A stretch of DNA of 64,000 bases from Macrostomum lignano (GCA_002269645.1 NIVC01001804.1:42978-106977), one strand, 5' to 3'; shown: positions 1 to 64,000, counted from the stretch's first letter. Notes: generated from the letters alone by a model not told the origin. Numbers and translations: made by a program.

Positions 1-415
1 AGCTGACTTGGCGTGAAAGCTGGTCAACTTTCTGTGGCACAACACGATACAGGCTGTTTCTCATCCAAACAGGGTTCCTCTGCAAGTGGTCGCTCACATT
101 TGTCATGATAGTACTGAGGTCGAGCTCACGGAAGTTTTTCTCGATGAAATCGCAAACAGTCTGCACGTACAGCGAACCCGTGTTGATGCTTCTAAAGGCG
201 ACTGAGCCTGGACTGTTGGCGTAGCAGACCAGAAAGTCGCTCTCTGGGGTACAGACTGTGAGGTTGTACCTTGTTTCCTCTCGCGAATAGGAAGCAAAAG
301 TTCGATCCTGGCGGCTTCCGCGACCGGCCTGAATGAAGAACACCTTTGGCTTTCCTTCTAGGCTTCGGCAGACAGAGGTCTGTGATGCGATGGTAGTGGC
401 GGTAAAGTCTTCAGC
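1..415 (-). CDS. P1 last exon: caspase C-terminal part, KPKVFFIQAGRG plus small subunit
   Basis: My translation is AEDFTATTIASQTSVCRSLEGKPKVFFIQAGRGSRQD...SDFLVCYANSPGSVAFRSINTGSLYVQTVCDFIEKNF...PQKVDQLSRQVS, with no stop before position 1. It is collinear with 47922-48374. Confidence 0.88.
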
Positions 416-3400
416 CTTTCAATAGTGAATTCCAGTCTAGTCCAGACTTTTGCAAATGCGAGAAACCAATTCTTTTTCAGACAATATTACACTTTGTTTC
501 AATATCATACTCGTACATTTCTATACGGAGCTATTTGAATAACCCTATTATTGCATATATCTAGTAACCATAATAGAAGCTAAGCATGTATTTTTGGCTT
601 ACCTGAAACCTTTCGATCACTTTTCGAATTTCGTAGGGACACCCGTCCCTACCGTAGATGCAGTCGTGGCTGCCGTGCGCCATCAGGAAGCAGACAAAGC
701 TGCCGTGCTTGGCAAGGTCTCGTGACTTTTTAATCTCACTGAGGAAATCATCCAACTGCTCAGTAGTAAGGTCTTTTTTTATCTTGACGATGAAGCGCAG
801 CCTCTCGAATACCCGTTTCGCTTGTTCAACATCATGATCAGAACCCTTACGCTCTGTAATACTGAATGTGATGTCACTTCCGGACTCGTACCTGCTGATG
901 TTGATGATGAGGCAGTAGCCTTGCGGGTCCGTCACTGGATAGAAGTCTCCGTCGAGCCTGGAATGCAGCAGACGCTCAATATACTCGTAATTTTTTATAC
1001 TGACAACAAAAACATAAATTATGTAGTAGCACCTTGGTGGTTGATGTCGAACTATTTTGGCTCGCATAGCTCCGCTGAGGTTTCTAAAAAGTTTTTTTTC
1101 ATTGTCAAAAGGAAATTTATTTGAACTATTCAATGAGTGAATATTTGTTAGCAGTTTTCACTGGACAAATAAAGTAACATCGACTCACAAATCTGCTTCC
1201 TCCGCTTTATCATCTCTTGGTTCTTCCGAATGGTCCGTGACAATTTTTCGCCTAAAATGGTCAAAAAGCTTTGTAGTCTATTAGCTATGCTTTCAGAAGC
1301 TGTGTGTGCTGTAGCTGTGTGCTGTAGCTGTGTGTGCTGTAGCTGTGTGCTGTAGCTGTGTGTGCTGTAGCTGTGTGTGCTGTAGCTGTGTGTGCTGTAG
1401 CTGTGTGCTGTAGCTGTGTGTGCTGTAGCTGTGTGCTGTAGCTGTGTGTGCTGTAGCTGTGTGTGCTGTAGCTGTGTGTGCTGTAGCTGTGTGCTGTAGC
1501 TGTGTGTGCTGTAGCTGTGTGCTGTAGCTGTGTGTGCTGTAGCTGTGTGCTGTAGCTGTGTGTGCTGTAGCTGTGTGCTGTAGCTGTGTGTGCTGTAGCT
1601 GTGTGCTGTAGCTGTGTGTGCTGTAGCTGTGAGCTGTAGCTGTGTGTACTGTAGCTGTGTGTGCTGTAGCTGTGTGTGCTGTAGCTGTGGGTGCTGTAGC
1701 TGTGTGTGCTGTAGCTGTGTGTGCTGTGCTGTAGATGCGTGCTGTAGCTATGTGCTGTAGCTGTGTATGCTGTAGCTGTGTGTCCTGAAGGAACTCACGG
1801 CAGTGCCAGAGGCTCGTTGAAGTAAATCTTGCCTTCGTAACTAAAATTGCAGAGTGGAGTCTGAAGTCAGGGGAATAGAGGATGAGCGCCCTTGCTCCAT
1901 GCTTCACTCTATGTTTTATCGATCTTCATTCTGTTTAACTGTCGAGCTTGCAACTTTCCAATTCTTTACCGTAATAATACAGAAAAGTACTACAAAAACT
2001 GCCCCATTTTACGAGCGTAAGTTAAAACTATTTTTTCACAGCAAAATGCTTGCTGCGCTGAAGTCTCACCATAGACCGTATATTCCATGGGCCACTCACT
2101 ATTAAAACTACTCGTATGTAAAAATTAAACCACTTTAAAGCTCACTTTCAGGGAGGTTAATGACATAGATTTTATTTTCGGGATTTAATCGATCACTTTC
2201 CCGGACATATTGCAAGGATTATTGTATGTACCTAAATAAGCGAGCTTCTCTCTTCTCTTCCTTCGTGACTCGAGAAATTTCTTAATGAAATTTTGTCTAT
2301 GGTAAGAATGTGGGGGCTTCGCCTCTACACCCCCAGCAGGGGCTTCGCCCCCACACCCCAATCCCCAACTTCAACCATAGACATACAAGTACCCCGAAAA
2401 AAGCTGGAAAAATCTTTAGGCCGACCACAGTCGCTGAAAGTTTAAGTTCAGTAGCTGAGGGACATAGAAAGTATTTTTGCAATGGAGAAGAAATATAAAT
2501 TTATTTCAGTTGCACGAAGATACAGAAACTTCACAACCGCTAAAAAGACTGCCGTATATGAAAGTAAGTGAAAAAATTTGACACTTTTCTGTAAAAGCGG
2601 CAAACCTTTTAGGCAGACTTGAATATGCCTCTGCTTCTGCTTCTTGGAAACTCAGAACTTTGTGGTCCTTGACGATGAGTTTTCCGATGACAGCTTGGTT
2701 GCCGAGACAGCAGTTTAGGTCACGCAAGCGCTAATCTTTAATCAAGAACTAACAGAAGCCTTTAGTTGTTGGCACCATGATCTCACGCAGGGCCGTCTGG
2801 AGGTCATTGAACGACTTGCTTCCAGGTTTGTCTGGCGCCGCGCTATCTGCCGATTTTTCGTATAGAGCCGGCGACAGTCGCAGCAGCAAGACTTGAGCTC
2901 GTGCGGCTGGATCCCAGTTGAACAATGCGGCTCCAATCTCAAAGCCAACGATCCAAATTGGCCGTCTCCTCGAGTCTTCCAACCTCAGACATGCCCGACG
3001 TTGGACTCCACTTTGGGTGACGCTCTGGTTATCACTCGGAGTTGCTCGTGACTGGGGGCTGCTTGAAGACACTGCTCCATTGCGGCTTGCAGAAATTGTA
3101 GCCGAATTGGTCCTTGCCTGTGCAAAAGACTTTGTTGGATCCCCTGCTGTCTTGGCTGGCTCCTTGCTCATTGCGTCAGGTTAGAATCGCTGCGACGCCA
3201 ATACTACTACTGAGGCTGTGTTTATTTGAGTTGCAGCTCGCAGCCGATAAACTACGTATATTTCTGCTCAGCCGTAGGCCGTGCTCCAGAGCTTTCTATC
3301 TTAATAAATCTAAATATACTAAATCTCTAATATTTGTTTGTTTGTTTGTTTGTTTGTATGTTTGTCCATAACGCTCTAGAGATTGCAATTCTTCACCGAT

Positions 3401-6400
3401 TTTGATCGCGTTTTCGTCAAAAGATTCGAAATTGTCTAATAATAATAATTGTCTAATATGATTGTGTAAACAATCATAGAAGCGTCATGTAAACAGTCAT
3501 AGAAGCGTCATGGAAGAATAAAAGAAGCGTCATGTAAAAATCAAAAGAAGCGTCATGTCAGACATGAAAGAAGTGTAATGTAAAAATTAAATGAAGCTAT
3601 TGTGCTGTGCTGGGGAGACTTACTGAGATGTCAAGGCTCACGGAGAATAACTGAGATTACGGAGGGGGGTTTCTGAGATGTCAAAGCAAAAGTCAGAAAC
3701 TACTTCAAAGTACATGTACTTTACTCAAATTTTTTATTACATTCTTTGTTGGCTCGCCACGGGGGGGCGCTGATAGAAGAAGAGTCATGTAAAAAAGAAA
3801 AGAAGCACTATGTATACATAAAAGAAGAGTCATGTCGAAGTTAAAAGATTCATTTGGGAATTGCTACGATGTCAAGGCTTGGAGGGAATCGCTATAGTGC
3901 TGTGATTCTTGAAGAAAGAATCACTAAATTGTCAAGGCTTAGGGGAAAAGAATTGCTGAGATTTCAAGGCTTTTATAGGTTGGGTTAAAGTTAGGTTTAG
4001 GTCAGGTTTGGGTTGAGGGTTAGATTTTAGCGGGTTTCAAAGTTAACAGGGGATTTTTCAGATATCGAGGTTTATGGGGGGCATTGCTGACATTTCAAGG
4101 CTTACGGGGGAAATAGCTGAGATGTCAAGGTTCATGGGGGAATAAATGAGATGTCAAGGCTAAAGTCAGAAGCTACATGTAGTCTATTGAAAACTTTTTT
4201 TCATTATTTGTTGGCTCCTCACGGGAGGGAGGGATCGCTGATAGAAAAAGCGTAATGTAAAAAATAAGAAGCTTAATGTCGAAGTTAAGAGATTCATTTG
4301 GGAATCCCTACGATGTCGAGGCTTGCAGGGAATCGCTATAATGCTGTAGTGCTATAATGACTGTTGGAGAGAATTACTGAAATGTCAATGCTTTAGGGTT
4401 AGGGTTAGGGTTAGGGTTAGGGTTAGGGTTAGGGTAAGGTTAGGGTTGGAAGGTTGACAGATTTTTTTTAGATTTCAAGGCTTTTTGGGGGCATTGCTGA
4501 GATGTCAAGGGGGAAGTTGATATGTTAAAGCTTGTGGGGGGGGAATTACTGACATATCAAGGCTTACAAGGGACTTCTGATATATATTGCAAAAAGATTC
4601 TACATGTACTTTATTACAAAGCTTGTACTGCATTTTTGGCTCCCCGACGCTAAGATACTAAGCTAAAAAATACTACTAGCGCTTTACAAACTTATGCAGA
4701 TGTCAGGCTGTAGGGTTAGTGTTCGGGTTGGTATTAGGGTTTAGGTTTAGGGTTAGGTTCAGGGTTATTGCGTTAAGATTCGTGTTAGGGTTAGGGTTAG
4801 AGTAGCTTATAACTTAGCTCATGTAGCTTATTAAAAATGTTTATCATGGAAGCATCATGCAAAAACAATGGAAGCGTCATATAAAAATCATAGAAGCATC
4901 ATGCAACAACCCATGGACAAAATATTGAATTTAGGGTTTTGGTTAGGATTTGGGTTAGTGTTAGAAGTTTGACAGGAGATTTTTTAAGATTTCAAGACTA
5001 CATGTAGCTTATTAAAAAACGCGTATTGCATTTCTTTGGCTCCCCAACGGGGGGCGTAGATTGCTAGTTAGCTTCTAAATTATTATGAGCATAGTAAACT
5101 TCCAACTAAGAAAAATACATTAGCCTGTGTTCTGAATTTTTATGTATGGCCAAGCTACTACAAAAATGTGAAAAATGCCCACTCAGAGCAACTGCAGTCA
5201 GCTGCTCAATATTCAATCATAATTTACAGCACATATAGTTTTCATGCATACATTCTCAGACATTCTCATTCTCAGTCGCCATGAAAACTCACCCACGCAG
5301 CAGCTCAGCCAGTCTCCAGTTTCTCTTTTGTGTGGCCAAGGCTAGCGCAGTCCTATACTTATTGTTCTTCAGGCTCCAATCCGCCCCTGAGTCCAGCAGA
5401 ACCTGACTGACGTGCTGGGGCGCCCAGCAGGTGACTGCCTGTATGAGGGGTGTGTATTCACACTGATTCCTCGCATTGGCGGAGGCTCCGGCAGCCAGCA
5501 GAGCGGAAGCTGCGGCAGAATTGCCATCTTTGACTGCATGATGCAAACAACTGTCAGCAGCAGTATTCGCACAGGTGGGATCACCAAGCTCCACCAGCTG
5601 CTTCCACAGAGCCTCATCACTCCTCCAAGCTTCGTTCATCGCAATATAACCCCGTCTGTCATAAGCATCCATCTCCACCAGCTTCATCCGATCCTCAGCA
5701 TTGAGCTGAGCTACGCCCATCAACGCGGTGAGACCCAAAAAGTCAGGCAGGTCGCAGCTGTCGCGGGTCGCTGCTCGTCGCAGTCCCACCAAGTCGCGCG
5801 CGTTCACCAGCCGCTGCAGCTTCTGTCGATCCGCCTCCTCCTGCAAAGACGAACGGAAACTTTGAGCACAGCTACTCAGCTGCTGCAACATCAGCACCGC
5901 AGATTCCACTCACCTGAGCTGTCAGACCGGAGATAGTGCCATATTCATCCACAACTAGCCGCATCTCCCTGCAACAGCAAAAATGAGCAGCGATGCGAAT
6001 ATGCAATTTTCTAAAATATGACAATTCCGATTGACAAAAAATTTACTTTAATAAGGTCTAGATAATTTTTCATGATAAATTTAGTAAATGGAAATTCCTA
6101 CTTATCTGAGCTGCTTACAGATGGAGTTTCCAAGAGGACTGCAGCAGCTCTGCAACAATCAGCATTGGCGAGAGCGCATCCGACTTCTCACACGCAGCTC
6201 ATTTTCCATTTCTGCAGCATTAGTTTCCTTCCATCTCACAATGTCTCACAAAGCACTCACGCACAGCCTCCCAGTTCTCCATCTGCAGCTCAACCCACAC
6301 ACTCTCACTGCACACCGAGGCCCTACAGCTTCCATTCTTGACTGAGATCAACCGGCACCCCATTGGCTGGGAGGCAGCCAGCTTATCAAGCAGCGAACTG

Positions 6401-7245
6401 CTCACTCACCGCTTGATGTAGCTGGCCAGCTCTGAGTGGCCGCTGAGCCTCGCCAGTGCGGACGCTGTCCAATCTTCGAGATCTTTCAGTCTGAGCAGCC
6501 GCGACCTCTTCGAGTTTCTGTGCTGTCTGCATTCATTGAACCTGTCCTGCCTCAGCAGGTGCAGCAGGTGCTTGGCGCATTTCCAGCTTCCAGTCCGCGC
6601 CGCCTCCATCAGCGGAGTGGCGCCGTTGTCATTCCGCAGCCACTTCGCATCGAACGACAGCAGCGTCAGCAGCCGCAGGTGGTCCCGCCGGGCTGCCAGG
6701 TGCGCAGCCGTGTTGCCGTTCGCGTCAGCTGCCTTGGGGATTGCGCCCAGCTCAAATAAGTACAAGATGCACTTTTCAGTGTGCACGGGAGTCTCAGGAG
6801 CGTCGGCCACCAGCATGAGGACGGTCCGACGATCTGCATCAGCGCTGGTGACCAGCTGGCGCGTTGCCAGCCGCCGCACCTTGCCGAAGTCACCTTGGAT
6901 GACGAGCTTGGCGAGAGTGTGGAGATCGGCTGGTGAGTCTCCGACGCTTTCCCGGTTGCTGGGGTCCGGCTTAGTGAGTTGCTGCAACTGCAATTAAAGC
7001 ATCTCTAACCTAAGTGCAAATCTTAGCACTGAAGTATTTTAGGAGACTTGAATTTACGAGCGTATGAGCTACTGGAGTAGCTGAGAGATGACTAATTTAT
7101 TACTAATTATTAGTTACTAATTACAGATTACTAGTCAATTTCAATAACTTCAACTTACCGCTCTGTCAGAGAACATGGTTATTTTTTCGCTTTCTGACGA
7201 AGTGCTTGACGTGCTCAAAGAGCTTGAACTTGAAGAGCTGGACAT
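1..7245 (-). CDS. P1: ankyrin-ankyrin-pseudocaspase (catalytic Cys to Gly), 8 exons, last exon runs off the window start
   Basis: Manual exon chain: 7245-7159 (87 nt), 6987-6410 (578), 5968-5914 (55), 5840-5293 (548), 1840-1799 (42), 1251-1189 (63), 1083-603 (481), 415-<1. All junctions are AG/GT and the phases match (0,2,0,2,2,2,0). The frame is open throughout (756 codons inside the window). The structure is the same as P3. Confidence 0.78.
603..1083 (-). CDS. P1 exon 7: caspase large subunit (peptidase C14)
   Basis: Contains PQGYCLIINISRY, ERKGSDHDV and SFVCFLMAHG (catalytic His). Donor is CAG|GTAAGC at 603/602; acceptor is TTTTAG|A at 1084/1083. Confidence 0.88.
1293..1785 (+). repeat. 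13/15-bp minisatellite (TG)nCTGTAGC in P1 intron 5
   Basis: Tandem TGTGTGCTGTAGC / TGTGTGTGCTGTAGC units. The same repeat occupies the equivalent intron of P3. Confidence 0.95.
2506..3171 (-). mobile_element. Degenerate LTR-retrotransposon gag-like fragment inside P1 intron 4
   Basis: WIVGFEIGAALFNWDPAARAQVLLLRLSPALYEK...SFNDLQTALREIM resembles retrotransposon gag and is broken by stops. Recognised by eye only. Confidence 0.4.
3309..5067 (+). mobile_element. Non-autonomous Helitron-like element in P1 intron 4
   Basis: The 5' end is A|TCTAAATATACTAAA followed by a TTTG microsatellite. The 3' end is a hairpin (GCTCCCCAACGGGGGGC), then GATTGCTAG|T at 5064-5068. The termini match the family at 21056-35974. 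Confidence 0.65.
4393..4445 (+). repeat. Interstitial telomeric-type (TTAGGG)n tract
   Basis: Seven perfect TTAGGG units (4393-4434), then TAAGG and one more unit. Degenerate units also occur at about 3985-4030 and 4710-4800. Confidence 0.9.
5293..5840 (-). CDS. P1 exon 4: second ankyrin-repeat domain (ANK-A)
   Basis: DSCLHHAVKDGNSAAASALLAAGASANARN and YTPLIQAV motifs. Acceptor CTTTGCAG|GAG; donor GG|GTGAGT, which contains the ORF-track stop. Confidence 0.88.
6410..6987 (-). CDS. P1 exon 2: first ankyrin-repeat domain (ANK-B)
   Basis: NTAAHLAARRDH and GATPLMEAARTG motifs. 578 nt, as in all five copies in the window. Donor CG|GTGAGT. Confidence 0.88.
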
Positions 7246-8862
7246 GGCAAAGCGCAGGGTGCTTGTTGGCGCAGGATGGCTGGGAAGTTCGGCATTGGGG
7301 CGGGGCAGGGACCTCTGCGGCAGATTTTATTGCTTTGGCTGCTCGCGGAGGACTGGCTGAGCGGCTTTGCTGTTCATCTCTTGCATTGTACTGAAGACCA
7401 GATAGGCAGGCTGCACAGTGCGCAATACGATGCATATTTTATGCTGTGCTGTGAAACAATAACTTCTCTTCTCATCTCACCCGTCTCTCTAATTAGCAAC
7501 AGTCTTTCAAAAGCTGAGGTTAGCATTATCTAAAAATGGGCTTGCTGCCAGGACCATTAAATAGACAATGGGCAGGTATCCAATGGGCCGTTGGAAATTT
7601 AATTTTCTTCACGAATGCCAGAATGTTTTTTGTAATATAAAACAACGAATGAACAAAATACGCTCGTAGTAGCAATTATAACGGTTAGAATAAATCGGCT
7701 TCAACGAATTATCACTACAATCAATTTAAAGACGCCACAACCCTCCCACTCTCAATCTCCATCTCGTAGGCTAAACGTTTGCATTTTTCTCAGCAGGTGG
7801 TACAGTATTCTGACCTGTCGATCCAAAAGGGTGGCCAACGCGAACATCTGATAAGTTGACCCTGCAACCAATGCATTCCAGGCATAAAAAAGTTCGATCG
7901 CTCAATCTCGATTGGCTATTGTCGATTTAGGCTGCCCATTGTCGAGATCAGTATCTTACCAAATGGTATGTAGGTGTGTCATCGCTATTGGCTTGATTTG
8001 TGGCATCCTGACCTGACTCCATATCCACAAAGAATTGTGTTGTGTCGTGTAACTTGACAGGCCAACTTCATTATAATTATTACGCTAATGTTTCTGGTAT
8101 AACGTAAATGCTAATTATAGTATTAATATTATTCCTGTCATTTACTTATACTGCCACTTTAAGTAGAGTAGTTGATAAAGTACCTGTACAATTTATCATT
8201 AATCACGCTACATCTTTGGCTCTTGAATTTATCGATCGTGCAGTTTCTCTAGCGTGAATAAAATATCGATCATGTCGTTTTTCTAAAATGCTAAATACAC
8301 TAAAGACTAAAATATATATAAAGCAACTGTGCGCACCTAGAAATTTACTCTGCAACTCATCTGGAAACTTCAAGTCTCGGCTATACAACAAATTGCAGTT
8401 GAACGACAAATCAATTTCATCAATATGGACTAAATTTCCACGAGTAGAAAGTGGTTAAAACCTGCTCCGGTTAGTTAGTTTTTGATGCCTTATCTGATTT
8501 TCCAACACTGCACATCTGTTTATATAGGCCTATGACATTTGAACTTTTACAAATCCTCTTGCTCTTTGAAATCTTTGCAGTTTGACGTGTGTATGCCGAT
8601 GTCTATGGCCAGAAAGTCAGAGGTCACATATAACGGTCTCGAGGCGAGCGAGATGAGACTATACCTTTTAGTTTTAACAATTTTTTTGGACATTAGTGAA
8701 GTTAATTTAGTCATTAGTCAGCTCAGTCCTAGAAAAGTCATAGACTATAGACTATATAGACCATAGACTATAGTTAAGAAATGAAATCGATTTAGTCAAG
8801 TGCCACGTATTTAAACCTTTCCATGACTTGATTTTAGTCAAAGTGAATTTTATTTAGTCATC

Positions 8863-9522
8863 ATGGCGGCAGAGTTCATGGCTTGCAAAGTTTGGTTGCA
8901 GAGTTCATGGCTGAACTGTCTGCATTGGTTGATGAGCCGTTCTGCCTTCTGCCGTTCATCAAGCCTGCAGCTGACCAAGTTGTCCAGTTACTTTGATCGC
9001 TCGACTGGAGAACGACTACAGGATGAAGTGATTTACACTTTATTGTATGTCTTGGGAGAGCGCGGTCAAGAGCACCTCCAACACCTTCGTCAGAGAGACA
9101 TACTCGTAGAAAAAGAAGACGGCGACGGCAAGAAGTATTACGAGCTACCTAACCTCAGAACCAAGAACCAGAGTGCCAATCCAGTCAAGGCCAAAGGTTT
9201 CAACACAAAGCAAGCGAGAATCTATGGCGGTCAGTATGAACTCATTAAGACCTACCTTCAAGTCCTGCCCAACGAAACCAAGGACAATTCGTTTTTTCCA
9301 AGACCGATGGCAAATAAAGAAGGACAGCTGCAGTTTTCAACTAAGCAGGTTCGTGGGATCAATTGGTTAGGATCGTTCATGACTCGATTAAGCACCCTGT
9401 GTGAGCTCAGCAAAAAGTATACGAACCATTGCATTCGAGTAATCCATAGCTACTGGGAAAACACTTGGTACTTGGCAGTTTCTGTTGGGAGCGCGAGGTT
9501 TTCCAGCACGCGGTTCATCACG

Positions 9523-9540
<18 letters not shown>
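8863..9540 (+). mobile_element. Crypton-like tyrosine recombinase fragment (DUF3504/KCTD1-ZMYM-like), truncated
   Basis: GERGQE...TKN...RIY...YELIKTYL...FFPRP...GINWLGSFM...KKYTNHCIR matches the Crypton YR pattern. The final catalytic His/Tyr segment is absent. Confidence 0.6.
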
Positions 9541-9553
<13 letters not shown>

Positions 9554-9700
9554 TGACTGACTGACTGACTGACTGACTGACTGACTGACTGACTGACTGA
9601 CTGACTGACTGACTGACTGACTGACTGACTGACTGACTGACTGACTGACTGACTGACTGACTGACTGACTGACTGACTGACTGACTGACTGACTGACTGA
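9528..9700 (+). repeat. (ACTG)n microsatellite, about 43 units
   Basis: A pure tetranucleotide run at the point where the Crypton fragment and the Mab-21 reading frame converge. Confidence 0.97.
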
Positions 9701-10822
9701 TGGTCGGACCAAAAGCAAAACTTCCACGCCGAGTCGCGGCTGCTCAGATGCCACATCACGAACTCCACAGTCGCTTCAGTCGCCGACTTCTCACGAGACC
9801 AAGCGATGCCTCTGCTTACCGAGTGACCTGAGCACGAGCTCACGACTCTCTCTGCAGTTTCTCGGTCATCAAACTTCAGGCAAGCCAGCGCTCTGAGAGC
9901 CTCCCGTGCTGAGAGGGCGCAGTCTGGCAGTCTGGCAATCAGCTCTGTGAGCGACTCCTGAGATCGCTGGCTGCAGTCACTGCGCGAGAGACGCACCAGA
10001 CACTCTCTCACCACGTCGTAGATCTGATAGTACTCGAGAGCACTGGACTTCGCGAGGGGCATCGGACTCAGATCCGGCAGGATTTGGAACGGGTGGAAGT
10101 AGAATGTGCCTGAGTCGCTCACAGGTCTGAGACTGCCGATGAACTGCTGCAGCAGTTGGGGCAGCCGATCGATTACTGTTCTCAGTGTGCTCATGATGCG
10201 GTCCAAATGCTGGTCCGCTCTCTCCTTAGCCGCACCCTTGAGGTAGATGGCCGCATCGCTGAGAAAGAAATGGTTCATGATGCGACCCCGAGATCGGTCA
10301 GGTGTGTCAGGTGTTTGTCCTGCTCTCGGCTCTTCTCCACACAGTCGAGCAGCATCTGCAGCGACTGTCTCGTGAGACTCACGAGGTTCTCCTTCTTCCA
10401 CTGCTCGACCGGCGTCTCATCCACCATTCGGAAGGTGATGGTCTTCACGTGGTAGGACTTCAAGCCTCGCTGATTGAAGCCATCTTTGTGACAGATGACC
10501 TTCTTGACCAGGTATTTGAGTGTGACGAACAGTTGGCCTTGCAGGGTAGTGAGACTTCGCAGCATCCGGTTCTCCAGGAAGCTGGTGCTCACGCGGAGCT
10601 CTTCGCCTCCTCGGTCAGGAGAGGCTGCGTACACCACGTGACAGGGCGATGAGTCGGAGGTGAGAACCTCCTGGAGAGCCTCCAGCACAGGATGGGGGAT
10701 GTTGGAGATGCGGTTTGGCAGCAGCGGCGCGATGGGCGGGTAGCGGCAGAGACGGCATGCAGAGACATTGTCCAGCGCTGGCTTCAGTGTGCATCCGGGC
10801 GTCGGATAAGCAGGATTTGAGG
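9700..10822 (-). CDS. Mab-21 domain and helical C-terminal region, split across two frames
   Basis: ORF 10275-10901 has CHVV...LRVSTSFLENRMLRSL...LFVTLKYLVKK...LKSYHVKTITFRMVDETPVEQWKKENL. The expected continuation GRIMNHFF lies in ORF 9526-10401, a different frame. Confidence 0.78.
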
Positions 10823-13800
10823 CTGTAAAAACGATTCGGTTCCCGATCGGGAAAAATACAACTTTGAGTCTGTGCAGTGATGCTTTGGACTGAAATACCA
10901 AAACCGCTCAAACAAATGGCACGATATTTGCAGCCACCCTAAACTCACTACGGAGAAGGTCTTTGTTACCTTAAAATTCTTTAAATTCGAGTTCTTCTTA
11001 CCTAAAAGTGCAAAAAAGCTACGAGCTAACTTGCGTAATTTTTAACTGAATCCTCCGTAGCGTTGCTCCACTTTTACCAATGCTACTCAAACATGACACT
11101 TAAAATCTTGCCAAGTTTTCTTAAATTCTTGCCAGAATGGACTAATCCCAGCACACGGAACTCAAGGACATAATTGAACCGTTTGTTGTGAACCTTCTTA
11201 AACAAAAACTTCTACTGTCCATTTGCACTTTTAATATTGAATTATATTTTACCACTCCTCACGTGTTCTTTATTAGTTTTGCTGATGTTTTGCATCCCTA
11301 CACTGCTTAGTTTCTGTAGAACACTTAAACAGTATCATTACTTTTCTCTCGTACGAGTTTGCCACCGCTTCTTATCATTTTACATCAAAGCTACATATTA
11401 ATCCCAACTCCTTGCCTCCGATTATAAAATGCAAATGTATCACCTCTATCCTAACTATTAACAAGCTTTGTTTGAGCATGACTTCAGATTTCAGAATTTC
11501 ATGCTTAAAAAAGATCCAGAGTTAAAAGTCCGCAGGTTGCAACAGCTTGCACATAATAAATGCATGTTGCCAACACAGACCGTCAGGACAGTCAGGCTCT
11601 TGTTTAGATCTGCTTACTGAGCTTAGCTATACTATCGCATACAGAATGTTCTACACCAATGCTTTACACGCTAAAAGCAAACGTCTCTAGCAATCACTAA
11701 CTGAACTATTAGACCATCTCATTCCCAAAGAGAGAACTCACCGAATCCTGAACACTGAATGTGCCCGTTCACCAACTCGTGCTGCTCCGGAGCTCCATCG
11801 CACTCGCACAGGCCTCTCTGGTGGTATTCTCGGCCGGGAGTCAACTCTATCACATCAATATCGGAATTGGCGTCAGTTCTGCCGTTCAGTGTCGTCAAGC
11901 TGTTGCCCCAGCCTTCTGAGTAGCTGCCGACGACAAAGTATGAAGGGTTTCTCAGTCGACTTCTTAGAATCTGCTGCAGGGCATCAGCAGCCGCGCTCTG
12001 CAATGCGGCTCGGGATTCGGTGAAGCCTGACTGCTCCAGTGCCGAGTGAAGCTGCTCGCTCAGCTCTGAGTCGCTGGGACTGCATCTAAAATGTGAGTTG
12101 ATGGTGAAAAACGTGCAGGCGTCTAGAATGGTTAGTTGAATAATTTGTGCTTAAATTTGAATTTTAGCTCGTATTTGACTAGCATAAGGCAGCAGTCTTA
12201 AACAGTGCATGAATTGATATCATGGCAGTTGATCCTTTTAGTCCTTTTAGTTTTAGTATATGAATTTAGTTTTTTTATCGGCCGCAGCAGACTTGTCTGT
12301 GTCTATGACTTAATGTGAGCCGCGCTGTACGTTAAATAAGATTTATATGTAAAGAGGCAAAGCTGGCAAGAAAGCCAAAAGAAAATACAAAGAAACTGTG
12401 GGAGCAAAGACTCTCGAAAGAACCACAACATAACAGTGGCATCGCGAGCAGGATCAACTACAGGCATGAGTAAGCAAGGCGAAAAAATAGTCGGCTCCCC
12501 TACAAAAGCAGGAGCAGGTCCACCGGCTGGCCAGTTGACCAAGGCAGCAGTCTCTGTTGTCAAGACTCCAGTTATTGAAATTTAGAGAAATTTTTTACAT
12601 GTTTTGTTCCTGAAAATTTTCCAATTTCCATAACTCGCTATGCAGTGTCTGTCGTATGGTTAGCACGTAGGAAGTGTTGATAAAACGATGAGGATTTGAG
12701 ACTAGATTTTTGCACTGGAGGTGGGATGGGGCAGGCTGGAGGTGAAGGTCGTGAAATCCACATTCACACTGCATATACTTCTGAGTCACCGATAAACCTT
12801 GTGAGCATTGATATCAGCCATGTCATTCCATATTGACTCAGCATTTTGCAAGCTTTTGCTTTCCACTGCTTGTGTGTTGTTCCAACTTCTAAAACTGCCT
12901 ATCATTACCGCTTGCTTGTACAATTACACAATTTTCTTCGAAGTCGTAAAAACTCGAAAAGGAATAAAAGACGATGAAAAAAACAAATCAAAGGACTGAA
13001 ACTTACCCAAATTGTGACTGTTTTTGTGGCTCTTCCACAGCAACTGTATTTTTAGCCACTTCTTGAAGATTACTGTGCTCAACCTTGGCGTCAGCTTGTG
13101 CTTTGATGAGTGAGCTCACAACTTGGTGGTGACCAATCTGTGATGCAATGTAGAGAGTTGAAACGCCTTGGATTTGTTGAAGATTGACGTAAGCTTGTGC
13201 CTTGATGAGTGAGCTCACAACTTGGTGGTGACCATACTGTGATGCAATGTAGAGAGTTGAAACGCCTTGGATTTGTTGAAGATTGACGTAAGCTTGTGCC
13301 TTGATGAGTGAGCTCACAACTTGGTGGTGACCATACTGTGATGCAATGTAGAGAGTTGAAACGCCTTGGATTTGTTGAAGATCGACGTCAGCTTGTGCTT
13401 TGATGAGTGAGCTTACAACTTGGTGGTGACCATTCTGTGATGCAATTAGGAGAGGTGAGCAGCCATCGCTTCGTTGAAGATTGACGTCAGCTTGTGCTTT
13501 GATGAGTGAGCTCACAACTTGGTGCTGACCTTGCTTTGATGCAATGTAGAGAGGTGACTCGCCAGTGTTTCGTTGAAGATTGACGTCAGCTTGTGCTTTG
13601 ATGAGTGAGATCACTACTTGGTGGTGACCTTTCTGTGATGCAACGTAGAGAGGTGAGCAGCCACTGACTTCTTGAAGATTGACGTCAGCTTGTGCTTTGA
13701 TGAGTGAGCTCACAACTTGGTGGTGACCAAAATGTGATGCAATGTAGAGAGGTGACTCGCCAGTGTTTCGTTGAAGATTGACGTCAGCTTGTGCTTTGAT

Positions 13801-15054
13801 GAGTGAGCTCACAACTTGGTGGTGACCTTGCTGTGATGCAAAGTAGAGAGGTGAGCAGCCATCGCTTCGTTGAAGATTGACGTCAGCTTGTGCTTTGATG
13901 AGTGAGCTCACAACTTGGTGGTGACCATTGTGTGATGCAATTAGGAGAGGTGAAGCGTCTTGGATTTGTTGAAGATTGATGTCAGCTTGTGCTTTGATGA
14001 GTGAGCTCACAACTTGGTGGTGACCTTGCTGTGATGCAATGTAGAGAGGTGAGCAGCCATCGCTCCGTTGAAGATTGACGTCAGCTTGTGCTTTGATGAG
14101 TGAGCTCACAACTTGGTGGTGACCTTGCTGTGATGCAAAGTAGAGAGGTGAGCAGCCATCGCTCCGTTGAAGATTGACGTCAGCTTGTGCTTTGATGAGT
14201 GAGCTCACAACTTGGTGGTGACCATTGTGTGATGCAATTAGGAGAGGTGAAGCGTCTTTGATTTGTTGAAGATTGATGTCAGCTTGTGCTTTGATGAGTG
14301 AGCTCACAACTTGGTGGTGACCTTGCTGTGATGCAATGTAGAGAGGTGAGCAGCCATCGCTCCGTTGAAGATTGACGTCAGCTTGTGCTTTGATGAGTGA
14401 GCTCACAACTTGGTGGTGACCTTGCTGTGATGCAAAGTAGAGAGGTGAGCAGCCATCGCTCCGTTGAAGATTGACGTCAGCTTGTGCTTTGATGAGTGAG
14501 CTTACAACTTGGTGGTGACCTTGCTGTGATGCAAAGTAGAGAGGTGAGCAGCCATCGCTCCGTTGAAGATTGACGTCAGCTTGTGCTTTGATGAGTGAGC
14601 TCACAACTTGGTGGTGACCCATCAGTGATGCAATGTAGAGAGGTGAAGCGCCTTTGATTTGTTGAAGATTGACGTCAGCTTGTGCTTTGATGAGTGCGCT
14701 CACAACTTGGTGGTGACCATTTTGTGATGCAATGTAGAGGGGTGAATAGCCATCGGCTTCTTGAAGATTGACGTCAGCTCGGGCTTGAATGAACATTTCA
14801 ACAATTTTGTCTTTTCCCATTGCACACGCAAAGTGAAGCGGCGAGAATGTCATCTCATTGATTCTGAAGAGCCTATCAACGTTAGAAGGAATCTGCAGGT
14901 ATCGTGAAATTTTTGTTTCATTTTCGAACATAACGGCTTCCAGGATCTCCTGCTGATCAGTACCATCAAGGCCCTCGCTTTGGCCTGCGGACCTGCCGAA
15001 GGTCTGCTTCAGAACTGCTGCAATCGCTGTCAAGATTCTCCAAAGAGCTTCCAT
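9700..15054 (-). CDS. Ankyrin-repeat / Mab-21 (cGAS-like receptor type) nucleotidyltransferase fusion, with one frameshift near 10310
   Basis: Exons: 15054-13007 (donor GG|GTAAGT, phase 2), optional 12888-12790 (99 nt, phase 2-2), 12085-11742 (phase 2-1), 10822 to about 9700 (phase 1 acceptor TTTTTACAG|CC). Motifs: GSYSEG...SDIDV, ELRVSTSFLE, LKYLVK, LKSYHVKT, MNHFF. Confidence 0.72.
11742..12085 (-). CDS. Nucleotidyltransferase catalytic exon (GS...DxD)
   Basis: CSPSDSELSEQLHSALEQSGFTESRAALQSAAADALQQIL...YFVVGSYSEGWGN...NSDIDVIEL. Acceptor ATTTTAG|A; donor G|GTGAGT. Confidence 0.82.
13007..15054 (-). CDS. Single large exon encoding 18 ankyrin repeats (17 near-identical 99-bp units)
   Basis: Units of xxxxxSPLY(I/F)ASxxGHHQVVSSLIKAQADVNLQ. 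A 98-aa N-terminal part, 17 x 33 aa and a 24-aa tail add up to the 683-aa ORF. Confidence 0.95.
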
Positions 15055-15265
15055 TTTGGTTCGTTATCGGTGCTGTGGAATGCGGAGAGCGCCGCATTTT
15101 GCTGGAATTTATCTATTATTGCTCATTTGCGTCACAATTGTCTGCCATTGGCAGCGCTGCCACCGCCAATTGAAATAAATGAGGCTTGGGTGCGGTTCTG
15201 CTTGGCTACAGAATTATAAGCTGCATAAAATGCAGTCATAAGAATAATTGCTAATCTAGCTGCTG

Positions 15266-15322
15266 CTGTCTGTCTGTCTGTGTGTCTGACTTAGTGTCCG
15301 TCTTAGTGTCTGTCTGTCTATA

Positions 15323-15395
<73 letters not shown>

Positions 15396-15432
15396 GGCTG
15401 TCTGTCTGTATATCTGTCTCTCTGTCTGTCTG
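15266..15432 (+). repeat. (TCTG)n microsatellite upstream of the ANK-Mab-21 start
   Basis: Imperfect TCTG run. Confidence 0.9.
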
Positions 15433-15489
15433 TCTATAATGCTATACACAGGCACACACTCATACAGATGCTCACACAGGGTGTACAGC

Positions 15490-18400
15490 GGCCATGACTT
15501 TATATTCGTCAGAAATGCACACTATCCAGCATTCATGGCTGTTCGATAGCAGCAGATCTAGGAAGGAAGATATAGAAGCGGCAGACAGAGGAGGGTGGAA
15601 GGTCTAGAAGCGGCAGACAGAGGAGGGTGGAAGGTCTAGAAGCGGCAGGCAGAGGAGGGTGGAAGGTCTAGAAGCGGCAGACAGAGGAGGGTGGAAGTTC
15701 TAGAAGCGGCAGATAGAGGAGGATGGGAGGTCTAGAAGCGGCAGGCAGAGGAGGGTGGAAGTTCTAGAAGCGGCAGGCAGAGGAGGGCGGAAGTTCTAGA
15801 AGCGGCAGGCAGAGGAGGGCGGAAGTTCTAGAAGCGGCAGGCAGAGGAGGGCGGAAGGTCTAGAAGCGGCAGGCAGAGGAGGGTTGTAGGTCTAGAAGCG
15901 GCAGGCAGAGGAGAGGGTTGTAGGTCTAGAAGCGGCAGACAGAGGAGGGTGGAAGGTCTAGAAGCGGCAGGCAGAGGAGGGTGGTAGGTCTAGAAGCGGC
16001 AGACAGAGGAGGGTGGAAGGTCTAGAAGCGGCAGGCAGAGGAGGGTTGTAGGTCTAGAAGCGGCAGACAGAGGAGGGTGGTAGGTCTAGAAGCGGCAGGC
16101 AGAGGAGGGTTGTAGGTCTAGAAGCGGCAGACAGAGGAGGGTGGTAGGTCTAGAAGCGGCAGACAGAGGAGGGTGGAAGGTCTAGAAGCGGCAGGCAGAG
16201 GAGGGTGGTAGGTCTAGAAGCGGCAGACAGAGGAGTAGCTGGGGATAAAGTATCCATTGGAAAAATAACCCCAACCCCCCTCCCTCAAGATCGATACCAG
16301 TGTCTTGGAAGGCGCAATATTTTTAAAGCTCCGAGAGTGGGTCTGGCCGACTGGATAGAATAGAAGGACCTCCTAGTTTGCATTCCAGTAGTTTTTGCTG
16401 CAGCAGAGATACAGGACTTGCCCCCAAGGAGTTGGCAGGCGGAATGTTGTACAGTTGTGCTTTAATCTTCTTTCTGTGCTCATCCGGCTGTCTGCTCACC
16501 ATCAGCAGCCTGTTCAGCGATCGCTGGATGCTGGTTGAAGTGGCTCTGAAGGAGACGGACTACTAGCACACACCCTAACAATTCCTATACAGTAGCAGAA
16601 CAAACCTCCAGCTGACATTTTTATGTATAAAGTGGATTCAGGTTTCAAGCTTACAGCCGATCTGAACACGGTATACTGTATACGATTTCTTATCTGACTT
16701 CTACCAGTAAGCAGTTGAGGTTGCTTGCTCTGTATTTCTGAATTAAATGCCTGAATATTTTATTTGCCAACATGTTGAGACACGTAGAATCAATGCTTAA
16801 CCATGCATTATGAATTAATAAGCAACGTACATGTGAGCTGCCTTTTGATAGTGAAGTGCGAGCTTTGCCAAATACCGTAAAATTAGGCCTTGGGCACTGC
16901 AGTGTCAGTAGTTATTAATCAAATCATTAATCGAATCTGTACCATGTCGTTCACAGCATCTGAGAATGAACCGGGGAGGCAGTTAACATAAACTTGTCTT
17001 AGGCTGTGGAGTATTTACTTTCATGCTGTCTACTTTGAGTACAGCGCAAAGTAGATTAGCAGATTATTTCTACTTTTATTTTCTTACTTCCTTTTTGCGT
17101 TTTTATTCAACAATACGCTCTTGTTTGATTTCCTAAATGTCTTTGCTTTCATTAGAGTTTTATACTTGAGTAACGTCGGAACGAGAATGAATTCAGACAA
17201 TAAATGAAACAATACTACAGCCACAGTACTGTTACCTGCAAAAACCTGCTAAGGCAAGTTGGTCATCTATCTATCTTCCATCCGGAATGCTCCCATACTC
17301 AAGTCCGCCTTTCTATCTGTTTCATAGAAAGTCTCGTCCCACATTTGGCTCATGGAAGTCTGTTTTGTCAGGCAGTTCTATAGTTCTATGTCAGGCATAT
17401 AAAGGCCATGACTTTATATTCGTCAGAAATGCACACTATCCAGCATTCATGGCTGTTCGATAGCAGCAGATCTAGGAAGGAAGATATAGAAGCGGCAGAC
17501 AGAGGAGGGTGGAAGGTCTAGAAGCGGCAGGCAGAGGAGGGTGGAAGGTCTAGAAGCGGCAGACAGAGGAGGGTGGAAGTTCTAGAAGCGGCAGATAGAG
17601 GAGGATGGGAGGTCTAGAAGCGGCAGGCAGAGGAGGGTGGAAGTTCTAGAAGCGGCAGGCAGAGGAGGGCGGAAGTTCTAGAAGCGGCAGGCAGAGGAGG
17701 GCGGAAGTTCTAGAAGCGGCAGGCAGAGGAGGGCGGAAGGTCTAGAAGCGGCAGGCAGAGGAGGGTTGTAGGTCTAGAAGCGGCAGGCAGAGGAGAGGGT
17801 TGTAGGTCTAGAAGCGGCAGACAGAGGAGGGTGGAAGGTCTAGAAGCGGCAGGCAGAGGAGGGTGGTAGGTCTAGAAGCGGCAGACAGAGGAGGGTGGAA
17901 GGTCTAGAAGCGGCAGGCAGAGGAGGGTTGTAGGTCTAGAAGCGGCAGACAGAGGAGGGTGGTAGGTCTAGAAGCGGCAGGCAGAGGAGGGTTGTAGGTC
18001 TAGAAGCGGCAGACAGAGGAGGGTGGTAGGTCTAGAAGCGGCAGACAGAGGAGGGTGGAAGGTCTAGAAGCGGCAGGCAGAGGAGGGTGGTAGGTCTAGA
18101 AGCGGCAGACAGAGGAGTAGCTGGGGATAAAGTATCCATTGGAAAAATAACCCCAACCCCCCTCCCTCAAGATCGATACCAGTGTCTTGGAAGGCGCAAT
18201 ATTTTTAAAGCTCCGAGAGTGGGTCTGGCCGACTGGATAGAATAGAAGGACCTCCTAGTTTGCATTCCAGTAGTTTTTGCTGCAGCAGAGATACAGGACT
18301 TGCCCCCAAGGAGTTGGCAGGCGGAATGTTGTACAGTTGTGCTTTAATCTTCTTTCTGTGCTCATCCGGCTGTCTGCTCACCATCAGCAGCCTGTTCAGC

Positions 18401-19258
18401 GATCGCTGGATGCTGGTTGAAGTGGCTCTGAAGGAGACGGACTACTAGCACACACCCTAACAATTCCTATACAGTAGCAGAACAAACCTCCAGCTGACAT
18501 TTTTATGTATAAAGTGGATTCAGGTTTCAAGCTTACAGCCGATCTGAACACGGTATACTGTATACGATTTCTTATCTGACTTCTACCAGTAAGCAGTTGA
18601 GGTTGCTTGCTCTGTATTTCTGAATTAAATGCCTGAATATTTTATTTGCCAACATGTTGAGACACGTAGAATCAATGCTTAACCATGCATTATGAATTAA
18701 TAAGCAACGTACATGTGAGCTGCCTTTTGATAGTGAAGTGCGAGCTTTGCCAAATACCGTAAAATTAGGCCTTGGGCACTGCAGTGTCAGTAGTTATTAA
18801 TCAAATCATTAATCGAATCTGTACCATGTCGTTCACAGCATCTGAGAATGAACCGGGGAGGCAGTTAACATAAACTTGTCTTAGGCTGTGGAGTATTTAC
18901 TTTCATGCTGTCTACTTTGAGTACAGCGCAAAGTAGATTAGCAGATTATTTCTACTTTTATTTTCTTACTTCCTTTTTGCGTTTTTATTCAACAATACGC
19001 TCTTGTTTGATTTCCTAAATGTCTTTGCTTTCATTAGAGTTTTATACTTGAGTAACGTCGGAACGAGAATGAATTCAGACAATAAATGAAACAATACTAC
19101 AGCCACAGTACTGTTACCTGCAAAAACCTGCTAAGGCAAGTTGGTCATCTATCTATCTTCCATCCGGAATGCTCCCATACTCAAGTCCGCCTTTCTATCT
19201 GTTTCATAGAAAGTCTCGTCCCACATTTGGCTCATGGAAGTCTGTTTTGTCAGGCAGT
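15490..19258 (+). repeat. About 1.9-kb direct tandem duplication, each copy carrying a 32-bp minisatellite
   Basis: GGCCATGACTTTATATTCGTCAG starts at about 15490 and 17404. Identical ORFs at 16378 and 18260 (offset 1882). The TCTAGAAGCGGCAGRCAGAGGAGGGTGGAAGG arrays (about 15575-16236 and 17487-18118) differ by one unit. Confidence 0.92.
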
Positions 19259-19839
19259 TCTTTACGTTTGGTAGCAAATACTCGTTACATGCAGCTCGTG
19301 TTTCGTTTAAATGTACTCATATATACGATGTGAGCAGTCCTGCTCATCGGCTCACTTTTCCCTGTAATTTTTGTCTCCGTCTCTCGTATGCATCTCAGGC
19401 GTACTGTAGCTATTGCCAACTGCTCATCAAGGAGTGACCAAGCAGAAAGCAATCTAATTTTGTCTGGATGAGCAGTATTTCAGTGGCGACAGAACTCAAA
19501 CAAAATACTGGTTTATTATTTAAAAGCTTTTGATTAACTACTTTAGTTTAGAAGAATTAGTCACAGGGTTATAAACTTTACACGGAAACGAAAAATATCA
19601 TAAAAATAAAATGAAACGATAATTGAGTACTTGAAGGTTAAGCAGATTGACTTGAGTAGACATCAGAGTCAAATAACCATTAGTCATATTCAGAAGGTAA
19701 CACGATCGGTGTTTGAACAGCAGAAAAGTGTCCACATTTATCAATCAAGCTGCCAATACGAGTATATCAAATATTCCATCATTAAAGACAGCTCCGTGAC
19801 ATCGCCGCTACCTGAAGAAACTCACAGCGGCTTCAAAGG

Positions 19840-22800
19840 CTAGTCGAAGAACTTCTTGTCTTCGTACCTGAAAAAAGAAGTGCAGAGTATAAACTCAGAG
19901 TGTGGATTTCAAATTGCAGAGTGTAAACTCGGAGTGTGGATTTCAAATTGCAGAGTATAAACTCAGAGTGTGGATTTCAAATTGCAGAGTATAAACTCAG
20001 AGTGTGGATTTCAAATTGCAGAGTGTAAACTCAGAGTGTGGATTTCAAATTGCAGAGTGTAAACTCGGAGTGTGGATTTCAAATTGCAGAGTATAAACTC
20101 AGAGTGTGGATTTCAAATTGCAGAGTATAAACTCAGAGTGTGGATTTCAAATTGCAGAGTGTAAACTCAGAGTGTGGATTTCAAATTGCACTATAGTTCT
20201 TACTGCCCATTTATACTACAAAAATTAAAAAATTCCACTCAGAGCAACTGCAGTCAGCTGCTCAAAATTCAATGATGAGCAATAATGCTTTTCAGCGATT
20301 TCGAGCATAGGTCAGAGAGATATTCTCAGTTGCCATGGAAACTCACCCACGCAGCAGCTCAGCCAGCTCGCTGTTTTCCGTCTGTGTGGCCAAATCCAGC
20401 GCAGTCATGCCGTCTCTGTCCTTCAGGCTCCAATCCGCCCCTGAGTCCAGCAGAACCCGACCGACTGCGGCGGTGGTGGCGGGGGGCGCAAAGATGGCTG
20501 CCAGCATGAGGGGAGTCAATTCACAGTATCCTCGATCGTTCCTGGCGTTGGCGGAGGCTCCGGCAGCCAGCAGAGCGGAGGCTGCGGCAGAATTGCCACC
20601 GAAGCCTGCCCAGTGCAGGCAACTATCAGACCTTGAATCCACACAGGTGGGGTCACCCAGCTGCACCAGCTGCTTCCACAGAGCCTCATCACTACACGAG
20701 CTGTTCAGAGCTGCCCACATCAACGCGTTGAGACCACATCTGTCAGGCAGATCGCAGCTGCCGCGGGTCGCCGCTCGCCGCAGCCCCGCCAAGTCACCCG
20801 CCTCGGCCAGCCGCTGCAGTTCCTTTCGATCCGCTTCCTCCTGCAAAGGTGAGCGGGAAATTTGAGCACAGCTGCTCAGCTGCAGCCGCATCGGCACCGC
20901 AGATGCCGCTCACCTGGACTGTCAGGCCGGATAATGAGGCATTTTTTCCCACAACCAGCCGCATCTCCCTGTAACAGTAAAAATGAGCAGCGAATTCGCA
21001 ATTTTCCATATCAGACAACTACGACTGCCAAAATAAAATTTAATTTAGTACGATACTAGAAATCTTCGCCCCCCGATGGGGGGCATCTAGATAGAATCTC
21101 TGGCTCTCTACAAGTATCAAAAAGACGGCCAAATAAAGACTTCACATAGACAATAGAAAAACTGCTCAAATGAAGTGCAATGCAAAAAGAAAACATCCCA
21201 GGACAGCAAGCACCACCAGATAGCAAGCATCTCCAGATAGCAAGCACCCCCCGATAACAACAACAACAACAACAGAGTACGCTGCCAGTTCACAAAAGCA
21301 GCGTCAGAGGGCGCGCTTCAAAGCTTGGGCGCGAACAAAAGCCGCACCGCCGGCAGAGTCCGGGGCGCCGGCGTCAGCCAGCAGACAGTCGACGTAGCGC
21401 CGAGTCCTCGCCTGTCCCCGCCGGTAGGGTGCCTGCAACGTAAGTAGCAGCACCTCCTGCACCGGCTCCGGACAGTTGGCCTCGGCGCGGATGACGTGGC
21501 CTGCCAGCTGGAGTCGCCGACGGCGCAGCAGATCGCTAGGACGGGCCAGGCCGGCGCGATGATAGAGCGCCGTGTTGGTGACTCGCTCGTTGCCGATCTT
21601 GAAGGCGGCGCGCAGCAGGCCAGCGTGCGCCGCGTCGACTTGAGCCTCGAGCGAGTCTGTCAGCGTCCAGGTCTCGGCGTTGTATAACAGGACGGTCTCG
21701 ATCACCGCCTGGAACAGCGCCGCCCTCTGGCGGTCCGGTAGGGCCTCGGACTGCAGGACTGACCTTATAGAACGAAAGGCAGCCCAAGCAAGTCCTCGGC
21801 GACGCCGCAGATCCTCGCGGACGTCGGGAACCAGACCGCCGAGGTAGACGAACTGCTGACATCTTGGAAGCTCACTCGCCTGTCCGTCAGCGCCTCGGCA
21901 GAAGATTGCAGCCTCGGTGTCGTCCGGCACGCATAGCACGACGGTCTTCTGCGTGTTGACCACCAGGCCGACGCTCGCCGCAACGGCAACCAGCCTATCC
22001 AGCTGTCGTTGGGCGCCCTCGACGGTCGAGGACAGCAGGGCGAGGTCATCGGCGTAGCCAAGCACGCTGAGCCGTCTCTCCGGTTGGCGTCGACCCACGC
22101 GTCGCCGCAGCAGGAAGCCGTCGTCGTTGGAAGGCAGAGCAGTCCGTAGCACCCAGTCAAGCACCAGAATAAATAGGAACGGCGCTAGCGTATCTCCCTG
22201 GAGCACCCCGGAGGATGTCTCGAAGAAATCCGATAGGCCGTCCGGTGTTGAGACAGCAGCCGTCGTGCCGTGGTACAGCGCCATGACAGCAGAAATCAGC
22301 AGCTCTGGCACGTTGTACGCACGGAGCACCTCTGGGAGCGCGTCCCTCACGACCGAGTCGAAAGCCTTCCTGAAATCGACGAAGATCAGGATCAGGGTCA
22401 ACTGGCGGATGCGCGCCTCCTCGATGACTCGTCGAAGAGCCAGGATCTGCGTCACTGTGCCGCGATGGGGCCGGAATCCGTTCTGCTCAGGTCGCAGGTA
22501 CGGGTCCAGCACAGGCTGTAACCGCGATAGCAGCATGCGGTTGAACAGCTTCGCGGCGCAGGACTGTAGGCAGATGCCTCGATGCTCCTCGAGCTTGGTG
22601 GTGCCCGGCTTCTTTGGAATGGCGACGATGTGCGCCGTGGTCCATTCGTTTGGCGCCACCTCACCGAAAAGCACGCGGTTCATCACTCTGGCGACCTCAG
22701 TGGCCACGCAGTGGATCCGCAGCGCCTCGGTGGGCACCTCGTCCGGACCAAGCGCTTTGCCGCCCGGCGTCTGCCGAGCGAACTTCACAACGTCGGCTGT

Positions 22801-25800
22801 GCTGACTGGGGCAACATTGAAGCTCTCCTCCGCCGGCAACGGCGTCTCCGGCGGCAGCCTCAGATTTTCTGGAAGCGGAGGGGGCGGCGCGTTGACAATG
22901 GCGGCGAAGAACTCGCGCAGCTCGTTCCTGCGCTCATCCGGAGTGTCGCCTGCCAGGTTGAGCGCAATGCGCCGCTTTCGCCCCGTCAGAGTGTTGATGG
23001 CGGACCAGGCCACGCGCCCTCTGGCATCGGGCCCTGCGGCAGAGACGGCTTGGATGGCGTCATCGACAGCGGACTGCTGCCGCTGCAGGTAGACAGCCGC
23101 CAGAGCCTCCTCCGCCTCGCGAGTTGGCCGCCCACTCAGACGAAGCCTCTCCAGATCTTCCCTCGCTTCGTCGATCGCGGGGTCGTCCTGCCAGACCGGC
23201 TGCCCGCGCTGGGCCGGTCGCATCAGCGGGACTGCTTGCTCCGCAGCGGCTCGAACTGCAGCGCTCACCTCCGCGTACTCGGCTCCTCCACGCTTGTCGC
23301 CCAGCGCAGTGACAAAGGCACCGGCAAAGCGACGTCGCGTCTCGGCGTCTCTGAGCGCGCGGTAGTAGCGCCGCGGTGGCCGCTTTGGCGGACGGTAGAG
23401 CGGGTCCCGAAGCCGAAGGTCGCAGATGAGCAGCCGATGGTCGGACCGCAGAGCCAGCGGCGTAACCCCCCGATAGCAGGCACCCCAGATAGCAAGCATC
23501 CACCTAATAGCAAGCACCCTAAGAAAGCAAGCACCCCCAGATAGCAAGCATCTCCAGATAGCAAGCACCCCAGATAGCAAGCACCCCCAGATAGCTAGAA
23601 CCCCCAAGACAGCAAGCATCCCCCCCCCCCAGATAGCAAGCACCCCCAGATAGCACGCATATCCAGATAGCAAGCACTCCAAGATAGCAGGCACCCCAGA
23701 TAGCAAGCATCCACCTAATAGCAAGCACCCTTAGATAGCAAGCACCCCCAGATAGCACGCATCTCCAGATAGCAAGCACTCCAAGATAGTAGGCACCCCA
23801 GATAGCAAGCATCCACCTAAAAGCAAGCACCCCCAGATAGCTAGAACCCCCAAGATAGCAAGCATCCCCCCCAGATAGCAAGCACCCCGAGATAGCAAGC
23901 ACCCCCAGATAGCAAGCATCCCCAGATAGCAAGCACCCCCAGATAGCAAGCATCCAATTGATAGCAATTATCTATCTTAAATAGCAAGCATCCACCAGAC
24001 AATAAGTATCTAGTGCAACAATTTCCTTAGCTTTATAGTGGCTCCTTTATGATTGGCATGACGCTTCTTTTTACGTTTGTAATTGTCTCCATTATGACAT
24101 GGTGGCTCTTTTATGTTTGACATGGTGGCTTTTTAATGTTTGACCTGGTGGCACTTTAATGTCTGCAATGATGGCTCTTTAATGTCTGACATGGAGTCAG
24201 TTATACGCTTGACATGGTGGCTCTTTAATGTTTGACGTGGTGGCTCTTTTATGTTCGACATGGTGGCTCTTTAATGTTCGACATGGTGGCTCTTTAATGT
24301 TCGACATGGTGGCTCTTTAATGTTCGACATGGTGGCTCTTTAATGTTCGACATGGTGGCTCTTTAATGTTCGACATGGTGGCTCTTTAATGTTTGACATG
24401 CTGGCTCTTTAATCTTTGACATGGTGGCTCTTTAATGTTAGACATGGAGTCACATATATGTTTGACATGGTGGCCTTTAATGTTTGAAATGGTGCCACTT
24501 TTGTTTGACATTGTGCTTCTTTTATGTTTAGCAATTTGTGTTTTTAAGGTTTTTGAATAAAAATATCTTTTTGCACTACTAAGATTCGAATTGAGGTCGC
24601 TGCATTAGCAGTCCAGTCTGTTCGCATCTAGGCTATCTCTTGTCGATTGGAGGACATGAATAGTGGCACTTATAATTCAATTCTTATAGCAAATCTGTTA
24701 GAGTAGAAAGCTATGACATAATCAATTAGTATCAGTCTCAATTTAAGTTAGCAATATGGTTACGCAATTTAAATCAAGTCGTGTGTTCATTTCTTTGGCA
24801 CTGTTTTCAACTTGCTGTGATGCAATCTTTATCAGAATTGAAATTCAGTCAGTCAGGTTTTTCTCTAGCATTCTTACAATGCATTTCAGGTCGAAAGAGC
24901 TGCTTGACATTTGCAGAAAATCATATTTTTCGAGTATTTAATCCCTTTAATATTGATCAATTTCTTAGCCAAGATGCATGCACCATCCCAGGAAAATTTT
25001 GATCGAATGGTGCAAGTTTGAAGAGAATCGGTTGAGCCATTCTCGAAAAAATCAATTACACGCACGCACAAATACAGCGCAAAATTAGTATATAGAAAAA
25101 AAGTTTCATGATAGATTTAGTAAACAGAAACTAGCAATCTAGTGCGGCCCGGGCGCCCAATAAGCAAGGAGCAAAAATAGTTCATGGAAAACAATAAATA
25201 AAGCACATTTTCTTAGGAACCAATTCCTTCTTCACTTTTAAAAATCACCTTATTTGTGTAAAATTGTCACGGACAAAGGTGTTTGCTATGAATCACTTTT
25301 TCTCTAAAATTAACAAACAGACAACAAAATATAGCTCCCTCTAAATAGAAAATATTCCCAAGACAGCAAGCATCCCCCAGACAGCAAGCATCACCCCAGA
25401 TAGCAAGCATCCCCCAGATAGCAAGCATTACCCCAGATAGCAAGCATCACCCCAGATAGCAAGCATCACCCCAGATGGCAAGCATCACCCCAGATAGCAA
25501 GCATCTGCAGACAGCAAGCATCCCCCAGATAGAAGCATCCATCCAGATCGCAAGCATCCTGCAGATAGCAAGCATCCCCCAGATAGAAGCATCCACCCAG
25601 ATAGCAAGCATTCTGCAGATAGCAAGCATCCCCCAGATATTGTTGAAGCATCCTGAAGATAGCAAGCACCCCCCCCCCAGATATTATAGAAGCATCCACC
25701 CAGATAGCAAGCATCCTGCAGATAGCAAGAATCCCTAAATAGCAAGCATCCCTGGATAAAAAGAATCCCATACATGTAGCCAGTGCCCCCTCTCCCAAAT

Positions 25801-28800
25801 AGCAAGTACCCCCCTCTAGAGCAAGCATCCTCCAGATAGCAAGCATTCACGAGACAGCAAGTAGCTAGTGCAAATGTTACCTCCGCTAATGCAATAATCG
25901 CTTTCTCAGGTTGTGCAACAATCCACGTCTCAGCGAGCGCAATAATCTCTTTTTTAGACAGCGCAATACTAGATCAATAGCCCTTTCTAATCTAGTGCAA
26001 AAATCTTTGGCTTATCAAGTGCAATATTCCTTGGTTTATCTGGTGCAATATTCCTTATTATCAAAGTGCAATAATCCTTGGTTTATCAAGTGCAGTAATC
26101 CTTGGCTTATCAAGTGCAATAATCCTTGGTTTATCAAGTGCAATAATCCTTTGTTTATCAAGTGCAATAATCCTTGGTTTATCAAGTGCAATAATCCTTG
26201 GTTTATCAAGCGCAGTAATCCTTGGTTTATCAAGTGCAATAATCCTTGGTTTATGAAGTGCAATAATCCTTGGTTTAGCAAGCGCCATAATCCTGGTCTT
26301 TTTAGTTAGTCGTGTAAAAAATGTTTTCAATAAAAAATTATGCTACTTTTTTAATACACTCCTAAGATTCGAACCCAGGTCGCTGCATTAGCACGTGTTC
26401 ACGTGTAGGCTAGCTCTCATTGGAATTTATAGATGAATTTGTAGCACTTATAATTCAACACTCACACCAAGTCAATTGAGTAAAAGTCACACGAAGCAGT
26501 TATGACATAATCTATTTCTTAGGCAAGTCAGTACCAGTCTCTATTAAAGTTAGCAATATGGTTACGCAATAAAAATGAAGTCTTGTGCTATGCTTCCACA
26601 CTGCGTTTTCAATACTGTGACGCAATTCAGTTCAGTTTCAAAATTCAGCCAGTACAAAGACGATAAATAAAAAGCCTATTGTGATGATGCAATCCATTTC
26701 AGAATCAGAATTTAACCAGTCAGTTTTTTCTCTAGCATTCTTACAATGCATTTCAAGTCGAAAGAGCTGCTTGACCTTTGCAAGAAAGCATGTTTTTCGA
26801 ATATTTAATCCCTTTAGCATCAAGCAATTTCTTAGCCACGATGCATGTACCGTCACGGAAAAATTTCTGATTGAACAGTGCATGTTCGAAGAAAATCGGT
26901 TGAGCCGTTTTTTTAAAGTCGATCACACACACACACACACATATACATATACTGACAGACCATTTTTAGTATATGGACTAGCAATCTTCGCCCCCCGATG
27001 GGGGACATCTGGATAGAATCCTTGTTCTTTACAAATAACAAATAGACAGCGAAATAAAGCCTTCATAAAAAACAACCTCTAAAAAGTGACATTCTCAACT
27101 GACATTCCCTCTAAAAACAAAACATCCCAATACAGCAAGCATCCTCAGACAGCATTCAAGTATCGATCCCCAAATAGCGAAATCCTCCAGACTGCAAGCA
27201 AGCATCTCCCAGATAGCAAGCATCCCCCCGATAGCAAGCAACCCCAGATAGCAAGCATCCCCCAGATAGCAAGCATCCCCCATATCCCAGATAGTAAGCA
27301 TCCCCCAGACTGCAAGCAACCCCTGATAGCAAGAATCCCCCAGATAGCAAGCATCCCCCAGATAGCAAGCATCCCCCAGATAGCAAGCATCCCCCATATC
27401 CCAGATAGTAAGCATCCCCCAGACTGCAAGCAACCCCTGATAGCAAGAATCCCCCAGATAGCAAGCATCCTCCAGACCGCAAGCAACCCCAGATAGCAAG
27501 CATTAACCTGGATACAAAGAGACCTTATAGATATCTAGCAACCCCCTCTTAGATAGCAAGTACCCTCCACCCCCCAAGAGCAAGCATCCCCCAGACCGCA
27601 AGCAACCCCAGATAGCAAGCATTAACCTGGATACAAAGAGACCTTATAGATATCTAGCAACCTCCTCTTAGATAGCAAGTACCCTCCACCCCCCAAGAGC
27701 AAGCATCTTCCAATAGCAAGTTACCCCAGTAGCAAGCATCCTTCCGATAGCAAGCATCCCCCCGATAGCAAGCAACCCCAGATAGCAAGCATCCCCCAGA
27801 TAGCAAGCATCCCCCATATCCCAGATAGTAAGCATCCCCCAGACTGCAAGCAACCCCTGATAGCAAGAATCCCCCAGATAGCAAGCATCCCCCAGATAGC
27901 AAGCATCCCCCAGATAGCAAGCATCCCCCATATCCCAGATAGTAAGCATCCCCCAGACTGCAAGCAACCCCTGATAGCAAGAATCCCCCAGATAGCAAGC
28001 ATCCTCCAGACCGCAAGCAACCCCAGATAGCAAGCATTAACCTGGATACAAAGAGACCTTATAGATATCTAGCAACCCCCTCTTAGATAGCAAGTACCCT
28101 CCACCCCCCAAGAGCAAGCATCCCCCAGACCGCAAGCAACCCCAGATAGCAAGCATTAACCTGGATACAAAGAGACCTTATAGATATCTAGCAACCTCCT
28201 CTTAGATAGCAAGTACCCTCCACCCCCCAAGAGCAAGCATCTTCCAATAGCAAGTTACCCCAGTAGCAAGCATCCTTCCGATAGCAAGCATCCCCTTGAT
28301 AGCAAATATCCATCCTTAAATAGCAAGCATCCACCAGAGAAAGTAGCTAGTGCAACAATTTCCTTAGCTTTATAGTGGCTCCATTTTGTTTGGCATGACA
28401 CTTCTTTTATGTTTGAAACGGTGTCTCTTTTATGTTTAAAAAGGTGGCTCTTTAATGTTGACATAGTGGCTCTTCTATGATTACCATGGCGGCCCTTTTA
28501 CGTTTGAAATGTTGTCTCTGTTATGTTTGACATGGTGGCTCTTCTATGTTTGACATGGTGTCTCTTCTTTGTTTGACATGGTGGCTCTTTTATGTTTGAC
28601 ATGCAGTCACATATATGTTTGACATGATGGCGCTTTAATGTTTGACATGGAGTCACGTATATGTTTGACAATGTGGCTCTTTAATGTTTTACATGGTGGC
28701 TCTTTTATGATCGACATGGTGGCTCTTTTATGTTCGACATGGTGGCTCTTTATTGTTTGACATGGTTGCTCTTTAATGTTCGACATGGTGGCTCTTTATT

Positions 28801-31800
28801 GATTGACATAAAGTCACATATATGTTTTACATGGTGCTTCTTTTATGTTTTGCATGGTGGCTCTTTTATGTTTGACATGGTGGGTCTTTTATGTTTGACA
28901 TGGTGGCTCTATAATGTTAGACATGGTGGTCCTTTTATGCTTGACATGGTGGCTCTTTAATATTTGACATGGTGGCTCTTTTATGTTTGACATGATGGCT
29001 CTTTAATGTTCGACATGGTGGATCTATAATGTTAGACATGGTGGCTTTTTAATGTTCGACATGGTGCCTCTTTAATGTTCGACATTGTGGCTTTTTAATG
29101 TTTGACATTGTGGCTCTTTAATGTTTGACATGGTGGCTCTTTTATGTTCGACATGGTGGCTCTTTACTGTTTGACATGGTCATGGAGTCACAAATATGTT
29201 TGACATGGTGGCTCTTTTATGTTTGACATGATGGCTCTTTAATGTTTGACATGGTGGCTCTTTTATGTTCTTCATGGTGGCTCTTTTATGTTTGACATGG
29301 AGTCACGAATAAACTTGACATGGTGACTCGTTAATGTTAGACATGGTGGCTCTTTAATGTTTGACCTGGTGGCAGCTTAACGTAATGATGGCTCTTTAAT
29401 GTTTGACATGGTGGCTCTTTAATATTTGACATGGTGGCCCTTTAATGTTCGACATGGTGGCTCTTTAATGTTAGACATGGTCGCTCTTTAATTTTTGACA
29501 TGGTGGCTCTTTAATGTTCGACATAGTGGTCCTTTTATGCTTGACATGGTGGCTCTTTAATATTTGACATGGTGGCTCTTTTATGTTTGACATGATGGCT
29601 CTTTAATGTTCTACATGGTGGCTCTTTAATGTTTGGCATGATGGCTTTTTGATGTTTGACATGGAGTCACGAATATACTTGACATGGTGACTCAATAATG
29701 TTAGACATGGTGGCTCTTTAATGTTAGACATGGTCGCTCTTTAATTTTTGACATGGTGGCTCTTTAATGTTCGACATAGTGGTCCTTTTATGCTTGACAT
29801 GGTGGCTCTTTAATATTTGACATGGTGGCTCTTTAATGTTAGACATGGTGGTTCTTTAATGTTCGACATGGTGGCTCTTTAATGTTTGACATTGTGGCTC
29901 TTTAATGTTCGACATGGTGGCTCTTTAATGTTCGACCTGGTGGCTCTTTAATGTTCGACATGGTGGCTCTTTACTGTTTGACATGGTGGCTCTTTAATTT
30001 TTGACATGGTGGCTCTTTAATGTTCGACATGGTGCCTCTTTAATGTTTGACATGGTGGTCGTTTTATGTTTGACATGGTGGCTCTTTTATGCTTGACATG
30101 ATGGCTCTTTAATGTTTGACATGAAGTCACATATAAGTTGGACATGGTGGCTCTTTAATGTTTCACATTGTTGTTTTTTGTGTTTAGCATTTAGTGTTTT
30201 TAAGGTTTTTTAATAAAAAAATCTTTTTGCATTACTAAGATTCGAACCCAGGCTGCTATATTAGCAGTCCAGTCTGTTCGCATCGAGGCTATCTCTTTTC
30301 AATTGGAGAACGTGATTTGTGGCCCTTATAATTCAATACTTACAGCAAGTTGGTTAGAGTAAAAAGTTATGACATAATCAATTTCTCAGTCAGCCTACTG
30401 TCAGTCTCAATTTAAGTTAGCAATATGGTTACGCAATTTCAATCAAGTCTTGTGCGCATTTCTTCGGCACTGTTTTCAACTTGTTGTGATGTAATTTTTA
30501 TCACAATCGGAATTCAGCCAGTCAGTGTTTTTTCTTGCATTCTTCCAATGCATTTCAAGTCGAAAATTTTGCTTGAAGTTTGCAAAAAAGCATGTTTTTC
30601 GAATATTTAATCCCTTTAATATTGAGCAATTTCTTAGCCAAGATGCATGTACCGTCCCAGGAAAATTTCTGATCGAATGGTGCAAGTTTGAAGAAAATCG
30701 GTTGAGCCAATTTTTCTGAAATCTATCGCATACCTACCTACCTACCCACATACAGACAACTCATTTTTAGTATATAAGACTAGCAATCTTTGCCCCCCGA
30801 TGGGGGACATCTGGATAGAATCCTTGTTCTTTACAAATAACAAATAGACAGTGAAATAAAGCCTTCATAAAAACAACAGACATTCCCTCTTAAAAACAAA
30901 ACATCCCAAGACAGCAAGCATCCCCAGACAGCAGCATTCAAGCATCGATCCCCAAATAGCAAGCATCCCCCAGATAGCAAGCATCCCCCCGATAGCAAGC
31001 AACCCCAGATAGCAAGCATCCCAGATAGCAAGCATTCCCCCAGACCCCAGATAGTAAGCATCCCCCAGATAGCAAGCACCCCCAGATAGCAAGCAACCCC
31101 AGATAGCAAGCATCCCAGATAGCAAGCATTCCCCCAGACCCCAGATAGTAAGCATCCCCCAGATAGCAAGCATCCCGCAGATAGCAAGCATCCCCCAGAT
31201 AGCAAGCATCCCCCAGATCGCAAGCATCCCCCAGATCGCAAGCATCCCCCAGATAGCAAGCATCCCCCAGATAGCAAGCATTCCGCTAGACCCCAGCTAG
31301 TAAGCATCCCCCAGATAGCAAGCATTCCCCCAGACCCCAGATAGTAAGCATCCCCCAGATAACAAGCATCCCGCAGATAGCAAGCATCCCCCAGACAGCA
31401 AGCATCCCCCAGACAGTAAGCATCCCCCAGATAGCAAGCATCCCGCAGATAGCAAGCATCCCCCAGATAGCAAGCATCCCCCAGATCGCAAGCATCCCCC
31501 AGATCGCAAGCATCCCCCAGATAGCAAGCATCCCCCAGATAGCAAGCATTCCGCTAGACCCCAGCTAGTAAGCATCCCCCAGATAGCAAGCATCCCGCAG
31601 ATAGCAAGCATCCCCCAGATAGCAAGCATCCCCCAGATCGCAAGTATCCCAGAGACAGCAAGCAACCCCTGATAGAAAGCATAACCTGGATACAAAGAGA
31701 CATTATAGATATCTAGCAAACCCCTCTCAGATAGCAAGTACTCCCCACCCCCAAGAGCAAGCATCCCCCTGATAGCAAGTATCCATCCTTAAATAGCAAG

Positions 31801-34800
31801 CATCCACCAGGGAACAAGTAGCTAGTGCAACAATTTACTTAGCTTTATAATGGTTCTATTTTGTTTGGCATGACAATTCTTTTATGTTTGAAATGGTGTC
31901 TCTTTTTGTTTAAAAAGGTGGCTCTTTAATGTTTGACATGGTAGCTCTTTTGTGTTTGACATGGTAGCTCTTTAATGTTTGACATAGTTGGCTCTTTTAT
32001 GTTCGACATGGTGGCTCTTCTATGTTTGACAAGGCGGCCCTTTTTCATTTGAATTGGTGTCTTTTATATGTCTGCCATGGTGGCTCTTTTATGTTTGACA
32101 TGGAGTTACTTATATGTTTGACATAATGCCTCTTTTATGTTTGACACGAGGGCTCTTTTATGTTTGACATGATACCTCTTTTATGTCTGACATGGGGTAG
32201 CTCTTTTATGTTCGACGTGGTAGCTCTTTAATGTCTGACATGGTGGCTCTCTTATGTTTCGCAAGGTGGGTCTTTTATGTTTAACATGGTGGCTCTTCCA
32301 TGTTTGACATGGTGGCTCTTTAATGTATGGCATGATAGCTTTTTAATGTTTGACATGGTGGCTCTCTTATGTTTGACATGAAGTAACGTATATGTTTGAC
32401 ATGGTGGCTTTTTAATGTTTTACATGGTGTCTCTTTAATGTTTGACATGGTGGTTCTTTAATGTTTGACATGAAGTAACGTATATGTTTGACATGGTGGC
32501 TCTTTTATGTTTGACATGGTGGCTCTTTAATGTTTGACATGGTGACTCTTTAATATTTGACATGGTGGCTCTATAATGTTTGACATGGTGGCTCTTTAAT
32601 GTTCGACAGGGTGGCTCTATAATGTTTGATATGATGGCTCTTTAATGTTCGACATGGTGGCTCTTTAATGTTTGACATGATGGCTCTTTAATGTTTGACA
32701 TGAAGTCACAAATATGTTGGACATGGTGGCTCTTTAATGTTTGACATGGTGGCTCTTTAATGTTCGACATGGTGGCTCTTTAATGTTTGACATGGTGGCT
32801 CTTTAATGTTTGACATGGTGGCTCTTTAATGTTTGACATGATTGCTCTTTAATGTTCGACATGGTGGCGCTTTTATGTTTGACATGATGGCTCTTTAATG
32901 TTTGACATGAAGTCACATATATGTTGGACATGGTGGCTCTTTAATGTTTGACATTGTGCTTTTTTTGTGTTTAGCATTTTGTGTTTTTAAGGTTTTTGAA
33001 TAAAAAAAATCTTTTTGCACTACTAAGATTCGAACCCAGGTCGCTGCATTAGCAGTCCAGTCTTTTCGCATCTATGCTATCTCTTTTCAATTGGAGATCA
33101 TGAATTGTGGCCCTTATAATTAAATTCTTATTGCAAATCGGTTAGAGTTAAAAGTTATGACATAATCAATTTCCCAGTCAGCCATTATCAGTGTCAATTT
33201 AAGTTAGCAATATGGTTACGCAATTTAAATCAAGTCGTGTGTTCATTTCTTTGGCACTGTTTTCAACTTGCTGTGATGCAATCTTTATCAGAATTGAAAT
33301 TCAGTCAGTCAGGTTTTTCTCTAGCATTCTTACAATGCATTTCAGGTCGAAAGAGCTGCTTGACCTTTGCAAAAAAGCATGTTTTTCGAATATTTAATCC
33401 CTTTAACATTGATCAATTTCTTAGCCAAGATGCAAGCACCATCCCAGGAAAATTTCTGATCGAATGGTGCAAGTTTGAAGAAAATCGGTTGAGCCATTTT
33501 TTCTGAAATCTATCGCATACCTACCTACTTACCTACCCACAGACAACTCATTTTTACACATTTTTAGTATATAGGACTAGCCATTTAGCCCCCTCCGGGT
33601 GGCTTCTTAGCAATTTAGCGCTTGTCTACTATAAGCAAATTTGCACAGTTGCTGAGCAAATGCCACTTATGTCCAAGCAGTTCTACAGTAGCAAATCTCT
33701 AAGTAGTTTTACACCAATTTTACTGAGACTAAAAAAGCTCTAAAAAAGTTACATTTCTCAATGTTTGCAACTTTGAAACTTCAATTCATTTATAGCTTTT
33801 TTTAGCATAATTCGTTATTTTATTTCATGAGTTAGTCTTGTTATTAATAGCATTATTGATTGATTGAATTTAGCTATATAGCAATATTATTGAATTTTGC
33901 AATAATTGAGCGAAAAAACTGACACGAGGACTACCATCAGATTTGCTCTACTCTCCCCAGTTTAGCATCACTCCCCCTGATTAGCAGCATTCCTCACCAG
34001 ATTAGCCCTACTCCGTCAGATTAGCACCACTCTCCCAGATTAGCACTTCGAAAAGATTAGCCCTACTCCCCCCTAATTAGTATTACTCCTCTCCAGATTA
34101 GCAATTCTCCTCTCGAGATTAGCACTATTCCTCCCAGATTAAGACTACTCCTCCAGATAAGCAATACTCTTCTGATATTAGCCCCATGCCCCCCACCAAT
34201 TAGCACTGCGCCCAGATAAACACTCTGCCGAGATTAACACTCTGCCCAGATTAGCACTACTTCCACAGATTAGCACCACTCCCCAAAAATTTGCACAACT
34301 TCCCAAAAATTAGCACCGTTTTATACAAAATTAGCACCGCTCCCCAGATTAGCACCGCTCCTCAGATTAGCATCACTGAGCCCCCAGACTTCCCCCCTGA
34401 TTAGCACCACTACCCCTATATTAGCACTCCGCCCAGATTAGCAACACTTTGCCAAGATTAGCACTACTCCTCCATTTTTGCACCACTCACTACCCCTAAA
34501 TTAGTAATGCTCTCTGCAAATTAGCACATAGTCACAGTAGATTGGCAATGCTCTAGAAGATTAATGCAGTCCCAGAATAATATCATTAAATGAAAATTTC
34601 TAAATTTCTAAATTACAGCTTCAGCTTTTCAGCCTCAATGCAGACTCCAATTGCCGACCAGCTGCTTTGCCTCTACTACAGCTATTTTCGAAGAGAAGCC
34701 TATACTGTTCCCTTCAGAATTCTCATTCATCCCCAGCATTCTGCAGTTCTTCTCTCGGCTGGCTCCTCAGTCTCAGCGAACTTGCAATGATCCTTTCAAC

Positions 34801-37222
34801 AATTAAAATTTTTTCAGCATTTAGTACGACTCACTAATCAATATTCGATACATATCGGCAGAATTTTGCAGAACTCTGGATTTAGCAATGCCTTCAGCAG
34901 TTTAGCAGCATTGTCTGTAGTTTAGCAAGTTCATGCTTTAAATGGAGCTAGGCAACACCCATTGATGAGACCAGCAAAACTTGAAGCAGTTTTACAAATC
35001 AAATTTGCTTAGTAGCTTGTGCCGATTAGCAAAAATAATTAATTGCTACTTAATAAAAAATGCTTCAATCGCTAATAGATGTAATCGAAAGATGTTCCAA
35101 TTAGTCGATACAAAAGTTACAAATAAAAATTAATTAATTAAAATTTAATTGTTTGCAGCGAGGTTGTCTCGAACCTGGGACCTTACGCCTAGCCTAAACC
35201 TAGTGCCTACAGTGCGGCTACTCCGCCTATTGATGGAAAGGCGAGAAAATCAGCCATATAAGCTTCGGCACTGCAATCAAATACATAGCAGTGATAGGCT
35301 GCTCAGTGCGCAGGCAGAGCCAATGCACAGTTGAGTGAAATCTATAAATAGCAATTGTCTATGCAGTCCGTCAGTCAGCCAGGGTCAGAATGTACACACG
35401 CAGCCAGAATGTACACATGCTGCACTGAGCATTTTTCTCTCCCTTGCACACTGCAGCCAGTATTGAAACTTACACAGTGGAGAGAGAAAATTTATGGCGC
35501 AATGTCAATTGGAGTTTCAATTCAAGTTAAATAGAGTTTTCCTATCAGTTGGCACTGGCGCAATCATTAAAATTGGCTGTGAAGTTTTTTCACTGCGCGC
35601 AGGCTGATACAATTTGCATTAAAAAAGCCTATTTAAAACAGTTTTTCAAATCCAATTAGCATCCCTTTAGCATTAAAGCAGATATAAGAAATTTTAACTG
35701 TCTTTTTTTCCAGACAATTTTAAATCTTTTGGCGAAAACGCGATCAAAATTAATCAAGAATTGCACTCTCTAGAGCGTTACAGACAGACAAACAGACAAA
35801 CAGAAAACAGACAAACAGACAAACAGACAAACAGACAAACAGACAAACAGACAAACAGACAAACAGACAAACAGACAAACAGACAAACAGACAAACAGAC
35901 AAACAGACAAACAGACAAACAGACAAACAGAAAACAGACAAACAGACAAACAGATCTTAGCGATTTAGTATAGGTGGAATGGATGGATGGATGGAGGATG
36001 GATGGATTTCTAATTATCTGAGCTGCTCGCAGATGGAGTTTCTAAGAAAATCAGAAAAAATCAGCATTGGCGAGAGCGCATCCGATTTCTCACACGCAGC
36101 TCATTTTCCATTTTTGCAGCATGATTTTCCTTCCACCTCACAATGTCTATCAAGGCACTCACGCACAGCCTCCCAGTTCTCCATCTGCAGCTCAACCCAC
36201 ACACTCTCACTGCACACCGAGGCCCTACAGCTTCCATTCTCGACTGAGATCAACCGGCACCCCATTGGCTAAGAGGCAGCCAGCCAATCACAGCTCTCGC
36301 CCATCAAGCAGTCAGTCAGAGACAAGCTCAGCTGACTGGCTCTGATTGGCTGGCCTGAGACTGCAGCACTGGCCACCGCAGCAGAATGCTGCAAAACTTG
36401 ATGGACACAGCAGCGAACTGCTCACTTACCGCTCGATGTAGCTGGCCAGCTCTGAGTGGCCGCTGAGCCTCGCCAGGTCCAACGCCGTCCGACCCTCGCG
36501 ATCCTGCAGTCCGAGCAGCCGCGACCTCTTCGAGTTTCCGTGATTCAAGCATTCATTGAATTTAAACTGCCTAAGCAGGTGCAGCAGGTGCTTGGCGCAT
36601 TTCCAGCGTCCAGTCCGCGCCGCCTCCATCAGCGGAGTGGCGCCGTTGTCGTTCCGCAGCCACTTCGCATCGAAAGACAGCAGCGTCAGCAGACGCAGGT
36701 GGTCCTGCCGGGCTGCTAGGTGCGCAGCCGTGTCGCCGTTCGCGTCAGCCGCCTTGGGGTTCGCGGCCAGCTTAAATAAGTACAAGATGCACTTTTCAGT
36801 GTGCACGGGAGTCTCAGGAGCGTCGGCCACCAGCATGAGGACGGTCCGACGATCTGCATCAGCGCTGGTGACCAGCTGGCGCGTTGCCAGCCGCCGCACC
36901 TGTCCGAAGTCACCTCGGATGACGTCGTGGGCGAGAGTATGGAGATCGGCTGGTGAGTCTCCGACGCTTGCCCGGTTGCTGGGGTCCGGCTGAGTGAGTT
37001 CCTGCAACTGCAATTAAGCACTAAAGCTGCACATTGAAACATGTGAGTGAGAACCAAAGATATTTTTCAAATGGATTGCTTTAACTCACAAAAAAATAAT
37101 ATTTCAAACAAAAGAATGCTACAAAACTTACATTCTTACAAAGAATCACCCTATGTACAATATAAGGTAAAACTTACCTTGTAATCAGAATAGTATATCA
37201 CCTTAGAGGCCGCACTGCCCAT
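19840..37222 (-). CDS. P2: ankyrin-only paralog of the ANK-caspase (399 aa) with an N-terminal MGSAASK exon and a stop in exon 5
   Basis: Exons: 37222-37178 (45 nt), 37007-36430 (578), 20968-20914 (55), 20840-20347 (494), 19867-19840 (28, ending in TAG). Total 1200 nt = 400 codons. The phases match, and remnants of the paralogous intron 2 survive at 25097-25130 and about 35995-36420. Confidence 0.68.
19882..20190 (+). repeat. 34-bp minisatellite in P2 intron 4, about 9 units
   Basis: AAACTCAGAGTGTGGATTTCAAATTGCAGAGTRT units starting at 19891, 19925 and so on. Confidence 0.92.
20347..20840 (-). CDS. P2 exon 4: ANK-A domain
   Basis: EEADRKELQRL...DSCLHWAGFGGNSAAASALLAAGASANARN...LAELLRG; donor GG|GTGAGT. 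Confidence 0.85.
21056..25096 (-). mobile_element. Non-autonomous Helitron unit H1 (interrupted by an RTE)
   Basis: Minus-strand 3' end GCCCCCCATCGGGGGGC-GAAGATTT-CTAG|T at 21056; 5' end TCTATATACTAA at 25096. Contains internal 18-bp and 23-bp satellites. Confidence 0.7.
21257..23465 (-). mobile_element. 5'-truncated RTE-clade non-LTR retrotransposon with an intact RT frame
   Basis: The ORF from about 23460 to 21304 has the end of the endonuclease (SDH), EQNGFR, DFRKAFDS, GVLQGDTLAPFLF and YADD. It has a 3' stem-loop (ACGCTGC...GCAGCGT), a (TTG)n tail, and a 10-bp TSD CCCCCCGATA at 21247-21256 and 23466-23475. Confidence 0.9.
23466..31810 (+). repeat. 18-bp GATAGCAAGCATCCCCCA satellite arrays (about 23466-24010, 25360-25860, 27120-28340, 30900-31810)
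   Basis: Direct tandem units, one array per Helitron unit. They are the source of the GMLAIW/GGCLLS pseudo-ORFs. Confidence 0.92.
24090..32960 (+). repeat. 23-bp GACATGGTGGCTCTTTAATGTTT satellite arrays (about 24090-24530, 28420-30170, 31910-32960); 24-bp variant at 26010-26300
   Basis: Direct tandem units without spacers, each following an 18-bp array inside a Helitron unit. Confidence 0.92.
25131..35974 (-). mobile_element. Head-to-tail array of four non-autonomous Helitron units (25131-26977, 26978-30779, 30780-33576, 33577 to about 35974)
   Basis: Three minus-strand junctions read hairpin...CTAG|TC(C/T)..ATACTAAAAATG with no intervening bases. The last unit is divergent: a different satellite at about 33940-34520 and a CAGACAAA microsatellite head. 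Confidence 0.68.
36430..37007 (-). CDS. P2 exon 2 (ANK-B), copy 1
   Basis: 578 nt; acceptor AATTGCAG|TTG; donor CG|GTAAGT. Confidence 0.85.
37178..37222 (-). CDS. P2 exon 1, copy 1: MGSAASKVIYYSDYK
   Basis: AAAAATG GGC AGT GCG GCC TCT AAG...TAC AAG|GTAAGT. 45 nt, phase 0, in frame with exon 2. Confidence 0.7.
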
Positions 37223-39222
37223 TTTTAAAGACTCGAGCAGTTAATCAACTGGAAAATCAAAATGCATGAGCAGCTGCGTCAACTCAAACTCAACAGATTA
37301 TATAGCGGCCTCAGAAGACATTGTCAGAGAGATGCACTGCCTGCGCCTCATTGGCTGAATGCAAACCCAGTGTCTCTGTTTCTGATTCTCTGCCGTACAG
37401 AATGCATACTACTCACGGCAGTAGAAGTTAGATTGTAGATATTATTTTCACTTTCGCATAATACTTTTTTCTGAATTTCTCTGTTGTAATACATGGCATA
37501 CAATGATAAAACAACAACAACAAAATACGTGCTCCGCGTCACAGTGCGCGCCTCAAAGGTAGGTCTCGAATGAACGCCCCGCCGCCGACCGAATCTGGGG
37601 CGCCGGCGTCAGCCAGCAGGCAGTCGACGAATCGCCGAGTGCGGGCTTGCCCCCCCCCCCCACCGGTAGGGTGCCTGCAGCGTCAATAGCAGCACCTCCT
37701 GCATCGGTTGTGGGAAGTACGTTCGGCTCTGATGATGTGGAATGCAAGCTGGAGTCGCCGACGGCGCAACAGGTCGCTTGGACGAACCAGGCCGTCATGG
37801 TGATAGAAAGCTGCGTTGGTCACTCGCTCGTTGCCGATCCTGAAGGCAGCGCTTAGCAGGTCAGCGTGCGCCGCGTCAACTTGTTGCTTGAGCAACTCCA
37901 TCAGCGTCCAGGTCTCGGCGTTGTACAACAGGACGGTCTCGATCACCGCCTGGAAAAACGCCAGGCGGTTTGCAGCGAGGTTGTCTCGAACCTGGGACCT
38001 TACGCCTAGCCTAAACCTAGTGCCTACAGTGCGGCTACTCCGCCTATTGATGGAAAGGCGAGAAAATCAGCCATAAACCTTCGGCACTGCAGTCAAATAC
38101 ATAGCAGTGATGGGCTGCTCAGTGCGCAGGCAGAGCCAATGCACAGTTGAGTGAAATCTATAAATAGCAATTGTCTATGCAGTCCGCCAGTCAGCCAGGG
38201 TCAGAATGTACACACGCAGCCAGAATGTACACATGCTGCACTGAGCATTTTTCTCTCCCTTGCACACTGCAGCCAGTATTGAAACTTACACAGTGGAGAG
38301 AGAAAATTTATGGCGCAATGTCAATTGGAGTTTCAATTCAAGTTAAATAGAGTTTTCCTATCAGTTGGCACTGGCGCAATCATTAAAATTGGCTGTGAAG
38401 TTTTTTCACTGCGCGCAGGCTGATACAATTTGCATTAAAAAAGCCTATTTAAAACAGTTTTTCAAATCCAATTAGCATCCCTTTAGCATTAAAGCAGATA
38501 TAAGAAATTTTAACTGTCTTTTTTTCCAGACAATTTTAAATCTTTTGGCGAAAACGCGATCAAAATTGGTCAAGAATTGCACTCTCTAAAGCGTTACAGA
38601 CAGACAAACAGACAAACAGACAAACAGACAAACAGACAAACAGACAAACAGACAAACAGACAAACAGACAAACAGACAAACAGACAAACAGACAAACAGA
38701 CAAACAGACAAACAGACAAACAGAAAACAGACAAACAGACAAACAGATCTTAGCGATTTAGTATAGGTGGAATGGATGGATGGATGGAGGATGGATGGAT
38801 TTCTAATTATCTGAGCTGCTCGCAGATGGAGTTTCTAAGAAAATCAGAAAAAATCAGCATTGGCGAGAGCGCATCCGATTTCTCACACGCAGCTCATTTT
38901 CCATTTTTGCAGCATGATTTTCCTTCCACCTCACAATGTCTATCAAGGCACTCACGCACAGCCTCCCAGTTCTCCATCTGCAGCTCAACCCACACACTCT
39001 CACTGCACACCGAGGCCCTACAGCTTCCATTCTCGACTGAGATCAACCGGCACCCCATTGGCTAAGAGGCAGCCAGCCAATCACAGCTCTCGCCCATCAA
39101 GCAGTCAGTCAGAGACAAGCTCAGCTGACTGGCTCTGATTGGCTGGCCTGAGACTGCAGCACTGGCCACCGCAGCAGAATGCTGCAAAACTTGATGGACA
39201 CAGCAGCGAACTGCTCACTTAC

Positions 39223-40015
39223 CGCTCGATGTAGCTGGCCAGCTCTGAGTGGCCGCTGAGCCTCGCCAGGTCCAACGCCGTCCGACCCTCGCGATCCTGC
39301 AGTCCGAGCAGCCGCGACCTCTTCGAGTTTCCGTGATTCAAGCATTCATTGAATTTAAACTGCCTAAGCAGGTGCAGCAGGTGCTTGGCGCATTTCCAGC
39401 GTCCAGTCCGCGCCGCCTCCATCAGCGGAGTGGCGCCGTTGTCGTTCCGCAGCCACTTCGCATCGAAAGACAGCAGCGTCAGCAGACGCAGGTGGTCCTG
39501 CCGGGCTGCTAGGTGCGCAGCCGTGTCGCCGTTCGCGTCAGCCGCCTTGGGGTTCGCGGCCAGCTTAAATAAGTACAAGATGCACTTTTCAGTGTGCACG
39601 GGAGTCTCAGGAGCGTCGGCCACCAGCATGAGGACGGTCCGACGATCTGCATCAGCGCTGGTGACCAGCTGGCGCGTTGCCAGCCGCCGCACCTGTCCGA
39701 AGTCACCTCGGATGACGTCGTGGGCGAGAGTATGGAGATCGGCTGGTGAGTCTCCGACGCTTGCCCGGTTGCTGGGGTCCGGCTGAGTGAGTTCCTGCAA
39801 CTGCAATTAAGCACTAAAGCTGCACATTGAAACATGTGAGTGAGAACCAAAGATATTTTTCAAATGGATTGCTTTAACTCACAAAAAAATAATATTTCAA
39901 ACAAAAGAATGCTACAAAACTTACATTCTTACAAAGAATCACCCTATGTACAATATAAGGTAAAACTTACCTTGTAATCAGAATAGTATATCACCTTAGA
40001 GGCCGCACTGCCCAT
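39223..40015 (-). CDS. P2 exon 1 (40015-39971) and exon 2 (39800-39223), copy 2
   Basis: Same exon sequences and splice sites as copy 1. Confidence 0.7.
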
Positions 40016-42014
40016 TTTTAAAGACTCGAGCAGTTAATCAACTGGAAAATCAAAATGCATGAGCAGCTGCGTCAACTCAAACTCAACAGATTATATAGCG
40101 GCCTCAGAAGACATTGTCAGAGAGATGCACTGCCTGCGCCTCATTGGCTGAATGCAAACCCAGTGTCTCTGTTTCTGATTCTCTGCCGTACAGAATGCAT
40201 ACTACTCACGGCAGTAGAAGTTAGATTGTAGATATTATTTTCACTTTCGCATAATACTTTTTTCTGAATTTCTCTGTTGTAATACATGGCATACAATGAT
40301 AAAACAACAACAACAAAATACGTGCTCCGCGTCACAGTGCGCGCCTCAAAGGTAGGTCTCGAATGAACGCCCCGCCGCCGACCGAATCTGGGGCGCCGGC
40401 GTCAGCCAGCAGGCAGTCGACGAATCGCCGAGTGCGGGCTTGCCCCCCCCCCCACCGGTAGGGTGCCTGCAGCGTCAATAGCAGCACCTCCTGCATCGGT
40501 TGTGGGAAGTACGTTCGGCTCTGATGATGTGGAATGCAAGCTGGAGTCGCCGACGGCGCAACAGGTCGCTTGGACGAACCAGGCCGTCATGGTGATAGAA
40601 AGCTGCGTTGGTCACTCGCTCGTTGCCGATCCTGAAGGCAGCGCTTAGCAGGTCAGCGTGCGCCGCGTCAACTTGTTGCTTGAGCAACTCCATCAGCGTC
40701 CAGGTCTCGGCGTTGTACAACAGGACGGTCTCGATCACCGCCTGGAAAAACGCCAGGCGGTTTGCAGCGAGGTTGTCTCGAACCTGGGACCTTACGCCTA
40801 GCCTAAACCTAGTGCCTACAGTGCGGCTACTCCGCCTATTGATGGAAAGGCGAGAAAATCAGCCATAAACCTTCGGCACTGCAGTCAAATACATAGCAGT
40901 GATGGGCTGCTCAGTGCGCAGGCAGAGCCAATGCACAGTTGAGTGAAATCTATAAATAGCAATTGTCTATGCAGTCCGCCAGTCAGCCAGGGTCAGAATG
41001 TACACACGCAGCCAGAATGTACACATGCTGCACTGAGCATTTTTCTCTCCCTTGCACACTGCAGCCAGTATTGAAACTTACACAGTGGAGAGAGAAAATT
41101 TATGGCGCAATGTCAATTGGAGTTTCAATTCAAGTTAAATAGAGTTTTCCTATCAGTTGGCACTGGCGCAATCATTAAAATTGGCTGTGAAGTTTTTTCA
41201 CTGCGCGCAGGCTGATACAATTTGCATTAAAAAAGCCTATTTAAAACAGTTTTTCAAATCCAATTAGCATCCCTTTAGCATTAAAGCAGATATAAGAAAT
41301 TTTAACTGTCTTTTTTTCCAGACAATTTTAAATCTTTTGGCGAAAACGCGATCAAAATTGGTCAAGAATTGCACTCTCTAAAGCGTTACAGACAGACAAA
41401 CAGACAAACAGACAAACAGACAAACAGACAAACAGACAAACAGACAAACAGACAAACAGACAAACAGACAAACAGACAAACAGACAAACAGACAAACAGA
41501 CAAACAGACAAACAGAAAACAGACAAACAGACAAACAGATCTTAGCGATTTAGTATAGGTGGAATGGATGGATGGATGGAGGATGGATGGATTTCTAATT
41601 ATCTGAGCTGCTCGCAGATGGAGTTTCTAAGAAAATCAGAAAAAATCAGCATTGGCGAGAGCGCATCCGATTTCTCACACGCAGCTCATTTTCCATTTTT
41701 GCAGCATGATTTTCCTTCCACCTCACAATGTCTATCAAGGCACTCACGCACAGCCTCCCAGTTCTCCATCTGCAGCTCAACCCACACACTCTCACTGCAC
41801 ACCGAGGCCCTACAGCTTCCATTCTCGACTGAGATCAACCGGCACCCCATTGGCTAAGAGGCAGCCAGCCAATCACAGCTCTCGCCCATCAAGCAGTCAG
41901 TCAGAGACAAGCTCAGCTGACTGGCTCTGATTGGCTGGCCTGAGACTGCAGCACTGGCCACCGCAGCAGAATGCTGCAAAACTTGATGGACACAGCAGCG
42001 AACTGCTCACTTAC

Positions 42015-42807
42015 CGCTCGATGTAGCTGGCCAGCTCTGAGTGGCCGCTGAGCCTCGCCAGGTCCAACGCCGTCCGACCCTCGCGATCCTGCAGTCCGAG
42101 CAGCCGCGACCTCTTCGAGTTTCCGTGATTCAAGCATTCATTGAATTTAAACTGCCTAAGCAGGTGCAGCAGGTGCTTGGCGCATTTCCAGCGTCCAGTC
42201 CGCGCCGCCTCCATCAGCGGAGTGGCGCCGTTGTCGTTCCGCAGCCACTTCGCATCGAAAGACAGCAGCGTCAGCAGACGCAGGTGGTCCTGCCGGGCTG
42301 CTAGGTGCGCAGCCGTGTCGCCGTTCGCGTCAGCCGCCTTGGGGTTCGCGGCCAGCTTAAATAAGTACAAGATGCACTTTTCAGTGTGCACGGGAGTCTC
42401 AGGAGCGTCGGCCACCAGCATGAGGACGGTCCGACGATCTGCATCAGCGCTGGTGACCAGCTGGCGCGTTGCCAGCCGCCGCACCTGTCCGAAGTCACCT
42501 CGGATGACGTCGTGGGCGAGAGTATGGAGATCGGCTGGTGAGTCTCCGACGCTTGCCCGGTTGCTGGGGTCCGGCTGAGTGAGTTCCTGCAACTGCAATT
42601 AAGCACTAAAGCTGCACATTGAAACATGTGAGTGAGAACCAAAGATATTTTTCAAATGGATTGCTTTAACTCACAAAAAAATAATATTTCAAACAAAAGA
42701 ATGCTACAAAACTTACATTCTTACAAAGAATCACCCTATGTACAATATAAGGTAAAACTTACCTTGTAATCAGAATAGTATATCACCTTAGAGGCCGCAC
42801 TGCCCAT
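42015..42807 (-). CDS. P2 exon 1 (42807-42763) and exon 2 (42592-42015), copy 3
   Basis: Same exon sequences and splice sites as copy 1. Confidence 0.7.
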
Positions 42808-43089
42808 TTTTAAAGACTCGAGCAGTTAATCAACTGGAAAATCAAAATGCATGAGCAGCTGCGTCAACTCAAACTCAACAGATTATATAGCGGCCTCAGA
42901 AGACATTGTCAGAGAGATGCACTGCCTGCGCCTCATTGGCTGAATGCAAACCCAGTGTCTCTGTTTCTGATTCTCTGCCGTACAGAATGCATACTACTCA
43001 CGGCAGTAGAAGTTAGATTGTAGATATTATTTTCACTTTCGCATAATACTTTTTTCTGAATTTCTCTGTTGTAATACATGGCATACAAT

Positions 43090-43850
43090 GATAAAACAAC
43101 AACAACAAAATACGTGCTCCGCGTCACAGTGCGCGCCTCAAAGGTAGGTCTCGAATGAACGCCCCGCCGCCGACCGAATCTGGGGCGCCGGCGTCAGCCA
43201 GCAGGCAGTCGACGAATCGCCGAGTGCGGGCTTGCCCCCCCCCCACCGGTAGGGTGCCTGCAGCGTCAATAGCAGCACCTCCTGCATCGGTTGTGGGAAG
43301 TACGTTCGGCTCTGATGATGTGGAATGCAAGCTGGAGTCGCCGACGGCGCAACAGGTCGCTTGGACGAACCAGGCCGTCATGGTGATAGAAAGCTGCGTT
43401 GGTCACTCGCTCGTTGCCGATCCTGAAGGCAGCGCTTAGCAGGTCAGCGTGCGCCGCGTCAACTTGTTGCTTGAGCAACTCCATCAGCGTCCAGGTCTCG
43501 GCGTTGTACAACAGGACGGTCTCGATCACCGCCTGGAAAAACGCCACCCTCTGGCGGTCAGGTAGGCCCTTGGATTGCAAGACTGCCCTCACAGAATAAA
43601 AGGCAGCCCATGACGTCAAGAACTAGACCGCCGAGGAAGTCGAACTGCTGACAACACGAAAGCTCCGTCGCCGGGCCATCTGCGCCTTGACTCATAAATG
43701 CAACCTCGATGTCGTCCGGCACGCAGGGCACAACGGTTTTCTGTGTATTGACCACCAGACCGACAGCTTGTACAGTTGTTTCTGGGCGCCCTCGACCGTT
43801 CAGGACAGCAGGACGAGATCGTCAGCGTAGCCAAGCACGCTGAGCCGCCT
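43090..43850 (-). mobile_element. Degenerate RTE 3' fragment (shorter copies at 37510-37967 and about 40305-40759)
   Basis: VIETVLLYNAETWTL...VDAAHADLL and SVLGYADDL-like sequence homologous to 21304-22100; (TTG)n tail; frameshifted. Confidence 0.85.
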
Positions 43851-46800
43851 CTATCGTTGACGTCACCGCAACAGTTTTTTTAAAATAATAAACGATAAAC
43901 AAGAATACGTGTCTATTGTGTTGAGAATGCACCGTGCCTGGAGTCGCGTGACCGTGTAGAGAGGTGGGTGGATGGACAAGAGACGGGGAGGGAGAGAAGA
44001 ATGGCAAGCCGAAAAGATGAGAGCGAGGGAGAAGAATTCTGATGTACCAAATCCTATAATAACTATTATACTATCTAAAAGTGCAAGTTTGGTGAAAGCA
44101 GGTTTCTAGTTGTGAAATGAGAGAGTATTATATTAAAGCCAGCCTGCAAAAGCTTATCGAAGAAACTACCTGGCATATTATTCTGCATTAACTTCATGGC
44201 CTAACTAAAAATTATTTTTATAAGCTTCGTTTTATAATTGCGTGCTGTAAAACGGTTGCTTACAGAAAAATACGTCTTCTAAATCTGGCTTTACTCAAGT
44301 TTACACGGCTTTCAGGAATTAACAAAATATAATTTCATTCTACTGCAATATAAAATGATGGCGAAGTTTGTTTATTATCCACAGGATTTAAAAAACTACG
44401 CCATCAAGAGCAAAAAACGACTGTAAACTCAATGATTGTACGCTCGTATAGAATTGTTTGGAGATGCAATCAACCGTAGAAATATGTTAACACATGGATC
44501 TCACTTATGTAAAAAATGCAATACCCAGTTGACATCGTTTTAAAGAGAATTAATTTGACTATTTGAGACGATAATTACATGTACGTCGTACGCCACTCCT
44601 CTGCAGAGGACTTGAATCTGAGACTGGGATTAAAGGTGACCCTTAATTACCTCCCGTCGCCATCTTTGGTTGTTATCATCTCGGAAGCGTCAGCGCTGGA
44701 GGTCGCGGTTCATCACCGGATGATTGCGTCACCAACACCGCGTTTCAGCAGCCACTCTTGCATCATGCGCATCTTTTATTAGTACATGGATATAACTGCC
44801 TGTCTGCCTGTTTGTCTTGCTTTATTCTTTTTTAAAGGGGCGCAACGTTTTAATTGCGCTACAACTTTTCAGCAGTTTCTAGAAGAGTCTGTAAGGTGCT
44901 CTAGAATCTCCTTAGCAATACTTACTAAATGTCATCTTGCATTTTTAGTATGCATCTCTATTGTATATCTCCAAGAGGCGGGCAGGAGGGGGCATGTCCC
45001 TCAGTAAATGCTTCGTGGGGACATTTCAATGCTTTGTCCCCCGCACCAGCTCTGTGACCTGATATGTAAATCAAGAATTTTGTTTCAGGACACCAAAATG
45101 CGTATCTGCCGCGCTAAATGAGTGACTGAGGTGCCAAAATGAGTGACTCAAGTGGAAAATTCTTCACGTAGGAAAAGAGACCAGTGTATCTCCTAAAGAA
45201 ATAGTTCTATCGGATCAATGCCCAGCTCTATCAGTAAATAATTACACCAATATTCTTTCAAAGAAGTTGCGTAACTCGCTGCTTATCTCGTTTCAGAAGA
45301 CATCAAACCCAGTACACAAAAACTGCCAACCTGACTTAACAATAGGCTGAGCTGCTTCTACGAGTAAATCTAAAACTGTCCTTCATTCAAAACCAAAGAA
45401 ATTAATTTTGCCACTATCTATGCGCTCGTAAATATAGAAACTGAAACACGCAAATGCAGCAATGCTGTTTATTGAGACGAAGGGGCACATGGCACGCCAC
45501 AGCAGCTCCAGATTAAAGATTAAATGCAGACTGAAAAATAGATTCAGAGAGACCTACAAGTATGACCGTACGAACTCAGAAAAGAGTAAAATGCAGGGCT
45601 GAAACAGAATGCGGGCTGTGGTTGATGTGTGGGTGAGAAACTTCAAAAGAAAAGAGCGGAAAAGAGAGGGAGTGTAACTCGTATATCTAGCAATATTTTT
45701 GAAACTGAAAAACAGTTTCTGATAAATTTAGAAAACGAAAGCCAGAGCGTCTATAGACGGTGAGTGGAATATTAAAATAGACGATTAGGCACGGACAGAG
45801 GTTTTCAAAACAAAATTAAGTTGCCAAATACTTAACATACTACTTATGTTATTAGTCGCAGTTCGTTGCCCTGCATCTTGATGCAGTATCCAGACTGAAT
45901 ATCCAGACCACAGATTATCACCCAGAACGGTCATTCACGGTGACAGCAGTGACAGCAGTGACCGCAGTTTGTGAACAGTGATAAAGTCCTGGCTGCATAG
46001 TGCAGGCAACTGTCAGCCAATACATTCGCCAAATTCACTTATTGGTCAATTGAAATCTTCAAAATCAAAGGAATATACAGGAAATCTAGCTAGGTGACAT
46101 TGTTTCCAACTCTTGTGCATAATTGCTTTCGTTAGCGGTTCTAAAAAACAATTCTTCAACAGCTTTAGAATAATTGAGTCTAAGAATTTCAATAAATAAG
46201 CATGAATAAGAGTTCCGTTGAAAAATTTATATGCTAGTCTCACTTATCGTAAATACAAAGTTTGTCTGATAATGAATAGTGAATTATGATAACGAAATAC
46301 AATGTAAAGACGAGCTACTCACTAAACAACATGTTAAAGTTTGCACCCGACACCTGCGGCCAACTTTTCTCACATCTAAGCGATTTTCCTCTCAACTGTG
46401 GGTGATGCAGCTTCCGACACAATAAGGCCCCAGTTTATTAACCTGATGAGGAGAGACAGGAGAGCTATGACCACAGAGTTGGATTAAGCTCGACCACTTT
46501 CAGTTCTCATGCAGACCTCATGAACGGGTCTCATAAGCAAAAACGTTCTGAAATTAAAAATTGCATGTATGAGTAGATCTCATCTGAGAGTTTTTTTTCT
46601 CTATTTGATATCTATCTCAATTGCTTCGATCCTTTGGCCCTCTTAATACATGTATACGTATTATACAGGCTGCCAATCGGGACCCAAAAACCATGCTACT
46701 TGTAAATTACTGTATCAAGAGCGAGAACGAGAATTTAATCACCTGTAGCACTGCCTGGAGTTGTTTCTTGGGCTCTCGGTGGTTGGGTGCTCATATATGG

Positions 46801-47921
46801 AAATTTCCTTTCTCTTGCTCTCTCACTCTGTCAAGCTTTTGTTTTATTGCTCATCCCAGCAGCCTATAAAACCGCTGAAAGCAGCGCCCATCTGTATGCA
46901 CCGGCCTCAATGCTAGCTTCTACTTATAAGAGCATCGAACTTTTTGCCCTATCGTCCATTTATTTCTTGCATTTTCTGCAAGCCGTTTGCATTTTGCAGC
47001 AAATTTGCGAGCCGTACTTGTCCAGCTAGTGTTTCGTTTAGCCATGAGCGTGAGCAGTCCTGCTCACGGCTCTCTTCATCAGTTTCTCGTACATTTGCAC
47101 GTGTGTTAATTAACAGAATTCATCAATACACCCTCGCTTTGACCACTAACCAGATGTTCAACCTTTTCTGTGTAATCCTTCGTCTCGTCTCTTGTTTATA
47201 TCTACGCATATTCCTAAACGGTCTAGTTGTCGATTGCCCATAAAGGAGTCACCAAGCAAACAACCAGTCCGATTTTGTTTGTAATTTTCAGTTTTTAGAG
47301 ACGATAAACCTTTAACTAACTACCAATTTATTGTTCAGAAAACTTGTGATTAATAATTGAACTTTAAATAAGGTAGTCACGGTGTTAGAAACTTTAAATA
47401 TAGGAACACAAAAAATAATTAAAAAATCAACCGTAACTGAGAAGCTACAAATTTTAAGCAGATTAACTTGAGTAGACATTGGAGCAGATCAACAAGTAGC
47501 TTACGCGAGCTCTTGAGCTGAAGGGGCAACCCAGCAGTCGGGAAAGCAAAAACTTGAATAAATAATAAAAAAACACGTCGGATCAAAAAAACTTATAAAT
47601 ATAAAAAAAATTGCGGCTAAATATGGATAGGCACGGCACACAAAACAGAAGGCTGCAAGTTCAGGAAAAGTTCGGTTGCTTGAGTAAACTGGAGGACAGT
47701 GTTTCAGCAGCAAGAACGATTGTTTGTCATAAGATAAACATCTCGATAACAAATTTTTAGCTAATTTTCGTGGCTACTGGGCTACATTTGCTTTGGGTTA
47801 CAAAGCTGCTACTTTCAATTCTAATTCTAACTCTTCTCAAGGCTACTACTTAGCACGTTGCTGAGTGAATATAATAGTGTCGACGTCTCAGAAACCGCTA
47901 AAAAATTTCATTGAGCAGCCT

Positions 47922-48374
47922 CTAAACTTTCCGAGCTCTTTCTGGATCGAAGCTAACAAGTCGTGAAAGCTGGTCGACCTTCTGCGGCGTAAGATGAAAT
48001 AGGCCGTCTTCCATCCGAACTTTCGTTTGCTGCAAGTGGCCGCTTACCACAGTCATGATGGTATTTAGGTCGAGCTCACGAAAGTTTTCCTCGATGAAAT
48101 CGCAAACAGTCTGCACGTACACCGAACCCGTGTCGGGGCTTCTAAAGGCGGCTGAGCCTGGAATATTGGCATAGCAAACCAAAACGTCGCCCTTTTCGGG
48201 AAGAACTGCAGTGTTGCACACTGGAGCGGGTGCCTCATCCGTTTCTACACGAGAATTGGGCAGAACAACTTGGTCGCGATGGCTTCCGCGACAGGCCTGG
48301 ATGAAGAACACCTTTGGCTTTCCTTCGAGGCTGCGGCAGACAGACGTCTGTGAAGTGGTGGTGAAGTCTTGGGC
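47922..48374 (-). CDS. P3 last exon: QACRG, VETD linker, small subunit
   Basis: AQDFTTTSQTSVCRSLEGKPKVFFIQACRG...SRVETDEAP...GDVLVCYA...FRSPDTGSVYVQTVC. Confidence 0.92.
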   Translation of the reverse strand, partial: AQDFTTTSQTSVCRSLEGKPKVFFIQACRGSHRDQVVLPNSRVETDEAPAPVCNTAVLPEKGDVLVCYANIPGSAAFRSPDTGSVYVQTVCDFIEENFRELDLNTIMTVVSGHLQQTKVRMEDGLFHLTPQKVDQLSRLVSFDPERARKV

Positions 48375-51300
48375 CTTTGAAACAATAAGTATGCAGTGTA
48401 CACTAGACTTTTCTAAATGCGAAAAACAAGTTCATTCTACGTGACCTACGCGCACTCGTTACCTTGGCCGTTAATTTAAACTTTCGCTTCAAATGACCCT
48501 TCTATTGATTCAATATTATGCATTTCTATTTGGGAGAATTTTAATATTACAATTTTTGTTTATGTCTTGATAAAAATATAAAAGATGATATTCTTGGCAA
48601 TACGCTCGTAGTTGGGCTTACCTGGAACCTATCAGTCAGATATTGAATGTGGTAGGGCAACCCGTCCCTACCGTAGATGCAGTCTTGGCTGCCGTGCGCC
48701 ATCATGAAGCAGACAAAGCTGCCGTGCTTGGCAAGGTCAGGTGATTTCTTTATCTCACTGAGGAAATCATCTATCTCCGCAGCAGTGAGGTTCTCTTTTA
48801 TCCAGACGATGAAGCGCAGACTCTCGAATACCTGTTTTACTCGTTCAACATCGCGAACCGAACCTTGACGCTCTTTGTGACTGAATGTGATGTGACTTCC
48901 GGAGTCGTACCTGCTGATGTTGATGATCAGGCAGTAGCCTTGCGGGTCCGTAACTGGATAGAAATTTCCTTTGAGCCTGGAATGCAGCAGATGCTCAATA
49001 TCTCGTATACATGTACTTTCTATTGTATCAAGGCCAAACAATACAATGTAGTGGCACCTTGAGCGTTGAGGTTGGACTGGTCTGCCACGCACAGCTTCTG
49101 TAGGATTTCTAAAAGATTTTCATATTGACATAGGAATAAATTCAATATAGGCTGGTATATTGAATATTTGTAAGCACTTCCCCAAGACCACGAGAAAAAT
49201 ATCTTTAACTTTGACTCACCGATCGGGTTCATCATCGCTTGGTTCCTCGCCAGGGGCATGGTCCGTGAAAACGTTTCGTCTGAAATGGCCAAAAAGGGTA
49301 AGCAGTTCTCTCAGCTGTGTGCTGTAGCTGTGTGCTGTAGCTGTGTGTGCTGTAGCTGTGTGTGTGTGTGTGTGTGTGCTGTAGCTGTGTGTGCTGTAGC
49401 TGTGTGCTGTAGCTGTGTGCTGTAGCTGTGTGCTGTAGCTGTGTGTGCTGTAGCTGTGTGTGCTGTAGCTGTGTGCTGTAGATGTATGCTGTAGCTGTGT
49501 GTGCTGTAGCTGTGTGTGCTGTGGCTGTGTGTGCTGTGGCTGTGTGTGCTGTGGCTGTGTGTGCTGTAGCTGTGTGTGCTGTGGCTGTGTGTGCTGTGGC
49601 TATGTGTGCTGAGGCTGTGTACTGAGGGAACTCACGGCAGTGCCAGAGGCTTGTCGAAGTAAATCTTGCCGTCGTACCTAAAAGGCAGTGCGGTTTCTGA
49701 AGTCAGGGAAAGTTGCGTGAGCCGATGCTCTTTGTTAAAATCTATCTGTTTTATCGATTGTCATTCTGTTGAATTTGTGGTTATCGTGCAGCAGCCGTAA
49801 ATTACGAGCTTTATACTCAACAGCATTGAAAAAGTCGCCACTCTGCACCAGTGAACAATTTCTCTTAAACTATTCTGAAATCAAAAAAATACGAGAAAAC
49901 TGAGGGCTAGCTTTAATTCGTCCTCGCACCGTCCGATTCCCCCCACTTCATTCCTCAACCCAAGTATGTGGCGTGGCGTAGCCAAAGTTGCATTACTAGC
50001 AAGACTGAGAGACTTCATCTGCACACTCGAAGGTGGCGACCATAGACGGAATCTTTCAGATGCTGCTGAGTATATATTGTTACTATGGTTTACCATAATA
50101 CTTGTATGTCTATGGTTGAAGTTGGGATGGGGGTGTGGGGGCGAAGCCCCCACATTCTTACCATAGAAAAAAATTTCATTAAGAAATTTCTCGAGTCACG
50201 AAGGAAGAGAAGAGAGAAGCTCGCTTATTTAGATACATATAATAATCCTTGCAATATGTCCGGGAAAGTGATCGATTAAATCCCGCAAAATAAAATCTAT
50301 GTCAATAACCTCCCTGAAAGTGAGCTTTAAATTGGTTTAATGACATTAACTGCCCGCTAATTTGCATTAAAGCAAGTTTGACTCCTGCAAGCGGGCTTAA
50401 ACGTAGTCTATGGGATTAAAAAGCAAGAATAAGTGCCCAGCGGGCACAAAGGTCATGGTACAATGCAAATTAGCGGGCAATTATGTCATTAACTGCCCGC
50501 TAATTTTGTCCCACTTTGTCAAGGACACAAATGTCTATGTTTATGGCACAATAATAGTAATACCCATGCTTTGCGGGCGTTAATGAGAAATCCTCCTAAC
50601 GCCGCCCTCTGATTTTCCCATTACGCTCGTAACGCCCTTCAAGCATGGGTATTAATGTACTATCACTCCTTGTCTTTGAGTTATTTTAATAATTGAATCA
50701 TTTACTGTTTGTCAATGATAGATCAAAGTCAGAGAGACATTCTCAGTCGCCATGGAAACTCACCCACGCAGCAGCTCAGCCAGTTCCTTCCTACCCTCCT
50801 TTTTGGCCAAATCCAGCGCAGTCCTGCCGCGCCCGTCCTTCAGGCTCCAATCCACCCCCGAGTCCAGCAGAACCCGACCGACTGCGGCGGCGGTGGCGGG
50901 GGGCGCATGGATGGCTGCCCACGAGAGGGCCGTGGATTCCCACTGATTCCTGGCATTGGCGGAGGCTCCGGCAGCCAGCAGAGCGGAGGCTGCGGCAGAA
51001 TTGCCAGCCCTGGCTGCATGGTGCAGACAACTGCAAGCCCATATATTCGCACAGGTGGGGTCACCCAGCTGCACCAGCTGCTTCCACAGAGCCTCATCAC
51101 GGCACGAGCTGTTCCGAGCTGCGTACATCAGTGCGGTGAAACCCCAGTTGTCAGGCAGGTCGCAGCGGCCGCGGGTCACCGCTCGCCGTAGCCTCGCCGA
51201 GTCGCCCGCTTCGGCCAGCCGCTGCAGTTCCTTTCGATCCGCCTCCTCCTGCAAAAGCAAGCGGGAAATTTGAGCACAGCTGCTCAGCTGCAGCCGCATC

Positions 51301-52749
51301 GGCACCGCAGATGCCGCTCACCTGGGCTGTCAGGCCGGAGATATAGCCATTTTTTCCCACAACCAGCCGCATCTCCCTGCAACAGTAAAAAAGTGAGCGG
51401 CAAATTTGCAATTTTCCTAAATCTGACAACTGGCCGCCAAAATTAAAATTTATTATTTACCATAGAAGTTTTATGGTAAATTTTAGAAAATATAAACTGG
51501 CAATTAGGCGGTTAAGGCCCCTTCGGGGGACCTGTACCTCCTTGTATGCCCCAGAGTATTTGTGAGACATTTGTGAAAAAGCATCCCCCAGATGGCAAGT
51601 ATATCCCAAAAACAAGCACCCGGATCCCCGATATAAATGCAACATAGTTTTGAAGCTAAAAATGGAATAAAGAATTTAAATAAACTACATGTAGCTTCTG
51701 AGCTTTAAGTCTTGACATCTCAGCAATTCCCCATGAGCCTTGACATCTCAGCAATTCCATTATGAGCCTTGTCATCTCAGCAATTCCATTATGAGCCTTG
51801 ACATCTTTGCAATTGGCCTTGACATCTCATCAATTCCCCCCAAGGTTCGCTTTTAAATGTGTCACACAGACACTCACTCTTGGTATATATTGGATTCCTA
51901 ATTATCTAATTAGCTGCTCACAGATGGACTTTTCAAAAGAACTGCAGCAGCGAACTGCTCACTCACCGCTCGATGTAGCTGGCCAGCTCTGAGTGGCCGC
52001 TGAGCCTCGCCAGGTCCGACGCCGTCCGACCCTCGCGATTTTTCAGTCCGAGCAGCCGCGACCTCTTCGAGTTTCCGTGCTGTCTGCACTCATTGAACAT
52101 TGCCTGCCTGAGCAGGTGCAGCAGGTGCTTGGCGCATTTCCAGCTTCCAGTCCGCGCCGCCTCCATCAGCGGAGTGGCGCCGTTGTCGTTCCGCAGCCAC
52201 TTCGCATCGAACGACAGCAGCGTCAGCAGCCGCAGGTGGTCCCGCCGGGCTGCCAGGTGCGCAGCCGTGTCACCGTTCGCGTCAGCCGCCTTGGAGTTCG
52301 CGCCCAGCTTAAATAAGTACAAGATGCACTTTTCAGTGTGCACGGGAGTCTCAGGAGCGTCGGCCACCAGCATGAGGACGGTCCGACGAGCTGCATCAGC
52401 TCTGGTGACCAGCTGGCGCGTTGCCAGCCGCCGCACCTGTCCGAAGTCACCTCGGATGGCGTCGTGGGCGAGAGTCTGGAGATCGGCTGGTGAGTCTCCG
52501 ACGCTTTCCCGGTTGCTGGGGTCCGGCTGAGTGAGTTTCTGCAACTGCAATTGAGACACCTGGGAGTTACATCAAAGTACTGAAATTTTTTGAGTCAACT
52601 TGCACAAGCAACCGGAGTCGCCGACTGTAGATAATTACTACTACATGTATTCAGTTTCTGTCGCTTCAACTTACCGCAGAGTTAGGGAAGTCGGTAATTA
52701 TTTCTTCGTCTTCTGACGATGAATCAGAATCGTCTGAGGAGCTTGACAT
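47922..52749 (-). CDS. P3: ankyrin-ankyrin-caspase, 8 exons, 744 aa, catalytic His/Cys intact
   Basis: Exons: 52749-52675 (75 nt), 52544-51967 (578; alternative acceptor 52559), 51376-51322 (55), 51248-50764 (485), 49677-49636 (42), 49279-49220 (60), 49108-48622 (487), 48374-47922 (453). Total 2235 nt = 745 codons, all AG/GT with matching phases. Contains MAHG and QACRG. Confidence 0.82.
48622..49108 (-). CDS. P3 exon 7: caspase large subunit
   Basis: PQGYCLIINISRY, ERQGSVRDV, SFVCFMMAHG; donor CAG|GTAAGC. Confidence 0.9.
49314..49622 (+). repeat. (TG)nCTGTAGC minisatellite in P3 intron 5
   Basis: Same unit as 1293-1785 in a shorter array. Confidence 0.93.
50764..51248 (-). CDS. P3 exon 4: ANK-A domain
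   Basis: CSCLHHAARAGNSAAASALLAAGASANARN; donor GG|GTGAGT. Confidence 0.87.
51967..52544 (-). CDS. P3 exon 2: ANK-B domain
   Basis: 578 nt; DTAAHLAARRDH, GATPLMEAARTG; donor CG|GTGAGT. Confidence 0.87.
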
Positions 52750-54358
52750 GGCAAAGCGCGGGCTTCTTAATTGTTGGCGCAGGATGTTGTCCGCAGCTTT
52801 GCATCCTGCTGAGCAGCAGATTTTATTGCTTTGCGGCGGCTGCTCGCAGCGGATTGGCTGAACAAGTTTCCATGTCACTGATGCACATTACACAGCTATT
52901 TCGAACTCTGCTCGTATCTCGTCTCACCTGTTTCTTTAATTAGCAACGAAAGCTCTTTCAAAAGCTGTGTCAGAAATGTACGGCATTGCTGTACACAATA
53001 GATAGCTATGTTCTATAGAATATCCTGATGGAATATCCAGACTATTTGAGCTGACTGAGACCCTTACTCTACTAAACATAAGCACCCACCTCCTGGCATA
53101 TATCAATTATGGTAATTAATGCAAAAACTATATTTCGGACTAAACAATATAATAAGCACAATGTCAGCTGAACCCGCACACAGGCACACTGAGATTAACA
53201 TTATTAGTAAGGAGCAGAGAATATGCGTCTATAGTGTTGAGACTGCATCGAGCTAGCCTCATGAAGGCCTGCGTGCCGCCGGTGAAGAGGTGGATGAGAA
53301 GCATGAGAGATGAAGCCAACAATTCCTGGAAATCGGATGCTGCTAGAAATTCTATTTAAAGTACATGTTCAACTTTATGACAAACTTGCGTCCACAACAC
53401 ATGAATGTGGATCTCAGATGCAAAATCGGCTCTCAGTTTTTTTCTATCAACCCGGATTCCACTGATTGTACTTGAAGGACCTGTTAAGCTCATAAAGTGG
53501 AGCTCGAGTAACATGTACGCAAATTATAAGCATTGTGATAAACTTTTATTTAGTTAACAAATTCACTTTTTTACGAGCCGTCAACGGCTGAGCCGCAAAT
53601 GTCTATGAGCATTTCGTACAGTACGAGCTATGCTCACTAACTAAAAGAGCCACGAAATATAATGAAGAGAACACTGTCTGTTGGGGTGAGTTAAAGGCTG
53701 CTACTCAAAATAACTAAAGGATTGGAAATCAATTCTTAAGAAGACCAACACAGATGACACTAGGAAGCTATGCTTGGCAAAAAAGTGACGAAAATTTGAC
53801 TTGGAATAGGGGAGAACAAGCAAGGGAATATTTAGGGAATATTTAGGGAATATTATCCCCTTGATTGTTCTCCCAAGTCTAACTTCTTAGTGCCATTGTG
53901 AGCAGAATGACAAAGATTCATTTCTTTGCGTGCATAGGTTACTCGGGTTCCACTTTATGGTCTTAAAATTAACAGGTTAAAAAGTTTAAAAAGAGGTTTA
54001 GCAGTGTCAATGGCAGGGTAGAGATTAAGGTATTTTATTTGATTTTGAATTTATATAACTGATGCCAGCTGACATACTGAGTTCTTCTAGCTCGACAATG
54101 GAATTAGTAGTCAGTACTCTGTCAGTAGTATAAAATCGCTAAACAAAAAATGAACCATTAAAAAATCCACTTAAGCAGACAAATAAAATGCAAACTTGAA
54201 ATTTGAACTCAGGGGTATTTTAATCAATGCATCAGCCATAAACAGCTGCTGAGCTGATTCTCACGGTTTATTGTAAAAGTCGTGACTGACTCAAACAAAA
54301 TGCGGCACTGCAGTCTGCAGATACAATGCGATTGGTAAAAATCATTTAGAACACCAAG

Positions 54359-57300
54359 TCAGGAGGTCATGTGAGGACACAGCCGGGCCACATTGTAGGC
54401 ATTGAGCAGCTCGGGCTTGAGGAACTTCCTGGCCCGCCAGTCCAGCTCGCCAACCAGCGCCGAATCACCCCAGCTGTCCTCGAACTCCAGGTAAGCCGCC
54501 CAGAAGGCCACCGAGCCGGGGCCGAGTCGGCCAGCGAGGCGTTCGAACTCGCGACGTACTCGAGCGATTGAGGCGGCGGAGCGGCTCGATGCGGCCTCCA
54601 GCTGGCAGTAGCGGCGCAGGGCACGAACTCCGGCCGTGTCCCTGGTAGGGGTGGCGGGAACGGTGGGAAAACTGCTAGACGATATGTATAGAAAACCACT
54701 TTTTTAACTAGTGGACTCAAGTCAAGATTCCTACCGATATGTATCGAAATCATCTTTCAACTTGTTGACTGAGTATAACCAGGACTCCTTCCGATATGTA
54801 TAGAAAACCGCTTTAAAATCTAATAAACTGGGTGTAATCAGGACACCTGCCGATATGTATTGAAAACGACTTTATAAACTAAAACTGGGTGTAATCAGGA
54901 CTCATGCCGATATGTATCGAAAACCGCATTATAAACTAATAAACTTGGTGTAGTCAGGACACCTGCCGATATGTATCGAAAACCGCTTTACAAACTAATA
55001 AACTGGGTGTAGTCAGGACACCTGCCGATATGTATCGAAAACCGCTTTATAAATTAATTAAGGTATGTAACAAAATTAATTTTTTCGAATTTAACAGATA
55101 TTTTAAATAACTATGACTATACAGATGTATCTACCCAGAAGCTAAATAAGCAATTCTAGCAGTCAAATCATAACTGAAACCCACCTGGAAGCCGCCCAGA
55201 CCTCTCGGGTCGCGTCCAGACCATCGGCAGCATCCAGCTTGGCCACAACTTCATTGTCAGGATCCGCAGCAGCAGCTCCGGCTGCATCAGCCACGCTCAG
55301 CATGGAGGCGTCCTCAACCTCCGCAGGCAGTGCGGCCAGCCGAGCCCGCAGGTCATCAGCGAACTTGTCAGCAACGGGCGGGCAGGCCTGAGCAGCTGAC
55401 AGCAGCCCCGTCAGCAGCTGCCGATCCTCTCCTGTAGACCTAGACGTCGAGTCGCCGAAGGTCTCCAGCAGGGCGGACAGAACCAGCGCGGCGGGCTCGC
55501 CGGCAGCCACCGAGTCCTCGTCGATGCCCGAAGCGGCGGGCAGGTCCTGGCGGCGGTGCAGCAGCCAGGCGGTGAGGCCGCACTCCAGCTTCAGCAGGCC
55601 GAACAGCAGGCGGCGGCTGCGCTTGTGCACCCGAAGACCGCGCAGTAGGAAGGCCCGCGCCAGCTGGGCGGACTGCAGCACCTCCTTGGCTGGGGCTGAC
55701 AGCCGGGCATCGGCCTGCGGGGTGGGGGAGACCCTTGGCTGGTGTCATTGATGATGAAGCTTACCTCATTAACCTGTGATGCTGCCGATCGAGCCCATAG
55801 CTAAACTGTTAAATCCTCAGCCAGTAAAATTACAGCCAACAGCCGGTAAAAGCTACAATCACAACCGGTGAAACCTACAATCCTAACTGGTGAAACCTAC
55901 AATCACAACCGGTGAAACCTACAATCCTAACTGGTGAAACCTACAATCCTAACCGGTGAAACCTACAATTCTAACTGGTGAAACCTACAATCCTAACTGG
56001 TGAAACCTACAATCCTAACTGGTGAAGCCTACAATCACAACCGGTGAAACCTACAATCCTAACTGGTGAAACCTACAATCCTAACTGGTGAAACCTACAA
56101 TCCTAACTGGTAAAACCTACAATCCTAACCGGTGAAACCTACAATCCCAACCGGTGAAACCTACAATCCCAACCGGTGAAACCTACAATCCTAACTGGTG
56201 AAACCTACAATCCCAACCGGTGAAACCTACAATCCCAACCGGTGAAACCTACAATCCCAACCGGTGAAACCTACAATCCTAACCAGTGAAACCTACAATC
56301 CCAACCGGTGAAATCTACAATCCTAACTGGTGAAACCTACAATCCCAACCGGTAAACCTACAGTCCTAACCGGTGAAACCTACAATCCCAACCGGTAAAC
56401 CTACAATCCTAACCGGTGAAACCTACAATTCCAACCGGTAAACCTACAATCCTAACCGGTGAAACCTACAATCCTAACCGGTGAAACCTACAATCTTAAC
56501 CGGTGAAACCTACAATCCTAACCGGTGAAACCTACAATTCCAACCGGTAAACCTACAATCCTAACCGGTGAAACCTACAATCCTAACCGGTGAAACCTAC
56601 AATTCCAACCGGTGAAACCTACAATCTTAACCGGTGAAACCTACAATCCTAACCGGTGAAACCTACAATTCCAACCGGTAAACCTACAATCCTAACCGGT
56701 GAAACCTACAATCCTAACCGGTGAAACCTACAATTCCAACCGGTGAAACCTACAATCTTAACCGGTGAAACCTACAATCCTAACCGGTGAAACCTACAAT
56801 TCCAACCGGTGAAACCTACAATCCTAACCGGTGAAACCTACAATCCTAACTGGTGAAACCTACAATCCTAACCGGTGAAACCTACAATTCCAACCGGTGA
56901 AACCACCTAATCAACAAAGCAAATGAAACTCACAGGCACCCCATCAGCGTCAGTCTCCATTCCCAAAGCCTGCTGTTCACTTTTCTCTTCATCTTTCAGC
57001 GACTTCTTTCTGCCCTCCTTCTGTCGCAGCCAGCGAGCCCGCGCCTCCAGCCGGTCGGTCCAGTGCCAGTCTGCAGCGGCCAGCCAGAGGTCCTCGCGGC
57101 CCGAGTGCACCTGCAGCATCCGAGCCAGAACTTTGCTGGCCATCTGCGGGTGTCCGATCTGCTCGCAGAATCTGGCGTGCGCGAGCCAGCAGTCCAGGCG
57201 CTCCTGGAATCTGTAGCAGGCCTGGCGGTGCAGCCGGTGCAGACGCTGCACTATGGAGGCTTCGATTCGATCCCGCTTGAAATAATAGCTGGCAGCGGCC

Positions 57301-59417
57301 CGCCTGTGCTTCAGGAGCAGCAGCAGCCCCACCTGGGTTTGGAGTGCGGGTGGAGGCAGTGATGTGGGGTGGAGCTTTGGGGCGACTTTAGAGTTGATTA
57401 GGGGGTGACTTTAGGGTTGATTAGGGGTGACTTTAGGGTTGATTAAGGGGTGACTTTAGGGTTGATTAGGGGGTGACTTTAGAGTTGATTAGGGGTGACT
57501 TTAGGGTTGATTAGGGGTGACTTTAGGGTTGATTAGGGGGTGACTTTAGGGTTGATTAGGGGGTGACTTTAGGTTGATTAGGGGGTGACTTTAGGGTTGA
57601 TTAGGGGGTGACTTTAGAGTTGATTAGGGGGTGACTTTAGGGTTGATTAAGGGGTGACTTTAGGGTTGATTAGGGGGTGACTTTAGAGTTGATTAGGGGG
57701 TGACTTTAGGGTTGATTAAGGGGTGACTTTAGGGTTGATTAGGGGGTGACTTTAGAGTTGATTAGGGGTGACTTTAGGGTTGATTAGGGGGTGACTTTAG
57801 GGTTGATTAGGGGGTGACTTTAGGGTTGATTAGGGGGTGACTTTAGAGTTGATTAGGGGGTGACTTTAGGGTTGATTAAGGGGTGACTTTAGGGTTGATT
57901 AGGGGGTGACTTTAGAGTTGATTAGGGGGTGACTTTAGGGTTGATTAGGGGGTGACTTTAGGGTTGATTAGGGGGTGACTTTAGGGTTTGATTAGGGGTG
58001 ACTTTAGAGTTGATTAGGGGGTGACTTTAGGGTTGATTAGGGGGTGACTTTAGGGTTGATTAGGGGGTGACTTTAGGGTTGATTAGGGGGTGACTTTAGA
58101 GTTGATTAGGGGGTGACTTTAGGGTTGATTAAGGGGTGACTTTAGGGTTGATTAGGGGGTGACTTTAGAGTTGATTAGGGGGTGACTTTAGGGTTGATTA
58201 GGGGGTGACTTTAGGGTTGATTAGGGGGTGACTTTAGGGTTGATTAGGGGGTGACTTTAGAGTTGATTAGGGGGTGACTTTAGGGTTGATTAGGGGGTGA
58301 CTTTAGGGTTGATTAGGGGGTGACTTTAGGGTTGATTAGGGGGTGACTTTAGAGTTGATTAGGGGGTGACTTTAGGGTTGATTAGGGGGTGACTTTAGAG
58401 TTGATTAGGGGGTGACTTTAGGGTTGATTAAGGGGTGACTTTAGGGTTGATTAGGGGGTGACTTTAGAGTTGATTAGGGGGTGACTTTAGGGTTGATTAG
58501 GGGGTGACTTTAGGGTTGATTAGGGGGTGACTTTAGAGTTGATTAGGGGGTGACTTTAGAGTTGATTATGGGGTGACTTTAGGGTTGATTAGGGGGTGAC
58601 TTTAGGGTTGATTAGGGGGTGACTTTAGAGTTGATTAGGGGGTGACTTTAGGGTTGATTAGGGGGTGACTTTAGGGTTGATTAGGGGGTGACTTTAGGGT
58701 TGATTAGGGGGTGACTTTAGGGTTGATTAGGGGTGACTTTAGGGTTGATTATGGGGTGACTTTAGGGTTGATTAGGGGGTGACTTTAGGGTGGATTAGGG
58801 GGTGACTTAAGGTGGATTAAGGGGTGACTTCAGGGTGGATTAGGGGGTGACTTCTGGGTGGATTAAGGGGTGACTTTGGGGTGGATTAGGGGGTGACTTT
58901 GGGGTGAATTAGGGGTGACTTTGGGGTGGATTAGGGGGTGACTTTGGGTGGATTAGTGGGTGACTTAGTGGATTAGGGTGTGACTAAAGGGTGGATTAAG
59001 GGGTGACTTCAGGGTGGATTAGGGGGTGACTTCTGGGTGGATTAGGGGTAGCCTTCCCCAAGGCTACAAGCCTTCAGGGTGATTAGGGGGTGACTTCTGA
59101 GTAAACTAGTATGTGACTTTAGGGTGGATTAAGGGGGGCTTACTTAAACGTGGATTAGGTGACTCAAGGGCGGATTAGGATCGCGTTATCAAGATTCACA
59201 TTCCTAGAAATCAGGGAAATACTGATGCGCCAACCTCGTGCTGAGCATAGGCCTGATAATCCCGCAGTCGCTTCTCCCTTTTTTGCAGCCGGTATTCGAA
59301 CCCGCGCCGCTTTCGCAGCAGCTGAGCAGCTTCATCTGGGTTCAGCAGGCCGGATATGGTCAGCTGCTGCAGTTCCGGCAGCTGCTGTTCGAGCTGCTCT
59401 TCAGCATACTCAGCCAT
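54359..59417 (-). CDS. UTP6: U3 snoRNA-associated protein 6 homolog (HAT-repeat), about 464 aa
   Basis: Exons: 59417-59235, 57332-56934, 55714-55185, 54641-54359 (1395 nt, phases 0,0,2). MAEYAEEQLEQQLPELQQL...FEYRLQKR, YYFKRDRIEASIVQR, LARAFLLRGLRVH and FWAAYLEFE...DWRARKFL correspond to UTP6 segments I recognise. Confidence 0.85.
54700..55060 (+). repeat. 59-bp tandem repeat in UTP6 intron 3
   Basis: CCGATATGTATCGAAAACCGC...GTCAGGACACCTG units, for example at 54966 and 55025. Confidence 0.88.
55850..56905 (+). repeat. 22-bp minisatellite in UTP6 intron 2
   Basis: CCTAACCGGTGAAACCTACAAT units. Confidence 0.95.
57380..59150 (+). repeat. 23-bp G-rich minisatellite in UTP6 intron 1
   Basis: GTTGATTAGGGGGTGACTTTAGG units that degenerate towards 59150. 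Confidence 0.95.
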
Positions 59418-60739
59418 TAGCCAGCGGTTTCCAGTTGGTCATCAATGGGTATTGATTGATGGCAGCACTTGAGTAAAATTTGCTAAAAAACACTAAACAA
59501 AAGCTTTGCTAAATAAACCAGTGTTTCAATGATCTAGCATAAACTAGCTTTAATATATTCTGCTATAGTTCATTATTTAACATTAGCAACAGCTTATTAA
59601 GATTTTGACAAGGCTACAAGTGAACAGTTTCATAGGCTAGAGCAAACTTTGAATGAAAAATTAAAATTAAAAAAATTAAAAAAATACTTTCTAAATCAGT
59701 TTTATTGTTAATGACTAAAGTGAATGGTTGAAACTTGGTTAACTTAACTAATATTTTTATCAATGTCAATTATGCAACAAAACAAATGTTATTAGCAATC
59801 TGGCTTATTTAAAGTTGTCTCTTCTTTGCTTAAATTATCTCTCATTTGTACAAATTGTCATTTTTACCTTTTATCTTGCTAGTCTCAACTCTGTTTTTCT
59901 TTCTTCTCATTTTTTATTCCTTTCTTTCCTACTTATTGCACTACTTTCTATAGTGTGCTAATGCAAATGTGTTAAATTCAAACACTACTATTTATGGCTT
60001 ATGCATTATTTAAAATTAAATAGTTTTAACAATATGGCTATATTCATTTTTGTATGCACTTGCCTACAGTAGCTAGCTGCTCTTATGGCTACGACTACAG
60101 AAATATGGTAGTTGCTGTCACATTCCCTAGATCCCTAGATTCCCAAAGCCATAGTTATCAATTTTTTTTAAAATGAAAAATTTATTATAAACAAGTAGAG
60201 TTTAGTAAGAAACAAGTACAGTTTACAAAGACACTTTAGTAAACTGTACTACCAACTTAGAAACTCATAGAATATACCTAATAAAGTACAATAAAACACT
60301 AGCAAACTCTAATTTTTATTAATGTGAAAAGTACAGCATTAGTACTTTCAGTAGCAATTAAGTATTGTTGCTTTGTAAAAAGACAAAATATAATCTTACA
60401 AAGGCAATCAAGTGTTTCTTTTATTTTCTAACTTAATTTGCAGTTGTTTAAGCACTAGGTTATCTTCTTGATTCAAATATTTTGTTTTCTAGACATTTTG
60501 TTAAAACTATAGCTATGGCTATAGGAATTATAGGAATATGGTAATATTGGGATCTCTATGGCTACAGCTACAGTACATGGACTCCCCTTACAGCAGAACA
60601 CTAGATTATAGTGACAATTCAATCTTTTCTCTATATCAACTTTAAAGTCTTAAAAATAGACAATTCAAACAAAATTATGAACAAAAATGTAAAAACTCAA
60701 GGATATGACTTATATAGCAATTCTAGGACTATAGTACAA

Positions 60740-61150
60740 GCTAGGCTAGGCCTAGCAAAATTTTGAAGTGGTAGCTAAGAAATAGGTTATTAGTTCTTAT
60801 TGTGGTAGTTGGGTACCACCGATTGATTATTGGCTCATATGGTTTCTTAATAACATTACAGTTTCTGGACAATAAAATTATGTGTACCCTATTCTGGTCC
60901 CCGTTAGTCCACTCCCTGGCGCAAGTCATGACGTATTTCTGCCCTCTTTCTGTTCCCCTTGCCCCATTTTCTGGCTCTATATGACCAAATTGTGTTTTCC
61001 TTTTGTTTTACTATGTATTTCTGCGGTAATTTTGTTGAATCCCCTTTTTGGCCTTTTGAGTTTCGCCCTTCCCCAGTTTCTGGGCCTTGCAAGCCTTTTT
61101 GTGACCTGTTTCCTGGGTATTTATTCCCGCCCCTTGTGCCTGTCCTCCCC
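60740..61150 (-). mobile_element. Possible heavily decayed retroviral-type integrase remnant
   Basis: GQKYVMTCAREWT...IINRWYPTTTIRTNN loosely follows the rve pattern (KYiLv.vD.fs ... rfG.P..i.tDn). Weak. Confidence 0.25.
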
Positions 61151-61319
61151 TCAATCTCCTTTCTCCCTCTCTCTTGCTTTTTTCCCCTTTCTTCTACTCT
61201 TTCCGACACGCCCCTTAACTTAATAATGTTTAGTTAACGTAGTCTATTACTTGAAGGAAAGAAAACCTAACTTAGTTTTATTTAAGTAAGCCTGCACCGC
61301 GGCACCCCTGATTCATCTG

Positions 61320-64000
61320 TCGTCGGTGGTCTCTTATTTTACACGCGTGAGGCCTAGTTTAATATTTTCAGTTTTTTTATACTAACTCGATAAGCAATAA
61401 ACTCGCATTAATTTGCTGCAAACCATTTTCGATAAAAGCCATAGCTTAACTTAAGTCATTTGCCCATGGGGCGTAAAATAACCCAGTCTCACCTCAAAGC
61501 AAGCTCTGAGACTTTTTCAACATTCCGTAATATGCAAATTACGGTGGTGGCAGCGCTACTCTACTGTTAGTAACACAACAAGAATACGAGACTCATTCAA
61601 TCTACGGTGTCTGAGGACCCGCCATCTGAACGCTCGCGCCAAATGAAGGCCGCTCGCCTACGACCAAAACTACCCTCCCCCCGGGATTGAGGACCCCGGC
61701 AGACGGAGTATCTACGAGTTGTTTTCATTGGGATCCATTCACGCAAACTTTCCGGGTTTAATTCGTGCGAAATAACGACGGCGCCCAATCGAAGGCCCGA
61801 GCCGCTCAAGTTCGACATTAGATCAAGTGAACACCGGACAATCCCGACCACCCCCAAGTCTAAATCGCCCCCACCTCATTGGTGTCAGCTAAGTGGGATA
61901 TCGAAATGCCACAATCCATTCGACGAGTCGTTCAGAAACTACGCTATGGCTTCAACTACTACTAATTCAACGGCCGCGGACGCGACAGCCGACGCCGCAG
62001 GCCCTGACAATTCAGCAATGAGACCGACCTACGACGAGATGATTCAGGCGGTGACTGACGAGGTGCGACGGCGCTTGGAGCAGACCAGCCTGGGCCAGCC
62101 GCAGCACCACCACCACGTGTATCAGCAGCCCCAGCAGCAGGATCGAGCTCCAGCGCCAAAACCAGTTAAGATTCAGCAGTATACTCAAAACCAGGAATTC
62201 GACGTCTGGATCCAGGCTCTCGAGGAGCGTTGTGAGCTCAACGGGATCACAGACAATAGACGAAAGAAGGCAGAGGTCCTTGTGAATTTGGACATCGCCA
62301 CAACCTATCCCGCAGTTGTCAGGATGGAGTTGCCAGACAACCTAACGTTTGGCGAGTTTAAACAGCGCTTGTCCAAACGTTTTACGCATGTGGCTGACAC
62401 GCTGGAGTACCGGGAGCAATTCCGATGCTGCTAGCAAGGCAAGACTGAGAGCGTAGATGACTACGGCGATCGATTAATTGCTCTGGCCAACAAAGCGTTC
62501 CTGCACTTTACTCCGGTGCAAAAGCAAGCTGAGCTGGTGGACCAGTTCACGGTTGGAGTGCGAATCGCCAGTCGGCCTGAGAACAGTTAATCCTGGTGAG
62601 ACCGCAGAATCTGACTGCTGCGAGAAGGGCCGTGCTACGCCTGGAGACAGCGGCTAGCCTGGCTCAGCGAGTAGCACCGCCGCCAGCAGCGAGACATGTA
62701 CGGGTTCTTGAGGATGACGACAGTCAGACGCCCACTGCAGTGCAACACGACGCCAAGTCATCTCGGCCCAAGGAGAACTGGTTGCGGGAAGTGATGGAAC
62801 AACAAACGGAAACTCTGCAAGAGCAGCGACAAATTCTGGAAACATTAAGCAACGAAATGCGAGAGTTCTACTCGCGGGGATCGCGCGACAACGACACCCC
62901 GGAGCCATGGGAACCAGCTTGCCATTAGCCGCGGGACTCGTGGGGCCAACGCTCCAGATGTTTGGTACCTCCGACTCCTCGCCGCAGCGCCGACGGAAGC
63001 GCCCAATTTACAACACCCGGCACACGCCATGTGTAGCATCAACTGTTCCATCGACTTCAGCAACCACGAGACGGCAGCAACCCGCCACCAAGGACACCAC
63101 CAGCAGGAGGTCAACGTCAACAACATCAGCAGCCACAGCAGTCGCAGCAGCAGACAAGTTCGCGCCTGCCGCCTATCAGCTGCGGCGGCAGAGCGCCATG
63201 TGCTACAGGTGCAATTGTGAGCATCGCGGCGAAGAGTGCCCGCATCGATGGTCGGCCAGCACCGTGCCCCAGCGAAACGGCAGCTCGGGAAACGGGACGG
63301 CTGGACGTGCCATCGGGGGCAGCGCCATCCAGCAGCCGAGCCAGCACTAAAGTCCCCGCCGAGGACTTTAGTCGCTCAGCAGGCCACTGCTGAGACCGCC
63401 TCTACACCTGTACAGAACTCTGCACCCAAGCGACCTTGAAGGGATCCATATCTGACTGGTAAGATTCAGGGCCGCTATTTTGCTTTTCTACTTGACACCG
63501 GCTCAAAGTGCGAAGTCTTAGGATTCAGCACCTGCACCGTCTATGTACTGATGACCCAACCCTGCCAAATCGAGCCCTGCCAACAACGCATCGTGACCTA
63601 CAATGGCGAACCAATCCAGATGGCAGGCCAACTAACTATGAAAGTTAAAATCGGAAGTTTTGAGCCGACAGTTAAGTTTCTGCTAGCAAAGGGATCACAC
63701 GACAACATCCTAGGCTTCGAGTTTCTAGAGAAGTACAGCACCTCACTAGATCTCGCTGCCGGGATGCTGTTCTTCAAGGACGGCACTGCCGCACCGCTTT
63801 GCTACACGCGAACTGAAGCTACCCCATGCAGAATTTATACAGCCGAGAGCACTACTGTGCCACCATTATCTTCAGCCCGAATCAAAATCAAATTAGCAAA
63901 AGGACGCGAAGAAAACCAAGGGACACCAGCTATGATCGAGCCGCTGAAACTGGCTCGGCGCAAAGACGATGTGCAGCATCTGGACGCCGCACCTGCCCTG
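61320..64000 (+). mobile_element. Ty3/gypsy-like LTR retrotransposon, 5' part (LTR end, PBS, disrupted gag, protease), continuing past the window
   Basis: The LTR ends at CCTCA (61878), followed by a PBS at 61880. gag starts at 61946 with a premature TAG at 62432, after which QGKTESVDDYGDRLIALANKAF continues. A CYRC..H....C knuckle follows, then the protease LLDTGS (63494) and ILGFEFL. The LTR start is uncertain. Confidence 0.82.
61880..61899 (+). promoter_or_regulatory. tRNA-Leu-type primer binding site with a 2-nt insertion
   Basis: TGGTGTCAGCTAAGTGGGAT versus the tRNA-Leu complement TGGTGTCAGAAGTGGGAT. Confidence 0.7.

Follow-up and report, generated by a model that had tools for sequence, protein, structure and literature searches.

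Caspases that carry a long prodomain of ankyrin repeats instead of CARD or DED have been described for Platyhelminthes as 'ANK caspases' (PMC11463336, Genome Biol Evol 2024, evae204), and a citation in that paper credits Lee et al. 2014 with first noting them in Schistosoma. These proteins group near the DED caspases (caspase-8), are proposed to act as initiators with an unknown ankyrin-binding activator, and are said to occur in parasitic flatworms only, with free-living species lacking them (PMC11463336). The same survey places a caspase of Macrostomum lignano that has a 'protein kinase pro-domain' as sister to the ANK caspases. M. lignano is introduced as a free-living flatworm in the title of PMC12896417, and has been called a basal flatworm (PMC5730564). 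Here we describe an M. lignano locus that shares with ANK caspases the ankyrin prodomain and the flatworm lineage, whose nearest relatives outside Macrostomum appear to be caspase-8, and for which we make the same proposal of an initiator role. Unlike the reported parasite proteins, it comes from a free-living species, five exons encode its particular two-block prodomain module of about ten helix pairs, and its family is an expanded one in which this Ank-Ank module is also coupled to kinases. This mismatch in distribution calls into question the published statement more than it does the membership of the locus among ANK caspases. No parasite ANK caspase was found among the 150 best matches of a full HMMER search.

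The locus occupies positions 47922 to 52749, minus strand, of a 64,000-nucleotide stretch of M. lignano DNA (GCA_002269645.1, NIVC01001804.1:42978-106977; the whole stretch is called the window, and coordinates are counted from its first nucleotide). Two ankyrin open reading frames (ORFs; 51963-52559 and 50760-51305) and two caspase ORFs (48547-49092 and 47922-48311) are exons of a single gene, as a preliminary description of this DNA had proposed, with canonical GT-AG introns joining all four into one open frame. Spliced from the window, the gene has nine coding exons and eight GT-AG introns and extends from an ATG at 52749 to a stop codon at 47922. Each of the 16 splice sites is canonical, phases are compatible throughout, and the resulting 2142-nucleotide frame, encoding 713 amino acids, is free of stop codons and frameshifts. 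The preliminary description had instead counted 744 amino acids (745 codons) and seven junctions, figures that are now replaced by 713 and eight. From N to C terminus, the protein is predicted to consist of a disordered acidic tail, two ankyrin blocks, an acidic linker and a C14 caspase domain. We assign a probability of roughly 0.78 to the reading that this one nine-exon gene yields a 713-residue Ank-Ank-caspase that acts as a long-prodomain, initiator-type caspase. One observation against it is that the 520 nt following the stop contain no canonical AATAAA.

Exon 1 (52675-52749, 75 nt, residues 1-25) begins at the ATG in a context (gcgctttgccATGTC) that is conserved with exon 1 of P1, a paralog in the same window whose model starts with an equivalent Ser-rich exon, and it encodes an acidic, Ser-rich N-terminal tail ending at a phase 0 donor (TCTGCG/gtaagt). 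Exon 2 (51967-52559, 593 nt, residues 26-223) encodes the first ankyrin block, Ank1, with about five helix pairs and 82-93% protein identity to the Ank1 exons of paralogs. Its donor (CGAGCG/gtgagt at 51967) supplies the apparent TGA stop of ORF 51963-52559, just as the donor of exon 4 (GCGTGG/gtgagt at 50764) supplies the apparent stop of ORF 50760-51305, confirming the earlier view that both ankyrin stops lie inside donors. Exon 3 (51322-51376, 55 nt, residues 223-241) is a connector between the two blocks (EMRLVVGKNGYISGLTAQ), and the transcript-derived models P0121/P0001, P0002 and P0004 all include this same exon. Exon 4 (50764-51248, 485 nt, residues 242-403) encodes the second ankyrin block, Ank2, again with about five helix pairs, and varies more than any other exon (its protein identity to paralogs is 57-77%, its omega about 1.1). 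Exon 5 (49636-49677, 42 nt, residues 403-417) forms a hinge (YDGKIYFDKPLALP) and is the last exon that the target has in common with the Ank-kinase paralogs; translation through its donor in the target gives P-stop. The following intron is filled by a microsatellite of about 21 copies of a 15-nt unit (49316-49620, strand not assigned). Exon 6 (49220-49279, 60 nt, residues 417-437) encodes acidic linker sequence (RNVFTDHAPGEEPSDDEPD) in which DEPD433-436 forms a candidate Asp cleavage site, and its acidic motif is kept in P0001, P0002, P0134 and P0135. The bridging exons of 55, 42 and 60 nt had been recognized before, and each has canonical AG/GT borders and keeps the phase.

A fourth small exon had been missed. 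Alignment to P1 and to two transcript-derived paralog models places it at 49058-49108 (exon 6b, 51 nt, residues 437-454), followed by an 81-nt intron and by the p20 exon from 48976. Exon 6b encodes a further stretch of linker (NPTEAVRGRPVQPQRSR), has in-phase borders (acceptor cttttag/AAATCC, donor CTCAAG/gtgcca), and is the positional homologue of exons in the transcript-derived models of P1 and P0002. A p20 exon start at 49093, on which the earlier total of 745 codons depends, was rejected, being preceded by GC rather than AG and reading through the 81-nt intron, as were the acceptors with the nearest AG, at 49097 and 49094, which are out of phase. Exon 7 (48622-48976, 355 nt, residues 454-572), which was aligned to caspase-7, has an in-phase acceptor (ttccag/GCTCAA) and encodes the large-subunit (p20) part of the caspase, including the S1 residue Arg490 and the catalytic His548 (48696-48694). 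Exon 8 (47922-48347, 426 nt, residues 573-713 plus the TAG stop at 47924-47922) contributes Cys591 of the QACRG motif (48293-48291), the sequence VETD606-609 in the intersubunit linker (48248-48237) and the p10 S1 residue Arg641. The acceptor of this exon had been put at 48374; homology favors 48347 (cacttcacag/ACG), with backing from all paralogs, P0001, P0014, P0017 and P0027 among them, and from human caspase-7, and the canonical, in-phase site at 48374 might serve as an alternative.

This exon chain is far beyond chance, because its 16 canonical sites are in phase and most of its exons are conserved relative to the syntenic copy while most introns decay. P0002 has the same exon chain at the syntenic position on the sister contig NIVC01003438.1. 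In a global alignment of the target with the syntenic copy, which misplaces exon 5 and aligns exons 1 and 6b poorly, most exons are gapless and 80-90% identical, whereas most introns are 43-65% identical with many gaps. The exceptions among the introns are intron 3, which is short, and intron 5 with its microsatellite, both at about 90% identity. The chain also recurs, as reported earlier, in P1 (window positions 2-7245, about 45 kb from the target) and partly in P2 (20346-20979). P0121, a GenBank model of 731 residues that matches the P1 exons at 100% identity, has the same ankyrin-to-caspase exon chain. The P0121 and P0002 GenBank models derive from RNA-seq transcript assemblies (PMC5730564), and transcript-derived models join ankyrin and caspase exons for P1, P0002, P0014 and P0027. 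The two parts are placed on one polypeptide by the gene model in the target, and transcript support for the join comes only from its paralogs.

The caspase p20/p10 domain (peptidase family C14A) is recognizable by sequence in the target and by fold in the AlphaFold model of paralog P0001, which gives TM values of 0.82-0.87 to solved caspases. The catalytic dyad is His548 in MAHGS and Cys591 in QACRG, and the S1 pocket residues for Asp, namely Arg490 (ERQGS), Gln589 and Arg641 (AFRSP), align to the caspase-7 positions. In a single-sequence comparison with the PDB, the target caspase region matches caspase-7 and caspase-3 at E of about 6e-29. Run against the PDB, the family profile gives 212 bits for caspase-8, 207 for caspase-7 and 200 for caspase-3 (E from 1e-58 to 1e-62), and the nearest matches outside Macrostomum are caspase-8. 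The catalytic domain therefore appears nearest to caspase-8, with a small score margin over caspase-7 and caspase-3. Caspase-8, its best non-Macrostomum catalytic match, also shares a QACxG motif and a long prodomain with the target, and we take the VETD in the intersubunit linker to resemble a caspase-8 processing site. In contrast to caspase-8 with its DED prodomain, the target has no death effector domains, and hence recruitment through FADD and the DISC does not apply.

The prodomain of the target extends for about 455 residues before the caspase domain, approximately 380 of which are ankyrin repeats, and the linker of about 50 residues encoded by the three mini-exons is acidic and predicted to be disordered. 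ANK repeats were detected in the model protein, and the precomputed Pfam lists of the family consist of Ank families and PF00656. No family member has a CARD or DED entry (PF00619, PF01335) in these lists. The central reading of the preliminary description, a single gene with two ankyrin blocks ahead of a caspase and neither CARD nor DED, is upheld, but as an architecture that had already been published. In the AlphaFold model of P0001, the N-terminal fold is an ANK solenoid. The ANK module (residues 45-425) has high pLDDT and about 5+5 ankyrin-like helix pairs, and the linker (residues 434-478, about 45 residues) is disordered. The pTM of the model is only 0.58, and its domain-domain arrangement is of low confidence.

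The protease exons are under purifying selection. Their omega values are 0.31-0.58 overall (0.31-0.58 for exon 7 and 0.33-0.47 for exon 8), and between the target and the syntenic copy they are 0.31-0.47 at dS of 0.3-0.5, significantly below 1 (P = 6e-4 for p20 and 1.6e-5 for p10). Omega for the ankyrin exons is about 0.8-1.1, which would fit relaxed constraint as well as diversifying selection. Within the same gene pairs, dS of the Ank exons (0.04-0.19) is far lower than that of the caspase exons (0.23-0.51). This points to gene conversion or to an exchange of exons, including with a gene that lies on a different contig.

NCBI and UniProt already contain at least 12 clusters, at 90% identity, of M. 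lignano proteins that combine ankyrin repeats with Peptidase_C14, including the P1 paralog, and all close relatives of the target are from this species. In this lineage-specific multigene family, splicing joins the five-exon Ank-Ank module to caspase exons, a pair of kinase exons, or both. P0004 has exons 1-5 as in the target and then the two kinase exons; no kinase exons were found in the window. In P0250 (BOX15_Mlig018903, 1060 aa), the Ank-Ank module (phmmer E 3e-49) is followed first by a kinase and then by a caspase. Judging from name and architecture, the 'protein kinase pro-domain' caspase of PMC11463336 is probably of the P0250 type. This same-species protein resembles the target in its N-terminal module and in a caspase domain of 34% identity, and differs in the kinase inserted between module and caspase, where the target has the mini-exon linker alone. 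The Ank-kinase paralogs resemble RIPK4 and ANKK1 as signaling proteins that combine ankyrin repeats with a Ser/Thr kinase. However, RIPK4 has its kinase, a TKL/RIP kinase, at the N terminus, the reverse of the flatworm order, and the kinase of the paralogs is nearest to MAP3K5/PAK/STE20. Orphan copies of exons also occur in the window, together with a fragment disrupted by a LINE.

The target could be a silent or decaying duplicate whose exon chain is intact through recent duplication and that makes no functional protein. It is missing from the transcript-derived M. lignano annotation and from all protein collections searched, where the best identity is no higher than 84%; the label 'hidden' given to it earlier thus suits the locus, but not the architecture, which is already annotated in M. 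lignano. That annotation left out transcripts below 0.5 RPKM or overlapping repeats (PMC5730564). Both close relatives of the target look damaged, the syntenic copy by a premature TAG in its p20 exon and P1 by QAGRG in place of QACRG, a change that removes the catalytic Cys and with it the dyad, and the orphan and LINE-disrupted copies in the window and the ankyrin omega near 1 likewise point toward decay. Nevertheless, the nine-exon frame is undamaged, all catalytic and S1 residues are kept, and constraint on the caspase exons is evident at a divergence from the syntenic copy that is not recent. We consequently consider decay unlikely. A division of the locus into two transcription units, namely a gene for the ankyrin repeats only, which stops after exon 4 or 5, and a separate short-prodomain caspase gene whose start lies near exon 6, with the in-phase join a relic or rare event, strikes us as highly improbable. 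Such a division would agree with the existence of Ank-only paralog models (P0003, P0010 and P0016), with the end of P0003 (...YFDEPQAMP) at the end of its exon 5-equivalent sequence and the P-stop on read-through in the target, with three AATAAA/ATTAAA hexamers in intron 4, and with the use in M. lignano of spliced-leader trans-splicing (PMC5730564), which can split transcription units. The caspase-only UniProt models P0134-P0136 might be added, but these are truncated predictions, because they have no start Met and begin in translated intron microsatellite or at the end of Ank2. Moreover, the four transcript-derived models that join ankyrin and caspase exons speak against a division, and exons 5, 6 and 6b, which are functionless unless joined, stay in phase and remain similar in protein sequence from paralog to paralog. 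Retention of intron 5 would give an Ank-only isoform that is compatible with the fusion rather than a replacement for it.

It is doubtful, if a little less so than decay, that the ankyrin module acts as an intramolecular inhibitor, capping the protease of an executioner-like, downstream enzyme until another caspase cuts the acidic linker. Work cited in PMC11463336 describes designed ankyrin repeat proteins that bind caspases and inhibit them, the single-sequence search ranks caspase-7 and caspase-3 first, and the linker has a conserved acidic DExD-like motif. The AlphaFold model, with its disordered linker and low-confidence domain arrangement, lends no support to this capping, however, while the presence of the module on kinases suggests a generic partner-binding role and the family profile slightly favors caspase-8.

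If the target is instead a long-prodomain, initiator-type caspase, the ankyrin module would take the place of the death fold as a protein-protein interaction surface that recruits or clusters the zymogen, or keeps it inactive. By analogy with caspase-8, clustering may lead to dimerization, after which the protein would cut itself at VETD in the intersubunit linker and perhaps also at DEPD within the linker of the prodomain; any ankyrin partner in this scheme is likewise modeled on caspase-8. Direct activation of the protease by ligand binding, as the preliminary description envisaged, is speculation. Paralogs share and exchange a fast-evolving ankyrin module, which suggests that they have an upstream partner in common, one that could feed alternative outputs, either proteolysis and cell death or STE/MAP3K-like kinase signaling. 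A broader and quite tentative idea, which we would not favor as a whole, is that Ank-Ank serves as the variable sensor in an immune-like family of receptors specific to this lineage. Diversification and shuffling of its exons between paralogs would draw on orphan Ank exon arrays as donors, and this single recognition module would be wired directly to a caspase, to a MAP3K-like kinase or to the two together. Ligands would then trigger cell death or stress signaling without death-fold adaptors, with the corollary that ankyrin-prodomain caspases predate flatworm parasitism.

For annotation, the M. lignano gene set gains one ANK caspase that is intact and probably active, with a corrected exon chain. 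What is new is the unannotated locus, the architecture being already published for flatworms and annotated in M. lignano, and its wider value is modest but real. An expanded family of ankyrin-prodomain caspases in a free-living flatworm runs contrary to the view of these proteins as a parasite innovation (PMC11463336), and if the family is orthologous to the parasite genes, then the ankyrin prodomain is older than parasitism. Since M. lignano is amenable to transgenesis (PMC5730564), it could become an experimental system for caspase activation without a death-fold adaptor.

One further likeness concerns P1 rather than the target. The protein cFLIP is a catalytically dead tandem paralog of caspase-8. 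P1, a tandem paralog of an active-looking caspase, similarly keeps the whole architecture with QAGRG in place of QACRG, and differs from cFLIP in having an ankyrin prodomain and not DED.

Judged from its sequence, the ankyrin-caspase locus on the minus strand of the window (47922-52749) is a real, intact and unannotated ANK-caspase gene of nine exons. An ORF scan returns four separate minus-strand frames here, two for ankyrin repeats (51963-52559 and 50760-51305) and two for caspase sequence (48547-49092 and 47922-48311). In the supported model, obtained by scripted exon joins, nine coding exons (1-6, 6b, 7 and 8) are separated by eight GT-AG introns and sum to 2142 nt encoding 713 aa, beginning with an ATG at 52749 that was placed by strand reading and scripted joins. 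The preliminary description had proposed a chain of this kind and was largely right, although two of its junctions and its length were wrong. Strand reading and scripted joins confirm that both ankyrin "stops" are TGA triplets within NN/GTGAGT donors (the slash marks the splice border) at 51967 and 50764, and the small exons of 55, 42 and 60 nt (51376-51322, 49677-49636 and 49279-49220) have canonical borders and keep phase when joined. The proposed 745 codons would need the p20 exon (exon 7) to begin at 49093, where there is no AG acceptor: this position is preceded by GC, and the AGs at 49099-98 and 49096-95 are in the wrong phase.

Alignment with the paralogous locus P1, together with annotated proteins mapped to their own DNA, reveals a fourth mini-exon, 6b, of 51 nt (49108-49058, minus strand). 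Between it and the p20 exon, whose first base is 48976 (ttccag/G), lies an 81-nt intron that is open in frame by chance. Joining exon 6 straight to 48976 is also in phase and yields 705 aa, a version that we dropped because the paralog models have the extra exon 6b. The acceptor of the p10 exon (exon 8) was placed at 48347 (cacttcacag/ACG) rather than at 48374, because the border of the last exon reads ...RFQ/TSVCRSLEGKPK in human caspase-7 and in every paralog. Use of 48374 adds AQDFTTTSQ, which is missing from all paralogs and from caspase-7; being canonical and in phase, this site may be an alternative acceptor. Two of the introns carry simple repeats, with a 29-nt minisatellite in intron 2 (51711-51835) and an intron 5 that is nearly all 15-nt microsatellite, in about 21 copies (49316-49620).

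The initial claim that the ankyrin and caspase ORFs form one gene is borne out by the exon chain of P1, the CDS of the protein P0002 and the transcript-derived annotation, all of which agree. The recurrence of the chain in P1 (2-7245), described at the outset, extends to all nine exons, and the GenBank annotation of P1 is an Ank-Ank-caspase protein of 731 aa, P0121; when mapped to its DNA, this protein is 100% identical to the exon translations at 2-6987. P0002 is encoded by the annotated gene at the syntenic position on sister contig NIVC01003438.1, which is near-identical to the window, belongs to the same assembly (GCA_002269645.1, Mlig_3_7) and was fetched as stretches L001 and L002. Its CDS is made up of counterparts of exons 1, 2, 3, 4, 5, 6, 6b and 7, and its downstream flank is 92-97% identical to the window. 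The GenBank annotation of Mlig_3_7 derives from RNA-seq-based transcript assemblies, not from ab initio prediction (PMC5730564), and therefore spliced ankyrin-caspase transcripts have been assembled for two close relatives of our gene. That annotation excluded transcripts that overlapped repeats or fell below 0.5 RPKM (PMC5730564), and this filter plausibly removed those of the gene described here and so left it without an annotated model.

The encoded protein begins with an acidic Ser-rich tail (residues 1-25), and exons 2 and 4 each contribute one ankyrin block. The family proteins P0135 and P0001 stood in for it in the representative search and in structure prediction. For P0001, a paralog with 67% identity, AlphaFold2 predicts with confidence an ANK solenoid at 45-425, in which each block has about five helix pairs; the linker at 434-478 is disordered, as is the intersubunit loop of the caspase fold that follows. 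In Foldseek comparisons of this model, the caspase part reaches TM scores of 0.82-0.87 to solved caspases and the repeat part matches a DARPin-DARPin fusion. The catalytic domain of the gene itself matches caspase-7/-3 with E of about 6e-29, a profile built from seven family members gives 212 bits for caspase-8, 207 for caspase-7 and 200 for caspase-3, and database searches place caspase-8 nearest among relatives outside Macrostomum. The active site is intact: it keeps His548, the QACRG pentapeptide with Cys591, and both S1 arginines (490 and 641). The intersubunit linker contains VETD606-609, and the prodomain linker carries a conserved acidic motif, EEPSDDEPD. No CARD or DED is recorded for any family member. 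Thus, the architecture first described, ankyrin blocks joined to a caspase with neither death fold, agrees with the exon model, the family domain records and the paralog fold; the estimate of roughly eight repeats was also about right, since eight to ten fit the helix pairs predicted for P0001.

A rival explanation for the locus is that Ank-only and caspase-only transcripts are made separately. "Caspase-only" UniProt entries (P0134-P0136) were weighed as evidence for a separate caspase gene and give it no support: these are predictions that lack a start methionine, and their first residues are translated intron microsatellite (AHTATAHTAT...) or the end of Ank2. On the ankyrin side, all four phase-2 donors (51967, 50764, 49636 and 49220) read NN/GTGAGT, and therefore an unspliced message meets an in-frame TGA at once. 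These donors explain why the exons appear as separate closed ORFs, and they predict that intron retention would give truncated Ank-only products. The annotated Ank-only protein P0003 stops where its sequence equivalent to exon 5 ends, and an Ank-only isoform made alongside the fusion is plausible. Another rival is that this unannotated gene is a silent, decaying duplicate. When the gene is aligned globally with its syntenic copy, exons 2, 3, 4, 6, 7 and 8 are gapless (exon 8 has three gap columns) and 80-90% identical, with exon 5 misplaced and exons 1 and 6b poorly aligned by the procedure. Most introns show 43-65% identity and many gaps, and the short intron 3 and the microsatellite intron 5 are about 90% identical. 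We also applied Nei-Gojobori counts to homologous exons from the window, L001, L002 and L003 (a stretch of contig NIVC01000414.1), which gave omega values of 0.31-0.58 for the p20 and p10 exons at dS of 0.23-0.51. Between the caspase exons of the gene and those of its syntenic copy, omega is significantly below 1 (P = 6e-4 for p20, 1.6e-5 for p10), and the protease is, or until recently was, under purifying selection.

For such a fusion protein, the ankyrin module would take the place of the death fold and offer the surface on which the zymogen is recruited or clustered, and clustering would lead to dimerisation and self-cleavage at VETD. The partner of the module may be common to the kinase paralogs of the family. 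Alternatively, the ankyrin module might be autoinhibitory rather than recruiting. The ankyrin exons themselves have a median omega of 0.78 at dS of 0.04-0.08 (Ank1) and of 1.11, with a maximum of 2.05 (nominal P = 0.047), at dS of 0.08-0.32 (Ank2). These values are statistically indistinguishable from 1, and as pairwise counts they fit either diversifying selection or relaxed constraint.

Flatworm-specific 'ANK caspases' have been described as a clade that is sister to DED caspases (PMC11463336, Genome Biol Evol 2024), and the first Schistosoma representative is credited to Lee et al. 2014, as cited in PMC11463336. They are said to be restricted to parasitic species, with free-living flatworms lacking them (PMC11463336). 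Our literature search found the concept in no other paper, and the parasite ANK caspases were found neither in protein searches nor in ANK/module scans of the best 150 full-HMMER matches. Because the combination of Ank and caspase is both published and present in the public M. lignano annotation, the architecture is not new for the flatworm lineage. What is new is the locus itself, for which none of the searched protein collections has an entry. Every close protein match to the window is from M. lignano (BOX15_Mlig locus tags; A0A1I8/A0A267 UniProt entries), no match in these collections exceeds 84% identity for the ankyrin part or 73% for the caspase part, and neither the exact 713-aa nor the exact 722-aa sequence was found in a collection of 15 billion proteins. 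Also new is an expanded ANK-caspase family in a free-living flatworm, a useful correction to the published distribution of these proteins. A further new point concerns P0250 (1060 aa), in which the Ank-Ank module, a kinase and a caspase are combined; this probable counterpart of the published 'kinase-prodomain' caspase has the same ankyrin module as our gene.

The ankyrin exons are reused in modular fashion across this family. A proteome search for Ank plus Peptidase_C14 returned at least 12 M. lignano 90%-identity clusters, and in about sixteen clusters the Ank-Ank module stands before a protein kinase whose nearest relatives are MAP3K5/ASK1, PAK and STE20-type kinases. The Ank-kinase gene for P0004 (L003 10001-17354) has exons 1-5 like those of our gene, among them the exons of 55 and 42 nt, and two kinase exons come next; with these five exons in common, the phase-2 boundary that follows exon 5 is therefore where the module has been swapped. 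Another M. lignano caspase of the same clade, P0233 (named 'Caspase-8' in UniProt), was found by full HMMER search to have a short canonical ANK prodomain, and the prodomain of a further one, P0177, is by its sequence presumably a Rho-type GTPase. Together with P0250, these proteins point to a burst of prodomain shuffling that is specific to the lineage. No kinase or GTPase exons were found in the 64-kb window.

Ankyrin-exon dS is far below caspase-exon dS in comparisons with both the syntenic copy and the L003 gene, and the closest match to the Ank1 exon of our gene, at dS 0.041, lies in an Ank-kinase gene from another contig. We read these sequence comparisons as exon exchange or gene conversion between paralogous genes. 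At about 35200-43600 the window contains a tandem array of three units, each about 2.79 kb long and carrying one orphan Ank1 exon copy (36429-37013, 39222-39806 and 42014-42598, minus strand); Ank2 and caspase exons are missing from all three. Where 300-nt stretches were sampled, the units are 99-100% identical to one another. They were amplified very recently or else are an artefact of the assembly; the orphan array could provide donor sequence for gene conversion. Orphan Ank2/Ank1 exon copies in the 4-kb intron 2 of the P0004 gene (L003 11961-12491 and 14028-14558) echo this array.

The gene for P0002 has a premature TAG in its p20 exon (FIVKVK-stop; L001 8506-8859). Its p10 exon, which lies further on, remains intact and encodes QACRG; in this syntenic copy the protease part has probably been inactivated. 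P1 reads FFIQAGRGS at the catalytic QACRG position (especially 382-2, minus strand), has an intersubunit linker with no xxxD site, and appears to be a catalytically inactive pseudo-caspase similar to cFLIP, 45 kb from the active-looking gene. The partial recurrence of the chain at locus P2 (20346-20979, minus strand) extends to the 55-nt connector exon and the Ank2 exon only. P2 abuts an 806-aa ORF (21304-23724, minus strand), which we take to encode a non-LTR retrotransposon reverse transcriptase, and appears to be a gene fragment beside a LINE insertion. An intronless 683-aa ORF (13003-15054, minus strand), unrelated to the Ank-Ank module, contains about 18 near-identical canonical 33-residue ankyrin repeats (SPLYIASQQGHHQVVSSLIKAQADVNLQRSDGC).
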